64,000 nt of DNA from a virus (lineage: Duplodnaviria > Heunggongvirae > Uroviricota > Caudoviricetes), in the IMG/VR virus record IMGVR_UViG_3300033463_000040, positions 53,319 through 117,318 of that record; one strand, written 5' to 3'. Positions 1 to 64,000 of the stretch are shown here, one piece after another. A program made the translations under genes and the position numbers. Every line of letters begins with the position of its first letter. The first letter of the stretch is position 1. The notes under the pieces are model-generated. The model saw only the letters and a list, made by a program, of their open reading frames with translations. It searched no databases and was not told the DNA's origin.

Positions 1-473
1 TATTTTCTTAGATACAAAATCTTTAGCATTTTCTATAACATTACCTAAAACGTTATGATCTATCATTTGTTTAACATTTAATGCAGCATCTGATAAATAA
101 AAACTTGGCATATTCTTTCTTTTAGATACTAATTTTACAACATGAGATAAAAACAAATCATATCTATTTAAAGGATCAAAAGTTCTTTCAAATTTAATCA
201 AAATTTTAATAAAATCTTTGGTATGAATATTACCTTTCAATATAATCCATTCATTAAGTAATTCATCTCTTTTAGTTGTGTTAATAAACATATCACAAAA
301 CTGTTCATTTGACAATACTGGTGTAGTCAAGCGTAATTGTTCATTAGCGGTTTCATGTATTTCATTATAAATTTCATAATTTACATAGTGATAAATAATA
401 TCTTGTTTTTTAGCCTTTTCTAAAACAGATTTTAATTTATCATTTAAATCACCAATAACTAAAACAGATTTCA
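1..473 (-). CDS. hypothetical protein, 5' part (ATG at 473, continues past the window start)
   Basis: Uninterrupted minus-strand reading frame from the ATG at 471-473 to position 1. It abuts the stop of the next gene. Confidence 0.45.
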
Positions 474-1499
474 TTATTCTACCTCTAAAATACAATTTAT
501 ATTAAATTTTGTTTCTTGTATATGCTCATACCAAGCTAAATAACCCATAGGATTACATATAACTTGAATATGACCTAATTTGTTAAAAAATCTATTGTGT
601 ACATGACCACAGTGATAATATTTAATATTCTTAAATTGTTTAAGCCAATTATCATGATTAGACATAAAGGCTGCATTTAATGGATCATCTTTATATTTTT
701 GACTTTCACATTTAGATGTAAAAGGATGATGTGTCATAAGAATAATTGTTGCATTAGGATTCTTGGCAATAATTTCTTTATAACATCTTTTAATTGCTTT
801 TAATGATTCTTTATGCATTTCATGTGTATAACTAGGATACATAGGTGTTATTTTACCATCTTCATCACGCCAATAACCATACCTATAATCATTCATACAA
901 TTTAATGCATTTTTCATTCTACGACCACGATATGAATCTTTATTGCCCATATCTAATTCATCATATTCTTTTGCAGGATCATCAGGTAAACTTGGACCAC
1001 AAAAATGTACTTCTTGTATACCTTTATCAAATTCAGTACCCTTACCAAACACTTTACCTGTGTCTATAAACTTATTTTTTTCCTGATAAGCTTTTTCTGT
1101 ATTTATTTCTTTAATATATTGAGCTTTAGTTTGATGTCCATATAAAAAATCAGTCCAACCAATACATCCAATAACTGCTATATCATCATTAAGCCAAATA
1201 TAGTCATTTTCAAGAAATTTCCATTTACCATTAAATTCTTTTTTATAATCTTCAAGTAATTCTAAAAAAGGTTTAGCATTAGAATGATAAGTAATATGAT
1301 TACCACCAATGAAAATAACTTTTTCATCTTTAAAATATGTATCCAAAAAATTTTTAGCTTCTTCAATATCTGCATCCATATCACCAGCTATTAATGTAAC
1401 ATCTGCAGGTGTTTTAGACTTCATAATTTCTACAAAATCTGTAGCTTCATAAGTCATATTTAAAGCAGCATGAAGATCAGATATAAATCGTATTTTCAT
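474..1499 (-). CDS. calcineurin-like metallophosphoesterase
   Basis: Motifs SDLHA, GDMDAD, GGNHI, THHP, GHVHN in the conserved phosphoesterase order. Confidence 0.6.
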   Translation of the reverse strand: MKIRFISDLHAALNMTYEATDFVEIMKSKTPADVTLIAGDMDADIEEAKNFLDTYFKDEKVIFIGGNHITYHSNAKPFLELLEDYKKEFNGKWKFLENDYIWLNDDIAVIGCIGWTDFLYGHQTKAQYIKEINTEKAYQEKNKFIDTGKVFGKGTEFDKGIQEVHFCGPSLPDDPAKEYDELDMGNKDSYRGRRMKNALNCMNDYRYGYWRDEDGKITPMYPSYTHEMHKESLKAIKRCYKEIIAKNPNATIILMTHHPFTSKCESQKYKDDPLNAAFMSNHDNWLKQFKNIKYYHCGHVHNRFFNKLGHIQVICNPMGYLAWYEHIQETKFNINCILEVE

Positions 1500-1720
1500 T
1501 CTAAGCCTTGTGTTTGTACTAATTTATATAAACAAACTGCTATACAGCAAGAATATATAAATGCCATAAATGTAATACCTGTAACAGTAAGTAAAATACA
1601 GAATAATACTGTCATAATACCCCAAAATTGCCAATCTTTCATAAATACCTCCATATATCTATATTAATTATACAATATAGAATTATAAAAATAAAGCATT
1701 AAATTTAAAAAATTTCCATT

Positions 1721-1745
1721 AAAAAAGCACTCTAAAAAGAGTGCT
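1721..1745 (-). terminator. rho-independent terminator (8-bp stem agcactct/agagtgct, then a T-run on the minus strand)
   Basis: Hairpin plus T-tract read directly in the sequence, downstream of CDS 1770-2048. Confidence 0.6.
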
Positions 1746-1769
1746 TTGATTTATCCAAAAATAGATGAA

Positions 1770-2048
1770 TTATTCTTCATCTTTCTTTTCTTCGTCTTCT
1801 TTTTTAGGCATTTCTTCTTCGCGTGTTTCTTCTTCTTTTGGTGCATCTACTTCTTCATAATCTTCAATACTTACACCATCACGAATAATCACACAATCGG
1901 TCATTTCATCACCTTTTTTAAAGGTTTTACCTTCATCTGCAGTATAAAAAGTGATTTCTTCTTGAACTTCTACTTCAGCAGGAACTGTATCTGTCCAAAT
2001 ACCAAAAATACCATTTAAAGTACCTTTATATGATTTACGTTCTTTCAT
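1770..2048 (-). CDS. hypothetical protein with acidic Glu/Lys-rich C-terminus
   Basis: ORF with a highly charged C-terminal tail. Confidence 0.5.
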   Translation of the reverse strand: MKERKSYKGTLNGIFGIWTDTVPAEVEVQEEITFYTADEGKTFKKGDEMTDCVIIRDGVSIEDYEEVDAPKEEETREEEMPKKEDEEKKDEE

Positions 2049-2125
2049 TTGTTTTTACTCCTTGTATATATACTTTATTAAGAACTGTTATTTTTTATAA
2101 TTTAGTAATTTATTTTTCCAATTTA

Positions 2126-3544
2126 TTAAGCTATCGAATCAATTGTTGTAATAGCCGTTGTACATGTAGAATCACTATATATCGTGGCACCAACAATAGG
2201 ATCTGCTGTACTAGAGGTATAATACGGTGTCCAATCTATCGTTGTTCCAACATCTTGAACTCGCCAAGCCAATGCTGTTGCTGTATCATATTTTGGATTT
2301 CTTTCATAATTTGTTTCATTTACACCCGTTAATATTAAAACTGATGGTAAATCAAATAAAACAGTTGTATTAGTACCACCAAAACCATCTGTTACGCTAG
2401 CCCAAGAACCAAAATCCGCTTGTTTATTTAATGGGAAATGTACAGTACAATTAGTTACTCCTGATAATAACTTATTAAAACGGCCACTATCACCAATGGT
2501 TAAAGCAGGAAATGCTAACTGTGTAAGACTTGTATTTGTAAAGCCATTTTCCAAAGAATAGCTACCGCCCACTTTTTTTAAACTAGAAAAATCTACTTGG
2601 CTCAAAGAAGTACAACCATAACATACTCTATCTAATGCATCTGTACCATCTATAGATACTAATTTTGATAAATCAAGGCTTGTTAAATTTGTACAATTTT
2701 CAAAACATCCTACATTTGCACTATTATATCCACCCATTACTCTATTACCAGAAACTACAGTTAAATTAGACAAATCAACCGATTGAATAGGTGTAGCAGC
2801 AAAACCACACTGTAAACTATCTTCCCCATAAAGCTCCCGTAAAGAATGCATATCTACTGTAGTTAATGCATCACAACCAAAAAATGCTCTATATAAACCC
2901 TGTTTACCTGATATTTTTGTTAAGTTAGGAAAAGATATCGTAGAAAGTTTTTTACAATTAGTAAAGCATTGATACATTCCACAACTAGAAATAACATTTG
3001 TTAAAGATGAAAAATCCACCTCTGTTAAATTTATACAATTATAAAAGCACTGATCTAAAGCATTATTTCCTGTTATTTCTGTTAGATTTGGCCATTTTAC
3101 TTTAGTAATACTACTATTATTAAAACCATTATGTAATGAATCAGAATATGTAAGAGAAGTTAAACTCGGCCAATTTATTTCAGTTATACTATTATTATCT
3201 TTATACGTAGTCTCTAAAATTTTTGTATAAATATCTTTTACACCATTCATATTTACTATTTGACTATTATTTCTTCGTAATACTCCAGAAATATCTACTT
3301 GTAGTTCAAAATAATATTCGGGAGCAACTTCAGCTGTACCAGTAATTCCTAATATATTAACACCTTCTTTAATATTTTCGGGTTGTATATTTGAATCAAT
3401 ATTAGCAGTTACTGCATTTACTTTTACCGGACCATAACCATCAATGCCGGTTTCTACATTTATTGTTTGTATAGAAGTAGTAGGAGTTACTGTTAATTCT
3501 TCTATTTTAGGTGTTAATTTAATCATACTTGGACTTATGCTCAT
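2126..3544 (-). CDS. BspA-type leucine-rich-repeat tail fibre / receptor-binding protein
   Basis: Repeated ~22-aa units (F..C..L..I.FP.L..I....F); N-terminus MSISPSMIKLTPKIEEL shared with 3570-5135; C-terminal TTVLFDL motif shared with paralogues. Confidence 0.6.
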   Translation of the reverse strand: MSISPSMIKLTPKIEELTVTPTTSIQTINVETGIDGYGPVKVNAVTANIDSNIQPENIKEGVNILGITGTAEVAPEYYFELQVDISGVLRRNNSQIVNMNGVKDIYTKILETTYKDNNSITEINWPSLTSLTYSDSLHNGFNNSSITKVKWPNLTEITGNNALDQCFYNCINLTEVDFSSLTNVISSCGMYQCFTNCKKLSTISFPNLTKISGKQGLYRAFFGCDALTTVDMHSLRELYGEDSLQCGFAATPIQSVDLSNLTVVSGNRVMGGYNSANVGCFENCTNLTSLDLSKLVSIDGTDALDRVCYGCTSLSQVDFSSLKKVGGSYSLENGFTNTSLTQLAFPALTIGDSGRFNKLLSGVTNCTVHFPLNKQADFGSWASVTDGFGGTNTTVLFDLPSVLILTGVNETNYERNPKYDTATALAWRVQDVGTTIDWTPYYTSSTADPIVGATIYSDSTCTTAITTIDSIA

Positions 3545-3569
3545 TCTTTACTCCTCTAAAAGTTTTTAA

Positions 3570-5135
3570 TTATAAATCAAATAAAACTGTAGTACCACTT
3601 CCATAAAAACCACTTACTACATCTGACCAATATCCTATAGTACTTTGTAAAGCTGCTGGGAAATGAACTGTTACATTGGAACATCCGTTTAACATTTGAT
3701 TAAATGTATCAGAATATCCTACAGAAGTTAAAGCTGGAAATGACAATGTTCTTAGGCTAGAACATGCTTGACACATTATACAACATGCTCTAGATCCTTG
3801 AATGGATTGTAATTTTGGAAATTCTAAGCTAGGTAAACTCGTGCATCTATAAAATGCATTTTCCATTGCATAACTTCCACTAATCGTAGTTACATTACTT
3901 AAATCTACAGAAGTTAAGCCAGTACAACTATTTAAAAGACCAAATCTAGCATTTATAGCTGTTACTCCGCTTAAATTTAATGAAGCTAAATTCGTACAAC
4001 TTGCAAAACCATATGAAAATTTATTATCTATATTAGTTAAACCAGATAAATCTACAGAAGTAATACCAGTACACCCATAAAACATTGAGCTTCCTACATA
4101 ATTACCTGTTACATTAGTTAAATTGCTCAAATCTAATGGTCCAGTTAAGCCAGTACATTGATAAAACATACTACTTGCTGCAGAATTACCAGAAATTGTA
4201 GTTAATCCACTTAAATCAAGAGAAGTTAAATTAGTACAACCAGAAAACATACTAGAACCAGCAGATTGCCCAGATAGGGTAGTTAAACTGCTTAGATCCG
4301 CAGTTGTAAGTGCTGTACAATTCTGAAACATTCCATATGCTGCATTATCACCAGATAAAGTAGTTAAAGAATCTAAATTGATACTTGTTAAGCGTTTACA
4401 ACAATTAAACATCTTTTTACAAGCATTGTTTCCAGAAATCTCAGTTAAATTGCGTAAATCTATACCAGTAATATAACTCTCTGCTTCATATCCACCTTCC
4501 CATTCATCTCCTATTTGTGCAGAAAACATATTCTCACAAGCAGATTGTCCAGAAATTAAAGTTAAGCCACTTAAATCAATATTTCCAGAAATACTTGAAT
4601 TTGCAGTATATGCATTATAAAGTACAAAATTACCTATGTTTGTAATTCCTGTCAAATCAATAAAAGTAGTAGGAAGTTGAAGTGTAGTATTAGTTTTTGT
4701 ATATTGTATACTTAAACTAGTTGATCCACCTCCTTCATGCGTACCTGTAACACCTAATATAGTTACATCTTTTTTAATGTTTCCAGGTATAATATTACTA
4801 TCTATACTACTTGTAACTGCATTAACTGTAACCTCAGTAATACCATTTTTACCACTAGTTGGAGTTATAGTTTGTTGACTTGTAGTAGGAGTAACTGTTC
4901 TTGTTTCACCTTTTAATTCTACAGCTGATCCGTTAACCCCAAGTATACTAATTCCTTCTTTAATGTTTTCTGATTGTATGTTATTATCTATTTCAGAAGT
5001 AACTGCAGAAACTTTAACTGGACCATAACCATCAATACCTGTTTCTACTCCGATGGTTTGCATAGAAGTAGTAGGAATAATATTTAATTCTTCGATTTTT
5101 GGAGTTAATTTAATCATAGAAGGGCTTATACTCAT
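3570..5135 (-). CDS. BspA-type LRR tail fibre / receptor-binding protein
   Basis: Same N-terminal domain as 2126-3544; many CT.LT(S/T) LRR units; ends GSGTTVLFDL. Confidence 0.6.
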   Translation of the reverse strand: MSISPSMIKLTPKIEELNIIPTTSMQTIGVETGIDGYGPVKVSAVTSEIDNNIQSENIKEGISILGVNGSAVELKGETRTVTPTTSQQTITPTSGKNGITEVTVNAVTSSIDSNIIPGNIKKDVTILGVTGTHEGGGSTSLSIQYTKTNTTLQLPTTFIDLTGITNIGNFVLYNAYTANSSISGNIDLSGLTLISGQSACENMFSAQIGDEWEGGYEAESYITGIDLRNLTEISGNNACKKMFNCCKRLTSINLDSLTTLSGDNAAYGMFQNCTALTTADLSSLTTLSGQSAGSSMFSGCTNLTSLDLSGLTTISGNSAASSMFYQCTGLTGPLDLSNLTNVTGNYVGSSMFYGCTGITSVDLSGLTNIDNKFSYGFASCTNLASLNLSGVTAINARFGLLNSCTGLTSVDLSNVTTISGSYAMENAFYRCTSLPSLEFPKLQSIQGSRACCIMCQACSSLRTLSFPALTSVGYSDTFNQMLNGCSNVTVHFPAALQSTIGYWSDVVSGFYGSGTTVLFDL

Positions 5136-5164
5136 TTAGTTTTCCTTTATTCTATCATATAAAT

Positions 5165-6979
5165 TTATGCAATAGAATCTATTGTTCCAATTACTGTTGT
5201 GCAAGCAGAATCACTATATACATTGTCTCCAACCGATGGTTGAGTTGTTCCACTAGTGAATGCCCACGTTGGACTAGATTGTAAATACCAACCCATATTT
5301 GAACCTGTATCATGTGTAGCAGCTCTAAATAATGTAACAGCTGTGCTTTGACCTGTTGGCATGTATTTGATTACTGGAACTGCTGGTAAATCGAATAGTA
5401 CTACAGTATTTGTTCCACTAAATGTCCAACCACTTATTTGTGTTTCAAGGTTACTTGGGAAGTGGATTGTGCAACCTGTTACAGAACTTACCAAATAAGT
5501 AAACGGATTTGAAGCTGGTAATCCTTCTGGATGTAATGCTGGAAATGAAATAGTTGTTAAATTTGGTGAACTAGAAAAACAGAATGAAAAGCATGAACTT
5601 CCTGATGCAATACATAAATTTGTAAACTCAATACTTGTTGCACCACATCTGCTAAATGCACTTGAAAAAGCATAAGACCCAGTTACAGCTAATAATTTTC
5701 CAATACCATAATTTGTTAAGCCAGTGCAATTCTGGAATGTATAATAAAACATGTTATTCTGTGTAACAATCTCTAAATTACTCAATCCCGTGTCTGTCAA
5801 GCTTGTGCAACCATCAAATGTATATTCAAAAGGTCGCAAACTACTCTGGCTTGGATTGAAAGTAAATGTAACTTGTGAAAAATCTATACCAGTAGAAGTC
5901 AAACTCGTACAACCTTGGAAAGTATAATAAAGAGCTTCCAGATAATGAAATTTTTTACAATTTCCCAATTCGGTAGAAGTCAAGCTTGTGCAATCCTTAA
6001 ATGCATAATCTAATCCATGTATAGCCGTTTGTTCTACCAAATTTCCAAGACCTGTTCTTGTTAAAGATGTGCAACCTTCAAAAGCATGAGCTAATCCATA
6101 AGTACCATTATAAGATGTTCCTCCGCTTAGTTTCTTTAAATTATCTAGCCCAGTGCTTGTTAAAGATGTGCAATCTCTAAACGCACTTACAAGCATAGAT
6201 GCATCAGAATTATTACTTGTTCCAAGATATATTTCTGTATCGGGAGCAAAATCTATACCTGTAGAAGTCAAGCTTGTACATCCCATGAACGTAGAGCTTA
6301 GTCTTTTTAAGAATGAATAAGTAGAAACACTACGATTTAATCCGGTGCTTGTTAAAGATGTGCAACTTTTGAACATACTTGAAAAACTAGAAGGTAAGTT
6401 GATAATTCCAGCCCAGTTTATACCCGTAGAAGTTAAACTTGTGCAACCTTCAAACCAACTACTTGGGTATATAGAAGAATAACTACTACCCGGTATAAGT
6501 ACAAAATCTGTTAAATTTCCCAATTCTGTATCAGTCAAACTTGTGCACCCCTTAAATAAATTACTTAGAAGAGAAGAACTACCAGTTACTGTAGTTAAGC
6601 TTCCAAGACCTGTTCTTGTTAAAGATGTGCAATCTTGAAAACCATTAGATAATAAAGAAGAACCAATAGTTATAGTTTCTACATTATCTAACCCAGTAGA
6701 TGTTAAATTTGTGCACCCAGTAAATGCACAATATAATATTGAGTCATTTGTTACATTTATATCTGTCAAATTTTGTGCGTTTACAAATGCTGTTCCAGAA
6801 AAATCTGTGTCATTGTAATGAATTCGATAGCCAAAATATGGAACATCAATATTAGTAGCTCCACCAATATCAATTCCGGTAGAACCAAGTTTAAGTGCAC
6901 CAGTCTGAGAGTCTCTACTATATGGAATGTTTGGTCCTGTAGAACTGCTTCCACCACTAACTGTCTGATTTATAATCAC
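5165..6979 (-). CDS. BspA-type LRR tail fibre / receptor-binding protein
   Basis: More than 15 GCTSLTSTG(L/I) repeats; N-terminus MIINQTVSGGSS shared with 6991-7632. Confidence 0.6.
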   Translation of the reverse strand: MIINQTVSGGSSSTGPNIPYSRDSQTGALKLGSTGIDIGGATNIDVPYFGYRIHYNDTDFSGTAFVNAQNLTDINVTNDSILYCAFTGCTNLTSTGLDNVETITIGSSLLSNGFQDCTSLTRTGLGSLTTVTGSSSLLSNLFKGCTSLTDTELGNLTDFVLIPGSSYSSIYPSSWFEGCTSLTSTGINWAGIINLPSSFSSMFKSCTSLTSTGLNRSVSTYSFLKRLSSTFMGCTSLTSTGIDFAPDTEIYLGTSNNSDASMLVSAFRDCTSLTSTGLDNLKKLSGGTSYNGTYGLAHAFEGCTSLTRTGLGNLVEQTAIHGLDYAFKDCTSLTSTELGNCKKFHYLEALYYTFQGCTSLTSTGIDFSQVTFTFNPSQSSLRPFEYTFDGCTSLTDTGLSNLEIVTQNNMFYYTFQNCTGLTNYGIGKLLAVTGSYAFSSAFSRCGATSIEFTNLCIASGSSCFSFCFSSSPNLTTISFPALHPEGLPASNPFTYLVSSVTGCTIHFPSNLETQISGWTFSGTNTVVLFDLPAVPVIKYMPTGQSTAVTLFRAATHDTGSNMGWYLQSSPTWAFTSGTTQPSVGDNVYSDSACTTVIGTIDSIA

Positions 6980-6990
6980 AGTGTTACTCC

Positions 6991-7632
6991 TTAAATTGCG
7001 TTTGGTATTTCTAGAATTGGTGCAGCAATAGCATTATCTGTTTTATTAGTTCCACGCATATAACCAGCATTCCACCACCAAGCATAGCTGCTCATATCAC
7101 CTTCTGGATACTGTGAAGACGACCAAAATTTTCTATCAACAGAAGATGTTGATATTGTAACAGAAGCATATGAACTACTAGTTGGGTCTAAGTTATTCAA
7201 ACGTGTTCCATCTATTGCACACAAAATTCCCCATTGTTTAATAGTTGGTAACTGTCCATAATAAGTTACCCCACCAATAACAAACGATTTGCTACGACAA
7301 TGATTTACAGCAGTTGATGTTCCAGCAGAAACAATTAAATCACAAGCATTTGTTGCTGTACCAAAATCATAATACATAGAACCTTCATTATTACTAGTAG
7401 TAAAACCAGTTAAACCCGGGATAAATGTTTTGCTACTAAAAAATTTTTTATCAGTTGCACGATGCTGTGCATCTAATAAAACAAGTGCATATTCAATATT
7501 ATTCGCATCATAAAAGAAACCAGCAACAGTTCCAATCTCATTATTATTATCATCAACAACACGGTCTAATAACTGATATTTTTTGGTAGGGGCAGGGGAT
7601 GAACCCCCACTAACAGTTTGGTTTATAATCAT
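6991..7632 (-). CDS. tail fibre protein (shares N-terminal anchor MIINQTVSGGSS with 5165-6979)
   Basis: N-terminal 12 aa identical to the neighbouring LRR protein; different C-terminal domain. Confidence 0.5.
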   Translation of the reverse strand: MIINQTVSGGSSPAPTKKYQLLDRVVDDNNNEIGTVAGFFYDANNIEYALVLLDAQHRATDKKFFSSKTFIPGLTGFTTSNNEGSMYYDFGTATNACDLIVSAGTSTAVNHCRSKSFVIGGVTYYGQLPTIKQWGILCAIDGTRLNNLDPTSSSYASVTISTSSVDRKFWSSSQYPEGDMSSYAWWWNAGYMRGTNKTDNAIAAPILEIPNAI

Positions 7633-7642
7633 AGGGTTACTC

Positions 7643-8761
7643 CTATATTATCAATACATTTACAGTTATAGCACTACTTGGTGTCATTGTGCAAGTGAAT
7701 GTTAATGTTCCAGCACCTTGTGCAGTACAAAGTATGCCAGCACTAGTATAATCTGCTTGACTTGCAGGTGCAGCAGCAACAATCACGTTATTACTTGCAG
7801 TTACACCTGTTACATTTACTGTCTGTGTGTTAGAACTCCAATCATTTACTGCCAATGTCGCAGTAGCAGAAGTTGCACCACCACCACCTCCAGGTGTAGT
7901 CCAAGAACGAGTTGCAGTACCCGAACTAATCGTCAATGTGGGTACATATGTTCCATCTGCTGATGGTGTAGTAGTGAATCTGTCAGTTGGAATCGTGCCA
8001 TTTGCACTCATAATCTCATAGTTACCATAACCATTACCAACCTTAAACGTATCTTCGTCACTGTTTGTATAGCCTAAATTATTATATTTACTACCTAACT
8101 GAATTGCACCACTCGCCGTAATCTTTGCTTGATAACCTATGGCTATACCAGTCCTTGTTGTCTGTGCAGTTTTACCAATAGCAATAGCACCCCAAAAATT
8201 ATTAGCAGCAGATGCACCGTTACCTATTGCAATACCATTATCGTGGGCAACCGAACCTTTACCAACAGCAACTGCCCACTGTCCTGCTTTACTAGATACA
8301 CCAACACTAACACCTTCATATGAACCCTGACTTCCTAAAATACATAAAGCGTCTGTTCCAGTAGCAGTATTTTGTAAAGCATTTATTGTTGCCCAACTAG
8401 CATCCGTACCATCTGTTGTAAGGAATTTGCCACTTTGACCAGTCATATCAGGAAGAGAAGAGCCGGCTGGTTGTACATTTGTTTGTACCCAAGAATATAC
8501 AATTGGACTACCTGCACCTATACATTTATACCAATAACCGCTTGTATAACTTGATGTAGTAGTACCAATATATTGGACTAATCTACCTTCATTAGATGCA
8601 TTAGCTGTTGGCATAGTACTTACTTGTACTTCATAACTATCATCATCTGTAATAATATATAATTGCTCATCACTTTTTTGTGGTAAAGAGTCATATTGTT
8701 GTTTGGTCATTTTATTAATGACCAAATTATCTAATTGAACGTCTGTATAAGTTGCTGTCAT
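7643..8761 (-). CDS. tail fibre protein
   Basis: Motif PDMTGQSGKFLTTDGTDASW; Gly/Ala-rich IAIG repeat region; N-terminal domain homologous to 11869-13929 and 11508-11852. Confidence 0.6.
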   Translation of the reverse strand: MTATYTDVQLDNLVINKMTKQQYDSLPQKSDEQLYIITDDDSYEVQVSTMPTANASNEGRLVQYIGTTTSSYTSGYWYKCIGAGSPIVYSWVQTNVQPAGSSLPDMTGQSGKFLTTDGTDASWATINALQNTATGTDALCILGSQGSYEGVSVGVSSKAGQWAVAVGKGSVAHDNGIAIGNGASAANNFWGAIAIGKTAQTTRTGIAIGYQAKITASGAIQLGSKYNNLGYTNSDEDTFKVGNGYGNYEIMSANGTIPTDRFTTTPSADGTYVPTLTISSGTATRSWTTPGGGGGATSATATLAVNDWSSNTQTVNVTGVTASNNVIVAAAPASQADYTSAGILCTAQGAGTLTFTCTMTPSSAITVNVLII

Positions 8762-8823
8762 ATTCCTATTCCTTACTTTTCTTTATGTATTAGAACTTGT
8801 TTTTTCCTTATTTAAACGGTAGC

Positions 8824-10110
8824 TTAAAGATCAAATAAAACAGTTGTTGAAGTACCTCCAAAACCGTTTTTTACAGATGACCAATTACTTATCGTATATG
8901 CCAAAGAAGCAGGGAAATGTACTGTACATCCAGTCACATTTTTTAGCATATCATTAAAGATTGTATTTTCACTTAAAGTAGTTAAAGCTGGAAATGATAA
9001 TGATTGTAAATTCGTACAATCTTGACACATATTAGCCAACGCATTTGTTCCAGTTATACTACTAAGTGAAGGAAAAGTTAAAGTAGTTAAAGCTGTACAT
9101 TTATCAAAAGTATGACTAAATATATAAGTACCATTTAATGTTGCTAATAAAGGTAAATCTACAGTAGTCAAAGCTGTTGCATTTTTATAAAAACAATAAT
9201 AAAAGCCTTGATTTCCTGTTATACTTGTTAATTTAGGTAAACTAAACGTTGTCATATTAGGAAGATTTGGACAATACTGTGCAAATCCATATTGAAAACA
9301 ACCAATTCCTGATATTGTTGTTAAATTAGGTAAACTAAAAGTAGTACCTGTACGAAAATAACAATCAATAAATGAACCATAGTTTACATAATCTGCACTA
9401 TGTCCATACCCAAATAGATATTGACCACTAAGTGTAGTTAATTTATCTAAATTTGGAATTACACAAGCATGAGATCCGCCACAAATATCAAATAATGCAT
9501 AATTTCCTTCTATTACTTCTAATTCACTTAAATTTAAAACTTGTAAATTTGAGCAATTACTAAAAGTACTACTCATTGCAGAATTACCACGAATCGTTTT
9601 TAATTTAGGAAAAGATATTGATGTAAATGCAGGTATTTCAGCTGGAACTACAATTGTATTACCATAACCATCATCATAACTTTGTGCATTTCTACCTTGG
9701 AAAGCATAACCCATAGCAGAATCAGCATTAATTGTAACTAAATTACTAAAATCTACACTTTCTAAGTTTTCGCATGCATAAAAAGCCTCATATAAAGCGG
9801 CTTGCCCGGTTATTTGAGTCAAAGTACTAAAATTAGCACTTTTTACATATGGATTACCTTTTTTATAATAGTCATATTCGGTTACATATACATTTCCTAA
9901 TCCAAAGGCTTTTGATAATACATTTGCGCCTAAATCAGTAGCAGGTGCACAATTATAATTAATTTCAGCATCTGGGCTTTCTATTAATTTATCATTTTCA
10001 TCTAACTCATATCCAATCTTTACAGGAATATATGCTGGCATTCTAGTCATTTCATAAATTTGAATTGACGAAGGTGCTATTGCTGAAGTTCCTAACATTA
10101 CTTTTCCCAT
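8824..10110 (-). CDS. BspA-type LRR tail fibre / receptor-binding protein
   Basis: N-terminus MGKVMLGTSAIAP shared with 10127-11317; LRR units; ends GGTSTTVLFDL. Confidence 0.6.
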   Translation of the reverse strand: MGKVMLGTSAIAPSSIQIYEMTRMPAYIPVKIGYELDENDKLIESPDAEINYNCAPATDLGANVLSKAFGLGNVYVTEYDYYKKGNPYVKSANFSTLTQITGQAALYEAFYACENLESVDFSNLVTINADSAMGYAFQGRNAQSYDDGYGNTIVVPAEIPAFTSISFPKLKTIRGNSAMSSTFSNCSNLQVLNLSELEVIEGNYALFDICGGSHACVIPNLDKLTTLSGQYLFGYGHSADYVNYGSFIDCYFRTGTTFSLPNLTTISGIGCFQYGFAQYCPNLPNMTTFSLPKLTSITGNQGFYYCFYKNATALTTVDLPLLATLNGTYIFSHTFDKCTALTTLTFPSLSSITGTNALANMCQDCTNLQSLSFPALTTLSENTIFNDMLKNVTGCTVHFPASLAYTISNWSSVKNGFGGTSTTVLFDL

Positions 10111-10126
10111 AATTTATACTCCCTTA

Positions 10127-11317
10127 TTATGCGGTTACTGGTAAATCATATAATACGGTTGTACTTGTTCCACCAAATCCACTACTTACATCTGACCATG
10201 AGCTTAATACACTTTGTAAATTACTTGGAAAATGTACTGTTACACCTGTGCAATTATTTAACATCTTGTTAAATTGAGTTTTATATGTACCAAAGTCATT
10301 CTTTAATGATGGAAACGATATCTCAGTTAAACTTGTACAACCCGAAAAGAAATATGACATTGCATTATCACCTTTAACGGTTTCAAGTTTACCTAAGTCT
10401 ACATTAACTAAATTTACATTATTAGAAGCAAGAGATCCCATTGCACAGGTACCTTCTACATATTGAAGATTAGGTAATGCAAAAGTAGTAATATCTGAAC
10501 CACGATAACTATACGTATTATACATTGTATAGTCACCTGTTACTTTCTTTAATGCAGGATAAGTAACTCTAATTGCAGGACCTGTTTTACCTCCAGTTGC
10601 AGGTGAAGTTTGTCCGCTATATACGAATGCAGAACTAAATACACGGTCTCCATTTACTTCTTCTAAACTTGTAAATTCAATCGAAGGTATTTGTGAATAA
10701 CCAAATGTATATTTAAATACCCAATCACCGGTGATCTTTTTTAACTTAGGAAAGGTAACACTTGTTAAATTTTCACAACACCAAAATGTATATTCAAATA
10801 CATTATCTCCTTCAATTTCTTCTAATTCAGGAAAACTTAAAGATGTATATGCAGGATGAATACCAGGCTTTTCTTCCCAAGTTTCTTCATCCATATATTG
10901 CCAAGTACCACAAAAAGCCCTTGCAAATACCGAATCTGCTTTTATAGATTTTAAATTTGCAATAGAAATAGTAGCCAAATTTTCACAAGCTGCAAAAGCT
11001 GCATACATTGCTCTATCACCAGTAACTGTAAGTAAAGAATCCAAATCTACAGCTACTAAATTAGGATCACCATTAAAACTAACTTCCCCCATTTCATTTG
11101 AAGATTCTTTAGAAAATGCACGAGATAAAATATCTGTTCCAATATCTTTAGCTGGATAAGTACTATATTGATTGTGTAATAAATCATAACTAGTTAAAGT
11201 ATTATTATCAAAAGTATAACCCTTAGAGGTTGGAATATAGGAAGGCATACCTTCAACTTCTTGCACATAAGTTACTGCGGGTGCTATTGCTGAAGTTCCC
11301 ATCATAAGTTTTCCCAT
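10127..11317 (-). CDS. BspA-type LRR tail fibre / receptor-binding protein
   Basis: Paralogue of 8824-10110 (MGKLMMGTSAIAP ... GGTSTTVLYDL). Confidence 0.6.
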   Translation of the reverse strand: MGKLMMGTSAIAPAVTYVQEVEGMPSYIPTSKGYTFDNNTLTSYDLLHNQYSTYPAKDIGTDILSRAFSKESSNEMGEVSFNGDPNLVAVDLDSLLTVTGDRAMYAAFAACENLATISIANLKSIKADSVFARAFCGTWQYMDEETWEEKPGIHPAYTSLSFPELEEIEGDNVFEYTFWCCENLTSVTFPKLKKITGDWVFKYTFGYSQIPSIEFTSLEEVNGDRVFSSAFVYSGQTSPATGGKTGPAIRVTYPALKKVTGDYTMYNTYSYRGSDITTFALPNLQYVEGTCAMGSLASNNVNLVNVDLGKLETVKGDNAMSYFFSGCTSLTEISFPSLKNDFGTYKTQFNKMLNNCTGVTVHFPSNLQSVLSSWSDVSSGFGGTSTTVLYDLPVTA

Positions 11318-11507
11318 ATCTATTACTCCTATATCTTTATTTTAAAATTTTTATTATTTCAAACTGAGCCTATTACTACTCAATTTTGTACTATACGAGA
11401 TGCTACACCAGCAGGTATAGTGAGTACTTTAATAATAGTTGCTAGAGAAACTCTTTTTGTACCATGTGCTAAATAGCTAAGCATATTTTATTTCCTAAAT
11501 ATATATG

Positions 11508-11852
11508 CTATTGTTGATCTGACCATGTTCTTAAAGTAACTTTAGATCTATTTGTTACATCACTCCAAGATGCATTAGTACCATCTGTTACTAAGAATTT
11601 ACCTGCTTGACCTGTTTGACTTGGTAATGGAGATCCACCAGATGCAGGTTGTACATCTAGTTGTGTCCAAGAATATGTAGGTGTAGGATCACCATCTGAA
11701 ACACATTCATAGAAGTATCCATTTGTATAAGTACTAGTAGTAGTACCTACGAATTGTACTACTCTACCTAAATTATCAGCATTTGCCGTAGGCATTGTAG
11801 TAACTTGTATATCTTGTGTATATGCTGTTACATAACTATTTATAAGTGTCAT
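11508..11852 (-). CDS. truncated paralogue of the tail fibre N-terminal domain
   Basis: Aligns to residues ~45-150 of 7643-8761 (TMPTANA.N.GR.VQ..GTTTS.YT.GY.Y.C ... GKFL.TDGT.ASW), then ends. Confidence 0.45.
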   Translation of the reverse strand: MTLINSYVTAYTQDIQVTTMPTANADNLGRVVQFVGTTTSTYTNGYFYECVSDGDPTPTYSWTQLDVQPASGGSPLPSQTGQAGKFLVTDGTNASWSDVTNRSKVTLRTWSDQQ

Positions 11853-11868
11853 ATTTGTATACTCCTAT

Positions 11869-13929
11869 TTATCCTAAAATTACTACATTAACAGTAAGAT
11901 CATTTACAGGTATTGTATTGCAACTAAATGTTAAACTATTTAAATTTTGATTTGTACAAATCACCCCGGCTGTTGCATAATCCAATGAACTTGCGGGTGC
12001 TGGACTAATAAAGATAGCATTAGTAGAGGTTACTCCTTGTACTGTTACAGTTTGAGTATTTGTACTACTATCCCAAGCACCTGCACCAGTACCGCCTAAT
12101 AATACAGGAGCAGTAGTTGGAGACTTAATTAATTCTGTCCAAGATGTATATACACCATTTGTAGTTAATACTTTACCAGCATGACCAGATTGTGATGGTA
12201 ATGGATCAATGTTTCCCCATACTGCATTTAAATTATTATCTAATACTAAGCCTTGACCTGCACTAACACCACTCATACTTGCTAAACGAGCCTCTGGAAT
12301 TGTACCGTCTGCACTCATCAATTCAAAATTACCGTTTGCATTACCGACTTTAAATGTATTTGCATTAGCATTAGTTACATCTGCACCGTTTGCACCAACA
12401 CCTAATTGGATTGCATTAGTTGCAGTAGCTTTAGCACTCATACCAATAGCTGTAGCATAAGTATCAGTTGTTTGTGCATTATTACCAATAGCTGTACCAC
12501 GAGAACTTGCTGATGCAGCATATCCAACCGATGTACCTTTTGAACCGCTTTGTGCGTATTGACCAACAGCTGTAGCACCTTCTTGCGCACCATTTGCGGA
12601 AGCATTATCACCAATTACTAAATCACCAGTTTGAGAAGCTAATCTTTTATTAACTAATGCTTCACCCCAACTTGTTGTTGTCCCATCAGTTGTTAAGAAC
12701 TTACCGCTATTTCCAGATTGTGAAGGTAATACATCACCAGCTGTATTATTTAATAATGTCCAATTTGTTCCATCAAATTGATATGTATCATTTATTTTAA
12801 CTGTACCTGTTTCAACAGTAGAGGAAGCTACACCAGTTGTATAACTACTACCACTTGGTTTATAATTTGTAACACCAACAGTACTTACAATAAAATAATC
12901 ACCTGCTTTATATGTATATGGAGATTCCGGTGGATTTGTTCCGGCTAAACCAGTTGTACAATCCCAAGTTGACAAATAACGACCACGACCTTCAACTGAA
13001 GTTAAACGTTCATTTAAATCATGACCCATATTTGCAGACAAGGCAGAAGTAGTAGAAGTTGAACCATAATTATCTACAACTGTTACGCCCGGTTGTACAT
13101 TAAGCTGTACCCAACTATACACAGCTGTTGAAGCAACATAATCTACTTCAATTTCATCACCACCTACTGGAGTACCTGAATATACAATACCATAATTAAG
13201 TAGATTTACTTCATCAAAACCATCACTCCAATAATAGGAACCTTGTGTAACTGGAGAAGTAGTCCAACTAATATCATTTAAAGGTGTTTCAGCAAAACTA
13301 AAATAAGCTAACAATGTGTCTGGAAGCCAACTACCATTACCCATATTCCAAGTCAAACGTTCATCTGATGCATTATTAGGATAATAGGTAAAAATAGAAT
13401 TAGAATCATTAAGATTTTCTACTGTAAGATCTACTGTATAACCACACGCCGTAGCAAGTCCTGCAATAAATTCATCTACATTATTACAAGCAATTCCTAT
13501 TTCACCTGCTGTATCTACACAATTCATTGTACCAGGTATTACTACATATTCAAAATCAATTGTTTCATCACCAGAAGGGTGCACATAGTTTTCAAAAGTA
13601 GTAATATTAACCGCTAAATCACTTAAACTACTACCTATCGTTTGTGTTATAGTAACAGATGCCGGTGAACCACTTGTAATATTACATTTATAGAAATAAC
13701 CATTTGTGTAATCTTGATCAGTTAAACCTGCATATTGTATAATATTACCCAATTTAGCAGCTTCAGCATTAGGCATTTCTATCATTTGTTCTGCATAAAC
13801 TGCAGTTTCACCACCATCAATCAAATATAACTCTGTATCTGATTTTTCAGCTAAAGCATCATACTGTTCTTGAGTCATCTTGTTTATAACAAGACTTGCA
13901 ACTGCGGTATCTGTATATGTATTTGGCAT
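11869..13929 (-). CDS. large tail fibre protein
   Basis: N-terminus homologous to 7643-8761; three GKFLTTDGT/GKVLTTNG motifs; Gly/Ala-rich central repeats. Confidence 0.6.
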   Translation of the reverse strand: MPNTYTDTAVASLVINKMTQEQYDALAEKSDTELYLIDGGETAVYAEQMIEMPNAEAAKLGNIIQYAGLTDQDYTNGYFYKCNITSGSPASVTITQTIGSSLSDLAVNITTFENYVHPSGDETIDFEYVVIPGTMNCVDTAGEIGIACNNVDEFIAGLATACGYTVDLTVENLNDSNSIFTYYPNNASDERLTWNMGNGSWLPDTLLAYFSFAETPLNDISWTTSPVTQGSYYWSDGFDEVNLLNYGIVYSGTPVGGDEIEVDYVASTAVYSWVQLNVQPGVTVVDNYGSTSTTSALSANMGHDLNERLTSVEGRGRYLSTWDCTTGLAGTNPPESPYTYKAGDYFIVSTVGVTNYKPSGSSYTTGVASSTVETGTVKINDTYQFDGTNWTLLNNTAGDVLPSQSGNSGKFLTTDGTTTSWGEALVNKRLASQTGDLVIGDNASANGAQEGATAVGQYAQSGSKGTSVGYAASASSRGTAIGNNAQTTDTYATAIGMSAKATATNAIQLGVGANGADVTNANANTFKVGNANGNFELMSADGTIPEARLASMSGVSAGQGLVLDNNLNAVWGNIDPLPSQSGHAGKVLTTNGVYTSWTELIKSPTTAPVLLGGTGAGAWDSSTNTQTVTVQGVTSTNAIFISPAPASSLDYATAGVICTNQNLNSLTFSCNTIPVNDLTVNVVILG

Positions 13930-13992
13930 TTTCTACTTTCCTTCACTTTATTATTCTATAGTTAGAACTTGTTTTATTTTGTTTAATTTTCT

Positions 13993-16422
13993 TTAATAAC
14001 CTTGGACTTTTATTTCTTTTACATAGAAAGAATTTGTCCATTTAGTAGTACTACTATCTTGGCTAAATCCTATCTGTATATAATATGGACCACTACCTAA
14101 AAGTGATTCAATTTGACTTCTAGTAGCTGTTGCACTCCATTCTTGAATATTACAACCATTATGATTATCTGTATCTTTCATAAGTAATATACCTAAAGAA
14201 TCTTTCCAATATTTAACATTTGTACCATTTGCATTACCAGTGGTTGCTGGTATAGTACTTATTGTATTTCTTAAAGCAATATATCCAAAATCATAATTCT
14301 TTTCACTATCTGCATTAGCATATATAGTGAATATAAAATTATCTATATTATTTGGCATAGTAAATTCTATACCTTTAGCAGTTTCCCAGGCTTTTGCATA
14401 ACTGTCTTGATGTATTCTTATTACATCTTCATATTCACTCGTTGTATAATCTTGAAGATTTTCTATAGACCATTTATCACCTTCTGCAATTGCTGGAGTT
14501 AATAAATTAGAATCTGCAGCAGTAATAGTCATAATAGTTTCAACAGGTTGGAATGCAATATCGATTAATTCACCTGTAACAGGTGCTGGAATTATAGAAT
14601 AACTTTGTGGTAAATATCCCGCAGTAGATGTAGTAAAATCTCCTTCAACTAAGAAAGAATTTGGTGTAAAATATCCAAATGCACCACTAGTACTTTCTGT
14701 TATATCATATACATTTCCACATATAAGTGTCGTACCAGCTGTATTATAAACATTAAATAAAATTGAATTAACAAGCTGATTTGCTTGCCAATTTACAGTA
14801 ACTAAATTAGGATCTTGATCTGGAACACGTAAATCAAATTCCATATCAGAATTATCATTATTTACTGTTTTTATACATACTACTCCAGGTGTTGTAACTA
14901 TTGTACGTTTATTATATACATATATATTATCATCTTCGCCTAAATAAACAATAGATTGATAAAATTTATAACAAGACCGTTCAGAATCCCATTCTGATTG
15001 AAAATTATTAGAATAATTTTTACCTTTATATATAAAACCTATTCCATCTTGTGCAGGTTCATATGTATAAATTACTACATTAAAGGTAGGTAATGCAGGT
15101 TGATCAAATATTGCATTTATATTTTCACCTCCAGCTGCAGCAATAGCATCTAATATATCTTGATTATTAGCTAAGCTAGATGAAAAATGAACGTTTACAT
15201 TACCACAATTATAAAAAGCTTGATCTAAAAAGTTTATATTGAAATCACTTAATTTTGGAAAATATACATCTCTTAGAGATGTACAATTACCAAAAGCAAA
15301 ACGTAATCCATATGATTCTACTATATCAAGCATATTAAAATATATAGCTGGAGTATTACTACATCCATAAAAACCTAGATTTAATCCATTCTTACCAATT
15401 CTTTTTAATGAAGTAAATTCAAGAGGTCCCCATCTATCATATCCTTCATCATCATAATGTTTTAAACTAGTACAGTTTTTAAATATTCCAACTGCACCTA
15501 GCTCTTCAATATATTGTATATATTCTAAATCAATCGTCTCTAAAGAATAACAATTTTCAAATATACCATTAGTAGTTCCTGTCACGCTTGTCGGTGCAGT
15601 ACCACTAGTGTGATTGTCATATAATGTAAGATTATCCGCTTCTGATCCAAAATCAACGTGATTTAAGTTTGAACAACCTTTAAACATACCATAACAATTT
15701 TCAATATAACTTATATTATCTAAAGTTACACTAGTTAATTCTGGACAACTCATAAACATATTATATGCATTTTGTATATATTCTAAATGCTCAAAATTTA
15801 CTGTTTGTAAATTATAACAATAACTAAATGCATTTGCTGCGACTTGCGCTCCTGTTGATATTCGTTTTAATTTAGGCATAGATAATTCATAAATATCTCT
15901 GGTATATTGAAAAGCTTGAGATATTGCATAAGCACCTGTAATTTCTTGTAAATTATCAAAGCGTAGTCTTACAGGTACTCCTGAAGTATTATTATGAAAA
16001 TACTGAAAAGCTCCTTCTAATGGCCCATAATTAGTAGTTCCTGTATTTGCTATAGTAACTACATTTGAAAAATCAATATCTGAAATATTATAACAACCAG
16101 GTGTACTAGAATTGCTTCTAAATGCATAAGTTAAACATTTATCCCCGGTAATACTTGTTAAAGAAGATAAATTAATTTTCCTAATACTAGGATCAGTTAT
16201 CTTATCATATACACTATAAAATACTTCTGTACCTAAATCAGTAACACCTGTCATATCAAAATCTGGCCAAATAGATGAAGCTAGCTCTTCATATGAAGGA
16301 CCTACTACTAAAACGCCATTTTCATCTGCATGATATACCTGTTTTGTACCACTTATATGTGTAGGTACATTAAGATTTTTAATTAAAGTCTGTACAGAAT
16401 CATCATTTATTAATTTAGCCAT
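13993..16422 (-). CDS. large BspA-type LRR protein (tail fibre / RBP)
   Basis: N-terminus MAKLI shared with 16424-19000; LRR units with CxxLxxI pattern. Confidence 0.55.
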   Translation of the reverse strand: MAKLINDDSVQTLIKNLNVPTHISGTKQVYHADENGVLVVGPSYEELASSIWPDFDMTGVTDLGTEVFYSVYDKITDPSIRKINLSSLTSITGDKCLTYAFRSNSSTPGCYNISDIDFSNVVTIANTGTTNYGPLEGAFQYFHNNTSGVPVRLRFDNLQEITGAYAISQAFQYTRDIYELSMPKLKRISTGAQVAANAFSYCYNLQTVNFEHLEYIQNAYNMFMSCPELTSVTLDNISYIENCYGMFKGCSNLNHVDFGSEADNLTLYDNHTSGTAPTSVTGTTNGIFENCYSLETIDLEYIQYIEELGAVGIFKNCTSLKHYDDEGYDRWGPLEFTSLKRIGKNGLNLGFYGCSNTPAIYFNMLDIVESYGLRFAFGNCTSLRDVYFPKLSDFNINFLDQAFYNCGNVNVHFSSSLANNQDILDAIAAAGGENINAIFDQPALPTFNVVIYTYEPAQDGIGFIYKGKNYSNNFQSEWDSERSCYKFYQSIVYLGEDDNIYVYNKRTIVTTPGVVCIKTVNNDNSDMEFDLRVPDQDPNLVTVNWQANQLVNSILFNVYNTAGTTLICGNVYDITESTSGAFGYFTPNSFLVEGDFTTSTAGYLPQSYSIIPAPVTGELIDIAFQPVETIMTITAADSNLLTPAIAEGDKWSIENLQDYTTSEYEDVIRIHQDSYAKAWETAKGIEFTMPNNIDNFIFTIYANADSEKNYDFGYIALRNTISTIPATTGNANGTNVKYWKDSLGILLMKDTDNHNGCNIQEWSATATRSQIESLLGSGPYYIQIGFSQDSSTTKWTNSFYVKEIKVQGY

Positions 16423-16423
16423 C

Positions 16424-19000
16424 TTAATCTTCCCTTATTAAAATATTTTTTATATAAAGTTGTATCGACGCTGGATCTTGTACATTAGAAGCATTACATT
16501 GACCAATTTGTAGCCATAATGGATCACCCTCTACCCAACCTTGTAATAATAAAGCTTCTTTAGTTATACAAAATGAATGTGACATGCCTACATACTTTCC
16601 TTCACCCGGAACATCAGGAGACCATATTTCCCCATTACTAACAGTACCAGCAAATTGAGAATCTAAAATTGCAGTCGAATGATAGAATAAATTTGACCAC
16701 TGTAATTGAACAACTTCATTGTATGTATAATTTCTATTAGGTTCTTTTACTAAACCCATATAAACTAAAGCATCATCTAATTCTGGATAATGTTCAAATC
16801 TACTATCAATGTCTATTTGTAATTTTGTACCATGTTTAAATAAATTATCAGAAATACAATTAGACAAATTTACTGATCTAAAACTCGAATTTATACTTCC
16901 ATCAGTACAACAGAATTTAGCTAACATTACAGGCGTGCTAGCCCCTTCAATTCTTTCTGCAAGTGACCACCATTCGCCTGCTTCGCTAGGTGAAAATGTT
17001 GTAACTACTATAAAATCATTAGCGGTCCAATCTGAATGAATTGTATATTCAGGAAAATTAAGTAAAAGAGGTTGAGGAGTTTTAACACTATATGCGTATG
17101 GATAAGACTCTAAATACTCATAGTTATACGTATCTCTTGGACTCAAATTATAATATATATATAAATCAGAATCATTTGTTGTATGACCAACATAAAATGT
17201 ACGATAATTATTAGTAGCAGGATGACCATCATATGCTATTATTCTATCAGTACCTAAGTTAGGCCCAACCATAAATCCACCTTGACCATGTACAATATCT
17301 TCATTGCCTACTTCAATACTTATACATTTTAAATCAAAAGGTCTTGTTGCCGCACGTAAATCTACTTCTATATTATTTTCCCAAGGAGTACCTTTTTCAT
17401 GAGGTAATTTTATAGTAATAAAAGCTTCTTCTAATCTATACATACTATAATTTGTTTTATCAGTTTTATGTATATATAATTCTGTTTGCTCAGTTAACTT
17501 ATCCTTAAATATTTCAATTGTACTTACTCCACAACCTAAATTATCATCATATACGATATCAACATTACTTGATTCTTCATAAAAATCAGTTTCTCTATTA
17601 TATATAATAGTCTTACAAAATGTATTTGTAGTAGTATAACTTCTTTTAACAAAATCTGCTAAAATTGTAACCTTTACTTTTTCTAATTCAGGTAAATCAA
17701 ATAAAAGTGAAGTATTTGTTCCACTTACCCTAGCTAATAAATTTTCAATAAACCAATCTCCATATTTATTTATAAGTAGTGGATATAAATCTTTAGAAAA
17801 ATGTATTTTTACATCTGTACAATCTTCAACTAAACCTTCAACAGCAGGAGCATCTATATCACCTAATTTAGGAAAATATATATCTGTTAAACTTGTACAT
17901 CCTCTAAATGCTAAATATAATGCTTGATTATCCTTTAATAACATCAAACTATCAAAACTTATAGAAGTTAAAGATGTACAATATTGAAATATTTCCCAAC
18001 CACCTGCCGGTCCAATTTCTTTAAGGTTAGCTAAACTAACATGCTGTAAATTAGAGCATTGTTTAAACGCACAACAAGCTCCTCTTTCATCTATTTTTAT
18101 TACGCTATCTAAATTAATAGAGGTTAAACCTGTACAATTATAAAATAAGCCATTTGTTGCATTAATACCCTCATGACTAGGTCCTAAAATCAAATCTGAA
18201 GTACCAAGAACAACTTCGGTTAAATTTGCGCAGTTTTTAAACATATCATTAGAATTTTCTATTTGCTTTAAAGCTGGCATATATATTTTTTGAATTCCAG
18301 AAGCATTTCCTCCACCAAAGAGACCCGTAGTACCTTCAATTCTTTTTAAGCTTTCAAATCTAGCTTCTATTAAATCTTTTGTGTTACTAAACATATAATA
18401 TGCTGCATTGCCTGTTCCGTCTGTTGTTATTTCTTTTAATTTAGGAAAATCCACATAATATAAATCCTTACATCCATAAAAAGTATACCAACAAGTATAT
18501 TTACCTTTTATTTTTTCTAAGGAATTAAAGTTTATAGTTATTGGTTTTCCATAAGTAGTCGTACGTAACTGATAAAAAGTATAATTTAAAGTACCATTCG
18601 CATTACCAGTAGCCCCTTCTACATTTATTTCTTTTAAATTTGAAAAATCAATTTCAGTTACATTTGGATATTGACCTGTATAAAATGCATCATATAAAAC
18701 ATTTTTATTAGTAAGACTAGTCAAAGAAGAAAAATCTATCTTTGTAAGAGCATCTCGCTGATTCGCTGTCCAATTTTTTGCCGCATCTTTAAATACACCT
18801 TCACCTAAATTGGTAACTCCTTCCATATCACCAGGTTTGGGCCAAATAGATAAAAGTTCTTCTGTTGAAGTAGTTCTTTTACACAACTTACCTTCTACTA
18901 CTTCATAGTTTGAAGAGATTTCACTAAAAGGCAAAGGAACTTTTTGCTCTAAAATTTTAGCTGGGATTGGATTAGACTCACCGATTATAAGTTTAGCCAT
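16424..19000 (-). CDS. large BspA-type LRR protein (tail fibre / RBP)
   Basis: N-terminal LRR half with an internal SLLFDLPELEKV junction, then a distinct C-terminal domain. Confidence 0.55.
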   Translation of the reverse strand: MAKLIIGESNPIPAKILEQKVPLPFSEISSNYEVVEGKLCKRTTSTEELLSIWPKPGDMEGVTNLGEGVFKDAAKNWTANQRDALTKIDFSSLTSLTNKNVLYDAFYTGQYPNVTEIDFSNLKEINVEGATGNANGTLNYTFYQLRTTTYGKPITINFNSLEKIKGKYTCWYTFYGCKDLYYVDFPKLKEITTDGTGNAAYYMFSNTKDLIEARFESLKRIEGTTGLFGGGNASGIQKIYMPALKQIENSNDMFKNCANLTEVVLGTSDLILGPSHEGINATNGLFYNCTGLTSINLDSVIKIDERGACCAFKQCSNLQHVSLANLKEIGPAGGWEIFQYCTSLTSISFDSLMLLKDNQALYLAFRGCTSLTDIYFPKLGDIDAPAVEGLVEDCTDVKIHFSKDLYPLLINKYGDWFIENLLARVSGTNTSLLFDLPELEKVKVTILADFVKRSYTTTNTFCKTIIYNRETDFYEESSNVDIVYDDNLGCGVSTIEIFKDKLTEQTELYIHKTDKTNYSMYRLEEAFITIKLPHEKGTPWENNIEVDLRAATRPFDLKCISIEVGNEDIVHGQGGFMVGPNLGTDRIIAYDGHPATNNYRTFYVGHTTNDSDLYIYYNLSPRDTYNYEYLESYPYAYSVKTPQPLLLNFPEYTIHSDWTANDFIVVTTFSPSEAGEWWSLAERIEGASTPVMLAKFCCTDGSINSSFRSVNLSNCISDNLFKHGTKLQIDIDSRFEHYPELDDALVYMGLVKEPNRNYTYNEVVQLQWSNLFYHSTAILDSQFAGTVSNGEIWSPDVPGEGKYVGMSHSFCITKEALLLQGWVEGDPLWLQIGQCNASNVQDPASIQLYIKNILIRED

Positions 19001-19028
19001 ATTTAATACTCTTTATTTTTGTATTTTA

Positions 19029-20075
19029 TTAATTATTAGGAGTTGTAGTCCATTTTCTAAATACAACTTTATTTGTTAGTTGATTTTGGATATTGCTTGA
19101 AACGCCATCTAAATAATTAATTTCATTAGTTGTTACTGTTACACCATGTAATTTATTAACTTCTGAAGTTGTAGCCGTAACATCACTAATATTTGACAGA
19201 GCTAATCCAGACCAAGAAGCAGCTGTACCGTTAGTTGTTAAAAATTTACCCAATTGACTAGTTTGCGCAGGTAAAGCATCTACTTCTGTCCAACTTGCTG
19301 TAGTACCATCGGTTGTTAAATATTTACCTGATTGACCAGATTGTGAAGGCAAAGCATCAACAGTAGACCATGACATACTACTGCCATTAGTTGTTAAGTA
19401 CTTACCCGATTGACCAGTTTGACTTGGTAATTCAGGTTGAAAGCCAATCCAACCACTTACTGATCCACCTTGATTCCAATATGTATATTGCCATTTATAT
19501 GGAGCACGATTACCGCTTGTCATTTCAAGTAAAATAACTTTATTTGAAGCACTTGAGCCTTTCATGATTTTAACGGTAACTTCTGCATTTACCATCTCTG
19601 CTGGTAAATCATTCCATCTAACTTCACCTAAATACATTTTACCTTCTATAGCAGTAGAATCTCCAGCTACAACATCACAAAAAGCTTTAGTTGTAGTAGC
19701 AGAAGTTGTTGGCCAACTAGAAGGAAAATTTAAATAAGATGCAATTTCTAAATTACCTGAACCTAAAACATTACTACCGTTAATTGTTTTAATATTAGTA
19801 CCAGATACTAATGTTTCTTGAACAACAACATCACCTGTTTGGTTATTAACAGTAGTTACTTGACCTTTTGTATCTGTATCAACCCAAGCTATGGTATCTT
19901 CATCCCATACCCACACAGTATCTGTTGAGCCTAAAATAGCATAATCACCAGATGTGCCAACCGGATGGGCAGTTTCTAAAGCATTTAGATCTACATACCA
20001 ACCTAAATTATGTGGATCAGAACCGCCGCCACCAAATCCATTAAAAATTAAACCTTGACCTAATACTAAACTCAT
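19029..20075 (-). CDS. tail fibre protein with a triple 22-aa repeat
   Basis: Three consecutive LPSQ.GQSGK(Y/F)LTT(N/D)G..ASW(S/T) repeats near the C-terminus. Confidence 0.55.
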   Translation of the reverse strand: MSLVLGQGLIFNGFGGGGSDPHNLGWYVDLNALETAHPVGTSGDYAILGSTDTVWVWDEDTIAWVDTDTKGQVTTVNNQTGDVVVQETLVSGTNIKTINGSNVLGSGNLEIASYLNFPSSWPTTSATTTKAFCDVVAGDSTAIEGKMYLGEVRWNDLPAEMVNAEVTVKIMKGSSASNKVILLEMTSGNRAPYKWQYTYWNQGGSVSGWIGFQPELPSQTGQSGKYLTTNGSSMSWSTVDALPSQSGQSGKYLTTDGTTASWTEVDALPAQTSQLGKFLTTNGTAASWSGLALSNISDVTATTSEVNKLHGVTVTTNEINYLDGVSSNIQNQLTNKVVFRKWTTTPNN

Positions 20076-20096
20076 CGTATTGTCTCCTTCCTATAA

Positions 20097-20390
20097 TTAT
20101 TTTGGTTCGATACGTTGATCTACACCCATTTTAATCCAAACTTCTGTAGCACTACCGTCAAAACCAATCCATTCACACAAACCTGTTAATGTATGAATTC
20201 CTTCCTCTAAAGTATCACCAGTTGCTACCAATTCAGAAAAAGCTGGAACAATTAATTTACCCTTTGTATCATATTCAGTAATATTAGATCCTTTTAAAGT
20301 TACAGAACCACCGATTACTTGAATAACACCACTTCCAATAGCTGGAGATTGACAATGATATGTTTTGTTTAATTCTACTTTTGTTGCCAT
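20097..20390 (-). CDS. hypothetical protein (possible fibre accessory/chaperone)
   Basis: ORF at the 5' end of the fibre operon. Confidence 0.45.
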   Translation of the reverse strand: MATKVELNKTYHCQSPAIGSGVIQVIGGSVTLKGSNITEYDTKGKLIVPAFSELVATGDTLEEGIHTLTGLCEWIGFDGSATEVWIKMGVDQRIEPK

Positions 20391-20411
20391 TTTATCTTTC
20401 CTTTCTAATAT

Positions 20412-20455
20412 AAAAAAAAATTCTTATATCATGTAGTATAGATATAAGAATTCTT
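20412..20455 (-). terminator. rho-independent terminator (12-bp stem aattcttatatc/gatataagaatt plus T9)
   Basis: Read directly; lies between the small-gene operon and the fibre module. Confidence 0.6.
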
Positions 20456-20569
20456 TCCTTATAAATGCAGTTTTCTATTTAAATAAGAATATTGCGTTTC
20501 TATACTACCAATATTACATTAAATAGAACTTTATAAATAATATATGACCGAATTACTTAAATTAATTTT

Positions 20570-20770
20570 TTATCTATTATTTTGAATAAATCCAATTACT
20601 CTATAAGGAGGTTTAGGAGTATTAGTTTTTTCTATATAAACACCAACCTGATGATTATTTTTCTTATCTAAACGAATACCTTCATATTTATTTTTAGATA
20701 ATTCTTTTATAATGTATAAAGCATATTTATCACTTTCCATAATAGCTTTCATGGTAGTTAAATCATACAT
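20570..20770 (-). CDS. hypothetical protein
   Basis: ORF. Confidence 0.4.
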   Translation of the reverse strand: MYDLTTMKAIMESDKYALYIIKELSKNKYEGIRLDKKNNHQVGVYIEKTNTPKPPYRVIGFIQNNR

Positions 20771-20784
20771 GTTATAACTCTTCC

Positions 20785-21000
20785 TTATTTATGCTTACTT
20801 AAATCTTGCAAGTAACTATTTTTATATTGATTAAACTTAGTTATATATGTAGCACAAGCAAGTGTAGGATTATCAAATTGTAATACACAAACTTTGCCAT
20901 CTTTTTTATATGACAAAATCCACTTTTTTAAACCTGAATCAAAATGAGGAGGCCAAATCATACCTTCAGCATATTTAGATGCCGATATACCATTATTCAT
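20785..21000 (-). CDS. hypothetical protein
   Basis: ORF. Confidence 0.4.
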   Translation of the reverse strand: MNNGISASKYAEGMIWPPHFDSGLKKWILSYKKDGKVCVLQFDNPTLACATYITKFNQYKNSYLQDLSKHK

Positions 21001-21013
21001 AATTACCTACTTT

Positions 21014-21427
21014 TTATCTTTGTCTTTCTTTTACAACTGTATTTGTAATAGTAGCTTTTTTAGCATTACTACTTAAATACTTATTATATACTCCATAACT
21101 TAATAGTGCAATAGAAGCAGCTAATGATAGATAAAGAAGAGTTTTTCCAAAAGATGTTCTGCGTAAACTTTTTGCTTCAGCTTTTACTTTTCTAAGTTTG
21201 GCTCTAAATAATTCATATGTTACTATATTACCATTACCATCATAAATAGCTCCTGGAATATAATCTTCTAACATTACAGTTGAATTATTTTGTGTATCTT
21301 CTTCGTTTCCTTCTTCTTTAGGTTCTACTTCTTCTTCCACTGTGTTTAAATTTTTCATTGGCTCTAGATCCTCTTCACCATTAAACCGAAAGCCAATTCT
21401 TTTTCTTTTAGGTTGTGGATCAGGCAT
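21014..21427 (-). CDS. hypothetical protein, acidic N-terminus, C-terminal transmembrane helix
   Basis: ORF with a hydrophobic LLYLSLAASIALLSYGVY segment. Confidence 0.45.
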   Translation of the reverse strand: MPDPQPKRKRIGFRFNGEEDLEPMKNLNTVEEEVEPKEEGNEEDTQNNSTVMLEDYIPGAIYDGNGNIVTYELFRAKLRKVKAEAKSLRRTSFGKTLLYLSLAASIALLSYGVYNKYLSSNAKKATITNTVVKERQR

Positions 21428-21428
21428 A

Positions 21429-21662
21429 TTACTTACACCTTTTTCTATATTTTCGATGTAAAGTAGAAAAGATTTTCATGCGGAGATTTATATCATCTAT
21501 TGCTAATTTAAGTTGATCGACATTTTCCCCTGTTACAGTTACATAACCTTCTCCCACATAATCCGACTCTGCCCAGTAGTGTTCTTGCCCTACACCATCA
21601 ACGAGTTTATACATGTGATAATTATTATGCCAACCAACAGATTCTTTTTGCATTTTTGACAT
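21429..21662 (-). CDS. hypothetical protein
   Basis: ORF. Confidence 0.4.
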   Translation of the reverse strand: MSKMQKESVGWHNNYHMYKLVDGVGQEHYWAESDYVGEGYVTVTGENVDQLKLAIDDINLRMKIFSTLHRKYRKRCK

Positions 21663-21853
21663 AAAAAATACCCCGATAAAAATCCTATATTTAATAGAAC
21701 TTTAGTCGAGGTTTTCTTCTTGAAAGCAATGAATTAAGGGTTATTGAAGAGCAAAAATAATTGGTTAAATACGACAATAACCCTTAAACTGGCAAGGTCT
21801 TTGGAATTTAATCCAGAAAGCATTGACACCAACTTTCAAGACCTTATAAATCT

Positions 21854-21930
<77 letters not shown>

Positions 21931-22061
21931 ATAAACTACCTACTTGCTGTACTTACTACGATGGTAACTGGGAAATCTAGTATGGCAGCAAGTAGATATT
22001 ATATATTATATACATTTATTTTTATTTGTAAATACTTTTTTTAACTAAATTTCCAAAATAA

Positions 22062-22135
22062 TGGCAGGTCATGATGGAATCAAACCACCGACTAAGATTT
22101 TGGAGATCTTTGTTTTATCACTAAACTAATGACCT
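22062..22135 (-). tRNA. tRNA-Trp (CCA)
   Basis: Cloverleaf with anticodon loop CTCCAAA; acceptor AGGTCAT/ATGACCT; ends GCCA. Confidence 0.75.
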
Positions 22136-22140
22136 AGATT

Positions 22141-22214
22141 TGGAGGCCAGGACCGGAATCAAACCGATGTACAAGGATTTGCAGTCCTCTGCATAATCAT
22201 TCTGCCACCTGGCC
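22141..22214 (-). tRNA. tRNA-Cys (GCA)
   Basis: Anticodon loop CTGCAAA; acceptor GGCCAGG/CCTGGCC; 3-bp D-stem. Confidence 0.65.
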
Positions 22215-22219
22215 AAGAT

Positions 22220-22295
22220 TGGTGGCTGAGAGCGGGATCGAACCACTGACACAGGGATTTTCAGTCCCTTGCTCTACCAACTGAGCTACCCAGCC
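22220..22295 (-). tRNA. tRNA-Phe (GAA)
   Basis: Anticodon loop CTGAAAA; D-arm GCTCAGTTGGTAGAGC; T-loop TTCGATC. Confidence 0.8.
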
Positions 22296-22301
22296 AAAAA
22301 C

Positions 22302-22379
22302 TGGTCGGAATGCCCGGATTTGAACCGGGAGTCTCCTGTACCCAAAACAGGCGGAATAACCAGATTATCCTACATTCCG
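22302..22379 (-). tRNA. tRNA-Pro (UGG)
   Basis: Anticodon loop TTTGGGT; T-arm CCCGGTTCAAATCCGGG. Confidence 0.8.
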
Positions 22380-22469
22380 ATAAACTGTGGTAATCGATAA
22401 GATTTTACTTACATCTCTTCTACCCCATTGGGAAGTGTATTGATTATACTACAACTACCAAACTCAATT

Positions 22470-22499
22470 AAAAAACCTCCAGCTTTTTATTTCTGGAGG
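22470..22499 (-). terminator. rho-independent terminator (cctccag/ctggagg plus T6)
   Basis: Read directly, downstream of the ACP gene. Confidence 0.55.
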
Positions 22500-22622
22500 T
22501 ATCTAATCTTCTATAAAAGTATGATTAACACTTACCTCCAAAGGTACTAGGAAAGCATGGCCAAAAACATACATTTATTTTTTTCATATTATATAGAACT
22601 ATTTCTTTTATCGGTTAAACTC

Positions 22623-22856
22623 TCATTTTAAATATTTATTAGCAATATCTACAATATCTTGAATCGTTTTTACATCTACTAAATCATCATCTTTTATACG
22701 AATATCAAATTTTTCTTCTAATTTAGCAACCAATTCAATAGTATCTAATGAATCTAAACCTAAATCTTCATGAATAGACATCTCTGGAGTTATTTGAAAT
22801 GCAGTATATCCCATTTTTTCTAACTCTTTTATAATTTCAGTACATATATCTTTCAT
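22623..22856 (-). CDS. acyl carrier protein
   Basis: 77 aa, acidic, LGLDSLDTIELV phosphopantetheine-attachment motif (DSL). Confidence 0.65.
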   Translation of the reverse strand: MKDICTEIIKELEKMGYTAFQITPEMSIHEDLGLDSLDTIELVAKLEEKFDIRIKDDDLVDVKTIQDIVDIANKYLK

Positions 22857-23125
22857 ATCATATCCTTCCTATAAAACTATAAGGAGCAACCCATCTAAGT
22901 GTGTTCATGCTCCAACACCTTGCCTACCTAACTGTCTGGATTTGAACCAACTCAATCAGGTTTTGCATACACTCACCATAAGATTATCAGCGTGAAAACA
23001 CTGTGAGGTCAATCTTATGTATTTTGTGAGACCCTATATTGCCGATCCAAGCAGCAGCCTCCTATCTTCAGGCTGTCCCCGTCATTTTAGTCTTTGACCT
23101 ATAAGACCAAAACTTTTAATATTTA
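22857..23125. ncRNA. ORF-free structured segment (candidate ncRNA/intron remnant)
   Basis: 270 nt without an ORF. 9-bp stem cataagatt...aatcttatg, a T-arm-like ggatttgaacc, GC content above the flanks. Confidence 0.25.
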
Positions 23126-23398
23126 TTATCCACGAGTTTTAACATATTTACCCGGAACAACAAATGTTTTAGTAAAATCAACTAAATGATTTGTTTTTTC
23201 ATCAACCGCTTCAATTACAGTATATTGTGTATTTTTACCAGTAATATCTGCACCTACATTAACTTTTGCAGATAATTCATCATTAGTAAGATAATTAATT
23301 AACACAGCTTTACGAACATTTTCTTTACAAAATCCTAATAAATATAAATTCCAATGATCGTTTGTTGCAATTGGTGTTTGTTTACGGTTAAATGACAT
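23126..23398 (-). CDS. hypothetical protein
   Basis: ORF. Confidence 0.4.
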   Translation of the reverse strand: MSFNRKQTPIATNDHWNLYLLGFCKENVRKAVLINYLTNDELSAKVNVGADITGKNTQYTVIEAVDEKTNHLVDFTKTFVVPGKYVKTRG

Positions 23399-23486
23399 GA
23401 TTTTACCTCTTATTTTAAACTCATTGGGTGGGATTGATAATGTTACTAAAACATCATAGCAATTGTCCCACCCTTTTATATTTGAA

Positions 23487-23912
23487 CTATTTTATACGAC
23501 AATATTCAAAATATTTGCCTTCTACTCTACGCCATTTATAAATAGCGTTTTTATCTCTCAATAAGGCATCGTAAAAAATCTTTCCTAATTGACTTTTAGT
23601 AGATTTATCAATATCTACATCTGGTCTTTCTTTTAACCTAGCTTTTTGCCAATCAATACCCCATCTTTTAATTAAAAAATCTTCATTGGTAAATTCATGC
23701 TTATTAGATATATATGGAAACACATCTAAAGCACCAAACCATACCTCTTCTTTTGTAACTTTACCAACACCTCTAGCAAAGCTTTTAGCACAGCAAGCAC
23801 AATGATCTTCAATTAAAGACTTCTGAATATCAGTATATTCAGGAAGAGATGCAAAATGATTGATTAAGCGTTCTGGAGTATCAATCAAACCTCCATTTGT
23901 ATTAATAAACAT
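23487..23912 (-). CDS. hypothetical protein
   Basis: ORF. Confidence 0.4.
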   Translation of the reverse strand: MFINTNGGLIDTPERLINHFASLPEYTDIQKSLIEDHCACCAKSFARGVGKVTKEEVWFGALDVFPYISNKHEFTNEDFLIKRWGIDWQKARLKERPDVDIDKSTKSQLGKIFYDALLRDKNAIYKWRRVEGKYFEYCRIK

Positions 23913-24302
23913 ATTTTTTCCTTATGTTTTTCTTAGACTTATAGATATTAGGCATAATAAATAATTATCATTCACTAATATCCGGTTAAAATTGTTGTAG
24001 AGTCAATCAAATATAAACATCCAAGGATTGCATAAACATGCTTAATATATTATATAGACTCTACCCCAACACTATTTTGATAACTGTAACCCTACTCTAT
24101 CGTTTCAAGTATGTTACTTCATGATCGGTCTGTGCTCAGCAGTCATGACTAACCTGGAGTTAACACTATGTGCTCAACCTATTTTTTATTATCAAAATCT
24201 CTTACTTAGTAGGTCCCTTTACTGACTACGGCGTCCATTCAAATATATTGGATATACGATTCAAGGCTTTTATCTCTATACTACGATTACCTACTAATCT
24301 CT

Positions 24303-24377
24303 GGTGCCTGCTGACGGACTTGAACCGCCGACTTACTGATTACAAATCAGTCGTTCTACCAACTGAACTAAGCAGGC
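24303..24377 (-). tRNA. tRNA-Thr (UGU)
   Basis: Anticodon arm ACTGA-TTTGTAA-TCAGT; T-loop TTCAAGT. Confidence 0.75.
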
Positions 24378-24385
24378 ATAAACTA

Positions 24386-24462
24386 TGGTAGGAAGAGTGA
24401 GATTCGAACTCACGACCTTCGCTGTATCAGAGCGACATTCTAACCATCTGAACTACCTTCCT
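24386..24462 (-). tRNA. tRNA-Ile (GAU)
   Basis: Anticodon arm TCGCT-CTGATAC-AGCGA; T-arm GTGAGTTCGAATCTCAC. Confidence 0.7.
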
Positions 24463-24463
24463 A

Positions 24464-24539
24464 TGGTGGAGCTGATCAGACTCGAACTGACGACTCTCTG
24501 CTTGCAAAGCAGATGCTCTACCAACTGAGCTACAACCCC
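24464..24539 (-). tRNA. tRNA-Ala (UGC)
   Basis: Anticodon arm TCTGC-TTTGCAA-GCAGA; D-arm GCTCAGTTGGTAGAGC. Confidence 0.75.
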
Positions 24540-24605
24540 ATATAAATTTTTTGGTGGCCCTGACCGGAATCGAACCGGTACGACATTTAACTGTCAACAG
24601 ATTTT

Positions 24606-25309
24606 CTTACTACTATAGCTTTCACTACCAATTTCTTGTTTGTAGTCTGGACTTTGTCTTCACCATATATTTCTACTTAGGTGGCTGCCGTTAAGTCTCT
24701 ACACGTTCCTATTTCTAGGCTTCGCTCGGCGTTAGGATTATAAAACCTTTCACCGAATTTGACAGCATTCAATCGAGAAGTTTCCTACCTTGTTGCTCAT
24801 TAGTCTTACCTCTTCTAAACCTATAAGATTTAGTTAAGGAATGGCAATTTGGACACAATATAATTAAATTAGATAATAAATGATTTTCAGGATTTCCATC
24901 GATATGATGTAATTCGCATGGAGTATATTTGCTATTTTTTAATTTTTCACACCACCCACATTTCTCACACTTATCTTCTTTATATCCTTCATCTATTAAT
25001 CTTGTTTTTAATTTATATGTTTGATACTGAGGATACTTTCCTGCTAAAATTTCTTCTATAGATATTTTAGCAGATCTTTTTTTCTCAGTACCTTTTCCGC
25101 CTTGATTAGGTTTATAAATACCCAATCTTTTAGCATGCCTAATAAATGTTGTATATGCCATACCACATCTTTTAGCAGCTAAAGCCATTGTTTGAGACTT
25201 AATGATAATATCAATCATTTCTTGATCTGTAATTCTATTTTTCATAGGATTAACTCCTTATGATATAGAACTACTTTTTCAATAAATTATGATACACTCA
25301 TTTTCGTCT
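24606..25309 (-). mobile_element. group I intron in the tRNA-Leu anticodon loop, carrying an HNH homing endonuclease ORF
   Basis: Exon ends in U before the 5' splice site; the intron ends in G; P7-like CAGACTAC...GTAGT elements near the 3' end; HNH ORF inside. Confidence 0.6.
24769..25245 (-). CDS. HNH homing endonuclease (intron-encoded) with N-terminal HTH
   Basis: CELHHIDGNPENHLLSNLIILCPNCHS HNH motif; lies wholly within the intron. Confidence 0.65.
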   Translation of the reverse strand: MKNRITDQEMIDIIIKSQTMALAAKRCGMAYTTFIRHAKRLGIYKPNQGGKGTEKKRSAKISIEEILAGKYPQYQTYKLKTRLIDEGYKEDKCEKCGWCEKLKNSKYTPCELHHIDGNPENHLLSNLIILCPNCHSLTKSYRFRRGKTNEQQGRKLLD

Positions 25310-25360
25310 AAGTCTGCAGCGTCTACCAATTCCGCCACAGGGCCAAAATTAATAAAGTAA

Positions 25361-25450
25361 TGGCGGAGTGGGAGGGATTTGAACCCCCGGAAACATTACT
25401 GCTTCGGCTGATTAGTAATCAGCTGTATTAAACCGCTCTACCACCACTCC
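25361..25450 (-). tRNA. class II tRNA, Ser-like, with an atypical anticodon read as ACU
   Basis: Acceptor GGAGTGG/CCACTCC; long variable arm; anticodon arm GCTGA-TTACTAA-TCAGC gives ACT at 34-36. Confidence 0.55.
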
Positions 25451-25459
25451 TTTAAAAAA

Positions 25460-25549
25460 TGGCGGACAGAGAGGGATTCGAACCCCCGATACCATTGCTG
25501 GTATGCCGGTTTTCAAGACCAGTGTATTCAGCCACTCTACCATCTGTCC
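25460..25549 (-). tRNA. tRNA-Ser (UGA)
   Basis: Anticodon arm CTGGT-CTTGAAA-ACCGG; variable-arm hairpin ATACCAGCAATGGTAT; T-loop TTCGAAT. Confidence 0.75.
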
Positions 25550-25551
25550 AT

Positions 25552-25625
25552 TGGTGCACCAACCCGGTTATGCTCCGAGGTCTTAACCTTGGCAAGGTTA
25601 CATTCTACTATTAAACTACTGGTGC
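25552..25625 (-). tRNA. tRNA-Gly (GCC) with a non-canonical T-loop (AGCATAA)
   Basis: Acceptor GCACCAG/TTGGTGC; anticodon arm TAACC-TTGCCAA-GGTTA. Confidence 0.55.
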
Positions 25626-26109
25626 TTTTTATTCAAATATTTGAAAATTTCATCTTTAAAATTTTCAAACCAACCTAACTTTCTGTTACAATTACTACAT
25701 AATAATCCACGAAATTTAGAAGTTTTATGATCATGATCACGACATAATTTCGATATATCTTTTTTATTATGTTATGTGAAGCAATTTCAGTTTTACCACA
25801 AATTTCACATACCAAATGAGTTTTTTGGTATTCTTCTAATTCCCCATATGTAATATCTAAAATTTGCCCATTTTTTGCTTTTACAAATCTTTTTAATTTT
25901 TCTTCATGTAAATGATTACCTAATTTTCTATTTAAATTCAAAATTTGTTTTCTGTATTCAGGTTCTTGATATCTGGCTTTCATTTTATTTGAAATTTTCT
26001 TTTTTGTTTCTTGTGAAATATTACGACTATTTACACATTTTCTTGAACAAAATTTTCGATTTGTATCATTTTCAAATTCTATTCCACATTTTGGACAAAT
26101 TGCTTTCAT
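25616..26109 (-). CDS. Zn-ribbon + HNH endonuclease; HNH motif reachable only by a -1 shift at A-AAA-AAG (zero-frame product ends at 25675)
   Basis: Zero frame reads ...CEICGKTEIASHNIIKK then a non-conserved tail. The -1 frame from the A-AAA-AAG heptamer reads DISKLCRDHDHKTSKFRGLLCSNCNRKLGW, a canonical HNH motif. The 3' end overlaps tRNA-Gly. Confidence 0.5.
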
Positions 26110-26132
26110 TAATTTCCTTTTTTTAAATTTTT

Positions 26133-26209
26133 TGGTGCTTGTTAAGAGACTCGAACTCCTGACCCTCTGCGTGTAAAGCAGATGCTCTAGCCAACTGAGC
26201 TAAACAAGC
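26133..26209 (-). tRNA. tRNA-Val (UAC)
   Basis: Anticodon arm TCTGC-TTTACAC-GCAGA; T-loop TTCGAGT. Confidence 0.75.
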
Positions 26210-26402
26210 ATAGACCAAGAAAGCTAATAACTTTTTCATATTAACTTTCAGGTAATACTTCTAGCCAATGCTAAAAGAAAAACTTTCCTCTAATAAGTCT
26301 TACCAAAATTATTTCGTGCTTATTAGTAGGCTGTCTTTGATACGTATTCCTACCTTTATAGCCTCATACGTAACTAATAGTAGACACTTCTGTAAAACTT
26401 AA

Positions 26403-26476
26403 TGGTTGGAGCACCTGGATTCGGACCAAGATAACGGGAACCAAAATCCCGGGTTCTACCATTAAACTATGCTCCA
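26403..26476 (-). tRNA. tRNA-Gln (UUG)
   Basis: Anticodon arm CGGGA-TTTTGGT-TCCCG; T-loop TCCGAAT. Confidence 0.7.
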
Positions 26477-26482
26477 ATAAAT

Positions 26483-26557
26483 TGGCAGCCCCACTCGGAT
26501 TTGAACCGGGATTCTCGCCTTGAAAGGGCGGTGTCCTAACCATTAGACGATGGGGCC
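26483..26557 (-). tRNA. tRNA-Glu (UUC)
   Basis: GGCCCCATCGTCTAATGGTTAGGAC...CCGCC-CTTTCAA-GGCGA, very close to the E. coli tRNA-Glu pattern. Confidence 0.7.
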
Positions 26558-26564
26558 AGAAACA

Positions 26565-26639
26565 TGGCTGGCGTGGTCCGATTCGAACGGACAACCATTC
26601 GGTTAACAGCCGAAAGCTCTGCCGTTGAGCTACACGCCA
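26565..26639 (-). tRNA. tRNA-Asn (GUU)
   Basis: Anticodon arm TTCGG-CTGTTAA-CCGAA; T-arm GTCCGTTCGAATCGGAC. Confidence 0.75.
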
Positions 26640-27831
26640 ATATAAAGGTGTTTTGATTCTCTACGATGGCTCAATAACACCAAAAGCCTCGGCAAATCCT
26701 CGACCATTGGTCAAGGCCCAGAAATATGTTCAGTCGAGCATCACTAGCTGAACTCCGTGATGTTCGGATTGAGGTGTCCAATCAGTAGTTGAAACTTTAC
26801 CCCAAAAACCAAAAATGCATTTCTACATTCTGGCAATCCATACTAGCTAATGCTAATAGGAATTTAAGCGGAGAATGATAGTAAGACCCGGAATTTAGAT
26901 CACTGACTTGTAAGAGTACAAGCTAACCGGCCTATCAAACCCGAAATTAATATACATAAAAGTATATCAACAGTAAACATTTATACTTCCAATTCCACCT
27001 TACTAGAGCTCTTTCAGGTTTCCTATTCTTTCCCTTGGACTTGTTACAGCAAGCTGTATTGTCGAACACCAATACATTCGAGACTATTTCACTCGAAATA
27101 AGTATAAACATTAAAAATGCAGAATTTAGTTGGCCTAACCTAACGAAGTCACACCTGCATTAAACTCCGACTACTATCGACTAGTGACGATCGTTCTGAC
27201 CAGGAACGTTAGTCAAGGGATTTAGCCTACTACTGCAGTCTCAGCTAAATTGAGGGTGGGATTATTGGTTAGGCACTTCCCCTAACACTTCAGCCCAGTG
27301 TGCTGTGTGCTATACTTCACACTACTTACCCAAACTTTATGGCGACTCGTATGGGTACCGCCCCCATCTGATTTCCTGAGTGACAGTCAGGTGAACACAC
27401 TATGCATTCCCACGAGCCAAATATTTTTCTATACTTTTTGAGCTAAGCCCGCAAATAAATTTGGTAGATTCTGTTGCCAAGCTCTACCCAGCTCCGATTG
27501 ATAACTTTATTTAAATCAAGCAGCTATTGCACTTAATTTATAGTTATCGTTCGCTGGTTCATTTATCATGCCAGTCAATTAAATAATCTTTTGTAATTAT
27601 TTAGTAAACTGTATCGGTGATATTGCAATGTCCCTTATGCTTCTTTTGGTCTAGTACCAAATGTTCTATTCGTAATAAACTAAATATCACCAAACTTTAT
27701 GGTGGAGATATCGGTATTGAAACCGAGTCCAGTAAAAATATACTGTCGAATTTAACTCATCCCCTTGTATCTTTACCTAGAGCTGATAACATTACTAAGA
27801 TGTCATAGCAGTTGTTCTAGGATTTCATTTG
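26640..27831. ncRNA. 1.2-kb ORF-free, GC-enriched, hairpin-dense segment between tRNA-Asn and tRNA-Tyr: candidate large structured RNA
   Basis: No ORF above the noise. GC visibly above the ~28% background. Many GC-containing local stems (catcac..gtgatg, gttagg..cctaac, agtgtg..cacact, cctga..tcagg). CCAAACTTTATGG motif twice (27331, 27679). A tRNA-like 3' end at 27690-27725. Confidence 0.3.
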
Positions 27832-28098
27832 TGGTGGGAGAGGTTGGAGTCGAACCAACTCAGTCATAAGACAACAGATTTCATTGCTACATTGTTTTCA
27901 CATTGTAGTCTGGACTTTCTCTTCATCTCAATAAGATGTCTGGTGTAAAGTCTCTACACTCGGATTTCTCCTAGCTCGGGATTAGCATATCATTTAACTT
28001 AGCTTTCCCCGACTTAGCCAAATTTTCACTTATATATTACTATATAAGGCTGCAATTTTTTACAGTCTGCCCCGGCTCTCCGACTCCGGCGCTCGCCC
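27832..28098 (-). tRNA. tRNA-Tyr (GUA) interrupted by a ~180-nt intron; exons 28098..28062 and 27881..27832
   Basis: 5' exon GGGCGAG-CG-CCGGAGTCGGAGAGCCGG-G-GCAGA-CTGT joins to 3' exon AAA-TCTGT-TGTCTTATGACTGA-GTTGGTTCGACTCCAAC-CTCTCCC-A-CCA. The spliced anticodon arm GCAGACTGTAAATCTGT matches the E. coli tRNA-Tyr pattern. The intron core is homologous to the tRNA-Leu intron. Confidence 0.55.
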
Positions 28099-28106
28099 AT
28101 TAGTTA

Positions 28107-28607
28107 CTAATTAAAAAAGTTATTCCATATTTCTTTTCTTTTATCTAGATTATTTCTATACAAACCACTGCTAGAAGGTAAAACATGTTTTTGTAATTTA
28201 TCTAAATCAAATGATAAATTTTGTTGTTTTACGATTTTAGAAAATTCTTTAAAAGCAGTTTGTCCATTAAAATATAGATCTTTATTAATTAGTTTTTCTA
28301 AATTATTATATTGTTGTAAAGATATATTTTTATCTAGACTTGTTTCTTTATTATTTTTATCTAATCTAGAACAAGCAGATAATACATCCCATACACCAAT
28401 ATCTTTTTCTGCTAACCTTTTTATTTTTTCTATATAAGAAATTTTGTTATCATCTTTATCTTTAGTAGGAATATTTAATAATGTCCAAAAACTATTATTT
28501 GGATGACTATAATACTCACTACGTAAATTAGATACCAAACCTGGATAACTACCCAAAATAATTTTATTCGCAGATGGATTAACCATGTTCATTTTATACC
28601 TCCTCAA
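28107..28607 (-). CDS. uracil/thymine-DNA glycosylase, family 2 (MUG/TDG-like)
   Basis: ILGSYPGLVS...YYSHPNNSFWTLL matches the MUG signatures G.NPGL.S and HP.N.FW. Confidence 0.5.
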   Translation of the reverse strand: MRRYKMNMVNPSANKIILGSYPGLVSNLRSEYYSHPNNSFWTLLNIPTKDKDDNKISYIEKIKRLAEKDIGVWDVLSACSRLDKNNKETSLDKNISLQQYNNLEKLINKDLYFNGQTAFKEFSKIVKQQNLSFDLDKLQKHVLPSSSGLYRNNLDKRKEIWNNFFN

Positions 28608-28701
28608 TATTTTATTTAAAATTGAGAATTTAACCGATTCACAAAAACTCCTTATTAAAACAGAGGAAAGCGTATAAACCCTTTCTTATTTTTTTACAAT
28701 A

Positions 28702-28737
28702 ATTATATTATAGAACTATTTTTCTTAAAAGTAAAGC
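28702..28737 (-). promoter_or_regulatory. conserved promoter GCTTTAC-N18-TATAAT
   Basis: One of 12 near-identical motif instances; ~95 nt upstream of CDS 28107-28607. Confidence 0.5.
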
Positions 28738-28751
28738 ATTTATTTTCTGTT

Positions 28752-29150
28752 TTAATCTGATAATACTTGTGCCATAAATATACCATGATTATGCATTAAA
28801 CCAACTACTGCGCTGTGATCATCTAAGCCTAAATTAAACTCATAGCCTTTTTCTTCTAACTTTTTAATCATATCGAGTTTAAATTCAGCAGTAGTACCGG
28901 GGTAATCATGTGGTTTACAAAATACTTTCTTTTTAATATTTGGAAATAGTTCATTAAGTAATTTTTCTACTTTTTCTTGACCCATAGCCCAACGACCTGT
29001 AATGAATACGATAGTAAACTTTTGACCAAGCTGTTCGATTACAGATATCATCTTTTCATTAGGTTCACCAAAATGATCATAATTAGGAATAGCAAATTTA
29101 TGCGTAACTACACCATCTATATCACAAAAAATTGCTGGTATTTTATCCAT
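28752..29150 (-). CDS. HAD-superfamily phosphatase
   Basis: FCDIDGVV (DxDG motif I), FITGR (motif II), GLDDHS (motif IV). Confidence 0.55.
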   Translation of the reverse strand: MDKIPAIFCDIDGVVTHKFAIPNYDHFGEPNEKMISVIEQLGQKFTIVFITGRWAMGQEKVEKLLNELFPNIKKKVFCKPHDYPGTTAEFKLDMIKKLEEKGYEFNLGLDDHSAVVGLMHNHGIFMAQVLSD

Positions 29151-29371
29151 TATCTACTACCTTTACCTTCTCTATTTTTTCTTGTATATTCTTTTTCTAA
29201 TTTATGAAAAATACTCAAATAAAATTCATATGCTTTTTCTGGGTCCATAAAAGATTTCTCTGTCCATTTATCGTTTTCAACATAATCAACATGCCATCTT
29301 CTATCTTCATGTTTAAACAATGGGGTTTTACATCTTTCCGCTGCATATGCATTTGCTTTAATATTTGCCAT
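29150..29371 (-). CDS. hypothetical protein
   Basis: ORF. Confidence 0.4.
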   Translation of the reverse strand: MANIKANAYAAERCKTPLFKHEDRRWHVDYVENDKWTEKSFMDPEKAYEFYLSIFHKLEKEYTRKNREGKGSR

Positions 29372-30014
29372 TTAATTTTCCTTTTTGTTTAATTGTAAGA
29401 TATTCTTTAGCACCATCTATAAAAACCGATATACCTTTCTTTTTCATATATAGATAACCTTTAAGCATATAATAACTACTCCTACTAAAGGTTCCAAATC
29501 TCATACACCATTTATTTGGTTCATATTCATAAGGATTAAAATTACCGCATGTTACCATTTCTGTAGGATGTCCAGCATGACCTATAACTTGAACACATTC
29601 TTTAAACCATAATGGATCATTTAGTCTATCTTCATGATACCATTGATTTTGGTCATGTTGACCTATATTATCCCAATTACCTTGATGTTTTTCATCAGCC
29701 CATAATTGAGAATTAAAATGTTCAGTAAATAAACCTCTACCATCCATCCAAGCTTTAGCAACTTCTATAGATGATAGTTTTCTCATATCTTGTCTTTTTG
29801 ATTCACTATACCAACAACCAGTATATGGATCAGTTATTATACCATTTTCATCACAGGAACCCAATACACATTCTTTAATTATATCAAAATAATCTTGAAG
29901 AGTCATATTACAAATAGGATTATTAACTTTATTATTAGATTTAATATCTTGAATAATAAGTTTTCTTGCTTCTTTTAATTCGGCAGGTGTAACACCAAAT
30001 TTGTAATTATGCAT
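29358..30014 (-). CDS. hypothetical protein (Cys/His/Trp-rich)
   Basis: ORF; no motif recognised. Confidence 0.45.
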   Translation of the reverse strand: MHNYKFGVTPAELKEARKLIIQDIKSNNKVNNPICNMTLQDYFDIIKECVLGSCDENGIITDPYTGCWYSESKRQDMRKLSSIEVAKAWMDGRGLFTEHFNSQLWADEKHQGNWDNIGQHDQNQWYHEDRLNDPLWFKECVQVIGHAGHPTEMVTCGNFNPYEYEPNKWCMRFGTFSRSSYYMLKGYLYMKKKGISVFIDGAKEYLTIKQKGKLNGKY

Positions 30015-30016
30015 AC

Positions 30017-30616
30017 CTATTTGTCCTCTTTTTTAGTCCTATTATGTATAGCTTGTAATATTCTACCATATTTTAATATACCAACTTCACCATTCATTAA
30101 TAACAAATCTTTTTTATGTTTTAAATTCTTTCTTTCCCAAATCGAATATTGATCACATTCAAATGGTAAACCTAATAAATATCCTAATAAATCTTCGGCT
30201 TTAATCTTAATAATATCAGTTACTTCTGTAGTATTAACGCTAAAACCAATAAATCCTGCTGCAATTTCATATAAATAAATATAAGCATATGCATGATCAT
30301 GCTTAGTTTCTGTATCTGATTTCCAGCTATCTATTTCTATTAATTCTAAATTATTTGTATTTATATTTATACCTATTTCTTCTGCTGTTTCTCTATAAGC
30401 TGTCATTTTAGGATCTTCACCCGCTAATACATGTCCAGAAGCAGTAGTATATAATTTATCTGCATCCGCTCTTACTTGGAAATATACATATCCTTCTCGA
30501 TCATAAAACCATACATGAGAAGTCTTATGCCAAATACCTTCTTTATGTACTACATCTCTATCATAAGGTTGAATAGTATTCAAATCTTTATCACAACAAT
30601 GTAACATTTCTGACAT
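30017..30616 (-). CDS. NUDIX hydrolase
   Basis: Nudix box GHVLAGEDPKMTAYRETAEEIGI. Confidence 0.65.
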   Translation of the reverse strand: MSEMLHCCDKDLNTIQPYDRDVVHKEGIWHKTSHVWFYDREGYVYFQVRADADKLYTTASGHVLAGEDPKMTAYRETAEEIGININTNNLELIEIDSWKSDTETKHDHAYAYIYLYEIAAGFIGFSVNTTEVTDIIKIKAEDLLGYLLGLPFECDQYSIWERKNLKHKKDLLLMNGEVGILKYGRILQAIHNRTKKEDK

Positions 30617-30619
30617 ATA

Positions 30620-31102
30620 TTACTCCTTTTGTAAATAGTCTGTAAACAACTTTCCATTTAAATGATCAGTTTCATGCTGTATAATTCTACTCGTTAACGG
30701 ATCTTTGATTAATTCTTCATGTAAATTGCCATCAACATCTTCCCATTTAACTCTTATCCTTTTATATCTCTCTACTCTTTCATGAATAGGTTTACCATCT
30801 TTTCCTAATACACTTAAACAACCTTCAAATTCATATTGCTTATCAAAAGATGTCCAAATAATTTCAGGGTTAATCATTTCGAAAAAATTTCCTTCTTTAT
30901 TTATATCTTTTACAACAATAACTCTTTTAGATATTCCTACTTGAGGTGCTGCTAAACCCGCACCATCTACACTTTTTACAGTTTGAACCATATCATAAAT
31001 TAAATTTTCAAGAGAAATATCAACCCTATCAGATTCTATTATTGGATCTGCAATTTTACGAAGAATTTCATTATCTTGATTAACTATTTCTCTTATTGCC
31101 AT
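30620..31102 (-). CDS. def: peptide deformylase
   Basis: All three PDF motifs: GAGLAAPQVG, EGCLS, HETDHLNG. Confidence 0.8.
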   Translation of the reverse strand: MAIREIVNQDNEILRKIADPIIESDRVDISLENLIYDMVQTVKSVDGAGLAAPQVGISKRVIVVKDINKEGNFFEMINPEIIWTSFDKQYEFEGCLSVLGKDGKPIHERVERYKRIRVKWEDVDGNLHEELIKDPLTSRIIQHETDHLNGKLFTDYLQKE

Positions 31103-31103
31103 A

Positions 31104-31529
31104 TTAATATCCTTTTAACAAATTCTTTACATAAAGAAGAAAATTTGTTTTATCTAATTGTATATATGCTTCTTTTAAATCTTTTGATAATTCTACTACT
31201 ATTATTGTATATTCTTTTTTTGTACTTGTTATATCCTCTATTTTAATTCCAAAAGGTAAAAGCTTTCTAAGATTATGCATTTCATCACCCCAAATTAAAA
31301 GATTTAATTCATAAAAATCCAATCCTTTAAATGTTACGGTTATATCATATAAATGTCTTGTTAAATGATTTAAAATAACTTCTGTAAAATTATTTTTATT
31401 AACAATTATATATTCTTTACCTAAGCCCCCATTTCGCTTTAAGTCTTTCGGCTTCTTTATCCAATTGTCCGTAGTCAATACTCGTTTGATTTTCTTTTTT
31501 ATCGATTTTATTATTTTTTTGTAATTCAT
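31104..31529 (-). CDS. hypothetical protein
   Basis: ORF; overlaps the next ORF by 113 nt, so the true start is uncertain. Confidence 0.35.
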   Translation of the reverse strand: MNYKKIIKSIKKKIKRVLTTDNWIKKPKDLKRNGGLGKEYIIVNKNNFTEVILNHLTRHLYDITVTFKGLDFYELNLLIWGDEMHNLRKLLPFGIKIEDITSTKKEYTIIVVELSKDLKEAYIQLDKTNFLLYVKNLLKGY

Positions 31530-31782
31530 TGAAAAGGTCCTCCTGCTTCTTTATCATTTCTACTCTATCTCGTAGAAGATTTTCAAGTCCCACCTTAGCA
31601 TCAGCAAGTCTTTGATATGTTCTAAATATCTTGGTTCCAAATTCAATCATATCATCACTTATAATAGAACCTTTCTTTAAAACATATACTTGCTTATCCT
31701 TAACGATGAACCAACCTTTCAAACTATCTGTATACCAGACATCCTCAGAAAGCTGCTTATATTGAAAATTTTTCTTAGGCAT
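31417..31782 (-). CDS. hypothetical protein
   Basis: ORF. Confidence 0.4.
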   Translation of the reverse strand: MPKKNFQYKQLSEDVWYTDSLKGWFIVKDKQVYVLKKGSIISDDMIEFGTKIFRTYQRLADAKVGLENLLRDRVEMIKKQEDLFNELQKNNKIDKKENQTSIDYGQLDKEAERLKAKWGLR

Positions 31783-31849
31783 CTTTTCTCCTTTTTTATA
31801 TTAAAAATATAACATAAAAAAAGAAAAAAGTAAAATTAAAATTTCTAAT

Positions 31850-32179
31850 TTAAATTAAAATTTTTAACAGAGTAAGTTTAGCTTTTAATTCTTTTTCTGT
31901 TTTTTCTTTAAAATGCAAAGTCATTGCCATATATGGTGATATTTGGCTATCAATATTTTCCATAGTAAGATATGTACACACTTTATGATCTTTAACTGTT
32001 TTTAATAAATAGTCAAGTTTATCTTTTACTCCAAATACTTGAATATCAATATTATATTTACCATTACAACTAATACTCATTGTAAGTCTTAATTTTTCAC
32101 AAACAGTATTTAAATAAGTACTAATCTCATCTTCAAACTGTCGTTTCCATATGGTAAATTTTTCACTATTAGTTTGCAT
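31850..32179 (-). CDS. hypothetical protein
   Basis: ORF. Confidence 0.4.
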   Translation of the reverse strand: MQTNSEKFTIWKRQFEDEISTYLNTVCEKLRLTMSISCNGKYNIDIQVFGVKDKLDYLLKTVKDHKVCTYLTMENIDSQISPYMAMTLHFKEKTEKELKAKLTLLKILI

Positions 32180-32182
32180 TAG

Positions 32183-32797
32183 TTATTTCCTAATTTCTAC
32201 TTCAGTACCTACACTAACTAAATCATTAATTTCAAGAATATCTTTTTTAGTCCATACAGTAATACAACCTTGTGAACCTTCTTTTGGTAAACCTTCAATC
32301 CAACTATGAATACCAATCGAATCACCTGGTTTACATCCTAATTCTTTTGCTTTTTTAATATCTTTAGCTTGTGGATAATCCAAGGCTAAAAATTTAACAT
32401 ACTTAGAATTTCTTTTTTCTATAATATGATAAATACCTTCTGGTGTTTTAGAATCACCTTCACAATGCTTTGGTCCTTCATTTTTACCTAAACGAATATT
32501 ATCATATTGTTTAACTATACATCCATTAACATCTAAAAGCTGTAAAGTTTTATCAGATTTATCTACTATAATTTTTCTTACTGTACCTGGATTTTTACAA
32601 CTATCAAATTTATTATTAGAAGTAGTATTTACAGTATTTGTACTATTTATAATTGCTGTATTATAAATATTTCCTGGCATATACATTTTACTTGGTGAAG
32701 TAACCCAATTTTCTGCTTTAGCATTTATAATTCCTGCAACAAAAAATATCGCTGCCCAAAAAATTAATAATAACCATAATATTGTTTTATTTTTCAT
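32183..32797 (-). CDS. secreted L,D-transpeptidase (YkuD/ErfK-like)
   Basis: N-terminal signal peptide; catalytic-type motif SIGIHSW...SQGCITV (H ... (S/T)xGC). Confidence 0.55.
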   Translation of the reverse strand: MKNKTILWLLLIFWAAIFFVAGIINAKAENWVTSPSKMYMPGNIYNTAIINSTNTVNTTSNNKFDSCKNPGTVRKIIVDKSDKTLQLLDVNGCIVKQYDNIRLGKNEGPKHCEGDSKTPEGIYHIIEKRNSKYVKFLALDYPQAKDIKKAKELGCKPGDSIGIHSWIEGLPKEGSQGCITVWTKKDILEINDLVSVGTEVEIRK

Positions 32798-32799
32798 AA

Positions 32800-33276
32800 C
32801 TATATCCTTTTAACTGAATTTATCATTTCATCAGTAGGTATTTGATAATTTTTTATATTAGGTACAAACCATCTTGTTACTTTTAAACCTTGATAAAATA
32901 CTGGATCATCACCAAATAACCCATATTCTTTTACAACCTCTTTACTAGCTCTTTTCCAAAAAGAAAGTGTTAAAATAGTATAATCAATTGTATCTTCTTT
33001 AGAATTTAATAATTGATATATTAATTGTTTAATATCTGTACATGTACTAATATCTAAATAAACCGGAAAAGCCGGAGTACTTGTTTCTTTGGTAATAATA
33101 AAATGCATATCTAACCAATCATTAATTGAAAAACTATATACTTTTTTATCAAATGGATTTTCAAAATTAAATTCTGGATTATTAGCGCATTCATCCATAC
33201 ATTGAAACAACCCACTTGTAGAATTAATCATACAAATGTTCTTAATTAAATCGTTTGGTAACTTTTGCTTTTTCAT
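32800..33276 (-). CDS. hypothetical protein
   Basis: ORF; conserved promoter immediately upstream. Confidence 0.45.
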   Translation of the reverse strand: MKKQKLPNDLIKNICMINSTSGLFQCMDECANNPEFNFENPFDKKVYSFSINDWLDMHFIITKETSTPAFPVYLDISTCTDIKQLIYQLLNSKEDTIDYTILTLSFWKRASKEVVKEYGLFGDDPVFYQGLKVTRWFVPNIKNYQIPTDEMINSVKRI

Positions 33277-33298
33277 TTTTTACCTCTTTTATTATATT

Positions 33299-33328
33299 AT
33301 TATAAACTATTTATTATAATAGTAAAGC
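33299..33328 (-). promoter_or_regulatory. conserved promoter GCTTTAC-N17-TATAAT
   Basis: Directly follows a terminator hairpin. Confidence 0.5.
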
Positions 33329-33356
33329 AATAAAAAAGGCCATCAAAATGACCTTT
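33329..33356 (-). terminator. rho-independent terminator (aaggccat/atgacctt plus T-run)
   Basis: Read directly. Confidence 0.5.
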
Positions 33357-33549
33357 ATTTTATAGTTTTTTCAGTTGCCCATATAAGTATATCTATAGGG
33401 ATTTTATACTCTACATCTAAATTATCTCTATTTATATCACTTTCTTGTAAATTATCATTTGTATAAGGCGTAGGTTTTACTCCAGGTGTCGGTAAACTAC
33501 AGCCTAAACACAAAGAAGTCATTAAAAATAATACTAAAAAGCGTTTCAT
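33355..33549 (-). CDS. small lipoprotein
   Basis: Signal peptide with lipobox LGC (MKRFLVLFLMTSLCLGCS). Confidence 0.5.
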   Translation of the reverse strand: MKRFLVLFLMTSLCLGCSLPTPGVKPTPYTNDNLQESDINRDNLDVEYKIPIDILIWATEKTIK

Positions 33550-33550
33550 T

Positions 33551-34180
33551 TTAATAACCTTGCCAAATTAAATAATATTTATCCCAATCTATATTCTTAT
33601 ACATATGCAACATATTAAACATATCATATTCATATTCCCAAGTATCTATCAATGTTTTATGCTTTAATACTGATTCTTTATCTATTTTTAATGCTTTCAA
33701 ATCATATATTTGATGACGAAAAGCTGATACTAAATTAGGTCTACGGTAACCCATATCTTTATCTTCTAAACATTCTTCATCAGTCATATCAAAAGATCTA
33801 ATCACAGATTCATAATATTTAACAGTATTATTTCTATAAAAATCTGCACAAATCAATAAAGCTTCTGGTTTAACTATACAAAATTCAGTATCTTCATCTG
33901 AATAGTCTCTACAATCTTCTTTTATTTTTTGTGCAACATCATAATCAAAATATTTACCACATTCTACTATTTCTTCTGGTTTTAAATAATTTCTAAGTGC
34001 ATAGGTATTTACTACATCATCTTTTAAATACTTAGCAACTATTTCTTCTTCATCACTACAACCAGACCATTCTTCTCTTACTTGCTTTGCAGTAAGTTTC
34101 ATTTGTTCTTCGTGAGATAAATTCAAAATTTTATCAGCTTCTTCTTTTTCTATAACAGCAAAATAATTTCTATATCCCAT
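33551..34180 (-). CDS. hypothetical protein
   Basis: ORF. Confidence 0.4.
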   Translation of the reverse strand: MGYRNYFAVIEKEEADKILNLSHEEQMKLTAKQVREEWSGCSDEEEIVAKYLKDDVVNTYALRNYLKPEEIVECGKYFDYDVAQKIKEDCRDYSDEDTEFCIVKPEALLICADFYRNNTVKYYESVIRSFDMTDEECLEDKDMGYRRPNLVSAFRHQIYDLKALKIDKESVLKHKTLIDTWEYEYDMFNMLHMYKNIDWDKYYLIWQGY

Positions 34181-34573
34181 TTATTTCTCCTTTACTTCTT
34201 TATAACTATTTGTTTTATAATCCCATTCCCGCATATCAAAATAATTAAATATATAAAACAAACCAAGCAGGGCAATCTCAAATGTCAAACCATGATGACC
34301 AATTGGTTTTGGTATATCTATTTCAATGCCTGTATGACAACTATCACTTAAAGATAATTGCTGTAAATATCTTTTGTTATTTTTTACTTTTGAATTATAA
34401 TCTATAAAATCTATCTGCCTAAACTTATATAACGTAATCGGTAAATAAAATGAAAAATTAAATCCTAAATCAAAAATTTTCAAAGATATACTAATATACC
34501 TGTATGAAAAAACAAATTGAAAATAAAGAATATTATCTATTTTATTCCACCAATTTTGTAAAAACTTTTTCAT
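34181..34573 (-). CDS. hypothetical membrane protein
   Basis: ORF with hydrophobic segments. Confidence 0.35.
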   Translation of the reverse strand: MKKFLQNWWNKIDNILYFQFVFSYRYISISLKIFDLGFNFSFYLPITLYKFRQIDFIDYNSKVKNNKRYLQQLSLSDSCHTGIEIDIPKPIGHHGLTFEIALLGLFYIFNYFDMREWDYKTNSYKEVKEK

Positions 34574-34610
34574 TTTATTACTCCGAAGTTATTCTATGTA
34601 TTCCAATTTT

Positions 34611-34841
34611 TTATTTTCCTTTTATTAAATCTAAAGCTTCTTTTTCTGTAGTAAAACATAAATAATCATTATATAATAAATAGTTATCAAGTGCCTTTTC
34701 TAATTTTTCACCTTCTAATTTTATTACAGACCATTTTCCTCTTTTATTCCCGATATTTAAACCCGGCTGTGCATAATATATCGGTTGTAAAGATAAAACC
34801 TTCTTTTTAGTTAAATATTTAATATCTTTTAAACAAGTCAT
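34611..34841 (-). CDS. hypothetical protein
   Basis: ORF. Confidence 0.35.
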   Translation of the reverse strand: MTCLKDIKYLTKKKVLSLQPIYYAQPGLNIGNKRGKWSVIKLEGEKLEKALDNYLLYNDYLCFTTEKEALDLIKGK

Positions 34842-34843
34842 TA

Positions 34844-35227
34844 CTATATCTCTACTATTTCTGTATCACAATATTCATTAGCAATAATTTCTACCATTTC
34901 TTTTTCTGGCCAAGTCATAGCTTCTTCTATTTTATCTGTCCACCAATAATCTGTTGAGCCCGGACCTTCTACTTTCATTGGATAAAGCTTTGAGCCTAAA
35001 CTCATAGCACTAAAAGTATATCTTTTTTCTGGAGCTTGATTAGCTAAACTTAATATCTCTTCTATATATTGCCATTTTTGTACATCTTCTGCTTTCCAAT
35101 CACCAAATCTATCACTATGCTTATAATAAAATCCAAGATAAGGTAACGAACTACCTCCAGCATAAAACAATATCTGTTTACTTTCATCTGGTTCTACTGG
35201 ATCTGTTCCTTTATACCATCTAATCAT
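34844..35227 (-). CDS. hypothetical protein
   Basis: ORF. Confidence 0.4.
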   Translation of the reverse strand: MIRWYKGTDPVEPDESKQILFYAGGSSLPYLGFYYKHSDRFGDWKAEDVQKWQYIEEILSLANQAPEKRYTFSAMSLGSKLYPMKVEGPGSTDYWWTDKIEEAMTWPEKEMVEIIANEYCDTEIVEI

Positions 35228-35428
35228 TTAATCCTCCTTATATACTCTTTTATATAATGGATTATAATATAATAAATTTGCTATCTCAGACCAAGAAGAA
35301 TCTTTAGGACAATATTCTGGATCTATTTGTTGCATTAAGACTGTACCATATATACTTGGATAATATACATATTTTCCTTGTATAAGTAATTTTAGTGCTT
35401 CTTCTAAATCTATAACTTCATATTCCAT
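35228..35428 (-). CDS. hypothetical protein
   Basis: ORF. Confidence 0.35.
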   Translation of the reverse strand: MEYEVIDLEEALKLLIQGKYVYYPSIYGTVLMQQIDPEYCPKDSSWSEIANLLYYNPLYKRVYKED

Positions 35429-36012
35429 TAATCATTACTCCTTGTTTTTCTCCAAAGTTTAGGCTCTTTAAATCCACCATAACCACTCCACCATAAACCT
35501 TTTTCATACTTCTGTGCTTCTTCCATTGCTTCTTTGAACGGTTTACATTCTTTTCCACCATTATACCACCAAGCATAACCTTCTGTAACCATTCTATAAT
35601 TTAAAGTACCTTCATAATCCCATTCTATATTCCAATAATATTCTTGACACATACCAAGAATTCTACCATATACATCTCTTTTGGTATATTCACAGACAAT
35701 TTCTTTATTTCTAACTGTTTCTAACAATACTTTTTTAGCATAAAATCCACAATCTGTTTCATTATCTAAACAATATTGAATTTTACCACGATATGAACTT
35801 TCTGGAGTATCAATACATTGTAAACGAATTTTTTCGCCTTGTATTTCTATAGTATCACCATCAATAACTTTTGCTTTACCCTTTATAGTATCAGCAAATA
35901 CATCTGGAGACCAAATTAATAATATAGTATAAACAAATATAAATGCAATTAAAATAGTTTGACAAATTTGTGCTATTTTGTGAAACATTTTTACTCCTTT
36001 TTGTTTATTCAT
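35428..36012 (-). CDS. membrane-anchored thermonuclease (staphylococcal-nuclease-like)
   Basis: N-terminal TM helix; VIDGDTIEI...IRLQCIDTPE motif. Confidence 0.55.
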   Translation of the reverse strand: MNKQKGVKMFHKIAQICQTILIAFIFVYTILLIWSPDVFADTIKGKAKVIDGDTIEIQGEKIRLQCIDTPESSYRGKIQYCLDNETDCGFYAKKVLLETVRNKEIVCEYTKRDVYGRILGMCQEYYWNIEWDYEGTLNYRMVTEGYAWWYNGGKECKPFKEAMEEAQKYEKGLWWSGYGGFKEPKLWRKTRSND

Positions 36013-36243
36013 TTATTTACCTCTATAATTTATTGTATCATTTCTTACTTTATTAATACTATCCATATACATTTCATGCTGGACTTTTTGTTCTTCATAT
36101 TTCATATTCATCATTTTACAACCCTTAACCGCTATAACAGCTAGAGCTGATAAAATAATTACTGATAAACATCCATTCAAAGGAATAGAAAATAAAGTTT
36201 TAGAAGATTGTTGTGGTTGTTTATTATCTTGATTCTCTTTCAT
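36013..36243 (-). CDS. small membrane protein
   Basis: ORF with one TM helix. Confidence 0.35.
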   Translation of the reverse strand: MKENQDNKQPQQSSKTLFSIPLNGCLSVIILSALAVIAVKGCKMMNMKYEEQKVQHEMYMDSINKVRNDTINYRGK

Positions 36244-36598
36244 TGTGAAATCCCATGCCTTTTAATAACCATTTTTTATATTTTGAATATTGAATTGCTT
36301 TACCTTCCGGTGAAGATTTGTTTACAAAATGCCTACACCAACCACAATAACTTACTGATAACGGGCCATCTCTTAAAATCTTAAACCAGCTACCATCAGC
36401 GCATGCATTATAATTACCTACCCAACCATAATGAGCACAATTACTACATTGTTCTGTTTCATTTAGTCTTTGTACGCATTCTTCATGGCTTATACTAAGA
36501 TTAGCACAAGCTATTGCACTGTTTATAGACGCAGCTAAGTTATCACTAATATATCCATTTTGACCTTTTGGCTTTGAAGGTATATATTCCATATTCAT
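36224..36598 (-). CDS. Cys-rich hypothetical protein
   Basis: ORF; several CxxC pairs. Confidence 0.4.
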   Translation of the reverse strand: MNMEYIPSKPKGQNGYISDNLAASINSAIACANLSISHEECVQRLNETEQCSNCAHYGWVGNYNACADGSWFKILRDGPLSVSYCGWCRHFVNKSSPEGKAIQYSKYKKWLLKGMGFHNERESR

Positions 36599-36613
36599 TT
36601 TATTTTCCTTTAA

Positions 36614-36781
36614 TTACTTCTTATACAAGAACTTTTTCAGTCTTTCAGCATTTGTTATGGTTTTATTAAATTCTTGTTGACATTTTTTACAATAATATAT
36701 ATATTCTTTATCTAATATATATTGTTTTGGATGCCTATATAAAGATTCTCCACAATATGGGCAAGTAATTTTTTCTACCAT
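36614..36781 (-). CDS. small zinc-ribbon protein (55 aa, not in the supplied ORF track)
   Basis: MVEKITCPYCGESLYRHPKQYILDKEYIYYCKKCQQEF...; two CxxC pairs. Confidence 0.4.
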   Translation of the reverse strand: MVEKITCPYCGESLYRHPKQYILDKEYIYYCKKCQQEFNKTITNAERLKKFLYKK

Positions 36782-36792
36782 ACTTTTCTCCT

Positions 36793-38994
36793 TTAATCCT
36801 TATTATAATAACTGTTTTTAATATCAATAATGGATAATGTATCTAAATCAATACCACCATTTTTAATACCTGTCATAAAACTAAACAAATCATTCATCAA
36901 ATTTGTTTGTTCAGACTTTACATTTTTAGCGGCAAAATATTTATCATTATCACCTTTATTAATATATTCTTTCATTCTACGCATGTCTTTCCAGAATTTA
37001 TAGAAAGGTGTTTTATATTTAATCATAAAATTATTCTGATCTACAAATACAAAACCTTCTATTTCTTCATGAAAATCTTTATCAAATGCTTCAATAAAAG
37101 ATTTTAATTCAGCAAAGGTATTAAATACTTTACACATTTCTTTTGGTTTACATCCTATTTGTTTAGCTAATTCCCATACATCATCATAAGATTTAAATGT
37201 ATCTGTAAAATCATTCTGTACTATATCTAATAATACAACTTTTTCATTGACATATTCAATAATATGCGGATCATTATGTGGATCTACACATTCAAATATA
37301 GCGGAACAATTATTAGCTTTTAAATATTCTTTTAATTTATCAATATTTGTATGTGTTTTTAATATACGCTCAAAGTTTTCTTTATATTCGCCTTGATTTG
37401 TAGATTTAGATGCAATAAATAATTGATCATTATATACAGATACAATACCTAAAAAGCCATTTTCTTTCAAATAAGCAGTTACTGGAAATACTAATGTCTT
37501 TTCTAAATTTCTCCATTGTGTAGATGGATGCTGTTCTGCTTCAAAAAATTTAGGATAAGATCTAGCAACTACTTGATTTGTCTTAGTATCAACAAATAAG
37601 CCTCTCGCTGTAGTAGTTAATTTATTCCATTTTTGGCTATAAAAAGCTTCTCTACTAAAGTTATAAGAAACTATACCATCACCCAAATCTTTTTTATGTA
37701 TTAAACTACTACTATCCAATTGTTGAATAATTGGATTATCATGTCTACTAGAAGGAATTTGTATATCTTTGTTATAAATTGTATTTGGTATTTCTATTGG
37801 TAATATATTCATTTTGTCTGTATAAGATAATTCAACTATTCTTAAATTACCACCAAATTCAACTTTACCTTCTAAGTTAATACTATAGCCGTCTGCACTT
37901 ATAATTGGATTATTAGTTACATTACGATGACCATGTACATTATAGCATTTGTAGTTTAATACTTGCATAGTCATTTTTTCATTAATACTACCAAAAGCTT
38001 TTTCTACTTCATCTAAATCATCATAATCACCTACTCCTTTAATACATTGTATTGCAGAAGTACGATAATCTAAAGGAAAGCTTAATCCACCATGAGTAAT
38101 AGAAAATCTATGATAAATACCCTGACAGTAAAAACTAACATTTACTGCTACTTTTAATCTTCTAGTAAACTTACTTAATTGATCTTTTAATTCACCAAAC
38201 TGTACTAAAGAATCTTTGAAATCTGGTGTCATTTTAGCAGCTTCACCATCTCTTACATAATTCTTAGCCCATATTTCATGATTACCTTGTAAAAATACAA
38301 AGTTTTCTTTTTCACAGTGGTCTAAACAAAACTGTAATACTTCTTTAGCTTGAATACCACGATCAAAATAATCACCAATAAAGATGTATAATTTTTGATC
38401 AGATTCTGGAGATGCTTCAAAGTATTTTCTTATTGGATCATAACAATTATGTATATCACCAAATATTACTACTTCTTTCCATTTATTACCATCTATTTTA
38501 TATACAAAATTATCTAAATTAGGAAATTCATTATAATCATAAATTTCATATTTATTTTGTAATGGTACTTTTATTTGATTATACATACGATCTAATACTT
38601 CATTTGGTACTTGTTTATAACTTTCCCGCATTAAATTTCTTTCTTTACAAGTATCTAAATCAACAGAAGAAAAATCTACAATAATCATACGATAATTATA
38701 TTCTTTACACAATTTTTTATAATCTTTTAAATAAGATTCTTTGGTATGTGTAGCATCTAATATAGTAAAATCACCATTCTTCATACGATCTTCTAATCTT
38801 TCTTTAAAGAAAGCCCAAACATGTTTATCATGTTTATTAGAAACAATATATTTACCTTTTATAGTTTGTTCTGGAGAAGAGTATAATAAACGAATAGCAT
38901 CGGTACTTAAAACGTATGCTTCTAAATCTCTTTCTTTAATCCAAGTAGATTTACCAGAACCTGGAATACCTCTTAAAACTAACAAGATCTTCAT
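36793..38994 (-). CDS. trifunctional RNA repair enzyme, Pnkp-like (kinase, metallophosphatase, ligase-like)
   Basis: N-terminal P-loop GIPGSGKST; central calcineurin-like motifs GDIHNCYD, GDYFDRG, GNHE; C-terminal third with ligase-like KENG. Confidence 0.55.
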   Translation of the reverse strand: MKILLVLRGIPGSGKSTWIKERDLEAYVLSTDAIRLLYSSPEQTIKGKYIVSNKHDKHVWAFFKERLEDRMKNGDFTILDATHTKESYLKDYKKLCKEYNYRMIIVDFSSVDLDTCKERNLMRESYKQVPNEVLDRMYNQIKVPLQNKYEIYDYNEFPNLDNFVYKIDGNKWKEVVIFGDIHNCYDPIRKYFEASPESDQKLYIFIGDYFDRGIQAKEVLQFCLDHCEKENFVFLQGNHEIWAKNYVRDGEAAKMTPDFKDSLVQFGELKDQLSKFTRRLKVAVNVSFYCQGIYHRFSITHGGLSFPLDYRTSAIQCIKGVGDYDDLDEVEKAFGSINEKMTMQVLNYKCYNVHGHRNVTNNPIISADGYSINLEGKVEFGGNLRIVELSYTDKMNILPIEIPNTIYNKDIQIPSSRHDNPIIQQLDSSSLIHKKDLGDGIVSYNFSREAFYSQKWNKLTTTARGLFVDTKTNQVVARSYPKFFEAEQHPSTQWRNLEKTLVFPVTAYLKENGFLGIVSVYNDQLFIASKSTNQGEYKENFERILKTHTNIDKLKEYLKANNCSAIFECVDPHNDPHIIEYVNEKVVLLDIVQNDFTDTFKSYDDVWELAKQIGCKPKEMCKVFNTFAELKSFIEAFDKDFHEEIEGFVFVDQNNFMIKYKTPFYKFWKDMRRMKEYINKGDNDKYFAAKNVKSEQTNLMNDLFSFMTGIKNGGIDLDTLSIIDIKNSYYNKD

Positions 38995-39041
38995 TTATTA
39001 CCTCTTTATATTTATATTATATAATTTTTTATAATAATTGT

Positions 39042-39078
39042 AAAACAAAAAATCACCAAATATAAAATCTGGTGATTT
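39042..39078 (-). terminator. rho-independent terminator (aatcacca/tggtgatt plus TTTTTTGTTTT) in the Pnkp leader
   Basis: Read directly; lies between the promoter at 39131-39167 and the Pnkp start. Confidence 0.5.
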
Positions 39079-39130
39079 AGAGTGTATTCAGAGTTTAAAA
39101 AATGTATAAAAACATGAAGTTTTTTAATAC

Positions 39131-39167
39131 ATTATATAATATAGTACATTTTTTACAAAAGTAAAGC
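39131..39167 (-). promoter_or_regulatory. conserved promoter GCTTTAC-N17-19-TATAAT
   Basis: Motif instance; a transcript from here meets the terminator after ~80 nt. Confidence 0.5.
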
Positions 39168-39181
39168 AGTAATTTTATTTA

Positions 39182-39751
39182 TCATTTATTATTCCCATAT
39201 ATACCTGAATTACTACCACAATTTGAACCACAATCTTGATTATCCAAAGGATTACCAATATATTCAGGTGGAGTAGTTACATTACCACAAACAGTACTTA
39301 AATCTACACGTGGAATAATCGATCTGTTATGACCCGCATAAGTTACATTATATCCTCTTTTTATTAATTCTTCATCTGATAATTTAGATAATTCTACTGA
39401 ATCATATACTACATTACCGGGTTCTGCTGGTAATTTAACTTTTTTAGCTTCTTCATCAAAACGCAACGGTTCATTATAAGGATATGGTGGCCATTGTGGA
39501 CCTACAATATCTGGATGAGGTTTTGCTGGATTAAGTCTATGAAATTCTAAAGCTAATACTTTATTTCGCAATGAATCAACCAATATCTCCAAATCTTGAA
39601 TTCTTTCTTCTAACATTTCAATTCTACAATCTGGATTTGCTAAAATTTTTTCATGCTTTTCAGCTGCTTCTTTAGTATTAAAAATTTTACCATCAGAACA
39701 TTTATATGTTTTGATTTCTTCAACTTCTATTTTTTTATATGTTTTAGTCAT
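39182..39751 (-). CDS. hypothetical coiled-coil protein
   Basis: ORF. Confidence 0.4.
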   Translation of the reverse strand: MTKTYKKIEVEEIKTYKCSDGKIFNTKEAAEKHEKILANPDCRIEMLEERIQDLEILVDSLRNKVLALEFHRLNPAKPHPDIVGPQWPPYPYNEPLRFDEEAKKVKLPAEPGNVVYDSVELSKLSDEELIKRGYNVTYAGHNRSIIPRVDLSTVCGNVTTPPEYIGNPLDNQDCGSNCGSNSGIYGNNK

Positions 39752-39763
39752 ATTTTAACTCCT

Positions 39764-40132
39764 TTAATCTTCATTATATTCCATATTCCATTTATCTGCT
39801 AATTTTTGTATTTTTTCTCTAATTATACAAATAATCTTAAATTCATCTTTAGTTAAATTTTCATCACTTAAATCATAGCAATTTGGAACAGGAAACTCTT
39901 TAGATATTTGTTCAAAATAATCTTGCCTAAAACCTTGGATCATTTTAAAATCTTTTATGAAATCTTGCTGAAGTTCTTCTGAAATTTTTAATAAAGCATT
40001 TGAATAATTTTCTATATTAATATATGAATGTATAGATACTGACCAAGGCTTTGCTATTATATTATCTGCTTTTATTGTATATATACCAACTTCACATAAT
40101 AAATTTTTATTTTGTTTTAAACTTATATACAT
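39764..40132 (-). CDS. hypothetical protein
   Basis: ORF with strong SD (aaggagg). Confidence 0.45.
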   Translation of the reverse strand: MYISLKQNKNLLCEVGIYTIKADNIIAKPWSVSIHSYINIENYSNALLKISEELQQDFIKDFKMIQGFRQDYFEQISKEFPVPNCYDLSDENLTKDEFKIICIIREKIQKLADKWNMEYNED

Positions 40133-40157
40133 TAATATCCTCCTTTACTTTTATATT

Positions 40158-40193
40158 TGGAAAAAGGGATAAATACCTATTAACATTTATCCC
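40158..40193 (-). terminator. rho-independent terminator (gggataaat/atttatccc plus T5)
   Basis: Read directly. Confidence 0.55.
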
Positions 40194-40200
40194 TTTCTGA

Positions 40201-40509
40201 TTAATCACAATATGTACATGTTTTAGTAGTTGTATAACTATCTACTTTGTCATAAACTACTCGTGGTTGATACACATCGTAATGATCTTTAACTGTAACT
40301 GTACGACCAGTATGAACTGTAACTGGAGCCATTTTATATGAAGGCATAGCTACACGTTTATTACATACTGAACCATAACAATCATTAGTTACTTGTACTT
40401 GTTGACGAGTAAATACTTCAGATGTAGTTTCTTGTGGAATATAATAATCTGAAGCAAAGCCACAAGTTGTTGTTAAAGCGATAATTGAGGTAATAATAAG
40501 TTTTTTCAT
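40201..40509 (-). CDS. secreted/lipoprotein-like hypothetical protein
   Basis: Signal peptide MKKLIITSIIALTTTCGFA. Confidence 0.45.
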   Translation of the reverse strand: MKKLIITSIIALTTTCGFASDYYIPQETTSEVFTRQQVQVTNDCYGSVCNKRVAMPSYKMAPVTVHTGRTVTVKDHYDVYQPRVVYDKVDSYTTTKTCTYCD

Positions 40510-40523
40510 AGTTTACTCCTTAA

Positions 40524-41777
40524 TTAAATATTACCTAAAATACTAATATCACAATCTGCAACTGATAATCGTTGAGCTAAACTTCTTATAATATCATTTG
40601 CACATTTGTTAATTAGTTCACTTTCTTTTGCAGCTGAAATATTACAAAGATAAGTTTTTGGATTTAAATACCAAAAGAAATTTGTACTTGCAATATCAGT
40701 TGCTTTTAACCCAGCAGTACGAAGAGTATTTACACTACGCTCAATATCAATATCTGATATAAGCTTTGGTAAATTCTTAACTACTTCATCTACTGCAGCT
40801 AAATATTGTTTTAAATGTTTCTTTTCTGTACTTGATTTAATTAATATAATTTGTGGTAATTTATTATTAAACTGATTTGGATATAAAACAACCCCATCTG
40901 CATAAATACTATAACAAATACCATATTTTTCACGAATCTCTTTAATTAAAGGCGCAGATAATCCACCTGATAAAGCAACCTCTAATATAGTTAACATTCT
41001 TGGTGTAGTCATAATATCTTTTAAATAATATGCATGTAATACTTGTACTTGTGCAGTATTTTTCTTTTGTTTATATGGAGATTTTTTCTTTATATCTAAA
41101 TTAAAAGCAGTAGCCGCTTTTTCACTCCATATCTTACGCATATCTTTTTGTGTAGAAAGATAACAATGTTTTATACCAAAATATTTTTCAACAATTTTAC
41201 AAATCTTACGAAATGATAAATGTGAACATACAGAAATTACCATATTTCTTGGTATATATGTATTATAAATAAAATCGTTTACTTGTTTTAATGTAATTTT
41301 TTTAACACTTTTAATAGAGCCAGCCACATCTTCCATACTTAAAAATTCATGAAAATAATTTGTTTCATTTGTTGCTTCAAAATTATCTTCATACATAGCA
41401 ATTTCTTGGCATACAATAGACTTTTCTTTTTCAAATTCTTCTTTACTAATATTTTTATTTAACAACATATCTGCATATATTTCAGCACATTTTTCAAGTT
41501 TTTCTGGTAAACATTCAAAATGAAAACGAACATTATCATAATTAGTCCATGCATTAACAATAGCACCTTGTTGTTCTAATTCTTCAGATATTTGTTTAGT
41601 CGTTCTTTTATGACTTGCTTTGAACATTAAATGCTCAACCAAATGATTAATTCCTTTTTCATTTGATTCTTCTAAAGCACTACCTGTTAAAACATTTACA
41701 TGAAAAGCATCTTTATTATTAACTTTATTTTTTTCATATAATAAAACTAATCCATTATCAAATGTTTTAAATAACAT
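40524..41777 (-). CDS. M16-family (pitrilysin-like) zinc peptidase
   Basis: Inverted zinc motif HLVEH (HxxEH) near the N-terminus; length typical of an M16 domain. Confidence 0.55.
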   Translation of the reverse strand: MLFKTFDNGLVLLYEKNKVNNKDAFHVNVLTGSALEESNEKGINHLVEHLMFKASHKRTTKQISEELEQQGAIVNAWTNYDNVRFHFECLPEKLEKCAEIYADMLLNKNISKEEFEKEKSIVCQEIAMYEDNFEATNETNYFHEFLSMEDVAGSIKSVKKITLKQVNDFIYNTYIPRNMVISVCSHLSFRKICKIVEKYFGIKHCYLSTQKDMRKIWSEKAATAFNLDIKKKSPYKQKKNTAQVQVLHAYYLKDIMTTPRMLTILEVALSGGLSAPLIKEIREKYGICYSIYADGVVLYPNQFNNKLPQIILIKSSTEKKHLKQYLAAVDEVVKNLPKLISDIDIERSVNTLRTAGLKATDIASTNFFWYLNPKTYLCNISAAKESELINKCANDIIRSLAQRLSVADCDISILGNI

Positions 41778-41802
41778 AACTTCGCCTTTTTTTCCTTAAT
41801 AA

Positions 41803-42657
41803 TTATTTATTTAAATTCATTAAAATTGGCATAGAATCACCAGTCATAATTTGTGGCAATTTACCATCCCATTTTTGAACAAATTCATAATTAACTAATT
41901 TTGGATTATTTGCTAAAGCATTTGCACGAATACGCATAGATTCAGCTTCACTTTTTGCACTAATAACTTGCTGTTTAGCTTTTTGTTCAACTTGTTTAGT
42001 ACGATTTTCTTCTTCTAAAGCTTCTTGTTCTGCAACTACTTTCTTTTCAATAGATTTTTCAAATTGATCAGAATAATCAATATTAATCATTTGAAAATTT
42101 GTAATAGTAACAGGATATTTATGTTCAATCATACGAGATTGTAGTGATTTTAAAATATTATCTGCTACTTTATCACGATTAGCAACCATTTGATCTGCAT
42201 TCCATGTACCCACTTCAGCTTTAACGGCTTGTTCTAAGTTAGGATATAAAATACGTTCTTGCCATTGATTACCGTATGTTTTATATGTTTCAATAATATC
42301 ATTACTAATCAAATTATATGAATATGACACAGTAATATTTGCTGTTTGAATATCTTTTGTATAAGTTTGTGTTTTATAATCAGCACGAATCGTTTTAATA
42401 TCAAAAGTTTTTACATCTTGAATAATTGGACACTTGATATGTAAACCTGCTTCATATATATGATTCGAAGCTTTACCAAAAGTAGTTAAGATGGCTCTTT
42501 CACCTTCAGCTACAGTAAACCAAGATCCAAAAATAAGAATTAAACACAAAATCCACAATGCACCGGTAAATAAAGCAGATAATATAAAATCTGTAACATT
42601 TTCATTATCCATATTATAACCATTATTTGGTACAAAATAAAACTTTTTCCATTTCAT
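41803..42657 (-). CDS. SPFH/band-7 (prohibitin/HflC-like) membrane protein
   Basis: N-terminal TM helix, then VAEGERAILTTFGK and a coiled-coil C-terminus. Confidence 0.55.
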   Translation of the reverse strand: MKWKKFYFVPNNGYNMDNENVTDFILSALFTGALWILCLILIFGSWFTVAEGERAILTTFGKASNHIYEAGLHIKCPIIQDVKTFDIKTIRADYKTQTYTKDIQTANITVSYSYNLISNDIIETYKTYGNQWQERILYPNLEQAVKAEVGTWNADQMVANRDKVADNILKSLQSRMIEHKYPVTITNFQMINIDYSDQFEKSIEKKVVAEQEALEEENRTKQVEQKAKQQVISAKSEAESMRIRANALANNPKLVNYEFVQKWDGKLPQIMTGDSMPILMNLNK

Positions 42658-42671
42658 TGTTTACTCCTTTT

Positions 42672-42866
42672 TTATTTCTTTCTATTTTTCTTTGTTGGCT
42701 TAGCTATTTTATATAATTGGATTAAATAAATAACTAAAGCAATAGGTAAAGCTATAATTATAATTGGCCATATCCAAAGTAATAACCATATGCCGAAAAA
42801 CGCAATTATAACAAAAGCAATAATACCCAATATAGTTAGACCTAAGATTTTAAAAAATTCTAACAT
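42672..42866 (-). CDS. small membrane protein
   Basis: ORF, two hydrophobic helices. Confidence 0.35.
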   Translation of the reverse strand: MLEFFKILGLTILGIIAFVIIAFFGIWLLLWIWPIIIIALPIALVIYLIQLYKIAKPTKKNRKK

Positions 42867-42867
42867 G

Positions 42868-43218
42868 TTATTTTCCTTTTTTAGTAGGATAAATTAAAAT
42901 CATATTAGATTTATTATCTTTTTTATTTCTATACTTTTTATCTAATTCGGCCATAGCAATATAACTTTTCAAATACATTTCTAATTTTTTAACTTTGTCT
43001 AAATCTAAACATACCTGATCTGTATAAGGTTTACCATGTTTCAATGTATACCAAATATGTCTAAATCTATGCCAAAATGAAGGTTTATGATAAGCATTTG
43101 CTAAAACACCCATATACAAACCACATTCTAAGCAATCTATATCTTGTGGTTCTAAAACTATATATTCAGATCCACAATCACATTGTACAAATAATTTATC
43201 AATTTTTTTATTTTTCAT
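42868..43218 (-). CDS. zinc-ribbon hypothetical protein
   Basis: CDCG...CLECG. Confidence 0.4.
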   Translation of the reverse strand: MKNKKIDKLFVQCDCGSEYIVLEPQDIDCLECGLYMGVLANAYHKPSFWHRFRHIWYTLKHGKPYTDQVCLDLDKVKKLEMYLKSYIAMAELDKKYRNKKDNKSNMILIYPTKKGK

Positions 43219-43438
43219 TTTTTGCCTCTTTTCTTTTTAAATAGCGCATACGATTATATTCTGCTTTTTTTTCTTTATTTTTATCTATATATTTTCTACC
43301 GGAAGCTCTAATTTTATCTAAAGATTCAGCTCTTTTTTCTAAATAACTTATATACTCTAATATTAATTCCTTAGCTGGATCATCTTTTAAATTTTTTTCA
43401 AGATATTCTGCTACATTTAATTTTGTCCTAGTTTTCAT
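43208..43438 (-). CDS. hypothetical protein
   Basis: ORF. Confidence 0.35.
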   Translation of the reverse strand: MKTRTKLNVAEYLEKNLKDDPAKELILEYISYLEKRAESLDKIRASGRKYIDKNKEKKAEYNRMRYLKRKEAKNEK

Positions 43439-43629
43439 TTACTTTTCCTTTTACTTGTTTTAACATAAGATATTCCTGTACCTGGAATATTATAAGTAGT
43501 ACGATTTATACCATTACTACCATATGTTTTTCTAAAACCAGGCATACCAAAACTAAAACCAAATCCATGTTTACTTAAATTAACACGAAACAAGCCTAAA
43601 TTTAAACTTTTTCTAAATATAAAGCCCAT
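43435..43629 (-). CDS. hypothetical protein
   Basis: ORF. Confidence 0.3.
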   Translation of the reverse strand: MGFIFRKSLNLGLFRVNLSKHGFGFSFGMPGFRKTYGSNGINRTTYNIPGTGISYVKTSKRKSK

Positions 43630-43802
43630 TTAATTTCCTTTATCTATAGATATCTGGAGCATCCAAATCTATTATTCGATATTGATTCCAGTCTAAACCC
43701 ATTTGGCAAAGTATACGCTTAACCTGACCTTTCGATTGACCTGTACAAACTATTTTACAATCTTCTACTTTATTTTCTATAGCTGCAAACATCTCATACT
43801 CC

Positions 43803-44795
43803 TTAAATTCTATAATAATTAAAAGGCATATTTAAATAATACTCTTTTAATTTATTAATTTTTTCTTTAATCTCTTTCATAGAACTTTCTTTATAATTTT
43901 TATTATCTTTTCTTACTAAGCTTATATATTTTTTAGCCTGTTTTTCTTTACCTTGTTTCATTAACAAAGCATAATGTGCATCTACTATAGGATCTTTCAT
44001 TCTAGCTTTATTAAACAAGTACCAATCACATGTTGAAGCTATATCTGTTAATTCAGCATGTGCATTAAAATCATTTCTACAAGATAACAAATACATTACA
44101 TAACACCAAAGCTTTTCAATATTATCTTTGCTATTATTATAGATATCACATAAATGCTTACTATCTATATCATTCCAAGGCAATTTACCAGTATTCAAAA
44201 GATTTAACATATGCTCTGGATATTCCACTAAGTATGGTATTGCAGCTTCTGGATAATTTTGATATTCAGATTTATAGATTTTAGGATTCTTTTTAATAAC
44301 TTGTTTTAATACTTTTTCTGCTTTCTTTTTAGAAAATACCCAACCTTTATAAAGTACTTTAACTTTAGTTTTAGTTTGTTCTGCTTTTGTTTTAGCAGAT
44401 TCATCACCAACTAAACCGGCTACTGTAAAGTCCATAAATAAATTACAAGCTTTACCTTTATAAGTGTATTGTTTTTCTTCAAATTTAATGTAACCAAAAT
44501 GACATGTTGCAAAATAATATTTAGTATTTGCATCACGTGTTCTACATTCAAAAGTATCTAATATTTTACTATCAGATACGCGCTTAATTAATTCAGAACC
44601 TAACCAACGACAAGCCTTTTGAAATGGTAATCTTTTATATAACTTCATCCATTTTTCACGAATTGTATTTTCCAATGAAGGCCAAGTATACATATTATCC
44701 TTAAATTCTTTTATAAAACGAATAGGATGTCTAAATGCAAAAAGAGATGCATACCACATATTATTACTATATCTATAATTCCAAGTATTTATCAT
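43803..44795 (-). CDS. hypothetical protein
   Basis: ORF; conserved promoter upstream. Confidence 0.45.
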   Translation of the reverse strand: MINTWNYRYSNNMWYASLFAFRHPIRFIKEFKDNMYTWPSLENTIREKWMKLYKRLPFQKACRWLGSELIKRVSDSKILDTFECRTRDANTKYYFATCHFGYIKFEEKQYTYKGKACNLFMDFTVAGLVGDESAKTKAEQTKTKVKVLYKGWVFSKKKAEKVLKQVIKKNPKIYKSEYQNYPEAAIPYLVEYPEHMLNLLNTGKLPWNDIDSKHLCDIYNNSKDNIEKLWCYVMYLLSCRNDFNAHAELTDIASTCDWYLFNKARMKDPIVDAHYALLMKQGKEKQAKKYISLVRKDNKNYKESSMKEIKEKINKLKEYYLNMPFNYYRI

Positions 44796-44819
44796 TTTAA
44801 ACCTTTTTATTATATTTTT

Positions 44820-44849
44820 ATTATAATAAAAATTCTAACAATGTAAAGC
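44820..44849 (-). promoter_or_regulatory. conserved promoter GCTTTAC-N17-TATAAT
   Basis: Motif instance. Confidence 0.5.
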
Positions 44850-44856
44850 CATTATT

Positions 44857-45363
44857 TTATTTATGTTCAATGCTAATATTCATTAAAGATGAAAAATTTA
44901 CCTCTTTTAAATTTGTACAATTTTTAAACATATATGCCATGTTAGAATCATTTTCTTTATAATATCCTTCCATTCTTAATAAAATTTCAATACGATCTAA
45001 TTTGTCTTTTGGAAGATTATACATAAAAGATATTTCCCAATTCAATTTATCCGCAGACAATTCTTTTTTAATCATTTCAATAAGATTATTATAGCCTAAG
45101 CCTAATTTTTCTTCTATAAAACTAAACCATTCATGAATACGTGTATCTATCATTTTTAAAACAAAAGGATAATTACCTAAAGTAGCAACAAAATTAAATG
45201 TAATTATACTAGTTTTAGGATCATGTGTAATTTTATCTAATTCATATTTATATGGAATTGGAGTAGTAGGATTATACCACATATCATACAAAGCAGCAAC
45301 AAACTTACTTGTATTTAATAATGGAAAATTTATTCTTAAAAATGTATTACCTTCACTGGCCAT
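44857..45363 (-). CDS. hypothetical protein
   Basis: ORF; a promoter variant (GTTTTAC-N17-TATAAT at 45370-45399) sits so close that the mRNA would be nearly leaderless. Confidence 0.4.
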   Translation of the reverse strand: MASEGNTFLRINFPLLNTSKFVAALYDMWYNPTTPIPYKYELDKITHDPKTSIITFNFVATLGNYPFVLKMIDTRIHEWFSFIEEKLGLGYNNLIEMIKKELSADKLNWEISFMYNLPKDKLDRIEILLRMEGYYKENDSNMAYMFKNCTNLKEVNFSSLMNISIEHK

Positions 45364-45396
45364 ATTTATATTATAACAAATAAATATTAAAAGTAA

Positions 45397-45430
45397 AACA
45401 AAAAAAAAGCTTCTTCAAAAAGAAGAAGCT
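45397..45430 (-). terminator. rho-independent terminator (gcttcttc/gaagaagc plus T-run)
   Basis: Perfect 8-10 bp stem; A12 on plus, so T12 on minus. Confidence 0.6.
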
Positions 45431-45435
45431 TAAAG

Positions 45436-45700
45436 TATAAAAAATAATTACAATTGATGTTAGATAAATGAATTCAATTCCACTAAATAGGAGCGGATTT
45501 TAATATCTATCCAGATATTTAATCCTAAGGAGGTTACCCCTATAGCGATCATTGTTTAACTTTATATATTTTTGCTAGCTTAATATATAAAGCATTCATT
45601 AAATTTATGACTAAAAACAAACTATACAAAGTACAACCGTTTATAGACACATCAGAAAAATGACGAAAACAATAACTTACCGTTTCAACACTTTACTTAT
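45436..45700 (-). ncRNA. candidate ~270-nt sRNA transcribed from the promoter at 45706-45735 to the terminator at 45397-45430
   Basis: Promoter and terminator bracket a segment with no ORF over 30 aa. It contains an extended imperfect hairpin GGATTAAATATC..GATATTAAAATCC. Confidence 0.3.
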
Positions 45701-45705
45701 TATAT

Positions 45706-45735
45706 ATAATAACGTAATTTTTTAAAAAGTAAAGC
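45706..45735 (-). promoter_or_regulatory. conserved promoter GCTTTAC-N17-TATTAT/TATAAT
   Basis: Motif instance with no annotated gene downstream. Confidence 0.45.
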
Positions 45736-45741
45736 AAAAAA

Positions 45742-45957
45742 TTAAAATTTTTTCCGTTTCATAAATCGTTGTAAAATATAGTAAATCATTGGTCCTTCTT
45801 TCCATTCTGATGATACTACATAACCAACTATATTCTTTTTAAATAATCTAGAAGCTGGTTCATATAACTTACAATTAAGTTTTTCTGCTTTTTTCATTAA
45901 TCTATCATGACGACAATCTTTAAAATAATCGCATATCCCTAAAATAATTCTTTTCAT
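45742..45957 (-). CDS. hypothetical protein
   Basis: ORF. Confidence 0.4.
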   Translation of the reverse strand: MKRIILGICDYFKDCRHDRLMKKAEKLNCKLYEPASRLFKKNIVGYVVSSEWKEGPMIYYILQRFMKRKKF

Positions 45958-45960
45958 AAT

Positions 45961-46638
45961 TTACTCCTTATTTTTTTCAAATAATTCTTCACAATATTCT
46001 ACTAAATCATCATAACCTGATTGATTTAAAGATTCCAAATACTTAGTTATACCTGAAAGCATAGCATCATTTTCCATTGTTTGCTTTATTACATCTACAA
46101 CTTCTTGTTTAGGTGTATTTTTTGTTATGATTTTATCATCACATAATAAACATAATGAAATAACTCCATTAAAAGCTGTCTTTACTTTATTTAAATTAAA
46201 GAATTTTTTTGTATTTTTTTCAAAATTAATTGAATTATAATCTATATTTTGTTTGTCTTCATTCAGTAAAGAAAGCATATACCAAATAATTATACTTGAT
46301 AAACTTTCAATTCTACGTACTATAAAAGCTTTTTTGTTTATTTCTCTATATAAGACTAAACTTTCTAAATAAGATAACCAAATATTAATAATTAATTTAT
46401 CCCCATCTTTTTCTGCTGAAAAAAGAGTATCTTCATTACCTTTACCTAAACGTAAAGCTAATACAAAATGTACATCTTCTTTAATTCCCCAATTAATTCT
46501 ATATGCATTACCATTTAGCATTTCTTCATATGCTTGCTTATAATATTCAGATTCGATATCACGTATTAGATGCCTATGTAAAAGTTGAAATAATATACCA
46601 ACTTTTAATGTATTAGTAATCTCTTTTTCAAATTTCAT
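45961..46638 (-). CDS. hypothetical protein
   Basis: ORF; conserved promoter upstream (46664-46694). Confidence 0.45.
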   Translation of the reverse strand: MKFEKEITNTLKVGILFQLLHRHLIRDIESEYYKQAYEEMLNGNAYRINWGIKEDVHFVLALRLGKGNEDTLFSAEKDGDKLIINIWLSYLESLVLYREINKKAFIVRRIESLSSIIIWYMLSLLNEDKQNIDYNSINFEKNTKKFFNLNKVKTAFNGVISLCLLCDDKIITKNTPKQEVVDVIKQTMENDAMLSGITKYLESLNQSGYDDLVEYCEELFEKNKE

Positions 46639-46792
46639 AAAATATCCTTTATTTTACATTTTTTATTATAAGTTAAATATTTTATAATGTAAAGCCATAA
46701 AATTTATGTTCTATATAATAAGAAGTAGCAATGACTGCGACTTCATAATTTCCATGCGATAATATCAAGTGGCGGAACTAAAAGAGTAAAAA

Positions 46793-47293
46793 ATGTTAAA
46801 AGAGACTACTGCCCTCGATTTCTGGGCATTTCGTGAAGATTATGATATTGATAATGTCATATCTGTTTGTAAAGAACAATTTTGTGAAAACTTCATAAAA
46901 ATTTTCCATCAACGTAAACAAGATTCAGAAAAATATCCAGTTAATTTATCTTGCTTAGATAATTATACTGTATTTCGTAATATGTATAATACACACAAGA
47001 ATATTACATTTAATACTAAAAATTTAATGTTTGAAACTTGTGTAACAGATTTATGGGATAGATTTGTAACTTATCTGGAAAGACAAAAGGATAAAAGAGG
47101 AGCACAAGATCCTTATATGGAAGAACAATTGGTAATGAATGGACAATTAGATAAAGTTGCTGTTGATCAAATTACTTTATATGATAAAGCAGACTATCAT
47201 GCTTTCTTTGGATCTGGTGAATTTCCATTTATGAATTTTACTGTAATAAGAGTAGGAACTAAAGAGTATTCTTTCTGGGATATAGTAAGATAA
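46793..47293 (+). CDS. hypothetical protein (one of few plus-strand genes)
   Basis: ORF followed by a bidirectional terminator. Confidence 0.45.
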   Translation: MLKETTALDFWAFREDYDIDNVISVCKEQFCENFIKIFHQRKQDSEKYPVNLSCLDNYTVFRNMYNTHKNITFNTKNLMFETCVTDLWDRFVTYLERQKDKRGAQDPYMEEQLVMNGQLDKVAVDQITLYDKADYHAFFGSGEFPFMNFTVIRVGTKEYSFWDIVR

Positions 47294-47295
47294 AA

Positions 47296-47330
47296 GAAAA
47301 AGGCCTTTAATTAGGCCTTTAATTTTTTTG
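47296..47330. terminator. bidirectional rho-independent terminator (aaggcct/aggcctt, T-runs on both strands)
   Basis: Lies between convergent genes. Confidence 0.6.
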
Positions 47331-47736
47331 CCATATTTAAAAATTCTTCTAATACTACTGAATCTATAGTTAAACCTGAATCTATTAATTTTATATAAAA
47401 TTTAATTAAATCTTTATTATCGCATTCCCAAACCAATTCATAATACATTGGTGATAAATAATTAAATGTATCAGGATTTTTAATAAGTTTAAAATAACTA
47501 AATTTATTATTATCATAAACTAAATAATCCGAATGAGGAAATTCTACATATTTTCCACTTAGCACAATAGGCTGTTCTTTAGGCGGCCAAAATAGATGAA
47601 TAGAATAATAAAAATTAAAAATATTATAACTTTCAACATCTCCATTTTCATAAATAAGCCAATCACCAGAAGAGGTTGATATTTTTTTAAATCTAGTATT
47701 TTCTAATTCATGCATTTTAATCTTCCATAAATTCAC
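47311..47736 (-). CDS. hypothetical protein
   Basis: ORF. Confidence 0.4.
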   Translation of the reverse strand: MNLWKIKMHELENTRFKKISTSSGDWLIYENGDVESYNIFNFYYSIHLFWPPKEQPIVLSGKYVEFPHSDYLVYDNNKFSYFKLIKNPDTFNYLSPMYYELVWECDNKDLIKFYIKLIDSGLTIDSVVLEEFLNMAKKLKA

Positions 47737-48028
47737 TGATTAATTCATTAGTTAAAACTTTTTTAATATCTTCTAATGTTTCAGGATTTGGTTTGCATTT
47801 AATTTCTTCTGCTTTATCTGTAATCATTCCCATGCAAGCTTGAACCATACCCATACGTAAATCAAATTCACTGTATTTTTTATCATCTATGGTTATTTCA
47901 CCATTAATTAATTCTTTAGATATTTCATTATAAGCTTTTATACAAGTATCAATTAAACCGCGTAAATATTCAAAATCTTCTTTCTTTTCATATCTTTGCA
48001 TTAAATATTTTTCACTAGAAGGTAACAT
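47717..48028 (-). CDS. hypothetical protein
   Basis: ORF. Confidence 0.4.
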   Translation of the reverse strand: MLPSSEKYLMQRYEKKEDFEYLRGLIDTCIKAYNEISKELINGEITIDDKKYSEFDLRMGMVQACMGMITDKAEEIKCKPNPETLEDIKKVLTNELISEFMED

Positions 48029-48039
48029 ATCTTACTCCT

Positions 48040-49233
48040 TTACTTAAACATTTTAGCAGCATAATCTTTACCTGCTTCGGTTAATCTATATAATCCTTTG
48101 GCATTTTTGACATTTTCTATATAACTACAATTTTCTCTATGCCGAATATTATGTAATTTTGTACTAATTTGTTTTCTGGTTAATACTTTAGCTGAATTTT
48201 TAGCTCCATATAAATTATAATAAGCAGTAGTTAATTCATTTAATGTTAATTTATCTTTATTATAATCTTTTAAAGCAATCCAAAACACACGCAAAAATTC
48301 CATACTTCTATATATATTTATAGTATAAGAAGACAATTTTAATTTTTTTGCTTCACTTTCACTTACTGTAAACAAATTTTCTATCATTGGAATTTCCTCT
48401 TTATTTAAAGGTTTGTCTATTAATAAAGTATATTTATTTTTATCTATTCTTTTAATTTCTACACCATTTTCTTTTAATTCATTATTATTTATATATTTAT
48501 ACAAACTTGCCCAAATCAAATGACTAGGTTTAATTTTCTTTTTTTTACCATACAAATTATGGTAAGCAATGGTTATTTCATTTAAATTTAATATACTTTT
48601 ATTATAATGTATTTTTGCAATTTTAAACACATTAATCATATCATTATAATTTTCTAAACTTTTTTTATATGAAGGTGAATTTTTACCACACAATACTTTT
48701 TTAACAATTTTATGTGTTTTGCCTTGAGCTTTAAACTCTGTATAAATATCTGAAACAATTTGACGAACTCGTTCTCTTGTAATTCCAAATTTATCTGCAA
48801 CAGCTTGATATGTATAAATACCTTTACTATACATATCTCTAATTGCCTGTTTTTGTTTTCTTTTTTCTAAAGGTGGTATATATTGAGGTTGTTTTAAACC
48901 TAATTTATGTGAAATATTAGTAAAGCGTGAAAATTCTATACCCGCTTTAATAGCTTTTTCTTTAACTGATAACTCTGGATAATTTTTATATGTTTCTATA
49001 ACTCTATTAATAATGGCTTGTTTAAATTTAGCTTTAGTTTCTTTTATTTGTAATCTATTTAAAGTTTTTAATTGTTTAAGTTCTTTCGTGATTACACTAG
49101 GTTTGCCTTTTTTATCATTAGAAAAAGCTTTTAATACATCTTCTCTTTTTAAATTTAAAGAATTACAAATCCAATCAAGAGAAAAATCTTTTTTTAATAA
49201 TTGTGTAACAGCTTTTTTTAATTGCTCATCCAT
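48040..49233 (-). CDS. putative sigma-factor-like / HTH transcription regulator
   Basis: ADKFGITRERVRQIVSDI resembles the sigma70 region-4 HTH; conserved promoter 45 nt upstream. Confidence 0.45.
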   Translation of the reverse strand: MDEQLKKAVTQLLKKDFSLDWICNSLNLKREDVLKAFSNDKKGKPSVITKELKQLKTLNRLQIKETKAKFKQAIINRVIETYKNYPELSVKEKAIKAGIEFSRFTNISHKLGLKQPQYIPPLEKRKQKQAIRDMYSKGIYTYQAVADKFGITRERVRQIVSDIYTEFKAQGKTHKIVKKVLCGKNSPSYKKSLENYNDMINVFKIAKIHYNKSILNLNEITIAYHNLYGKKKKIKPSHLIWASLYKYINNNELKENGVEIKRIDKNKYTLLIDKPLNKEEIPMIENLFTVSESEAKKLKLSSYTINIYRSMEFLRVFWIALKDYNKDKLTLNELTTAYYNLYGAKNSAKVLTRKQISTKLHNIRHRENCSYIENVKNAKGLYRLTEAGKDYAAKMFK

Positions 49234-49257
49234 TTTTAATACCTTTATTTTATGTTA

Positions 49258-49288
49258 AATATACAATAATCGTTTTAAAAAGTAAAGC
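49258..49288 (-). promoter_or_regulatory. conserved promoter GCTTTAC plus an AT-rich -10
   Basis: Motif instance. Confidence 0.45.
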
Positions 49289-49325
49289 AAAAAATTTAAT
49301 TCTTTGTAACTAAGTTCTATTATAA

Positions 49326-49733
49326 GTGAATAGAATCAAGGATTTTTATATGAGTAAGCTAAGATCGTTATTAGAAAATACTTTAAAAGAATATATCACA
49401 TTAAAGCATGAAGTATATGCATTAAAACAAAATGCAAAAGATATTCCTGGTCCTACACTTTATTATAATGGTAGTAGTTGGGTGAATTCTAAAGAAGAGG
49501 CTATCTTATATAAAAATAAAAAAGAAGCTAGAAAAACTCTAGCCAATCTTATTCATAAAGATCTTTCAGAATATGCTGGTCCATCAGTACCTGACACAAA
49601 AGAAATATATTCAAAGTTACTTAAATATGACGATGAATATAATTTTCTAGTAGGATATCCAATAGATTATTCTATAGAAGTTAGACCTTTTACTTATATT
49701 GATAAAAACGGTAAACCTTGGAATAAATTCTAA
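49326..49733 (+). CDS. hypothetical protein (plus strand)
   Basis: ORF. Confidence 0.4.
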   Translation: MNRIKDFYMSKLRSLLENTLKEYITLKHEVYALKQNAKDIPGPTLYYNGSSWVNSKEEAILYKNKKEARKTLANLIHKDLSEYAGPSVPDTKEIYSKLLKYDDEYNFLVGYPIDYSIEVRPFTYIDKNGKPWNKF

Positions 49734-49735
49734 AA

Positions 49736-50035
49736 CTATTGATTTTTTAATAATTCATTCCTACTTACATTAGCTAAAACTTCACACATTTTAGACACAA
49801 ATTCTTTATTTTGTCCATTTATCCTTTTTTCTATATCGCTTCTTATGACAGCTAAACACTTATCTATTAATATAGAAATAACTCTTTCTTTTTCAGGACC
49901 TTCTTCATCGTCTTTACATATTTCTTTTATTTTATCAACAAATTCAATACATCTTTGTGAAAGAAATGCAACATGTTCTTCATTATTTGTTTCTAAAGCG
50001 TTTTTAATAATTTCAATACTACTATTTTTTAACAT
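49736..50035 (-). CDS. hypothetical protein
   Basis: ORF. Confidence 0.4.
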   Translation of the reverse strand: MLKNSSIEIIKNALETNNEEHVAFLSQRCIEFVDKIKEICKDDEEGPEKERVISILIDKCLAVIRSDIEKRINGQNKEFVSKMCEVLANVSRNELLKNQ

Positions 50036-50052
50036 TTAATATCCTTTTTAAT

Positions 50053-50571
50053 TTATCTAGCTAAACCTTCATTATAAAAATATTCTTTAATACCAGGTTT
50101 GTATACAGATTCTTTAACTGATGTTAATTCAAAACCATATCTATCAATCAGTTTCTGTAACATACTTAAATTCTGTTGAGATACTGTCATAACTGGTTTA
50201 TTCGTTTTCAATACTTCGAAACTATCTTCAATCAATTTACTTGCAATTTTTTGACCTCTATAATTTGGATCTACAAATAAACAACATAATTTTTTTTCAT
50301 CTGGTTCATCTTTTAATAAAGCACAACCCGCTAAGGTATATACAGGAATAATACCTCTTTTAGTAGTAATTACTTGCTTAGAATATGGATCTATTGCAAA
50401 GCTATACCCACGTTTACCTTCTTTTAATCCCGGAAAGAATTTATATTGTAACCAATCCCAATGCCCTTCATAACTGTCCAAAATATCTCTAGTTAACCAA
50501 GCAACTTGTCCATAAAATGGTTCATGCTTTGGATTATAGACATTTGATAATTCATAAGAAATAGTACTCAT
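50053..50571 (-). CDS. GNAT-family N-acetyltransferase
   Basis: Motif A-like VDPNYRGQKIASKLIE. Confidence 0.5.
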   Translation of the reverse strand: MSTISYELSNVYNPKHEPFYGQVAWLTRDILDSYEGHWDWLQYKFFPGLKEGKRGYSFAIDPYSKQVITTKRGIIPVYTLAGCALLKDEPDEKKLCCLFVDPNYRGQKIASKLIEDSFEVLKTNKPVMTVSQQNLSMLQKLIDRYGFELTSVKESVYKPGIKEYFYNEGLAR

Positions 50572-50584
50572 TTAAAATCCTTTA

Positions 50585-50917
50585 TTATATATTTTCTATA
50601 CAAATACCTACTACACCAAATTTACCTTGTGCTTCTTTATCATAAAACTGTTCCATAATCTTAATCGCATTTTCAACAGTTCCCAATCCAGCATATTTAG
50701 GATCAATATATCTAAACAATTCTTTAAAAGTAGGTGCAGTAAAAAAGCCTTTTACTTGTACTGTATGAAAATTATCACCATTTTGAAAAGTAATAGTGTC
50801 TCCAATTTCAATTTTACGTCTTTTAGCATCATATAAACGTAATTCAATAGTTTTTTTACCTTCTTTAATCAAATTAAAATAAGGTTGTTTTAATGTCATA
50901 TTATGATTTGTTGCCAT
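50585..50917 (-). CDS. ASCH/PUA-like domain protein
   Basis: Small beta-rich ORF with ELRLYD...GDTITF pattern. Confidence 0.35.
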   Translation of the reverse strand: MATNHNMTLKQPYFNLIKEGKKTIELRLYDAKRRKIEIGDTITFQNGDNFHTVQVKGFFTAPTFKELFRYIDPKYAGLGTVENAIKIMEQFYDKEAQGKFGVVGICIENI

Positions 50918-50946
50918 TTTTACCCCTTTTGGTTTTTAACTATATT

Positions 50947-50980
50947 ATTATAATAGTATATAAAATATTAAAAGTAAAGC
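50947..50980 (-). promoter_or_regulatory. conserved promoter GCTTTAC-N18-TATTATAAT
   Basis: Motif instance. Confidence 0.5.
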
Positions 50981-51018
50981 AGAAAAACAATAAACTTTTT
51001 GTTATATAAATTTTAAGC

Positions 51019-51411
51019 TTATTTTACAACAATATATCCACCCATTCTTAAAAAATTGCCTAAATTAGTCATTAACTCGGTATTACCAATAAACTCTATA
51101 CCGTTGTGCTTAAAATCTATAACTTTATTCCAATCTTTTAATAAGTTACTAAGATGTTTTTCTACTAATTCAAACTCTAAATTATTAGGACTCCAGTCAT
51201 TATGAAATAAAACTACAATAGATACATTATTTAATTGAGCATTAACAGTTCCTACAATTATATCTGCTATTCCTAAAGATTTACCAGGAATTGCTTCATC
51301 AGTATTAGGAATAGGAAAAATTAAACTTTCTAGATAATCTTTTAAAGCATGACAAATTACCCATTTACCATAAGGTACAAAGAAATTACTCATACTAAAA
51401 CCTCCGAACAT
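51019..51411 (-). CDS. hypothetical protein
   Basis: ORF. Confidence 0.4.
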   Translation of the reverse strand: MFGGFSMSNFFVPYGKWVICHALKDYLESLIFPIPNTDEAIPGKSLGIADIIVGTVNAQLNNVSIVVLFHNDWSPNNLEFELVEKHLSNLLKDWNKVIDFKHNGIEFIGNTELMTNLGNFLRMGGYIVVK

Positions 51412-51833
51412 TTAACATGTTCATTTGCCATAGCTATAATACTTTCTTTATCTATTTTAGCTAAAATTTCTAATTTGTTATATAAATCACGTGGTATTAA
51501 GTATTTAACATTAATATCACAATAATTTACTTTTGAACCCCATGTATCTTCAATTATTCTAGCTTCACTATATTTAACATCTGTTTTGAATTTACTTTTA
51601 ATACCTAAATCTTTTTCTAAATTTTCAATTAGTTTATTAATAGCAAATCTACGAAAACTTTTAAGATATTTATTCTTTGATATACCAAAAGATAATTCAA
51701 TTCTAACTTTAAGTTCAGATATATCTGTAATATATACATAACTACTTAAACTATTCCAATAAAAACAGCTGCGGACATTAGTATCCACATACGTTCTTAA
51801 AGCTTCTATCAAAAAATCTCTATCTGTCTTCAT
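51390..51833 (-). CDS. hypothetical protein, paralogue family (C-terminus ...YNKLEILAKIDKES)
   Basis: C-terminal motif shared with 51836-52192 and 52251-52625. Confidence 0.4.
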   Translation of the reverse strand: MKTDRDFLIEALRTYVDTNVRSCFYWNSLSSYVYITDISELKVRIELSFGISKNKYLKSFRRFAINKLIENLEKDLGIKSKFKTDVKYSEARIIEDTWGSKVNYCDINVKYLIPRDLYNKLEILAKIDKESIIAMANEHVKCSEVLV

Positions 51834-51835
51834 AA

Positions 51836-52192
51836 CTAATTGATCTTACTTAATACTTTTAATTTATCATATAATTCTTCAGGTACTTTATATAAAATCT
51901 CATATAAAATTTCTTTACTACTATGCGCATATTCCCTTTCTAAATGTGGTTTATCTAATCCAAATGTATTTTTAAACCAATTTTTTATCCACAACTGAGC
52001 TTCTATATTTAATACATTAGATCTTATAGCAACTCTAATATAAGGCGGATATTCTTTATAATTATAAGGCTCTGGTAAAGTATCTTTAACTGCAAAATTA
52101 ATATGAAAATTAACTTTTGTTTCACCTAATTCATCTTGAATATAGTGTGTCAAAAGTTTTTCAATATCAAAATATTCTTTATTATATATCAT
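51836..52192 (-). CDS. hypothetical protein, same paralogue family (...YDKLKVLSKIN)
   Basis: Shared C-terminal motif. Confidence 0.4.
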   Translation of the reverse strand: MIYNKEYFDIEKLLTHYIQDELGETKVNFHINFAVKDTLPEPYNYKEYPPYIRVAIRSNVLNIEAQLWIKNWFKNTFGLDKPHLEREYAHSSKEILYEILYKVPEELYDKLKVLSKIN

Positions 52193-52250
52193 AGAATGAC
52201 CTTTTAATCTATTTAAATAATAACTTGCTACAAATTAAATGTAAAACAAA

Positions 52251-52625
52251 TTATTGTATTTTAGATAATACAAGTAAAGTATTTTCTATATCTTCTGTTA
52301 AATCATACATTAATATTACTTTAGCAAGCATCCAACTTTGACTTATAAGATCTTTATATATTCGACTTGGCTTATCTAAGCCTAATTTCCGTTTTGTATC
52401 ATTATTAAACCATTTTATATTTCTTTCTACTATTTCATTAATATTTTCTTTACTAGTTAAATGATGAGTTATATCTAATGCTACACTAAAAACCTTATCA
52501 CTTGGAGTATAATTAAGACTTATAGACGCAATATCATTAGTATAATCTTGTGGAATTGCATTAATATTCAATTTATTAGAAAGATAAAAAACTATTGCGG
52601 TAGCAATTTCTGTATCTGTCATCAT
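52251..52625 (-). CDS. hypothetical protein, same paralogue family (...ENTLLVLSKIQ)
   Basis: Shared C-terminal motif. Confidence 0.4.
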   Translation of the reverse strand: MMTDTEIATAIVFYLSNKLNINAIPQDYTNDIASISLNYTPSDKVFSVALDITHHLTSKENINEIVERNIKWFNNDTKRKLGLDKPSRIYKDLISQSWMLAKVILMYDLTEDIENTLLVLSKIQ

Positions 52626-52627
52626 AA

Positions 52628-53023
52628 TTATCTCCTACCATTTCTTTTTAATAATTCAGCTCTAGTAATAACTTCAAGATTATTTAAATCGTTATTAAAC
52701 TTATCCCCATCTATATGATAAACTACTTCATTGCTTTTTAATTTTCTACCTAATTCCTTTTCCATAAGCCATTTACTATAACTTACTCTGCGCTGGTGCA
52801 TATATACTTTACCATTACGGCTTCTTACAGGTACTTTCTCTTCACTACTACATACCATACCATCTCGACCTTTTCTGGGCTTACCAATAATACGTCTAGC
52901 TTCAATATCTTTTTTAGTAAAACTAGTAGCATTAGCCCCTTGCCAACCAAAAAGGCCTTTATTCCAAGTTTTATGTCCTTTAATAAATCTTCCAGAATTA
53001 GACATTTTATTTATTAACCCCAA
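52628..53023 (-). CDS. HNH endonuclease (HNH_3-like)
   Basis: VVYHIDGDKFNNDLNNLEVITRAE. Confidence 0.5.
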   Translation of the reverse strand: MGLINKMSNSGRFIKGHKTWNKGLFGWQGANATSFTKKDIEARRIIGKPRKGRDGMVCSSEEKVPVRSRNGKVYMHQRRVSYSKWLMEKELGRKLKSNEVVYHIDGDKFNNDLNNLEVITRAELLKRNGRR

Positions 53024-53032
53024 TATATTTTT

Positions 53033-53063
53033 ATTATAATATATATTTATTAAATAGTAAAGT
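53033..53063 (-). promoter_or_regulatory. conserved promoter (variant ACTTTAC)-N18-TATAAT
   Basis: Motif instance. Confidence 0.45.
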
Positions 53064-53107
53064 CAAAAGCCTAAATATTTCTATCTAAGCTTTTTGACTT
53101 GATTATA

Positions 53108-53704
53108 TTACTCGTTTGGTCTTAATTCTTCTAAAGTTTTATTGTTGTAATAAAATAATTGATAACCATTTAAAGAATTAGTTTTATCTGCAGGTGCTAA
53201 TTTACCGGCAATTTTTGATACACTTTCTGGTTTATCGAAACCTGGAAATTGAACTTTATTCTTTGGCATTACAATACCAGTACATGCTGGTAATTGACAA
53301 TTCATATAATAAATCTTAGCACCAATTGGAATATTCAACATAGCAAACGTAGTATTATTACGGCGTTTTTTAGTAGAATTAGGTGTAATTTCTTTACTTC
53401 CAGGTAAAGATGTTCTAGCAAAACTTAAAACTTCATCTAATTTATCTGCACTAAAAAATTCTGTTTCACGACCAGTTCTGGTATAATGTCTATATGCAGC
53501 AAAAGCTTTATGTAAAGCTTTTTCATTTTTTTCAGCATCTTGGCATTCAAATAAAGCAACAAATTCAAAATCTTCTAACACACTAGTATTTGATAAAGTA
53601 GCTTTTCTACCATTTATACTATTAGTTATACCAATTTTAATAAATCCATATAAGCATGGATTTGTTGCAATATATAAATATCTTTTTTTACTTTTATTTT
53701 CCAT
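53108..53704 (-). CDS. GIY-YIG-like (T5orf172/MUG113-type) putative endonuclease
   Basis: YLYIATNPCLYGFIKIGITNS...R, a GIY...YIG-like spacing. Confidence 0.35.
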   Translation of the reverse strand: MENKSKKRYLYIATNPCLYGFIKIGITNSINGRKATLSNTSVLEDFEFVALFECQDAEKNEKALHKAFAAYRHYTRTGRETEFFSADKLDEVLSFARTSLPGSKEITPNSTKKRRNNTTFAMLNIPIGAKIYYMNCQLPACTGIVMPKNKVQFPGFDKPESVSKIAGKLAPADKTNSLNGYQLFYYNNKTLEELRPNE

Positions 53705-53718
53705 TTTTAATCTTTTTA

Positions 53719-54054
53719 TTAAATTAGTTTATATACACCTCTTTTAACTGCTTTTAATAACTTCTTTTGAGCCATTCTATAAACAATTAAACCCATGTAA
53801 TTTCGGTTTATCAACTTTTCTTTACTATGGTCTTTGGTATATTTATTATAATAACCCAACACTATATCAACAACAGTCAATTCAGTATCTTTATCTTTAA
53901 ACAATTCCAATACGCGCTTTTCATGTATCGTTAAGTTCAAAGTACTTGTAGTAGATTTTATGCCTAACTTCTTTAAAGTTTCAGTATCTACTGTTTCTTT
54001 ATTAAAAATTACATTTTCATTATTCATTTCCATGTCCTTTTTACTATTACTCAT
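53719..54054 (-). CDS. hypothetical protein
   Basis: ORF; conserved promoter upstream (54070-54100). Confidence 0.4.
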   Translation of the reverse strand: MSNSKKDMEMNNENVIFNKETVDTETLKKLGIKSTTSTLNLTIHEKRVLELFKDKDTELTVVDIVLGYYNKYTKDHSKEKLINRNYMGLIVYRMAQKKLLKAVKRGVYKLI

Positions 54055-54177
54055 TATTGAGTTATTACAATCTTACATTAATTTTTATTAAAAGTAAAGC
54101 AAAAAATTCAAAAAATTAAAAAACTTAAACATTCTAAGTCTAAGTCTTTGATTTTACTGTATATTTTACTATACCAA

Positions 54178-54540
54178 TTAAATAGCTAACTTATATAATA
54201 GCGCTAACTTTTCAATTAAACCAATCGGAACTTGATATGCTAAATTATAATTTGCTATTGTTTCATCGTTTTCATATATATAATCTTCATCTTTAGTTAA
54301 CCACATAGGATCTAACCCAAAGTTTTCTCTAAGTATATCTAAAAAGTTTTGTTTATGCTCTAATTTAATATTCATTACCCTTATATATACCATAGAAAAA
54401 TCTGCATTTTCTGCCCCAAAAGGTATTTTAAATACATTTATACTAAGTGCATAGGATTCTTTATCATCTTTTGTCAATTCAGAAAGCATCTTAGATAAAT
54501 TTAACTGTATATAATTCTCTGCAGGTATATATATTAACAT
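54178..54540 (-). CDS. hypothetical protein, tandem paralogue A
   Basis: Alignable over its whole length to 54570-54929. Confidence 0.45.
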   Translation of the reverse strand: MLIYIPAENYIQLNLSKMLSELTKDDKESYALSINVFKIPFGAENADFSMVYIRVMNIKLEHKQNFLDILRENFGLDPMWLTKDEDYIYENDETIANYNLAYQVPIGLIEKLALLYKLAI

Positions 54541-54569
54541 ATTTAAATCCTTTTTATTTACTATATGAA

Positions 54570-54929
54570 TTAAATAGTTATCTTATATAATACCGCAAGC
54601 TGCTCAACTAAACTTATTGGTATTTTATATGCTAGATTAAGATTACCAAAGATACCTGACTTATCTAATATATGATCATCATCTTTATATATCCATGCAT
54701 CCTCAAATCCAAATTTTTCTCTAATATATGCTAATATCTCCGGTTTATACGCTAACCTAATATTCAATATACATATACTTACTGTACTAAAACCTTTATA
54801 TTCTTTTCCAAAAGGTGCAAATACACATATATTACACCCATAACATTCTTTATCTGCTTTAGTCAATTCACCAAGCAGTCTAGGTATATTCATCTGCAAA
54901 TAATTCTCAGCTTCTATATATATTCCCAT
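54570..54929 (-). CDS. hypothetical protein, tandem paralogue B
   Basis: Paralogue of 54178-54540. Confidence 0.45.
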   Translation of the reverse strand: MGIYIEAENYLQMNIPRLLGELTKADKECYGCNICVFAPFGKEYKGFSTVSICILNIRLAYKPEILAYIREKFGFEDAWIYKDDDHILDKSGIFGNLNLAYKIPISLVEQLAVLYKITI

Positions 54930-54964
54930 ATTAAATTTCTTTTACTATATCAATTAAATAGTTA

Positions 54965-55651
54965 TTAATTCTTTACGCTACCAATTTCCCCAATATATTC
55001 TTGTATAGGGTAATCTAACCCATTATCTATAATATATTTATTACGAGCTTCTAATGCCTCTTTCTGTGTATCATAATAGCCTAAATGTATATGTTTATAA
55101 TCTATTACTATATCAGATTTCCATTTCTTCATATTTTTAGTATACCAAATACCTATATAACCGCTTTTATTAGATTTGTTTTTATTTCTATTTAATATTT
55201 GTTGTTTATAAGTTGCCCATCTACAATTATCAGGTTCATAATTACCATCAGTATTTATACGATCTATGGTTAATTCTTTATTATACCCTGCTTTCAATGC
55301 CCAAACTTTAAATGTTTCATAATCATTTTTCCATTCATCACAAACTTTTATTCCCTTCATTCCATAATAACAATAAATATTACAGTTAATATTATATCAT
55401 CTTTCTAGCATCTTACACCAAATTCTATGAAGCCTATCTGTAGAAAGTCCATGTTTAGTGCTTCCACATTTTCTACAGCTTGTACTTCTACCGGATTTAA
55501 GACTGTTTAAAGTTATTTCTGCTTCTTTTCCACATTCACATCTACATTTCATATATCTTTTATTATATTTATTTCTACCCAAATCTTCTATAACTGTCCA
55601 TTTACTAAACTTTTTTCCAACATAATTTTCTTGATTTTGTTTCATAATCAA
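54965..55651 (-). pseudogene. HNH-AP2 homing endonuclease interrupted by a single in-frame TGA (55397-55399) at a conserved Cys position
   Basis: ORFs 55397-55651 and 54965-55360 are in the same frame. Read through the TGA they give ...RLHRIWCKMLER*YNINCNIYCYYGMKGIKVCDEW..., the contiguous Zn-finger/HNH/AP2 architecture. Confidence 0.5.
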
Positions 55652-55977
55652 TTCCTTTTATAGTTATTATATTATATATAAGAAAAAAATTAATAAAAAT
55701 TATTCTAAATATGTATTAACTATCCCAAACTTATAGTTCTATTAATTATAGAAACAACCCTAATCTGGAATGTGTAGATGAATACCTATAACCAACAATA
55801 CTCGGTCTAATCCCTTATCGCAATATTAGTCCCGATTATCATAAATAAAGATAGGTATTTTTTTATTACTATACAAATAAAACAGTATATCAATTCATTT
55901 TATACGCTAACAATAACAAAAATTAAATACAAGTATAAAATACAGATATACATACATATATATAAGAGATAAATAAA

Positions 55978-57519
55978 ATGTCAATTTTAAAAACAATCGA
56001 AAAACAAGGTTTGACAGAAGCTAAACGCAATGTCAAAATGAACCGCGGTATCGCACACGCAGCTCAATTCTTAGCAGAATCTAACTTAGGTGTTCGTTGC
56101 CCAAATTTGGTTAAAGGTTTAGAATCTGATTCCAAAGAAGCTAAATATGCAGCAGCTACATTAGTCCAAATCATGGAAAATACAGCTGACTACGTTATGA
56201 AAACAGACGGCAAAGATATCTTACATGAAGATGCTATCAACGCTACAGCTAACACAATGTTAACACCAGGCGTCTCAACTTTGACTCCACAAGTATTGGA
56301 TATCGTTAATATATTTTATCCAATGATGGTTGCAAATTATATTGCAGACATTCAAGCTATGGATCGTCAATCTGGCCAAATCTTTACAATTAAGACACGT
56401 TACAGCCAGACAGCAGCAGACGTAGCAGAAGGTGATATTGTATTCGAAAAAGCAACTGACGGTACATATTCTACTGAAGGTGTTATTTCTTATACAGCAG
56501 CTACAACAGCAGCAGGTGCAGCTACATTGAATCCAACAGCAGCATTAGAAGCAAACACAACAGTAAAAGTACGTGCAGGTTCATTTATCGTTACAGTTGA
56601 TGGTAAAGAAGTTGCTCGTGATTACGGTTTAGACACATCTTTGGATGGTGTTGGTGGTACATATGTAGTTATCGGTAAGGGCGTATCTGGTACAGTTGAT
56701 GCACAAACAGGTGTTGCAACTTTGAAATTGGATACAGCTGTTATTGCTGATGGTACAGTATTGAATGCTACAGCTTCTTATGATACAGAACACGATGAAG
56801 ATTTGATTCGTAAGATTCAATTCGATATTCCTAACCAACCAATCTTGGCTAAGGAACACCCATTGATGAGTTCATATTCTGTTGCTGCAGGTTTAGTCAT
56901 GAACGCTCACTTAGCAATTGATACAGATGAATTGATCACAAATCAATTAGCTGGTACAATTCGTTGGGAACGTGACTTGGCATTAGTTAAAGCAGTATCT
57001 GATGCTGCAGTTGCTAATCCATCTTTGACTTTTGACTGCTCAGCTAACGGTACTAACTTGACATTGGCACAACGTTATAGTTCATATACAACAACTATTT
57101 CTTCTGCTCGTGGTATTATCCAAGAAACAGCAGGTCGTGGAACTGTTGACTTTATCATCTGTTCTGCTACTCAAGGTTTGCCAATTATCGAACAAATCGA
57201 AGGCTTTAAAGCTGCTCCAGAAGCTAAGAAACCAATTGGTCCATATTTAGCAGGTACATTGCGTGATGGTACAATCAACGTAATTGCAGTTCCTTATACA
57301 AAAACATTGGCAGCTGATCAAGTTGTCTTTGGTTTCAAGGGCTTCCAATTAGGTGATTCTGCAATCATCTTAGCTGAATGGGTTGCTTTGTATTTGACAC
57401 CAACATTCCAAGCTCCAAACTTACGTAACCACAAAGGTTGCTTGAGTTTCTACGACTTATTTGTAAATAAGCCAGAATACTTGGTTAAAGGTGCTATTTC
57501 TAACTTCAACGTTGCTTAA
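55978..57519 (+). CDS. putative major capsid protein (513 aa)
   Basis: Plus-strand gene; codon usage strongly skewed to GGT/GCT/ACA/GTT-type codons, unlike its neighbours; Ala/Thr/Gly/Val-rich; followed by a strong terminator. Confidence 0.45.
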   Translation: MSILKTIEKQGLTEAKRNVKMNRGIAHAAQFLAESNLGVRCPNLVKGLESDSKEAKYAAATLVQIMENTADYVMKTDGKDILHEDAINATANTMLTPGVSTLTPQVLDIVNIFYPMMVANYIADIQAMDRQSGQIFTIKTRYSQTAADVAEGDIVFEKATDGTYSTEGVISYTAATTAAGAATLNPTAALEANTTVKVRAGSFIVTVDGKEVARDYGLDTSLDGVGGTYVVIGKGVSGTVDAQTGVATLKLDTAVIADGTVLNATASYDTEHDEDLIRKIQFDIPNQPILAKEHPLMSSYSVAAGLVMNAHLAIDTDELITNQLAGTIRWERDLALVKAVSDAAVANPSLTFDCSANGTNLTLAQRYSSYTTTISSARGIIQETAGRGTVDFIICSATQGLPIIEQIEGFKAAPEAKKPIGPYLAGTLRDGTINVIAVPYTKTLAADQVVFGFKGFQLGDSAIILAEWVALYLTPTFQAPNLRNHKGCLSFYDLFVNKPEYLVKGAISNFNVA

Positions 57520-57546
57520 TTAAGTAATTAGTTAGAAAACCTATCA

Positions 57547-57578
57547 AACCCCTGTCTTCGGATGGGGGTTTCTTATTA
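57547..57578 (+). terminator. rho-independent terminator: 8-bp stem with UUCG tetraloop, then UUUCUUAUU
   Basis: ccccugUC-uucg-GAuggggg then a U-tract, read directly. Confidence 0.65.
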
Positions 57579-57611
57579 CTATTTAAAAGGTATAGTTAAT
57601 GAAAGTAAATA

Positions 57612-57640
57612 AAAACCCCTTCTCTATAAAAAGAAGGGAT
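57612..57640 (-). terminator. minus-strand terminator (cccttct/agaaggg plus T5) that stops antisense read-through into the capsid gene
   Basis: Hairpin with the A-run on plus, so a T-run on minus. Confidence 0.45.
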
Positions 57641-57995
57641 TAACCTTAAAAACATCACGTATGTTAGGAGTCTAATGTTATTAAGAATGTTAGGAATATA
57701 TATAGAACAGGAGGAGAGAGAGAATTGGAAAGGAAGGACCCGTTACTATATATACTCCTAGCGGAGATTATATACAAGTATTATTACAAAGGGGAACTCT
57801 GACAACATTTACTTGTATATATGGCGTTCAACAGAAATATATTACTTATTTTGCTTGAAAGGACTTTCGCAGAAACCTATATATTTCCATCTATGTTTTT
57901 GAACATATTTATATTATACGCATTCCTATATAAAAGTAAATGATTAATTTTCCAATTCTGATAAAAAAGATATCCTATACAAATCATATAGGATA

Positions 57996-58200
57996 TTAGG
58001 TGTGTTTCGCTTGCCAATAACCTCTGTATTTGGTTAATAAGCTATGTATACTATAAAGTGGAAATATATAAATGTAAATAAAAAACCTCCCCTTATAAGG
58101 AAAGTTCTTCTTGGACAAAGCGAAGAAAAGGGAAGGTTTCAAGAGCGTAACAATGGAAAGTCTATACTTAAAATGTCGAATAAAAGTACAAACCATTAAC
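57996..58200 (-). CDS. possible small hydrophobic protein (doubtful)
   Basis: Low-complexity ORF; gains some credit because the promoter at 58216-58245 and the terminator at 57612-57640 bracket it. Confidence 0.2.
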
Positions 58201-58215
58201 ATGATTACAAAATAT

Positions 58216-58245
58216 ATTATAGCATTAAATAAATAAAAGTAAAGC
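58216..58245 (-). promoter_or_regulatory. conserved promoter GCTTTAC-N17-TATAAT
   Basis: Motif instance immediately after a terminator. Confidence 0.5.
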
Positions 58246-58287
58246 AAAAAAAAAGACTTACTTCTCTCCAGTCGGCCGAAGTAAGTG
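58246..58287 (-). terminator. rho-independent terminator (acttacttc/gaagtaagt plus T9)
   Basis: Read directly. Confidence 0.55.
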
Positions 58288-59017
58288 CGTATTATAATCT
58301 AAAACATTAAAACGCCGTCAAGCATTTCTATATAATCTTATAGCATATTTGTACAAATGTAAATAAGTAATTTTCCAATTCTATTTATATACTATTTAAA
58401 TCATATAGTTTATCAAATAATAAAGGGGCTTGGTCTAAACTCCTTCCGGAAAGAAATATATTTATTTATCCTTTTTTCGTATTATATTTCCATTTCTGTT
58501 AATATATTTACTACTTCTTTATATTTCTTCATAGGTTACTCTTCACTATGATCAGCCAGAACAGTTACTGGATTAATTCTTATTATAGATATGTATAGAT
58601 AAGAATAAAATTTGCTATATATAAATTGTCATATCCTTTATATATAGTTGAAAGATATACTTCTTTCCCCCGGATATTTGGTTTATCGCAAGCCCCCAGA
58701 AGGATCATCCGCACATTGCCGGGCGTTTTGGAGTCACTACTTCGGTGTATTACTTTTGTAAGGTCTATTGTAGGTCCAATTAATAGAACACATGATTTAA
58801 TATAAAGATTATAAAAAAATTATTATAATTGGAAATTTTCTTGAATGAGGGAGAATACACACTAAATAATACTAAGGAAAGGTATGAATGGTTGATAAAA
58901 AATATCCTTAGTACTATCTAGCGTGGTGTGATAATAGATAATAACAAAAGGAAAATTTAAATGCTAGTTAAATCTATTATCTAATTATATTATATGTTGA
59001 TCTGTTTAAAAAGTAAA

Positions 59018-59188
59018 TTAAAAACTTAATTCACCTGTCACATCATCATAGATTGCTACGATAGCAGAAACCCCTTTATCTAAATATTCATGCATTACAT
59101 CTTGTGCATCTTCATAAGAAGTAAAGGTACGTCCGCAATCTACGTAATTAGCACCGATAAGTACTTTATATAACATACATGTAGCCAT
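59018..59188 (-). CDS. small protein (56 aa, not in the supplied ORF track)
   Basis: MATCMLYKVLIGANYVDCGRTFTSYEDAQDVMHEYLDKGVSAIVAIYDDVTGELSF with an AAGGAG SD 8 nt upstream. Confidence 0.45.
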   Translation of the reverse strand: MATCMLYKVLIGANYVDCGRTFTSYEDAQDVMHEYLDKGVSAIVAIYDDVTGELSF

Positions 59189-59189
59189 C

Positions 59190-59942
59190 TTAGACTCCTT
59201 TGGTTAATATACTTTCAACGTCACTTAATTTAAATAACTTCCCGGTTTTAGCACCAGGCAAAGCCTTTACTTTACATCCTAACTCTTTTAATACTATATC
59301 ATTTAAATAGTATTCAATAGCATCAGATATAAATTGCTGTTGAGATTTTGCATATCCTACTGGAAATACAAAATATCCATCGAGGTTATCTTCTTTATAC
59401 GCTATATTAGGGTAACTTTTACGAAGGATATTTAAGACGATGTCTTTAATTGTAGCTCTGTTTATTTTAAACTTAGTTTGTTGTGATATAAAAGTGTCGT
59501 CTTTATAAAAGTTTGTAAAATCTTGTAAGTTATAAACATATACAGTACAACTATTCTTATAGTCTGTAGCTTCTCTTGTATATGAATACTGCTTAATAAA
59601 GCCTTTACCAGAAACATATAAATAAGCACTATAATCTTTACCTGAATTAGAAAGAACGTATCCTCTATAACCATTTGCTTTTAAAACGTGATATACAATT
59701 TCTGAAATATATATTCTAACAAAAGAAGGTTTTGGTAAGGTCCTTTTCATATGTGCAGCAACCAGACTTTTAATATCATCCGCTGTAATAGTAAGTTTAT
59801 AAGCTTTGTTTGTACGATAACAGCCTCCATTCTTTGGTTTATTTATTAATATTCGAATTGATTCATAGTCTTGTTTATCTGTACCTAAAAAGTATGCTTT
59901 ATCAGTACAATATCCTACTTTGTTAACTTCTTCTATAGTCAT
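59190..59942 (-). CDS. hypothetical protein (paralogue of 60143-60868; ...YYLNDIV..ELGC)
   Basis: Shared C-terminal motif. Confidence 0.45.
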   Translation of the reverse strand: MTIEEVNKVGYCTDKAYFLGTDKQDYESIRILINKPKNGGCYRTNKAYKLTITADDIKSLVAAHMKRTLPKPSFVRIYISEIVYHVLKANGYRGYVLSNSGKDYSAYLYVSGKGFIKQYSYTREATDYKNSCTVYVYNLQDFTNFYKDDTFISQQTKFKINRATIKDIVLNILRKSYPNIAYKEDNLDGYFVFPVGYAKSQQQFISDAIEYYLNDIVLKELGCKVKALPGAKTGKLFKLSDVESILTKGV

Positions 59943-59943
59943 T

Positions 59944-60168
59944 TTATTCTTCCTTAATTTTAATATCTTTTAGTTTATTGAGGCAACCTTCCCCTAAGGT
60001 ATCTTCCATATATTCCCACGTAGTATCATCTACATTCAACTCGATATTACATACATTTAAGTTGTGTTGATTTCTCATTCTAGCTCCAATAACTATACAT
60101 CTTATACAAGTTAAAAAGATTAGGATAAGAAGGATTGCTTTCTTAATTGTCATTGTTATCTCCATCAA
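59944..60168 (-). CDS. small membrane protein
   Basis: ORF with a TM helix. Confidence 0.35.
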   Translation of the reverse strand: MMEITMTIKKAILLILIFLTCIRCIVIGARMRNQHNLNVCNIELNVDDTTWEYMEDTLGEGCLNKLKDIKIKEE

Positions 60169-60868
60169 AAGGTAAAGTAATGAGTTCTAGGTCTATAAAA
60201 GGATTTGCCCAACATCTTGTATAATTCTTTTTAGTTGGTCTAATCTTAATATTACAACCTAAATTATTTTCATTTACTATATGGTTCAAATAGTATTGTA
60301 ATGCTTCTTCAACAAATTTATTATAACTTTCTTTTGTACTAAAACTATAACTTTCCATTCCATAGCATTTATTTAACAGGAAGCCTTTCTTTTTGAGTAT
60401 TTCGATAAGATTGTCTTTAACGGATAAGTTCACCATAGTAACATGAGCTTCTTTTTTATTCTTTTCATCTATTAAAGATTGCTGCTTCTTTGTTCTTGGT
60501 AGTTTTTCAAATTCCGATGCTAAGCCAAAATAGATAGGAAAGTCTTCAGCAAATCCCCATTTCATAGTCCAAAAGGTATGCATAGATTCACTAGAATATA
60601 AGACTATTTTATCTCTAATACCTAAAACTCCTGGTAAATCTAAGACAGTTAAATATGTAACACCTTTACTCATAGCGTAATCTTTAACTGCTGCAGTAAA
60701 TTCTGGTGTTACTCTAACTTTATAAATAGAATTAGTTTTATATATATCTTCCATGCAGCATGGTCGGGATTTTACTCCACCGTGTAATATAGCATTCGAA
60801 TAATTCAAATCTCTTTCTCTAATAAACATTACCATGTCTTTAGAGCAAGGTATATATAATTCTGTCAT
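60143..60868 (-). CDS. hypothetical protein (paralogue of 59190-59942)
   Basis: ...YYLNHIVNENNLGC. Confidence 0.45.
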   Translation of the reverse strand: MTELYIPCSKDMVMFIRERDLNYSNAILHGGVKSRPCCMEDIYKTNSIYKVRVTPEFTAAVKDYAMSKGVTYLTVLDLPGVLGIRDKIVLYSSESMHTFWTMKWGFAEDFPIYFGLASEFEKLPRTKKQQSLIDEKNKKEAHVTMVNLSVKDNLIEILKKKGFLLNKCYGMESYSFSTKESYNKFVEEALQYYLNHIVNENNLGCNIKIRPTKKNYTRCWANPFIDLELITLPFDGDNNDN

Positions 60869-60879
60869 TTCATTCTCCT

Positions 60880-61182
60880 TTATAACTCTAATCTATCTTC
60901 TAATCCGTTTATACCATGCTTAATTGTATAATATAATTCAAATAACTGGTTCATCTGGTCCATACAACCATTCCAATGTGTAACGATATTCCTTGCACAA
61001 TCGAATAATGCCATACGTTGTGGTACTACCATATCAGCCCAATGTCTATAATCTTTGAAATATCCAAACATTTTGCAGCATTCTTCTGGTGTCATGTTAA
61101 TACCTTTATGTTCTTTTAACCACCTACTAAAGGTTTCACATTCACTATATTCTGCTAATACTTCTTTAACAGGATCTGTCAT
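60880..61182 (-). CDS. hypothetical protein
   Basis: ORF. Confidence 0.4.
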   Translation of the reverse strand: MTDPVKEVLAEYSECETFSRWLKEHKGINMTPEECCKMFGYFKDYRHWADMVVPQRMALFDCARNIVTHWNGCMDQMNQLFELYYTIKHGINGLEDRLEL

Positions 61183-61191
61183 ATTAACCTC

Positions 61192-61623
61192 CTAATATTC
61201 TAATATTCCTTTAATATATAATGGACCTTTATCTTTATATATATCCAAAGAATTTAATACTTTAATCATACTACGAGCTTCATCCCAAGTACTAAATTTC
61301 TTTGCTTTATCCTTATCTTCCGTAATACCATTTTCCCCTACGTAAACCCAACCGCATTTAATTATAAAGTAATCATAATACCTTGAATCATCTGGTAAGG
61401 GTTCATCTACAAAGGCTGTTTCAACTATATAGAAGTGACAGTTATCTTCATTTAATGTTTCTTCATAGTCACCATCCATATTGAAGGTACAGTTATCTCC
61501 ATAAGTTTTATTTAAGATACGTGCGGCTTCAATTGCATCTGCTTCTTTACTATAAGCACATATAATGTCCCCATTATATCCTTCTGTAGGTTGGTATTGT
61601 TTAACCACATGTATCTTTTTCAT
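61192..61623 (-). CDS. hypothetical protein
   Basis: ORF. Confidence 0.4.
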   Translation of the reverse strand: MKKIHVVKQYQPTEGYNGDIICAYSKEADAIEAARILNKTYGDNCTFNMDGDYEETLNEDNCHFYIVETAFVDEPLPDDSRYYDYFIIKCGWVYVGENGITEDKDKAKKFSTWDEARSMIKVLNSLDIYKDKGPLYIKGILEY

Positions 61624-61624
61624 T

Positions 61625-61921
61625 CTAAATTTCCTTTGTTTTTAATGCTACTACTGTTATAAATGCTTCATCACCAGGATCATCAGTTTCATACAATTGT
61701 ACTTGTAAGTCTTCTACAATCTTACCTTTAGTATGATCACTTAACCATTCAACTACTACTTGTGGTATATCACCTAGATCATAGTCATCATGATCCCAGA
61801 CTTCTATTTCATAACCTTCACCCATTTCTGCTTCTATTTGTTCACAGAATTCACATGTGCTAAAGTCATCGTGTTTTATTTTAAAACCATTTAATACTTC
61901 CCATAACGCTTTGTTTGCCAT
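61625..61921 (-). CDS. acidic hypothetical protein
   Basis: ORF. Confidence 0.4.
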   Translation of the reverse strand: MANKALWEVLNGFKIKHDDFSTCEFCEQIEAEMGEGYEIEVWDHDDYDLGDIPQVVVEWLSDHTKGKIVEDLQVQLYETDDPGDEAFITVVALKTKEI

Positions 61922-61937
61922 ATTTTACTCCTTTAGT

Positions 61938-62159
61938 TTAGCATGACATCTTTTCAAATTCTTCTGCACAGATTGTTTTGCAAAGATTTGGAAAGAAGAG
62001 TTCAGCATCTAATTTCCAACCGGTTTCACAATAGTCTAAAGATTTTTGTAATTGTTCAATTTGTTTTTTACTATCTTGTTCACCAATATTTTGACCAATA
62101 CCGATACCCCAAACGAATGTCACAATTCCAATAAATAAACAACCAAAAAATGTTTTCAT
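61938..62159 (-). CDS. small secreted protein
   Basis: Signal-peptide-like N-terminus. Confidence 0.35.
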   Translation of the reverse strand: MKTFFGCLFIGIVTFVWGIGIGQNIGEQDSKKQIEQLQKSLDYCETGWKLDAELFFPNLCKTICAEEFEKMSC

Positions 62160-62170
62160 ATTTTACTCTT

Positions 62171-62422
62171 TTAGTGTTCAGTCATCATTTCTTCTAAACT
62201 CATCATAACACTTTCTACAGTATATTCATGAGTTTCTTCACCATTACAGAATTCTTTCATTTGTTTTTCTGCTGCTTTACGTGTGCCATATAAACTAGCC
62301 TCACTTTTATGCTTTACTAAACTTACAGTATTTTCATCATCATCTATTTCTACATAGTGAATATGACCTGTAATTTTACTTGTTGCTTTAATTACAAACA
62401 ACTGTTTAAGTGCTTCTGCCAT
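62171..62422 (-). CDS. hypothetical protein, tandem paralogue A
   Basis: KQLFVIKA..K.TG...YVEIDDD...LVK.KS.A.LYG...TVES shared with 62434-62661. Confidence 0.45.
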   Translation of the reverse strand: MAEALKQLFVIKATSKITGHIHYVEIDDDENTVSLVKHKSEASLYGTRKAAEKQMKEFCNGEETHEYTVESVMMSLEEMMTEH

Positions 62423-62433
62423 ATTATACTCCT

Positions 62434-62661
62434 TTAATGTTCAGTCACTATTATACTTTCTACTGTAAAAGTATTTATTGCTTCACTTTCACAATATTTT
62501 TTCATTTCTCGTAATGCTACTTCATACTTTCCATATAAAGTTGCATCACTTTTATACTTTACTAAGTTTACTTGGTCATCATCTATTTCTATATATCTAG
62601 TAGTACCAGTCTTTTTATTAACTGCTTTAATGACAAACAATTCTTTAAGTGTTTTTGTCAT
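62434..62661 (-). CDS. hypothetical protein, tandem paralogue B
   Basis: Paralogue of 62171-62422. Confidence 0.45.
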   Translation of the reverse strand: MTKTLKELFVIKAVNKKTGTTRYIEIDDDQVNLVKYKSDATLYGKYEVALREMKKYCESEAINTFTVESIIVTEH

Positions 62662-62662
62662 A

Positions 62663-63100
62663 TTATACTCCTTTATATTTACAGTTTGTATTAACTTTAA
62701 ATGGTTTATTTATATCTATTTCTTCAATATCAAATACCGTTATTTTAGATATACCTATTTTAATGAAATAAATATCTTCTTTACTTAGTTTAATGCTAAC
62801 TTTACTATATTTATTTTTTAATGCTAGTTTATAAGTTCTTGCATAAATGTATTTACTGGTTTTACCTATTGTTGCTTTTTCTTTAATAAAAGTCATAATA
62901 ACAGGTTGTACTATTAATTTACTATTTTCTTTATCTACATCTATAATTTTATACTTAACTAAACGACAATCTGCATTTGATGGATAAACTATAATATATT
63001 TGTTTTTTATATTATTAACAATATCATCTATAAACAATACTCTATCTTTAGTAAAGCCATAAGACAAATATTCACCAATTGATACATACTCACGATCCAT
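62663..63100 (-). CDS. hypothetical protein
   Basis: ORF. Confidence 0.4.
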   Translation of the reverse strand: MDREYVSIGEYLSYGFTKDRVLFIDDIVNNIKNKYIIVYPSNADCRLVKYKIIDVDKENSKLIVQPVIMTFIKEKATIGKTSKYIYARTYKLALKNKYSKVSIKLSKEDIYFIKIGISKITVFDIEEIDINKPFKVNTNCKYKGV

Positions 63101-63245
63101 ATTAACCTCCTATGATTATTTTAATTATACCAACTATTAACATGATTATAAAGATAAGAATAATTATACCCACTACTTTAGCTTCATCTGTTTTAGCCTT
63201 ATAATCATCCATTACTGTTGGTCTCATGCTTTACTCCTTTTATAT

Positions 63246-63662
63246 TTATCCCACAAGTTCATCATAGGTATCTGTATATACTTCTTGTTCTTGTTTAGTG
63301 ACTAACCCACATTCCCTTAAGAGTTGAGGGTCACAATCTTCTTCTGGATTAAGATGTCCGCATTCGTAGGCATCTTTATAGTCAGACTTAGCCATTTCTA
63401 TTACTTCTTTTTTACGCTCTTTAGAGATAGGTTCATAGTATTTAATAACTTCATTAAACACTTGCATACCTAATCCAGTTTGAGTTCCATCTAAATGTTG
63501 TCCGAAGTTTTCCCATAACCAATCAATATTAATTGGATTATTATGTTCATCTAATGGAAAGCCTTCTTTCGACATTAAATTATTATCTTCGATGTCTTCA
63601 ATGACCATATCAAAGAATTCTTGGTATTCATCAAAGTCTTTTAAGTTATAAGTAGTACTCAT
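63246..63662 (-). CDS. hypothetical protein
   Basis: ORF. Confidence 0.4.
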   Translation of the reverse strand: MSTTYNLKDFDEYQEFFDMVIEDIEDNNLMSKEGFPLDEHNNPINIDWLWENFGQHLDGTQTGLGMQVFNEVIKYYEPISKERKKEVIEMAKSDYKDAYECGHLNPEEDCDPQLLRECGLVTKQEQEVYTDTYDELVG

Positions 63663-63678
63663 ATCTATTCTCCTTTAA

Positions 63679-63864
63679 CTATATCTTTTCTATAGTAAAT
63701 GTTCTTAATGGTGCAATCTCGGATAAATCTGCTCTGGCATTTTGTGCTTCCCCTAAGGTATCAAATATCCTTGCAGCACCTTTATCAAAGATTATTTCAA
63801 GCATATCAAAGTCACTATTATATGACATTACATAACCACCATCATCTCTTTTTATAACATACAT
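63679..63864 (-). CDS. hypothetical protein
   Basis: ORF. Confidence 0.35.
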   Translation of the reverse strand: MYVIKRDDGGYVMSYNSDFDMLEIIFDKGAARIFDTLGEAQNARADLSEIAPLRTFTIEKI

Positions 63865-63887
63865 ATTAAACTTCTTTAGATTGCTGG

Positions 63888-64000
63888 GATTAACAATACT
63901 GATTGATCTCCGGGTTTAACTGTAGAATTTACATATTCATCATCTTCTTCTAACTTACCTACTTGTACCTCGAATAAATCCCCAATAGTATTTATTTCTG
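63888..64000 (-). CDS. hypothetical protein, 3' part (runs in from beyond the window end)
   Basis: Open frame to the window edge, ending in TAA at 63888-63890. Confidence 0.25.

What the first reader, a model, noticed from the sequence alone, without database searches (positions are those of the whole stretch)
36793..38994. Phage-encoded trifunctional Pnkp-like RNA repair enzyme (kinase, calcineurin-type phosphatase, ligase-like) next to a tRNA island
The 733-aa protein combines an N-terminal P-loop kinase (GIPGSGKST), a central metallophosphoesterase (GDIHNCYD / GDYFDRG / GNHE) and a C-terminal third with a KENG motif reminiscent of nucleotidyl-transferase motif I. This kinase-phosphatase-ligase order is the bacterial Pnkp arrangement rather than the T4 Pnk one. 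A separate HAD phosphatase (28752-29150) is also present. With 17 tRNAs this suggests end-healing and sealing repair of tRNAs cut by host anticodon nucleases, here carried on a single polypeptide.
Basis: partly seen in the sequence, partly recalled or inferred. Interest (0 to 1): 0.65.

Follow-up and report, generated by a model that had tools for sequence, protein, structure and literature searches.

The report
Phage heal-and-seal RNA repair enzyme
A gut jumbo phage encodes one 733-residue protein joining an RNA 5'-kinase, a metal-dependent 3'-end phosphatase and an RNA ligase; it belongs to a large, already catalogued but biochemically untested family, and its ligase module unexpectedly resembles the fungal tRNA-splicing ligase rather than the bacterial Pnkp or T4 type.

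Summary
ORF 36793-38994 (minus strand, 733 aa) carries an intact P-loop polynucleotide kinase, a binuclear metallophosphoesterase and an ATP-dependent RNA ligase. All catalytic residues are invariant across more than 100 homologs.

The "trifunctional RNA repair enzyme" reading holds. The "bacterial Pnkp" label is only half right. The kinase and phosphatase are C. thermocellum Pnkp-like. The ligase is not the Hen1-dependent Pnkp type. It is a Trl1-type ("Rnl6") ligase with the fungal C-domain and an invariant counterpart of the fungal 2'-phosphate-binding triad (H577/K669/R672).

The protein is not new. PHROG 8238 matches full length. There are 112 full-length hits in cultured phages (Twort, SPbeta-like, Fusobacterium) and 161 bacterial/MAG loci.

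The tRNA island is 10 kb away, holds 15 tRNAs rather than 17, and the linkage is not conserved.

One bacterial clade has the fusion in an operon with Tpt1 (RNA 2'-phosphotransferase) and Thg1. This hints at a fungal-type 2'-phosphate repair route. However, that is a single clade, and cultured phages with the fusion lack Tpt1.

Verdict: a new member of a known kind with a testable mechanistic twist.

The parts
36793..38994 (-). Whole ORF, 733 aa: kinase, metallophosphoesterase and RNA ligase fusion
   Evidence: ORF listed. Three Pfam domains. Full-length PHROG 8238 match, E=5.9e-175. AlphaFold2 model with mean pLDDT 91.5.
38500..38994 (-). N-terminal P-loop polynucleotide 5'-kinase domain (aa 1-165). 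Key residues: P-loop G9-T17, K15/S16, general base D32, R35, D80, lid R123.
37780..38487 (-). Central binuclear metallophosphoesterase domain (aa 170-405). Key residues: D180, H182, D208, D211, R212, N238, H239, H301, H354, H356.
36796..37704 (-). C-terminal ATP-dependent RNA ligase (aa 431-733), Trl1/Rnl6-type. Key residues: R464, K482, F483, motif I K510-E-N512-G513, Ia K530, III E568, H577, IV E646-G647, V K659/K661, K669, R672. Includes a helical C-domain at about aa 663-733.
28752..29150 (-). Stand-alone HAD phosphatase of the T4-Pnkp phosphatase type (132 aa). It is a possible accessory 2'/3'-end phosphatase. Membership of the repair system is inferred only.
   Evidence: PF25109 HAD_PNKP, 30.6 bits against a cutoff of 27.6. 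Also flagged in precomputed Pfam.
21854..26639 (-). tRNA island with 15 tRNA genes: Met, Trp, Cys, Phe, Pro, Thr, Ile, Ala, 2 Ser, Val, Gln, Glu, Asn, plus one at 25555-25625. These are candidate substrates or a parallel counter-measure. This is context, not a demonstrated part.
   Evidence: ARAGORN finds 14. Rfam finds 15 at gathering score and no further sub-threshold tRNAs.

Best explanation
The gene encodes an autonomous single-polypeptide RNA 'heal-and-seal' enzyme of a T4-like gut jumbo phage.

Proposed mechanism. [quoted passage not shown] The N-terminal P-loop kinase (K15/S16, D32, R35) phosphorylates the 5'-OH. The central Mn/Ni-type binuclear phosphoesterase (D180, H182, D208, N238, H239, H301, H354/H356) opens and removes the cyclic phosphate. 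The C-terminal ligase is adenylylated on K510, transfers AMP to the 5'-phosphate, and seals the ends.

The ligase has its own Trl1-like C-domain, so it should need no Hen1-type activator.

Shown here: domain identities, folds and conservation of every catalytic residue. Inferred: the activities, RNA as substrate, and the anti-defence role.

One step is left open. Either the 3' end is fully dephosphorylated before sealing (T4-like; I rate this about 0.55-0.6 for phage members), or a 2'-phosphate is retained and read by the H577/K669/R672 pocket (fungal-like; about 0.3).
For: Three domains score above Pfam gathering thresholds. Every catalytic residue of all three modules is invariant in 43 diverse homologs, at least 95% conserved in 114, and conserved in 83 genome and phage loci.

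Wild-type CthPnkp heals tRNA ends for sealing by T4 Rnl1 (PMC1920235). Inteins in homologs sit exactly at the P-loop and at GNHE, which marks these as functionally critical sites.

In some bacteria the gene sits in operons with Tpt1 and/or Thg1, both of which act on tRNA. The phage context, with a 15-tRNA island and a HAD_PNKP phosphatase, fits a tRNA-centred counter-defence. The general logic follows PMC7824862.
Against: No biochemistry exists for any member in the literature I could search. The substrate is unknown. CthPnkp-type kinases also act on DNA, and T4 Rnl1 has a second role in tail-fibre attachment.

The tRNA linkage is not conserved in relatives. No anticodon nuclease or host is known for this phage. 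Inter-domain packing is uncertain (pTM 0.58).

The phosphatase active site looks like wild-type CthPnkp (H182 retained), which predicts 2'-OH ends. The ligase keeps the fungal 2'-phosphate pocket. These two signals pull in opposite directions, so the end chemistry cannot be settled in silico.
Confidence: 0.8

Rival explanations
1. Fungal/plant-type pathway in a phage. The metallophosphoesterase acts only as a cyclic phosphodiesterase and leaves a 3'-OH,2'-PO4 end. The Trl1-like ligase needs that 2'-PO4, which it reads with H577/K669/R672. Sealing leaves a 2'-PO4 junction, which is later removed by a Tpt1/KptA enzyme (the host's, in the phage case) or by another phosphatase.
For: The family profile aligns to Trl1-LIG through the whole C-domain. 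All four sulfate/2'-PO4 ligands of C. thermophilum LIG (Asn150, His227, Arg334, Arg337) map to invariant N512, H577, K669 and R672. Mutating that triad slows fungal ligation 60- to 580-fold (PMC11404444), and R334/R337 set the 2'-P preference (PMC12440814). T4 Rnl1 lacks the His and the C-domain.

In 11 loci the fusion is operonic with Tpt1. The linkage was kept through a gene-order change: Tpt1-Thg1-fusion in one layout, and fusion-Tpt1 with a 4-bp overlap in the other. These operons contain no 2H enzyme. A metallophosphoesterase can be tuned to give 2'-PO4 (CthPnkp H189D; PMC1920235, PMC2190708). Lambda phosphatase yields a mix of 2'- and 3'-NMP (PMC2190708).
Against: The Tpt1-linked proteins form a single clade, only about 36-39% identical to the window protein. 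No Tpt1 lies in the window or in the 10 kb beyond either end.

The 98 Tpt1-carrying phage records belong to other genera than the cultured phages that carry the fusion. H182, the residue whose mutation reprogrammes CthPnkp, is retained.

Arg334 is Lys here. Plant Trl1 needs a 2'-P without these arginines, so the pocket is not a clean predictor (PMC12440814). Some bacterial Tpt1s remove terminal 2'/3'-phosphates, so Tpt1 could be a healing partner rather than a post-ligation one (PMC6573784).
Confidence: 0.3
2. A bacterial Pnkp/Hen1-type repair system: the C-terminal ligase is the Pnkp (Rnl4) kind, is activated by Hen1, and repair includes 2'-O-methylation.
For: The domain order is the same. 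The kinase and phosphatase are closest to CthPnkp.
Against: TIGR04075 scores 65 bits against a cutoff of 750 and matches only aa 4-314. The ligase is PF09511 with a Trl1-like C-domain. No methyltransferase or Hen1 appears in the precomputed Pfam annotation of about 84 kb, nor among recurrent neighbours in about 82 loci.
Confidence: 0.03
3. Not RNA repair. The protein could process DNA ends, act as a NinI/lambda-like protein phosphatase coupled to a small-molecule kinase, or serve in tail-fibre attachment like T4 gp63.
For: PHROG hits include NinI-like Ser/Thr phosphatase and the T4 'RNA ligase and tail fiber attachment catalyst'. PP1 and lambda phosphatase are strong sequence hits for the middle domain. 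CthPnkp kinase structures include DNA complexes (entry 4mde).
Against: Strict co-conservation of all three active sites in one polypeptide across phyla fits a coupled heal-and-seal function. The bacterial neighbours are tRNA enzymes (Tpt1, Thg1). The gene lies outside the tail-fibre block at 2-20 kb.
Confidence: 0.05

Closest known systems
Uncharacterised phage/bacterial fusion family: PHROG 8238; e.g. Staphylococcus phage Twort ORF008 'RNA ligase', SPbeta-like phage proteins, Fusobacterium phage phiKSUM CDS0128
   Same: Same three-domain architecture, length and catalytic residues. The PHROG match is full length, E=5.9e-175. There are 112 phage records with at least 80% coverage, 1193 database homologs, and 161 loci in species-representative genomes.
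   Different: Only 31-39% identical to cultured-phage and bacterial members. 74-85% identical relatives exist only on uncultured gut/rumen contigs of 230-250 kb.
Fungal tRNA ligase Trl1, LIG domain ('Rnl6' clade; PDB 6n0t, 6n67, 9qw7, 8rbj)
   Same: Best sequence and fold match for aa 431-733, including the all-helical C-domain. Shares the KENG motif I and counterparts of the Asn/His/Arg/Arg 2'-PO4 pocket (PMC6379707, PMC11404444).
   Different: The domain order is reversed: LIG is C-terminal here. The healing modules are unrelated to Trl1's: a CthPnkp-like kinase, and a metallophosphoesterase in place of a 2H cyclic phosphodiesterase. Arg334 is Lys. Only 18-26% identity. A 2'-PO4 requirement is untested.
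Clostridium thermocellum Pnkp (with Hen1) and Capnocytophaga Pnkp1-Rnl-Hen1
   Same: Kinase then binuclear metallophosphoesterase, in the same order with the same active-site residues. These are the best structural matches for both healing domains.
   Different: The Pnkp ligase domain (Rnl4) is replaced by a Trl1-type ligase. There is no Hen1 partner. The TIGR04075 cutoff is missed by a wide margin.
Phage T4 Pnkp + Rnl1 tRNA restriction-repair pathway
   Different: T4 uses two proteins. Its phosphatase is of the HAD type. The Rnl1 C-domain, which gives tRNA specificity, is not alignable, and T4 Rnl1 lacks the H577 equivalent.

Membership tests
Phage/bacterial kinase-Metallophos-RNA_lig_T4_1 fusion family (PHROG 8238) | Full-length match to the family profile with all three domains | tested here: met
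   phrog_8238, E=5.9e-175, protein 1-708 against profile 1-710 of 737. Almost all of the top 120 homologs share the same Pfam architecture.
Covalent nucleotidyltransferase / ATP-dependent RNA ligase (Pfam PF09511) | Score above gathering threshold, with motifs I (KxxG), Ia, III, IV and V present and conserved | tested here: met
   130.9 bits against a cutoff of 28.3. K510/N512/G513, K530, E568, E646-G647 and K659/K661 are invariant.
Rnl1 family in the strict sense (T4 Rnl1) | T4 Rnl1-type C-terminal domain that confers tRNA specificity | tested here: not met
Trl1-LIG / Rnl6 clade | Distinctive all-helical C-domain appended to an Rnl1-like adenylyltransferase | tested here: met
Trl1-LIG / Rnl6 clade | His-Arg-Arg triad (CthLIG His227, Arg334, Arg337) forming the 2'-PO4 pocket | tested here: inconclusive
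   The counterparts are H577, K669 and R672. They are invariant in 43 sequences, and in the 83-locus alignment His is present in 82 loci, Lys in 77 (Arg in 2) and Arg in 79. Lys replaces Arg334. I could not check the 3-D geometry of the pocket because no model coordinates were available.
Trl1-LIG / Rnl6 clade | Biochemical requirement for a 3'-OH,2'-PO4 end | not testable with these tools
   Needs ligation assays with pRNA2'p and pRNA-OH substrates, as in PMC11404444.
Trifunctional eukaryal Trl1 | LIG-KIN-CPD order with a 2H cyclic phosphodiesterase and a Trl1-type (GTP-preferring) kinase | tested here: not met
Bacterial Pnkp (NCBIfam TIGR04075) | Whole-protein score at or above the curated cutoff | tested here: not met
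   65 bits against a cutoff of 750. Only aa 4-314 match, to model positions 10-333 of 851.
Bacterial Pnkp | P-loop kinase with Asp general base and Arg, plus binuclear metallophosphoesterase motifs (DxH, GDxxDRG, GNH, H, GH) | tested here: met
Bacterial Pnkp | Hen1 methyltransferase partner that activates the ligase | tested here: not met
   No Hen1 or methyltransferase family appears in the precomputed Pfam annotation of the window plus 10 kb each side, nor among recurrent neighbours. The rest of the roughly 231-kb genome was not seen.
T4-type Pnkp | Kinase fused to a HAD (DxDxT) 3'-phosphatase | tested here: not met
   The fused phosphatase is a metallophosphoesterase. A HAD_PNKP-type phosphatase exists only as a separate ORF at 28752-29150.

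The most novel reading that the evidence does not exclude
This widespread phage/bacterial fusion family is the prokaryotic branch of the fungal/plant Trl1-type tRNA ligases. Like them, it recognises a 2'-phosphate at the 3' end through the invariant H577/K669/R672 pocket. On this reading, phages and bacteria run a 'fungal-type' tRNA repair route that leaves a 2'-phosphate junction. That would supply the long-missing physiological substrate for bacterial Tpt1/KptA, which is operonic with the fusion and Thg1 in one clade. It would also point to a prokaryotic or viral origin of the eukaryotic tRNA ligase module.
Probability: 0.3. Interest if true: 0.8.

Novelty: new member of a known kind. Interest (0 to 1): 0.5.

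Why it matters
As a phage gene it is ordinary. It is one more counter-defence RNA repair enzyme, from a family present in Twort-like, SPbeta-like and many uncultured phages and prophages.

What deserves attention is the family's sealing module. It is a Trl1-type ligase outside eukaryotes that keeps the residues which enforce the 2'-phosphate requirement of fungal tRNA ligase. In one bacterial clade it is operonic with Tpt1. [quoted passage not shown] These proteins are candidates for exactly such a ligase in bacteria and phages, and the idea can be tested with existing assays.

A compact, autonomous kinase-phosphatase-ligase could also be useful as an RNA-end repair reagent.

Tried and rejected
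1. Nucleotide search of the gene against 50,697 phage records found no match. Only protein-level homologs at 35% identity or less exist in cultured phages.

2. Bacterial Pnkp membership is rejected.

3. T4 Rnl1 as the closest ligase is rejected in favour of Trl1-LIG.

4. I looked for partner genes (Hen1, Tpt1, Thg1, 2H, RtcB, RlaP, CCA enzyme) in the window and 10 kb beyond each end. I used precomputed Pfam annotation and my own Tpt1 and Thg1 HMMs against six-frame translations. None was found.

5. The idea that Tpt1 linkage is family-wide is rejected. It is one clade, 11 of about 82 loci.

6. The idea that Tpt1-linked members have a 'reprogrammed' phosphatase (an H189D-like change) is rejected. 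They keep His. A different set of 7 loci has Gln there.

7. Co-occurrence of Tpt1 and the fusion in cultured phages: the genera essentially do not overlap. The phiCD211 kptA neighbourhood was uninformative.

8. Extra tRNAs to reach 17: none found, even at E<=1.

9. Literature on this fusion: no biochemical study turned up. The survey most likely to have catalogued the architecture (Burroughs & Aravind 2016, PMC5062991) is not held, so prior description of the architecture, and possibly of the Tpt1 linkage, cannot be excluded.

10. A look-up of the Gp23-like ORF by exact sequence failed. It was identified through a neighbour look-up instead.
Full report
**Observation.**
The window contains an ATG-initiated ORF at 36793..38994 on the minus strand, encoding 733 aa.

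Pfam assigns three domains, all well above gathering score:
- AAA_33 kinase at 4-142, E=8e-21.
- Metallophos at 175-313, E=3.4e-13.
- RNA_lig_T4_1 at 463-665, E=8.1e-38.

The separate HAD phosphatase at 28752-29150 is real: PF25109 HAD_PNKP, 30.6 bits against a cutoff of 27.6.

The tRNA count is 14 by ARAGORN and 15 by Rfam. No further candidates appear even at E<=1. The island (21854-26639) is about 10 kb from the gene.

**What the window is.**
All genes in the region run on the minus strand. The window has:
- a tail-fibre block with leucine-rich-repeat proteins at 2-20 kb;
- the tRNA island;
- auxiliary genes (UDG, NUDIX, peptide deformylase, YkuD, SNase, M16 peptidase, Band_7);
- a T4 Gp23-type major capsid gene at 55978-57519.

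The exact protein occurs on metagenomic contigs of 136-231 kb. A 74%-identical relative lies on a 231,788-bp Hadza human-gut contig with T4-like baseplate, tail-tube and Gp23 genes. A 77%-identical relative lies on a 245-kb rumen contig binned as 'Bacilli'. This is therefore an uncultured gut jumbo myovirus. GC content is 25-37%.

**Are the three modules catalytically competent?**
I tested three alignments:
- 114 full-length homologs, 35-85% identical to the query;
- a tool alignment of 43 sequences at 38-75% identity (A1);
- 83 loci from phage records and species-representative genomes.

The following residues are invariant or nearly so:
- Kinase: G9, G14, K15, S16, D32, R35, D80, N120, R123.
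- Phosphatase: D180, H182, D208, D211, R212, N238, H239, H301, H354, H356.
- Ligase: R464, K482, F483, K510, N512, G513, K530, E568, E646, G647, K659, K661.

The kinase aligns to the C. thermocellum Pnkp kinase (4gp6) with the P-loop, the general-base Asp (Cth D38 <-> D32) and Arg (R41 <-> R35) in register. The D38N mutant entry 4mde confirms the position.

An AlphaFold2 model built on A1 is confident: mean pLDDT 91.5. pTM is 0.58, so the relative domain orientation is uncertain.

|---|---|---|---|---|

Foldseek gives the same ranking.

**Which families?**
The healing half is CthPnkp-like, but the protein is not a bacterial Pnkp. TIGR04075 scores 65 bits against a cutoff of 750 and covers only aa 4-314.

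The sealing half is not the Pnkp (Rnl4) ligase either. By single-sequence search it hits only Trl1-type tRNA ligases in the PDB (9qw7, 1.4e-18). T4 Rnl1 is not detected. The family profile hits Trl1-LIG structures at 6e-34 to 4e-24 and aligns through the C-terminal helical domain to profile position about 720. T4 Rnl1 aligns to the family ligase HMM only as far as motif V: 49.6 bits, HMM positions 33-247 of 300.

In Shuman's nomenclature, the distinctive C-domain makes Trl1-LIG the founder of an 'Rnl6' clade (PMC6379707).

In CthLIG, a sulfate taken as the 2'-PO4 mimetic is held by Asn150, His227, Arg334 and Arg337. Alanine substitution of His227, Arg334 or Arg337 slows RNA adenylylation 420-, 120- and 60-fold (PMC11404444). 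R334 and R337 govern the 2'-P preference (PMC12440814).

In the profile alignment these positions are N512, H577, K669 and R672. All are invariant in A1. In the 83-locus alignment, His is present in 82 loci, Lys in 77 (Arg in 2) and Arg in 79; the remaining loci are gaps from truncated sequences. At the His position, T4 Rnl1 has a gap in the alignment.

So the ligase is a Trl1-type enzyme that retains the pocket, with one Arg-to-Lys change.

**How common is it?**
- PHROG 8238 ('RNA ligase') matches full length, E=5.9e-175.
- tblastn finds 112 phage records with at least 80% coverage. All are below 60% identity (about 27-38% in the listed rows). They include Twort ORF008, Staphylococcus CoN phages, SPbeta-like Bacillus phages, Brochothrix A9, Fusobacterium and Lactobacillus phages. 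Annotations vary: 'RNA ligase', 'polynucleotide kinase', 'phosphatase' or hypothetical.
- The large protein database holds 1193 homologs at E<=1e-10, and nearly all of the top 120 have the three-domain architecture.
- A scan of one genome per species finds 161 loci across Bacillota, Fusobacteriota, Pseudomonadota, Campylobacterota, Bacteroidota and others. Isolates are included: Flintibacter muris, Flavonifractor sp. An82, Helicobacter sp. 15-1451, Kurthia populi, Fusobacterium vincentii, Succinivibrio dextrinosolvens and Thalassospira xianhensis.

The gene is thus a new member of a catalogued family. I found no biochemical study of any member. The comparative survey most likely to list the architecture (Burroughs & Aravind 2016) is not in the held library.

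**Gene neighbourhoods.**
I clustered ORFs within 4 kb of the gene in about 82 loci.

The most recurrent neighbour, in 11 loci, is an RNA 2'-phosphotransferase (Tpt1/KptA): PF01885, E=8.9e-43.
- In Phascolarctobacterium the operon is WCX-domain regulator, Tpt1 (4666-5214), Thg1-like (5218-5982; PF04446, 2.5e-31), then the fusion (5992-8211).
- In a Bacteroidaceae MAG the fusion (6001-8187) is followed by Tpt1 (8184-8744) with a 4-bp overlap, between IleRS and a DEAD-box helicase.

Thg1 also occurs near the fusion in an unrelated lineage, L061.

Tpt1's canonical substrate is the internal 2'-PO4 left by Trl1-type ligases. [quoted passage not shown] Reviews note bacterial Tpt1-Thg1 operons without naming a ligase (PMC8120803). 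The Aravind group treats KptA as a clean-up enzyme in phage RNA repair (PMC9503650, PMC7824862).

**Limits of that lead.**
- The 11 Tpt1-linked fusion proteins are each other's nearest relatives (at least 60% identical) and only 36-39% identical to the window protein. The linkage is one clade that retained Tpt1 through a rearrangement, not a family-wide trait.
- Neither Tpt1 nor Thg1 is detectable in the window by HMM against six-frame translations.
- Precomputed Pfam annotation shows no Tpt1, 2H, RtcB or Hen1 in the window or in the 10 kb beyond each end.
- The 98 phage records with Tpt1 are Erwinia, Dickeya, Klebsiella and Serratia jumbo phages, phiCD211-like phages and a few others. They are not the Staphylococcus, Brochothrix, Fusobacterium or Lactobacillus phages that carry the fusion.
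- The phosphatase keeps His182. This is the counterpart of CthPnkp His189, whose mutation to Asp converts the product from 2'-OH to 2'-PO4 (PMC1920235, PMC2190708). Wild-type CthPnkp yields ends that T4 Rnl1 can seal.
- Some bacterial Tpt1s remove terminal 2'/3'-phosphates (PMC6573784), so Tpt1 might act before ligation.
- Plant Trl1 needs a 2'-P although it lacks the two arginines (PMC12440814).

The end chemistry is therefore unresolved. I put about 0.3 on 2'-PO4-dependent sealing.

**Most likely mechanism.**
1. The kinase domain makes the 5'-PO4.
2. The binuclear metallophosphoesterase opens and removes the cyclic phosphate.
3. The ligase is adenylylated at K510 and seals the ends.

The ligase's own C-domain makes a Hen1-type activator unnecessary.

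Shown here: domain identity, fold and strict co-conservation of all three active sites. Inferred: the activities, RNA (tRNA) as substrate, and the counter-defence role.

Supporting context:
- the phage's 15 tRNAs and a stand-alone HAD_PNKP phosphatase;
- tRNA-acting partners in bacterial operons;
- intein insertions precisely at the P-loop and the GNHE motif in homologs.

Against over-reading the tRNA island: close and distant relatives lack nearby tRNAs.

**Verdict.**

The gene is a new member of a known, widespread but biochemically uncharacterised family. The point worth following up is that the family's ligase is Trl1-like and retains the 2'-phosphate pocket. Together with the Tpt1/Thg1 operons, this gives a concrete and cheaply testable hypothesis for a fungal-type tRNA repair route in bacteria and phages.

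Noticed in passing
window 27460-27761 (-): Sub-threshold tmRNA-like matches lie just beyond the tRNA island: alpha_tmRNA RF01849 at 36.4 bits against a gathering score of 50 (E=8.6e-8), and tmRNA_permuted RF04321 at 22.9 bits. ARAGORN calls no tmRNA. This could be a divergent or two-piece phage tmRNA.
   Followed up: no
Homologs P0007, P0038 (~1057 aa) and P0019 (1254 aa): These carry intein-like insertions in the fusion protein. One of ~310 aa sits at the phosphatase GNHE motif (query aa ~238-245). P0019 also has one of ~190 aa at the kinase P-loop, and has Pfam Intein_splicing and HNH_3 hits.
   Followed up: partly
Homologs P0045/P0077 (481-493 aa) and P0046/P0048 (449-493 aa): Some close relatives are split. 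One ORF holds kinase plus phosphatase only, and another holds mainly the ligase. This suggests natural two-gene versions, or interrupted genes.
   Followed up: partly
window 41803-42657 (-) and 40524-41777 (-): A Band_7/SPFH protein (PF01145, E=1.2e-30) and an M16 peptidase lie 1.5-3 kb upstream of the fusion gene on the same strand. From my memory of the Burroughs & Aravind 2016 abstract, SPFH modules were proposed as scaffolds of RNA repair systems. I did not verify this.
   Followed up: no
Loci L055, L063, L085-L089 (H182Q); L030, L048, L055, L076, L078, L088 (H354F): A subset of bacterial homologs replaces metal-site histidines of the phosphatase domain: GDLQ instead of GDIH, and FGH instead of HGH. 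All other catalytic residues are kept. These may be natural variants with altered phosphoesterase specificity.
   Followed up: partly
L044 2155-8211; L014 6001-8744; L061 1944-8457: Bacterial operons combine the fusion with Tpt1/KptA and/or a Thg1-like 3'-5' polymerase, and with a WCX-domain (WYL-type) regulator. This looks like a chromosomal tRNA repair cassette.
   Followed up: yes
window 24769-25245 (-) and 25675-26109 (-): Two small Cys-rich ORFs sit inside the tRNA island. The first has an HNH-like signature (…HHIDGNPENH…CPNCH…). These are probably homing endonucleases interrupting the tRNA array. Seen in the translations; Pfam was uninformative for the second.
   Followed up: no
window 2126-19000 (-): A long run of paralogous tail-fibre-like proteins carries leucine-rich repeats (PF13306 LRR_5) and shares N- and C-terminal modules. 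This suggests a diversified receptor-binding arsenal.
   Followed up: no
L092 13456-15345 (about 2.4-4.3 kb beyond window position 1): An NAD-dependent DNA ligase (DNA_ligase_aden, OB, BRCT) is encoded just outside the window. The window's first ORF (474-1499) is a second, weakly matching metallophosphoesterase.
   Followed up: no
window 23400-23700 region (L008 7220-7453): A 77-aa acyl-carrier-protein-like ORF (PP-binding) is called between tRNA clusters in the precomputed annotation.
   Followed up: no

What the first reader, a model, noticed from the sequence alone, without database searches (positions are those of the whole stretch)
45397..45735. Promoter-to-terminator unit with no ORF: candidate ~270-nt phage sRNA
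The conserved promoter at 45706-45735 fires leftward into 45436-45700. That segment has no ORF above ~30 aa and ends at a perfect 8-10 bp GC hairpin followed by T12 (45397-45430). It contains an extended imperfect hairpin (GGATTAAATATC...GATATTAAAATCC). Immediately downstream a second promoter (GTTTTAC variant, 45370-45399) restarts transcription for gene 44857-45363 so close to the ATG that the mRNA would be nearly leaderless. A stand-alone, strongly terminated non-coding transcript inside a tight gene array is a good regulatory-RNA candidate.
Basis: seen in the sequence. Interest (0 to 1): 0.6.

Follow-up and report, generated by a model that had tools for sequence, protein, structure and literature searches.

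The report
New structured small RNA in rumen phage
The gene-free stretch is a real, evolutionarily conserved small RNA gene of a T4-like rumen phage, with its own promoter and terminator and a folded core that displays a sequence complementary to ribosome-binding sites; it matches no known RNA family and its function is untested.

Summary
On the minus strand a member of the phage's GCTTTAC/TATAAT promoter family (45737-45699) is followed by about 300 nt with no ORF longer than 33 aa, a 10-bp hairpin plus T9 (45431-45398), then a second promoter whose gene (ATG 45363) would be leaderless.

The new evidence is comparative. The same promoter-RNA-terminator unit occurs in at least five diverged lineages of related rumen phage contigs. 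Their 5' arms, terminator stems and downstream genes all differ.

A 134-nt core (45600-45467) folds into a three-way junction. In nine distinct sequences 98.8% of cells pair, 9 of 28 pairs show compensatory changes, and no shuffle out of 500 reaches this. Invariant G-U pairs fix the strand. The mini-ORFs are not conserved in frame or length.

An unpaired internal loop always carries CUCCUU, the complement of the phage's AAGGAG Shine-Dalgarno consensus.

Nothing matched in Rfam 15 or in the INPHARED collection of GenBank phage records.

Best reading: an independently transcribed structured sRNA of a new family. Its mechanism is not established; pairing with Shine-Dalgarno sequences is the leading guess. 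A cis-acting leader or attenuator role is the main rival.

The parts
45699..45737 (-). Promoter of the RNA unit: TTGCTTTAC (45737-45729), -10 TATTAT (45711-45706) or TATAAT (45704-45699); predicted start about 45699-45691
   Evidence: The same promoter sits upstream of every homologous unit.
45601..45698 (-). 5' arm of the RNA, variable in length and sequence. From the predicted start to the conserved GUUAAAC motif it spans 139 nt here and 53-93 nt in homologs.
45467..45600 (-). Conserved core domain, a three-way junction. P1 45600-45594 / 45473-45467. P2 hairpin 45593-45559. J2/3 UAAA 45558-45555. P3 45554-45551 / 45478-45475. GA bulge 45550-45549. P4 45548-45544 / 45484-45480. P5 45543-45537 / 45493-45487.
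   Evidence: RNAalifold on 9 sequences. Pair counts: 98.8% paired, 9 of 28 pairs compensatory, 0/500 shuffles. Covariance model hit of 122 bits at 45463-45603, the only copy in the window. The single-sequence minimum-energy fold reproduces the structure.
45526..45536 (-). Unpaired 5'-side internal loop UAACCUCCUUA. CUCCUU (45532-45527) is invariant in all homologs and is the complement of the AAGGAG Shine-Dalgarno consensus.
45495..45525 (-). Every homolog has a hairpin here, in three unrelated sequence versions.
45432..45466 (-). Variable 3' linker between the core and the terminator
45398..45431 (-). Intrinsic terminator: 10-bp stem (45431-45407), 5-nt loop, then T9
   Evidence: All homologs have a hairpin plus T run at this place, with four different stem sequences.
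45363..45399 (-). Next promoter (GTTTTAC 45399-45393, TATAAT 45375-45370) and the ATG of gene 44857-45363, predicted leaderless. Not part of the RNA, but marks the end of the unit.
   Evidence: GTTTTAC follows the terminator in L002, L006, L016, L021 and L023, but not in L004, L010 or L019.

Best explanation
This is an independent gene for a structured small RNA of about 240-300 nt, from a family absent from Rfam 15. It belongs to a distant T4-like, AT-rich phage from ruminant gut metagenomes.

Inferred expression: a sigma-70/sigmaA-type promoter of the phage's GCTTTAC family starts transcription, presumably using host RNA polymerase early in infection. An intrinsic terminator ends it.

Shown by comparison: the functional part is a 134-nt three-way-junction core. 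P1 closes the domain, P2 is a hairpin, and P3-P4-P5-P6 form a long arm. The junction sequence is nearly invariant. An approximately 11-nt unpaired loop presents CUCCUU.

Inferred mechanism (about 0.3 on its own): the RNA acts in trans. The CUCCUU loop pairs with AAGGAG-type Shine-Dalgarno regions of host or phage mRNAs to block translation initiation. The invariant junction serves as a protein-binding or tertiary-structure site. P5 could alternate with a local AGGGG/CUCCU hairpin that hides the loop.
For: - Unit architecture is conserved in eight units from at least five diverged lineages: window, L002/L022/L023, L004/L010/L019, L006/L021 and L016. All have the promoter, 237-300 nt of RNA, and a hairpin plus T run with four different stems.
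- Covariation: 98.8% of 250 cells pair and 9 of 28 pairs have changes on both sides. No shuffle out of 500 reaches this, and slid controls pair only 34-54%.
- Three invariant G-U/U-G pairs exist only on the minus-strand transcript.
- The consensus fold is the minimum-energy fold, or within 0.2 kcal/mol of it, in 8 of 9 sequences.
- Mini-ORFs range from 11 to 36 aa. The conserved 3' block is read in different frames, because spacings of 61, 66, 70 and 74 nt are not multiples of three. The ATG lies inside helix P3 and has no Shine-Dalgarno sequence.
- Downstream genes differ among loci, and the window has two extra genes inserted upstream.
- CUCCUU is invariant and unpaired. CTCCTT occurs 4 times on the sense strand of the window against 35 times on the other strand, where it is the complement of AAGGAG read on the sense strand. 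Thirty-eight AGGAG-plus-ATG contexts occur on the minus strand.
- No Rfam match at the region or in the homologs. No match among the GenBank phage records of INPHARED.
Against: - No expression data exist. The promoter, start site and termination are predictions.
- The alignment has only nine distinct sequences from one phage clade, so several compensatory changes may share ancestry.
- The anti-Shine-Dalgarno mechanism is a guess from a 6-nt motif. The phage's own genes use the same AAGGAG, so a generic blocker would hit them too.
- No specific target was found, and the test for seed-target flank covariation was inconclusive.
- In L006 and L016 the predicted ensemble mostly pairs CUCCUU with AGGGG.
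- In L004, L010 and L019 no promoter separates the terminator from the next ATG. That fits a leader role in this lineage.
- Two relatives (L017, L018) lack the unit, so it is dispensable.
Confidence: 0.75

Rival explanations
1. Cis-acting leader, attenuator or antitermination element. The structured RNA and its terminator would control read-through into the downstream gene(s). Models are the lambda pR'-tR' unit, whose terminated product is the 194-nt '6S' RNA unless the Q antiterminator acts, or a put-like or riboswitch-like element.
For: - The unit always lies directly upstream of a gene on the same strand.
- In L004, L010 and L019 there is no recognisable promoter between the terminator and the next ATG, and that terminator has a large 19-21-nt loop.
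- P5 has a competing local hairpin, so two conformations are possible.
Against: - Downstream genes are unrelated between loci.
- Five of eight units have a full GTTTTAC/TATAAT promoter right after the terminator, and in the window the next mRNA would start at its ATG.
- The linker and terminator are not conserved. I saw no conserved antiterminator pairing that overlaps the core, but I did not search for one systematically.
- No riboswitch or leader family matched.
Confidence: 0.12
2. The RNA is the partner of the neighbouring divergently transcribed 166-aa protein (46793-47293, plus strand). It would be the RNA component of, or a regulator for, a two-part module such as an RNP or an anti-defence or immunity pair.
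For: Apart from the window, every locus recovered with the unit has it immediately next to the start of the 166-aa gene. That includes L021, L022 and L023, which were found by RNA pattern alone. That gene is the only plus-strand gene in the neighbourhood and has its own bidirectional terminator.
Against: - Most loci were retrieved through that protein, so adjacency is partly built in.
- In the window two genes separate them.
- L017 and L018 carry the protein without the RNA.
- The protein has no family match apart from a sub-threshold DUF5411 hit (E 0.0012, 19.2 bits against a cut-off of 30), and its structure model is unusable at pLDDT 43.
Confidence: 0.08
3. The stretch encodes a small hydrophobic peptide of the type I toxin or holin-modulator kind, starting at the conserved ATG (45552). 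The conservation would then reflect coding.
For: The ATG and the first codons (MIAIG or MIAV) are conserved. Several predicted peptides are hydrophobic. The 33-aa and 30-aa ORFs overlap in ATGA.
Against: - Peptide length ranges from 11 to 36 aa.
- The reading frame across the conserved 3' block differs between homologs.
- There is no Shine-Dalgarno sequence, in a phage where at least 38 genes have AGGAG.
- The start codon is buried in helix P3.
- The substitutions are compensatory base-pair changes, not synonymous changes.
Confidence: 0.03
4. A non-functional spacer, decayed gene, or DNA-level element such as an origin, packaging site or recombination site.
For: The region sits in a mosaic, fast-changing part of the genome, and the unit is missing from two relatives.
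Against: Strand-specific G-U pairs, compensatory changes, a promoter and terminator retained around it, and near-invariant junction nucleotides amid roughly 70% overall identity.
Confidence: 0.02

Closest known systems
Stand-alone phage-encoded small RNAs with their own promoter and intrinsic terminator, such as lambda OOP RNA and the small RNAs mapped by transcriptomics in lytic phages (phiKZ, PMC8244752; Kayvirus, PMC9241854)
   Same: A short promoter-to-terminator unit without an ORF inside a dense phage gene array, predicted to be made by host RNA polymerase.
   Different: No sequence or structure relation was found by Rfam. OOP is a 77-nt antisense RNA (my own knowledge). This RNA is about 300 nt, has a covariation-supported three-way-junction core, and has no gene on the opposite strand.
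Phage T4 small stable RNAs (species 1 and 2, RNA C and D). Named from my own knowledge and not compared here.
   Same: Structured RNAs of about 120-140 nt and unknown function in a T4-type phage. This phage has a Gp23-type capsid gene, a tRNA array and a group I intron.
   Different: The T4 RNAs lie inside the tRNA cluster and are processed from its precursor. This unit is about 19 kb from the tRNA array and has its own promoter and terminator.
Firmicute sRNAs whose C/U-rich loops pair with Shine-Dalgarno sequences, such as S. aureus RNAIII and RsaE/RoxS (my own knowledge)
   Same: An unpaired pyrimidine-rich motif (CUCCUU) complementary to ribosome-binding sites, displayed on a structured scaffold that ends in an intrinsic terminator.
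   Different: The motif sits in an asymmetric internal loop rather than a hairpin loop, there is a single copy, and the RNA is phage-encoded. No target is known, and no Rfam family matched.
Lambda pR'-tR' '6S' transcript and HK022 put RNAs, which are antitermination units (my own knowledge)
   Same: A promoter, a short non-coding structured transcript and a strong terminator directly ahead of genes.
   Different: Most units here have a fresh promoter after the terminator, and the downstream genes vary. No Q-like or put-like features were identified.

Membership tests
Any Rfam 15 family | Score at or near the family's gathering threshold against its covariance model | tested here: not met
   Nothing at 45397-45735 in the whole-window scan. 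The best sub-threshold hits are 17.8 bits against a threshold of 50, and 16.6 against 41, and they fall on the 5' arm and the terminator only. No hit on the homologous units in five other loci.
Independent trans-acting sRNA gene | Own promoter and Rho-independent terminator, conserved as a unit | tested here: met
   Consensus matches. The promoter family is enriched. All eight homologous units keep the promoter and a hairpin plus T run, with different stems. These are predictions, not mapped RNA ends.
Independent trans-acting sRNA gene | No conserved ORF; conservation explained by RNA structure | tested here: met
Independent trans-acting sRNA gene | Detectable discrete transcript | not testable with these tools
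   No transcriptome data were available.
Independent trans-acting sRNA gene | Seed region with identifiable, co-varying target sites | tested here: inconclusive
   The CUCCUU loop complements the generic AAGGAG. The 9-nt matches AGGAGGTTA occur at the starts of genes 60880-61182 and 62663-63100. The flanks show no clear seed-target covariation between the window and L002/L003.
Riboswitch or cis-regulatory leader | Same class of gene downstream, and no promoter between the element and the gene | tested here: not met
   Downstream genes are unrelated. A GTTTTAC promoter follows the terminator in five of eight units. The feature is met only in the L004/L010/L019 lineage.
Riboswitch or cis-regulatory leader | Expression platform, meaning a terminator/antiterminator pair, coupled to the conserved domain | tested here: inconclusive
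   The linker of 35-60 nt and the terminator stems are not conserved. No conserved antiterminator pairing was seen by inspection. There was no systematic test.
Type I toxin-antitoxin or small-protein gene | ORF conserved in frame and length, with a ribosome-binding site | tested here: not met
   Peptides of 11-36 aa, frame shifts between homologs, no Shine-Dalgarno sequence, and the ATG inside helix P3.
Type III toxin-antitoxin (ToxIN-like) with the 166-aa neighbour | Tandem direct repeats of the antitoxin RNA upstream of the toxin gene on the same strand | tested here: not met
   No repeat family other than the shared promoter motif (D15) overlaps 45397-45735. The neighbouring gene is on the opposite strand.
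tRNA / tmRNA | Cloverleaf or tRNA-like domain detected by ARAGORN or Rfam | tested here: not met
   The GGAGUYGAAUC resemblance to a T-arm is explained by the P3' and P1' strands, which covary with distant partners.
6S RNA | Long rod with a central open-promoter-like bubble | tested here: not met
   The fold is a three-way junction with a one-sided internal loop. No Rfam 6S hit.
Mimic of the 16S rRNA 3' end | Similarity to helix 45 plus the 3' tail beyond the anti-Shine-Dalgarno core | tested here: not met
   The only local alignment printed (window against E. coli) is ACCUCCUUA.

The most novel reading that the evidence does not exclude
The RNA is a decoy or competitor built around a copy of the 16S rRNA 3' tail (ACCUCCUUA in the window and L016; CUCCUU in all). 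Expressed early from a strong promoter, it would do one of two things. It could soak up Shine-Dalgarno sequences and so shift translation, for example towards leaderless phage messages such as the gene immediately downstream. Or it could bait a host factor or anti-phage nuclease that recognises the 16S 3' end. The invariant junction would recruit a protein partner.
Probability: 0.08. Interest if true: 0.85.

Novelty: new variant of a known kind. Interest (0 to 1): 0.55.

Why it matters
Few non-coding RNAs of lytic phages have known functions, and I know of none described for phages of the rumen. This locus gives a concrete RNA family with good support:

- It has a defined promoter and terminator, a covariation-backed fold and an invariant junction.
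- It has an exposed anti-Shine-Dalgarno-like loop.
- It can be synthesised, probed and searched for in metatranscriptomes.

If the loop really engages ribosome-binding sites, it would be a phage tool for reshaping translation. If the junction binds a protein or ligand, it is a new RNA motif.

The window also holds several other promoter-to-terminator stretches without genes. This phage may therefore carry several small RNA genes.

Tried and rejected
- **Rfam.** The gathering scan of the window, and permissive scans of the region and of five homolog loci, gave nothing relevant.
- **GenBank phage records (INPHARED).** blastn in 'distant' mode with 1.2 kb around the unit, and tblastn with an 809-aa protein, found no match.
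- **IMG/VR scans with flanking proteins.** The 168-, 225- and 397-aa proteins found no relatives. The 168-aa protein is an orphan in the 5.8-billion-protein search. Only the 330-aa protein led to a relative.
- **Exact DNA patterns in IMG/VR.** Both patterns found only that same contig.
- **Stop-codon reassignment.** Reading the gap with alternative stop codons gives no long ORF in any frame. Stop usage in the window is normal and the tRNA-Trp anticodon is CCA.
- **Paralogs.** The covariance model finds a single copy in the window.
- **Extended 16S 3'-end mimicry.** Not significant beyond ACCUCCUUA.
- **Specific targets by loop complementarity and seed-target covariation.** Inconclusive.
- **Function of neighbouring proteins.** Pfam and PHROGs gave nothing for the immediate neighbours. 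The AlphaFold model of the 166-aa neighbour has pLDDT 43 and is unusable, so no fold search was run.
- **Known RNA motifs considered by eye and dropped.** For hammerhead, K-turn, T-box and T-arm resemblances, the junction strand lengths and sequences do not fit, and the T-arm-like bases covary with distant partners.
- **Literature.** Searches for a phage RNA with an anti-Shine-Dalgarno loop found nothing relevant.

Full report
**What the window is.** The window comes from a large AT-rich phage genome (24-39% GC in 2-kb bins, about 25% around the finding).
- Its proteins occur on a 117-kb JGI contig and on a 99.98%-identical Logan contig.
- Almost all genes are on the minus strand.
- It has 14-15 tRNA genes at 21.8-26.6 kb, a Gp23-type major capsid gene, a fused polynucleotide kinase/phosphatase/RNA ligase and a sigma-region-4 protein.
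- It is therefore a distant T4-like phage. It has no relative among the GenBank phage records of INPHARED.

**Checking the observation.** Read on the minus strand, the region has these parts:
- TTGCTTTAC at 45737-45729.
- A -10 element, either TATTAT at 45711-45706 or TATAAT at 45704-45699.
- About 300 nt with no ORF above 33 aa.
- A perfect 10-bp hairpin at 45431-45407, followed by T9.
- GTTTTAC at 45399-45393 and TATAAT at 45375-45370, with the ATG of gene 44857-45363 six bases later.

The promoter motif is a real family. There are 22 matches with up to 3 mismatches against 7.1 expected. Thirteen well-placed copies lie ahead of minus-strand genes between 28.7 and 58.3 kb. The stretch folds better than all shuffles: z = -3.8 for the whole and -3.56 for the core.

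**Finding relatives.**
- The immediate neighbours are orphans.
- The 330-aa protein two genes downstream led to an IMG/VR contig, L002. It is 80-93% identical to the window in patches but has different genes in this interval.
- L002 contains a unit with the same promoter, a recognisably homologous middle part, a different terminator hairpin and the same GTTTTAC promoter after it.
- In L002 the unit abuts the start of a divergently transcribed 166-aa gene, which in the window lies two genes away (46793-47293).
- Searching that protein gave seven clusters. Their contigs supplied four more versions of the unit.
- A degenerate DNA pattern found three further loci. One lies in a 245-kb contig binned as a 'Bacilli bacterium' MAG from water-buffalo rumen. 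The fetched stretch of that contig is phage-like and mosaic with the window.
- Two relatives, L017 and L018, have the 166-aa gene but no unit.

**The structure.** Nine distinct core sequences from about five lineages were aligned with MAFFT and folded with RNAalifold. The consensus in window coordinates, on the minus strand, is:
- P1: 45600-45594 with 45473-45467.
- P2: hairpin at 45593-45559.
- J2/3: UAAA at 45558-45555.
- P3: CAAU with AUUG.
- A GA bulge.
- P4: UCGCU with AGUGG.
- A UU bulge.
- P5: AUAGGGG with CUCCUAU.
- An 11-nt loop on the 5' side only, UAACCUCCUUA.

On the MAFFT alignment, which was not fitted to any structure:
- 98.8% of cells form standard pairs.
- 9 of 28 pairs change on both sides.
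- None of 500 column shuffles reaches the observed values.
- Sliding the partners by 1-3 columns drops pairing to 34-54%.

Other support for the fold:
- Three G-U/U-G pairs are invariant, so the structure exists only in the minus-strand transcript.
- The consensus is the minimum-energy fold, or within 0.2 kcal/mol of it, for 8 of the 9 sequences folded alone.
- P6 exists in every homolog in three unrelated sequence versions.
- A covariance model built from the alignment finds exactly one copy in the window (45463-45603, 122 bits) and one per related locus.

**Is it coding?** No.
- The ATG at 45552 is conserved only because it lies in the invariant CAAUGAUCGC stretch.
- The ORF it opens is 11-36 aa long.
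- The conserved 3' block is read in different frames, because the spacings between conserved blocks (61, 66, 70, 74 nt) are not multiples of three.
- There is no Shine-Dalgarno sequence, although 38 genes in the window have AGGAG before their ATG.
- Reassigning stop codons does not open a long frame either.

**Is it a leader of the next gene?** Mostly no.
- The downstream genes are unrelated between loci.
- The linker and terminator are not conserved.
- Five of eight units have a complete promoter after the terminator.
- In the window that promoter would produce a leaderless mRNA.
- The exception is the L004/L010/L019 lineage. There, no promoter is recognisable and the terminator has a large loop. 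A role in read-through control cannot be excluded there, and it is kept as the main rival.

**How it might work.** Two conserved features stand out.

First, the junction region is nearly invariant: GUUAAAC-R-AUGAUCGC and GUGGA-N-U-Y-GAAU, with their bulges and wobble pairs. The rest of the unit is about 70% identical. This suggests a binding site for a protein or ligand, or a tertiary fold.

Second, the unpaired loop always contains CUCCUU.
- In the window and L016 the loop reads ACCUCCUUA, the 3' tail of 16S rRNA.
- CTCCTT is rare on the sense strand of this phage (4 copies in 64 kb). Its complement AAGGAG is the standard ribosome-binding site (35 copies, most of them just before start codons).
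- The most economical mechanism is pairing with Shine-Dalgarno regions, as in several Firmicute sRNAs (my own knowledge).
- Because the phage's own genes use the same site, either specificity comes from elsewhere or the effect is global.
- No specific target emerged.
- The resemblance to 16S rRNA does not extend beyond the 9-nt tail.
- P5's AGGGG strand can alternatively pair with the loop, and this is the predicted minimum-energy fold in L006 and L016. The loop could therefore be switched between exposed and hidden.

All of this is inference. I give about 0.3 to Shine-Dalgarno pairing, against about 0.75-0.85 that this is a genuine, independently transcribed structured RNA.

**Comparison with known RNAs.**
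- No Rfam 15 family matches the region or its homologs.
- The kind of element is known: stand-alone phage sRNAs (for example PMC8244752 and PMC9241854), T4's small stable RNAs, and the lambda OOP and 6S transcripts.
- The family is not known. I file it as a new variant of a known kind.

**Verdict.** Function remains open. Interest is moderate (0.55): this is a clean new phage RNA motif with an intriguing loop, from uncultured rumen phages and without expression data.

Noticed in passing
window 27889-28072 (-): A group I intron match (RF00028) scores 64.8 bits against a gathering score of 50 in the permissive scan. It was not listed in the whole-window gathering scan. It lies in a 1.4-kb ORF-free stretch richer in G+C than its surroundings (about 39% in the 26-28 kb bin), next to the tRNA array and just upstream of a tRNA-like 3' end (GGTTCGACTCCAACCTCTCCCACCA). 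This may be an intron-containing tRNA gene.
   Followed up: partly
window 27460-27761 (-): Sub-threshold hits to alpha/permuted tmRNA models (36.4 bits against 50, and 22.9 against 47), with further tRNA-like 3' ends carrying an encoded CCA at about 27700 and 27340. This may be a two-piece tmRNA or other tRNA-like RNAs that ARAGORN did not call.
   Followed up: partly
window 39167-39047 (-): A second, shorter unit of the same design. A GCTTTAC promoter is followed by about 85 nt without an ORF, a hairpin plus T run (AAATCACCAGA...TTTGGTGATTTTTT), and then directly the GTTTTAC promoter of the kinase/phosphatase/RNA-ligase gene.
   Followed up: no
window 57520-59017 (-): About 1.5 kb without an ORF of 50 aa or more. 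It holds a GCTTTAC promoter (58245) followed by about 140 nt and a terminator-like hairpin, further ATTTAC-type promoter-like sites with hairpin plus T runs, and a GC-richer patch at 58660-58760. No Rfam match. It may hold several more small RNAs.
   Followed up: partly
window 44857-45363 (-): This gene is predicted to be leaderless, with TATAAT at 45375-45370 and the ATG six bases later. The same TATTAT-ATAAAT arrangement is present at the end of the L006 intergenic region, directly before the next called gene. Its C-terminus shares a repeat (NCTNLKEVNF-type, leucine-rich-repeat-like) with the large ORFs at 2-19 kb.
   Followed up: no
window 46793-47293 (+) and 47299-47320: This is the only plus-strand gene in the neighbourhood. 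It encodes 166 aa with no family above threshold (only a sub-threshold DUF5411 hit) and is followed by a bidirectional terminator. It is 69-96% identical in the seven related protein clusters found. Outside the window, every related locus that carries the RNA unit has it directly beside this gene's start. The structure prediction failed with pLDDT 43.
   Followed up: partly
window, whole; L002 7479-9943 compared with window 46656-44851: The interval around the RNA is mosaic. Relatives are 80-93% identical in flanking blocks but carry different genes between them. The window appears to have two extra genes (45742-46638), with a second copy of the promoter, inserted between the 166-aa gene and the RNA.
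   Followed up: partly
L023 (JAFZWP010000001.1, 245-kb contig of 'Bacilli bacterium RGIG8164', water-buffalo rumen): A contig binned as a bacterial MAG carries phage genes 81-91% identical to the window, and also the RNA unit. It is either an integrated or mis-binned phage, or a hint to the host.
   Followed up: partly
window 55978-57519 (+): The Gp23-type major capsid gene sits on the plus strand, inside a long run of minus-strand small genes and far from the large LRR-repeat ORFs at 2-20 kb.
   Followed up: no
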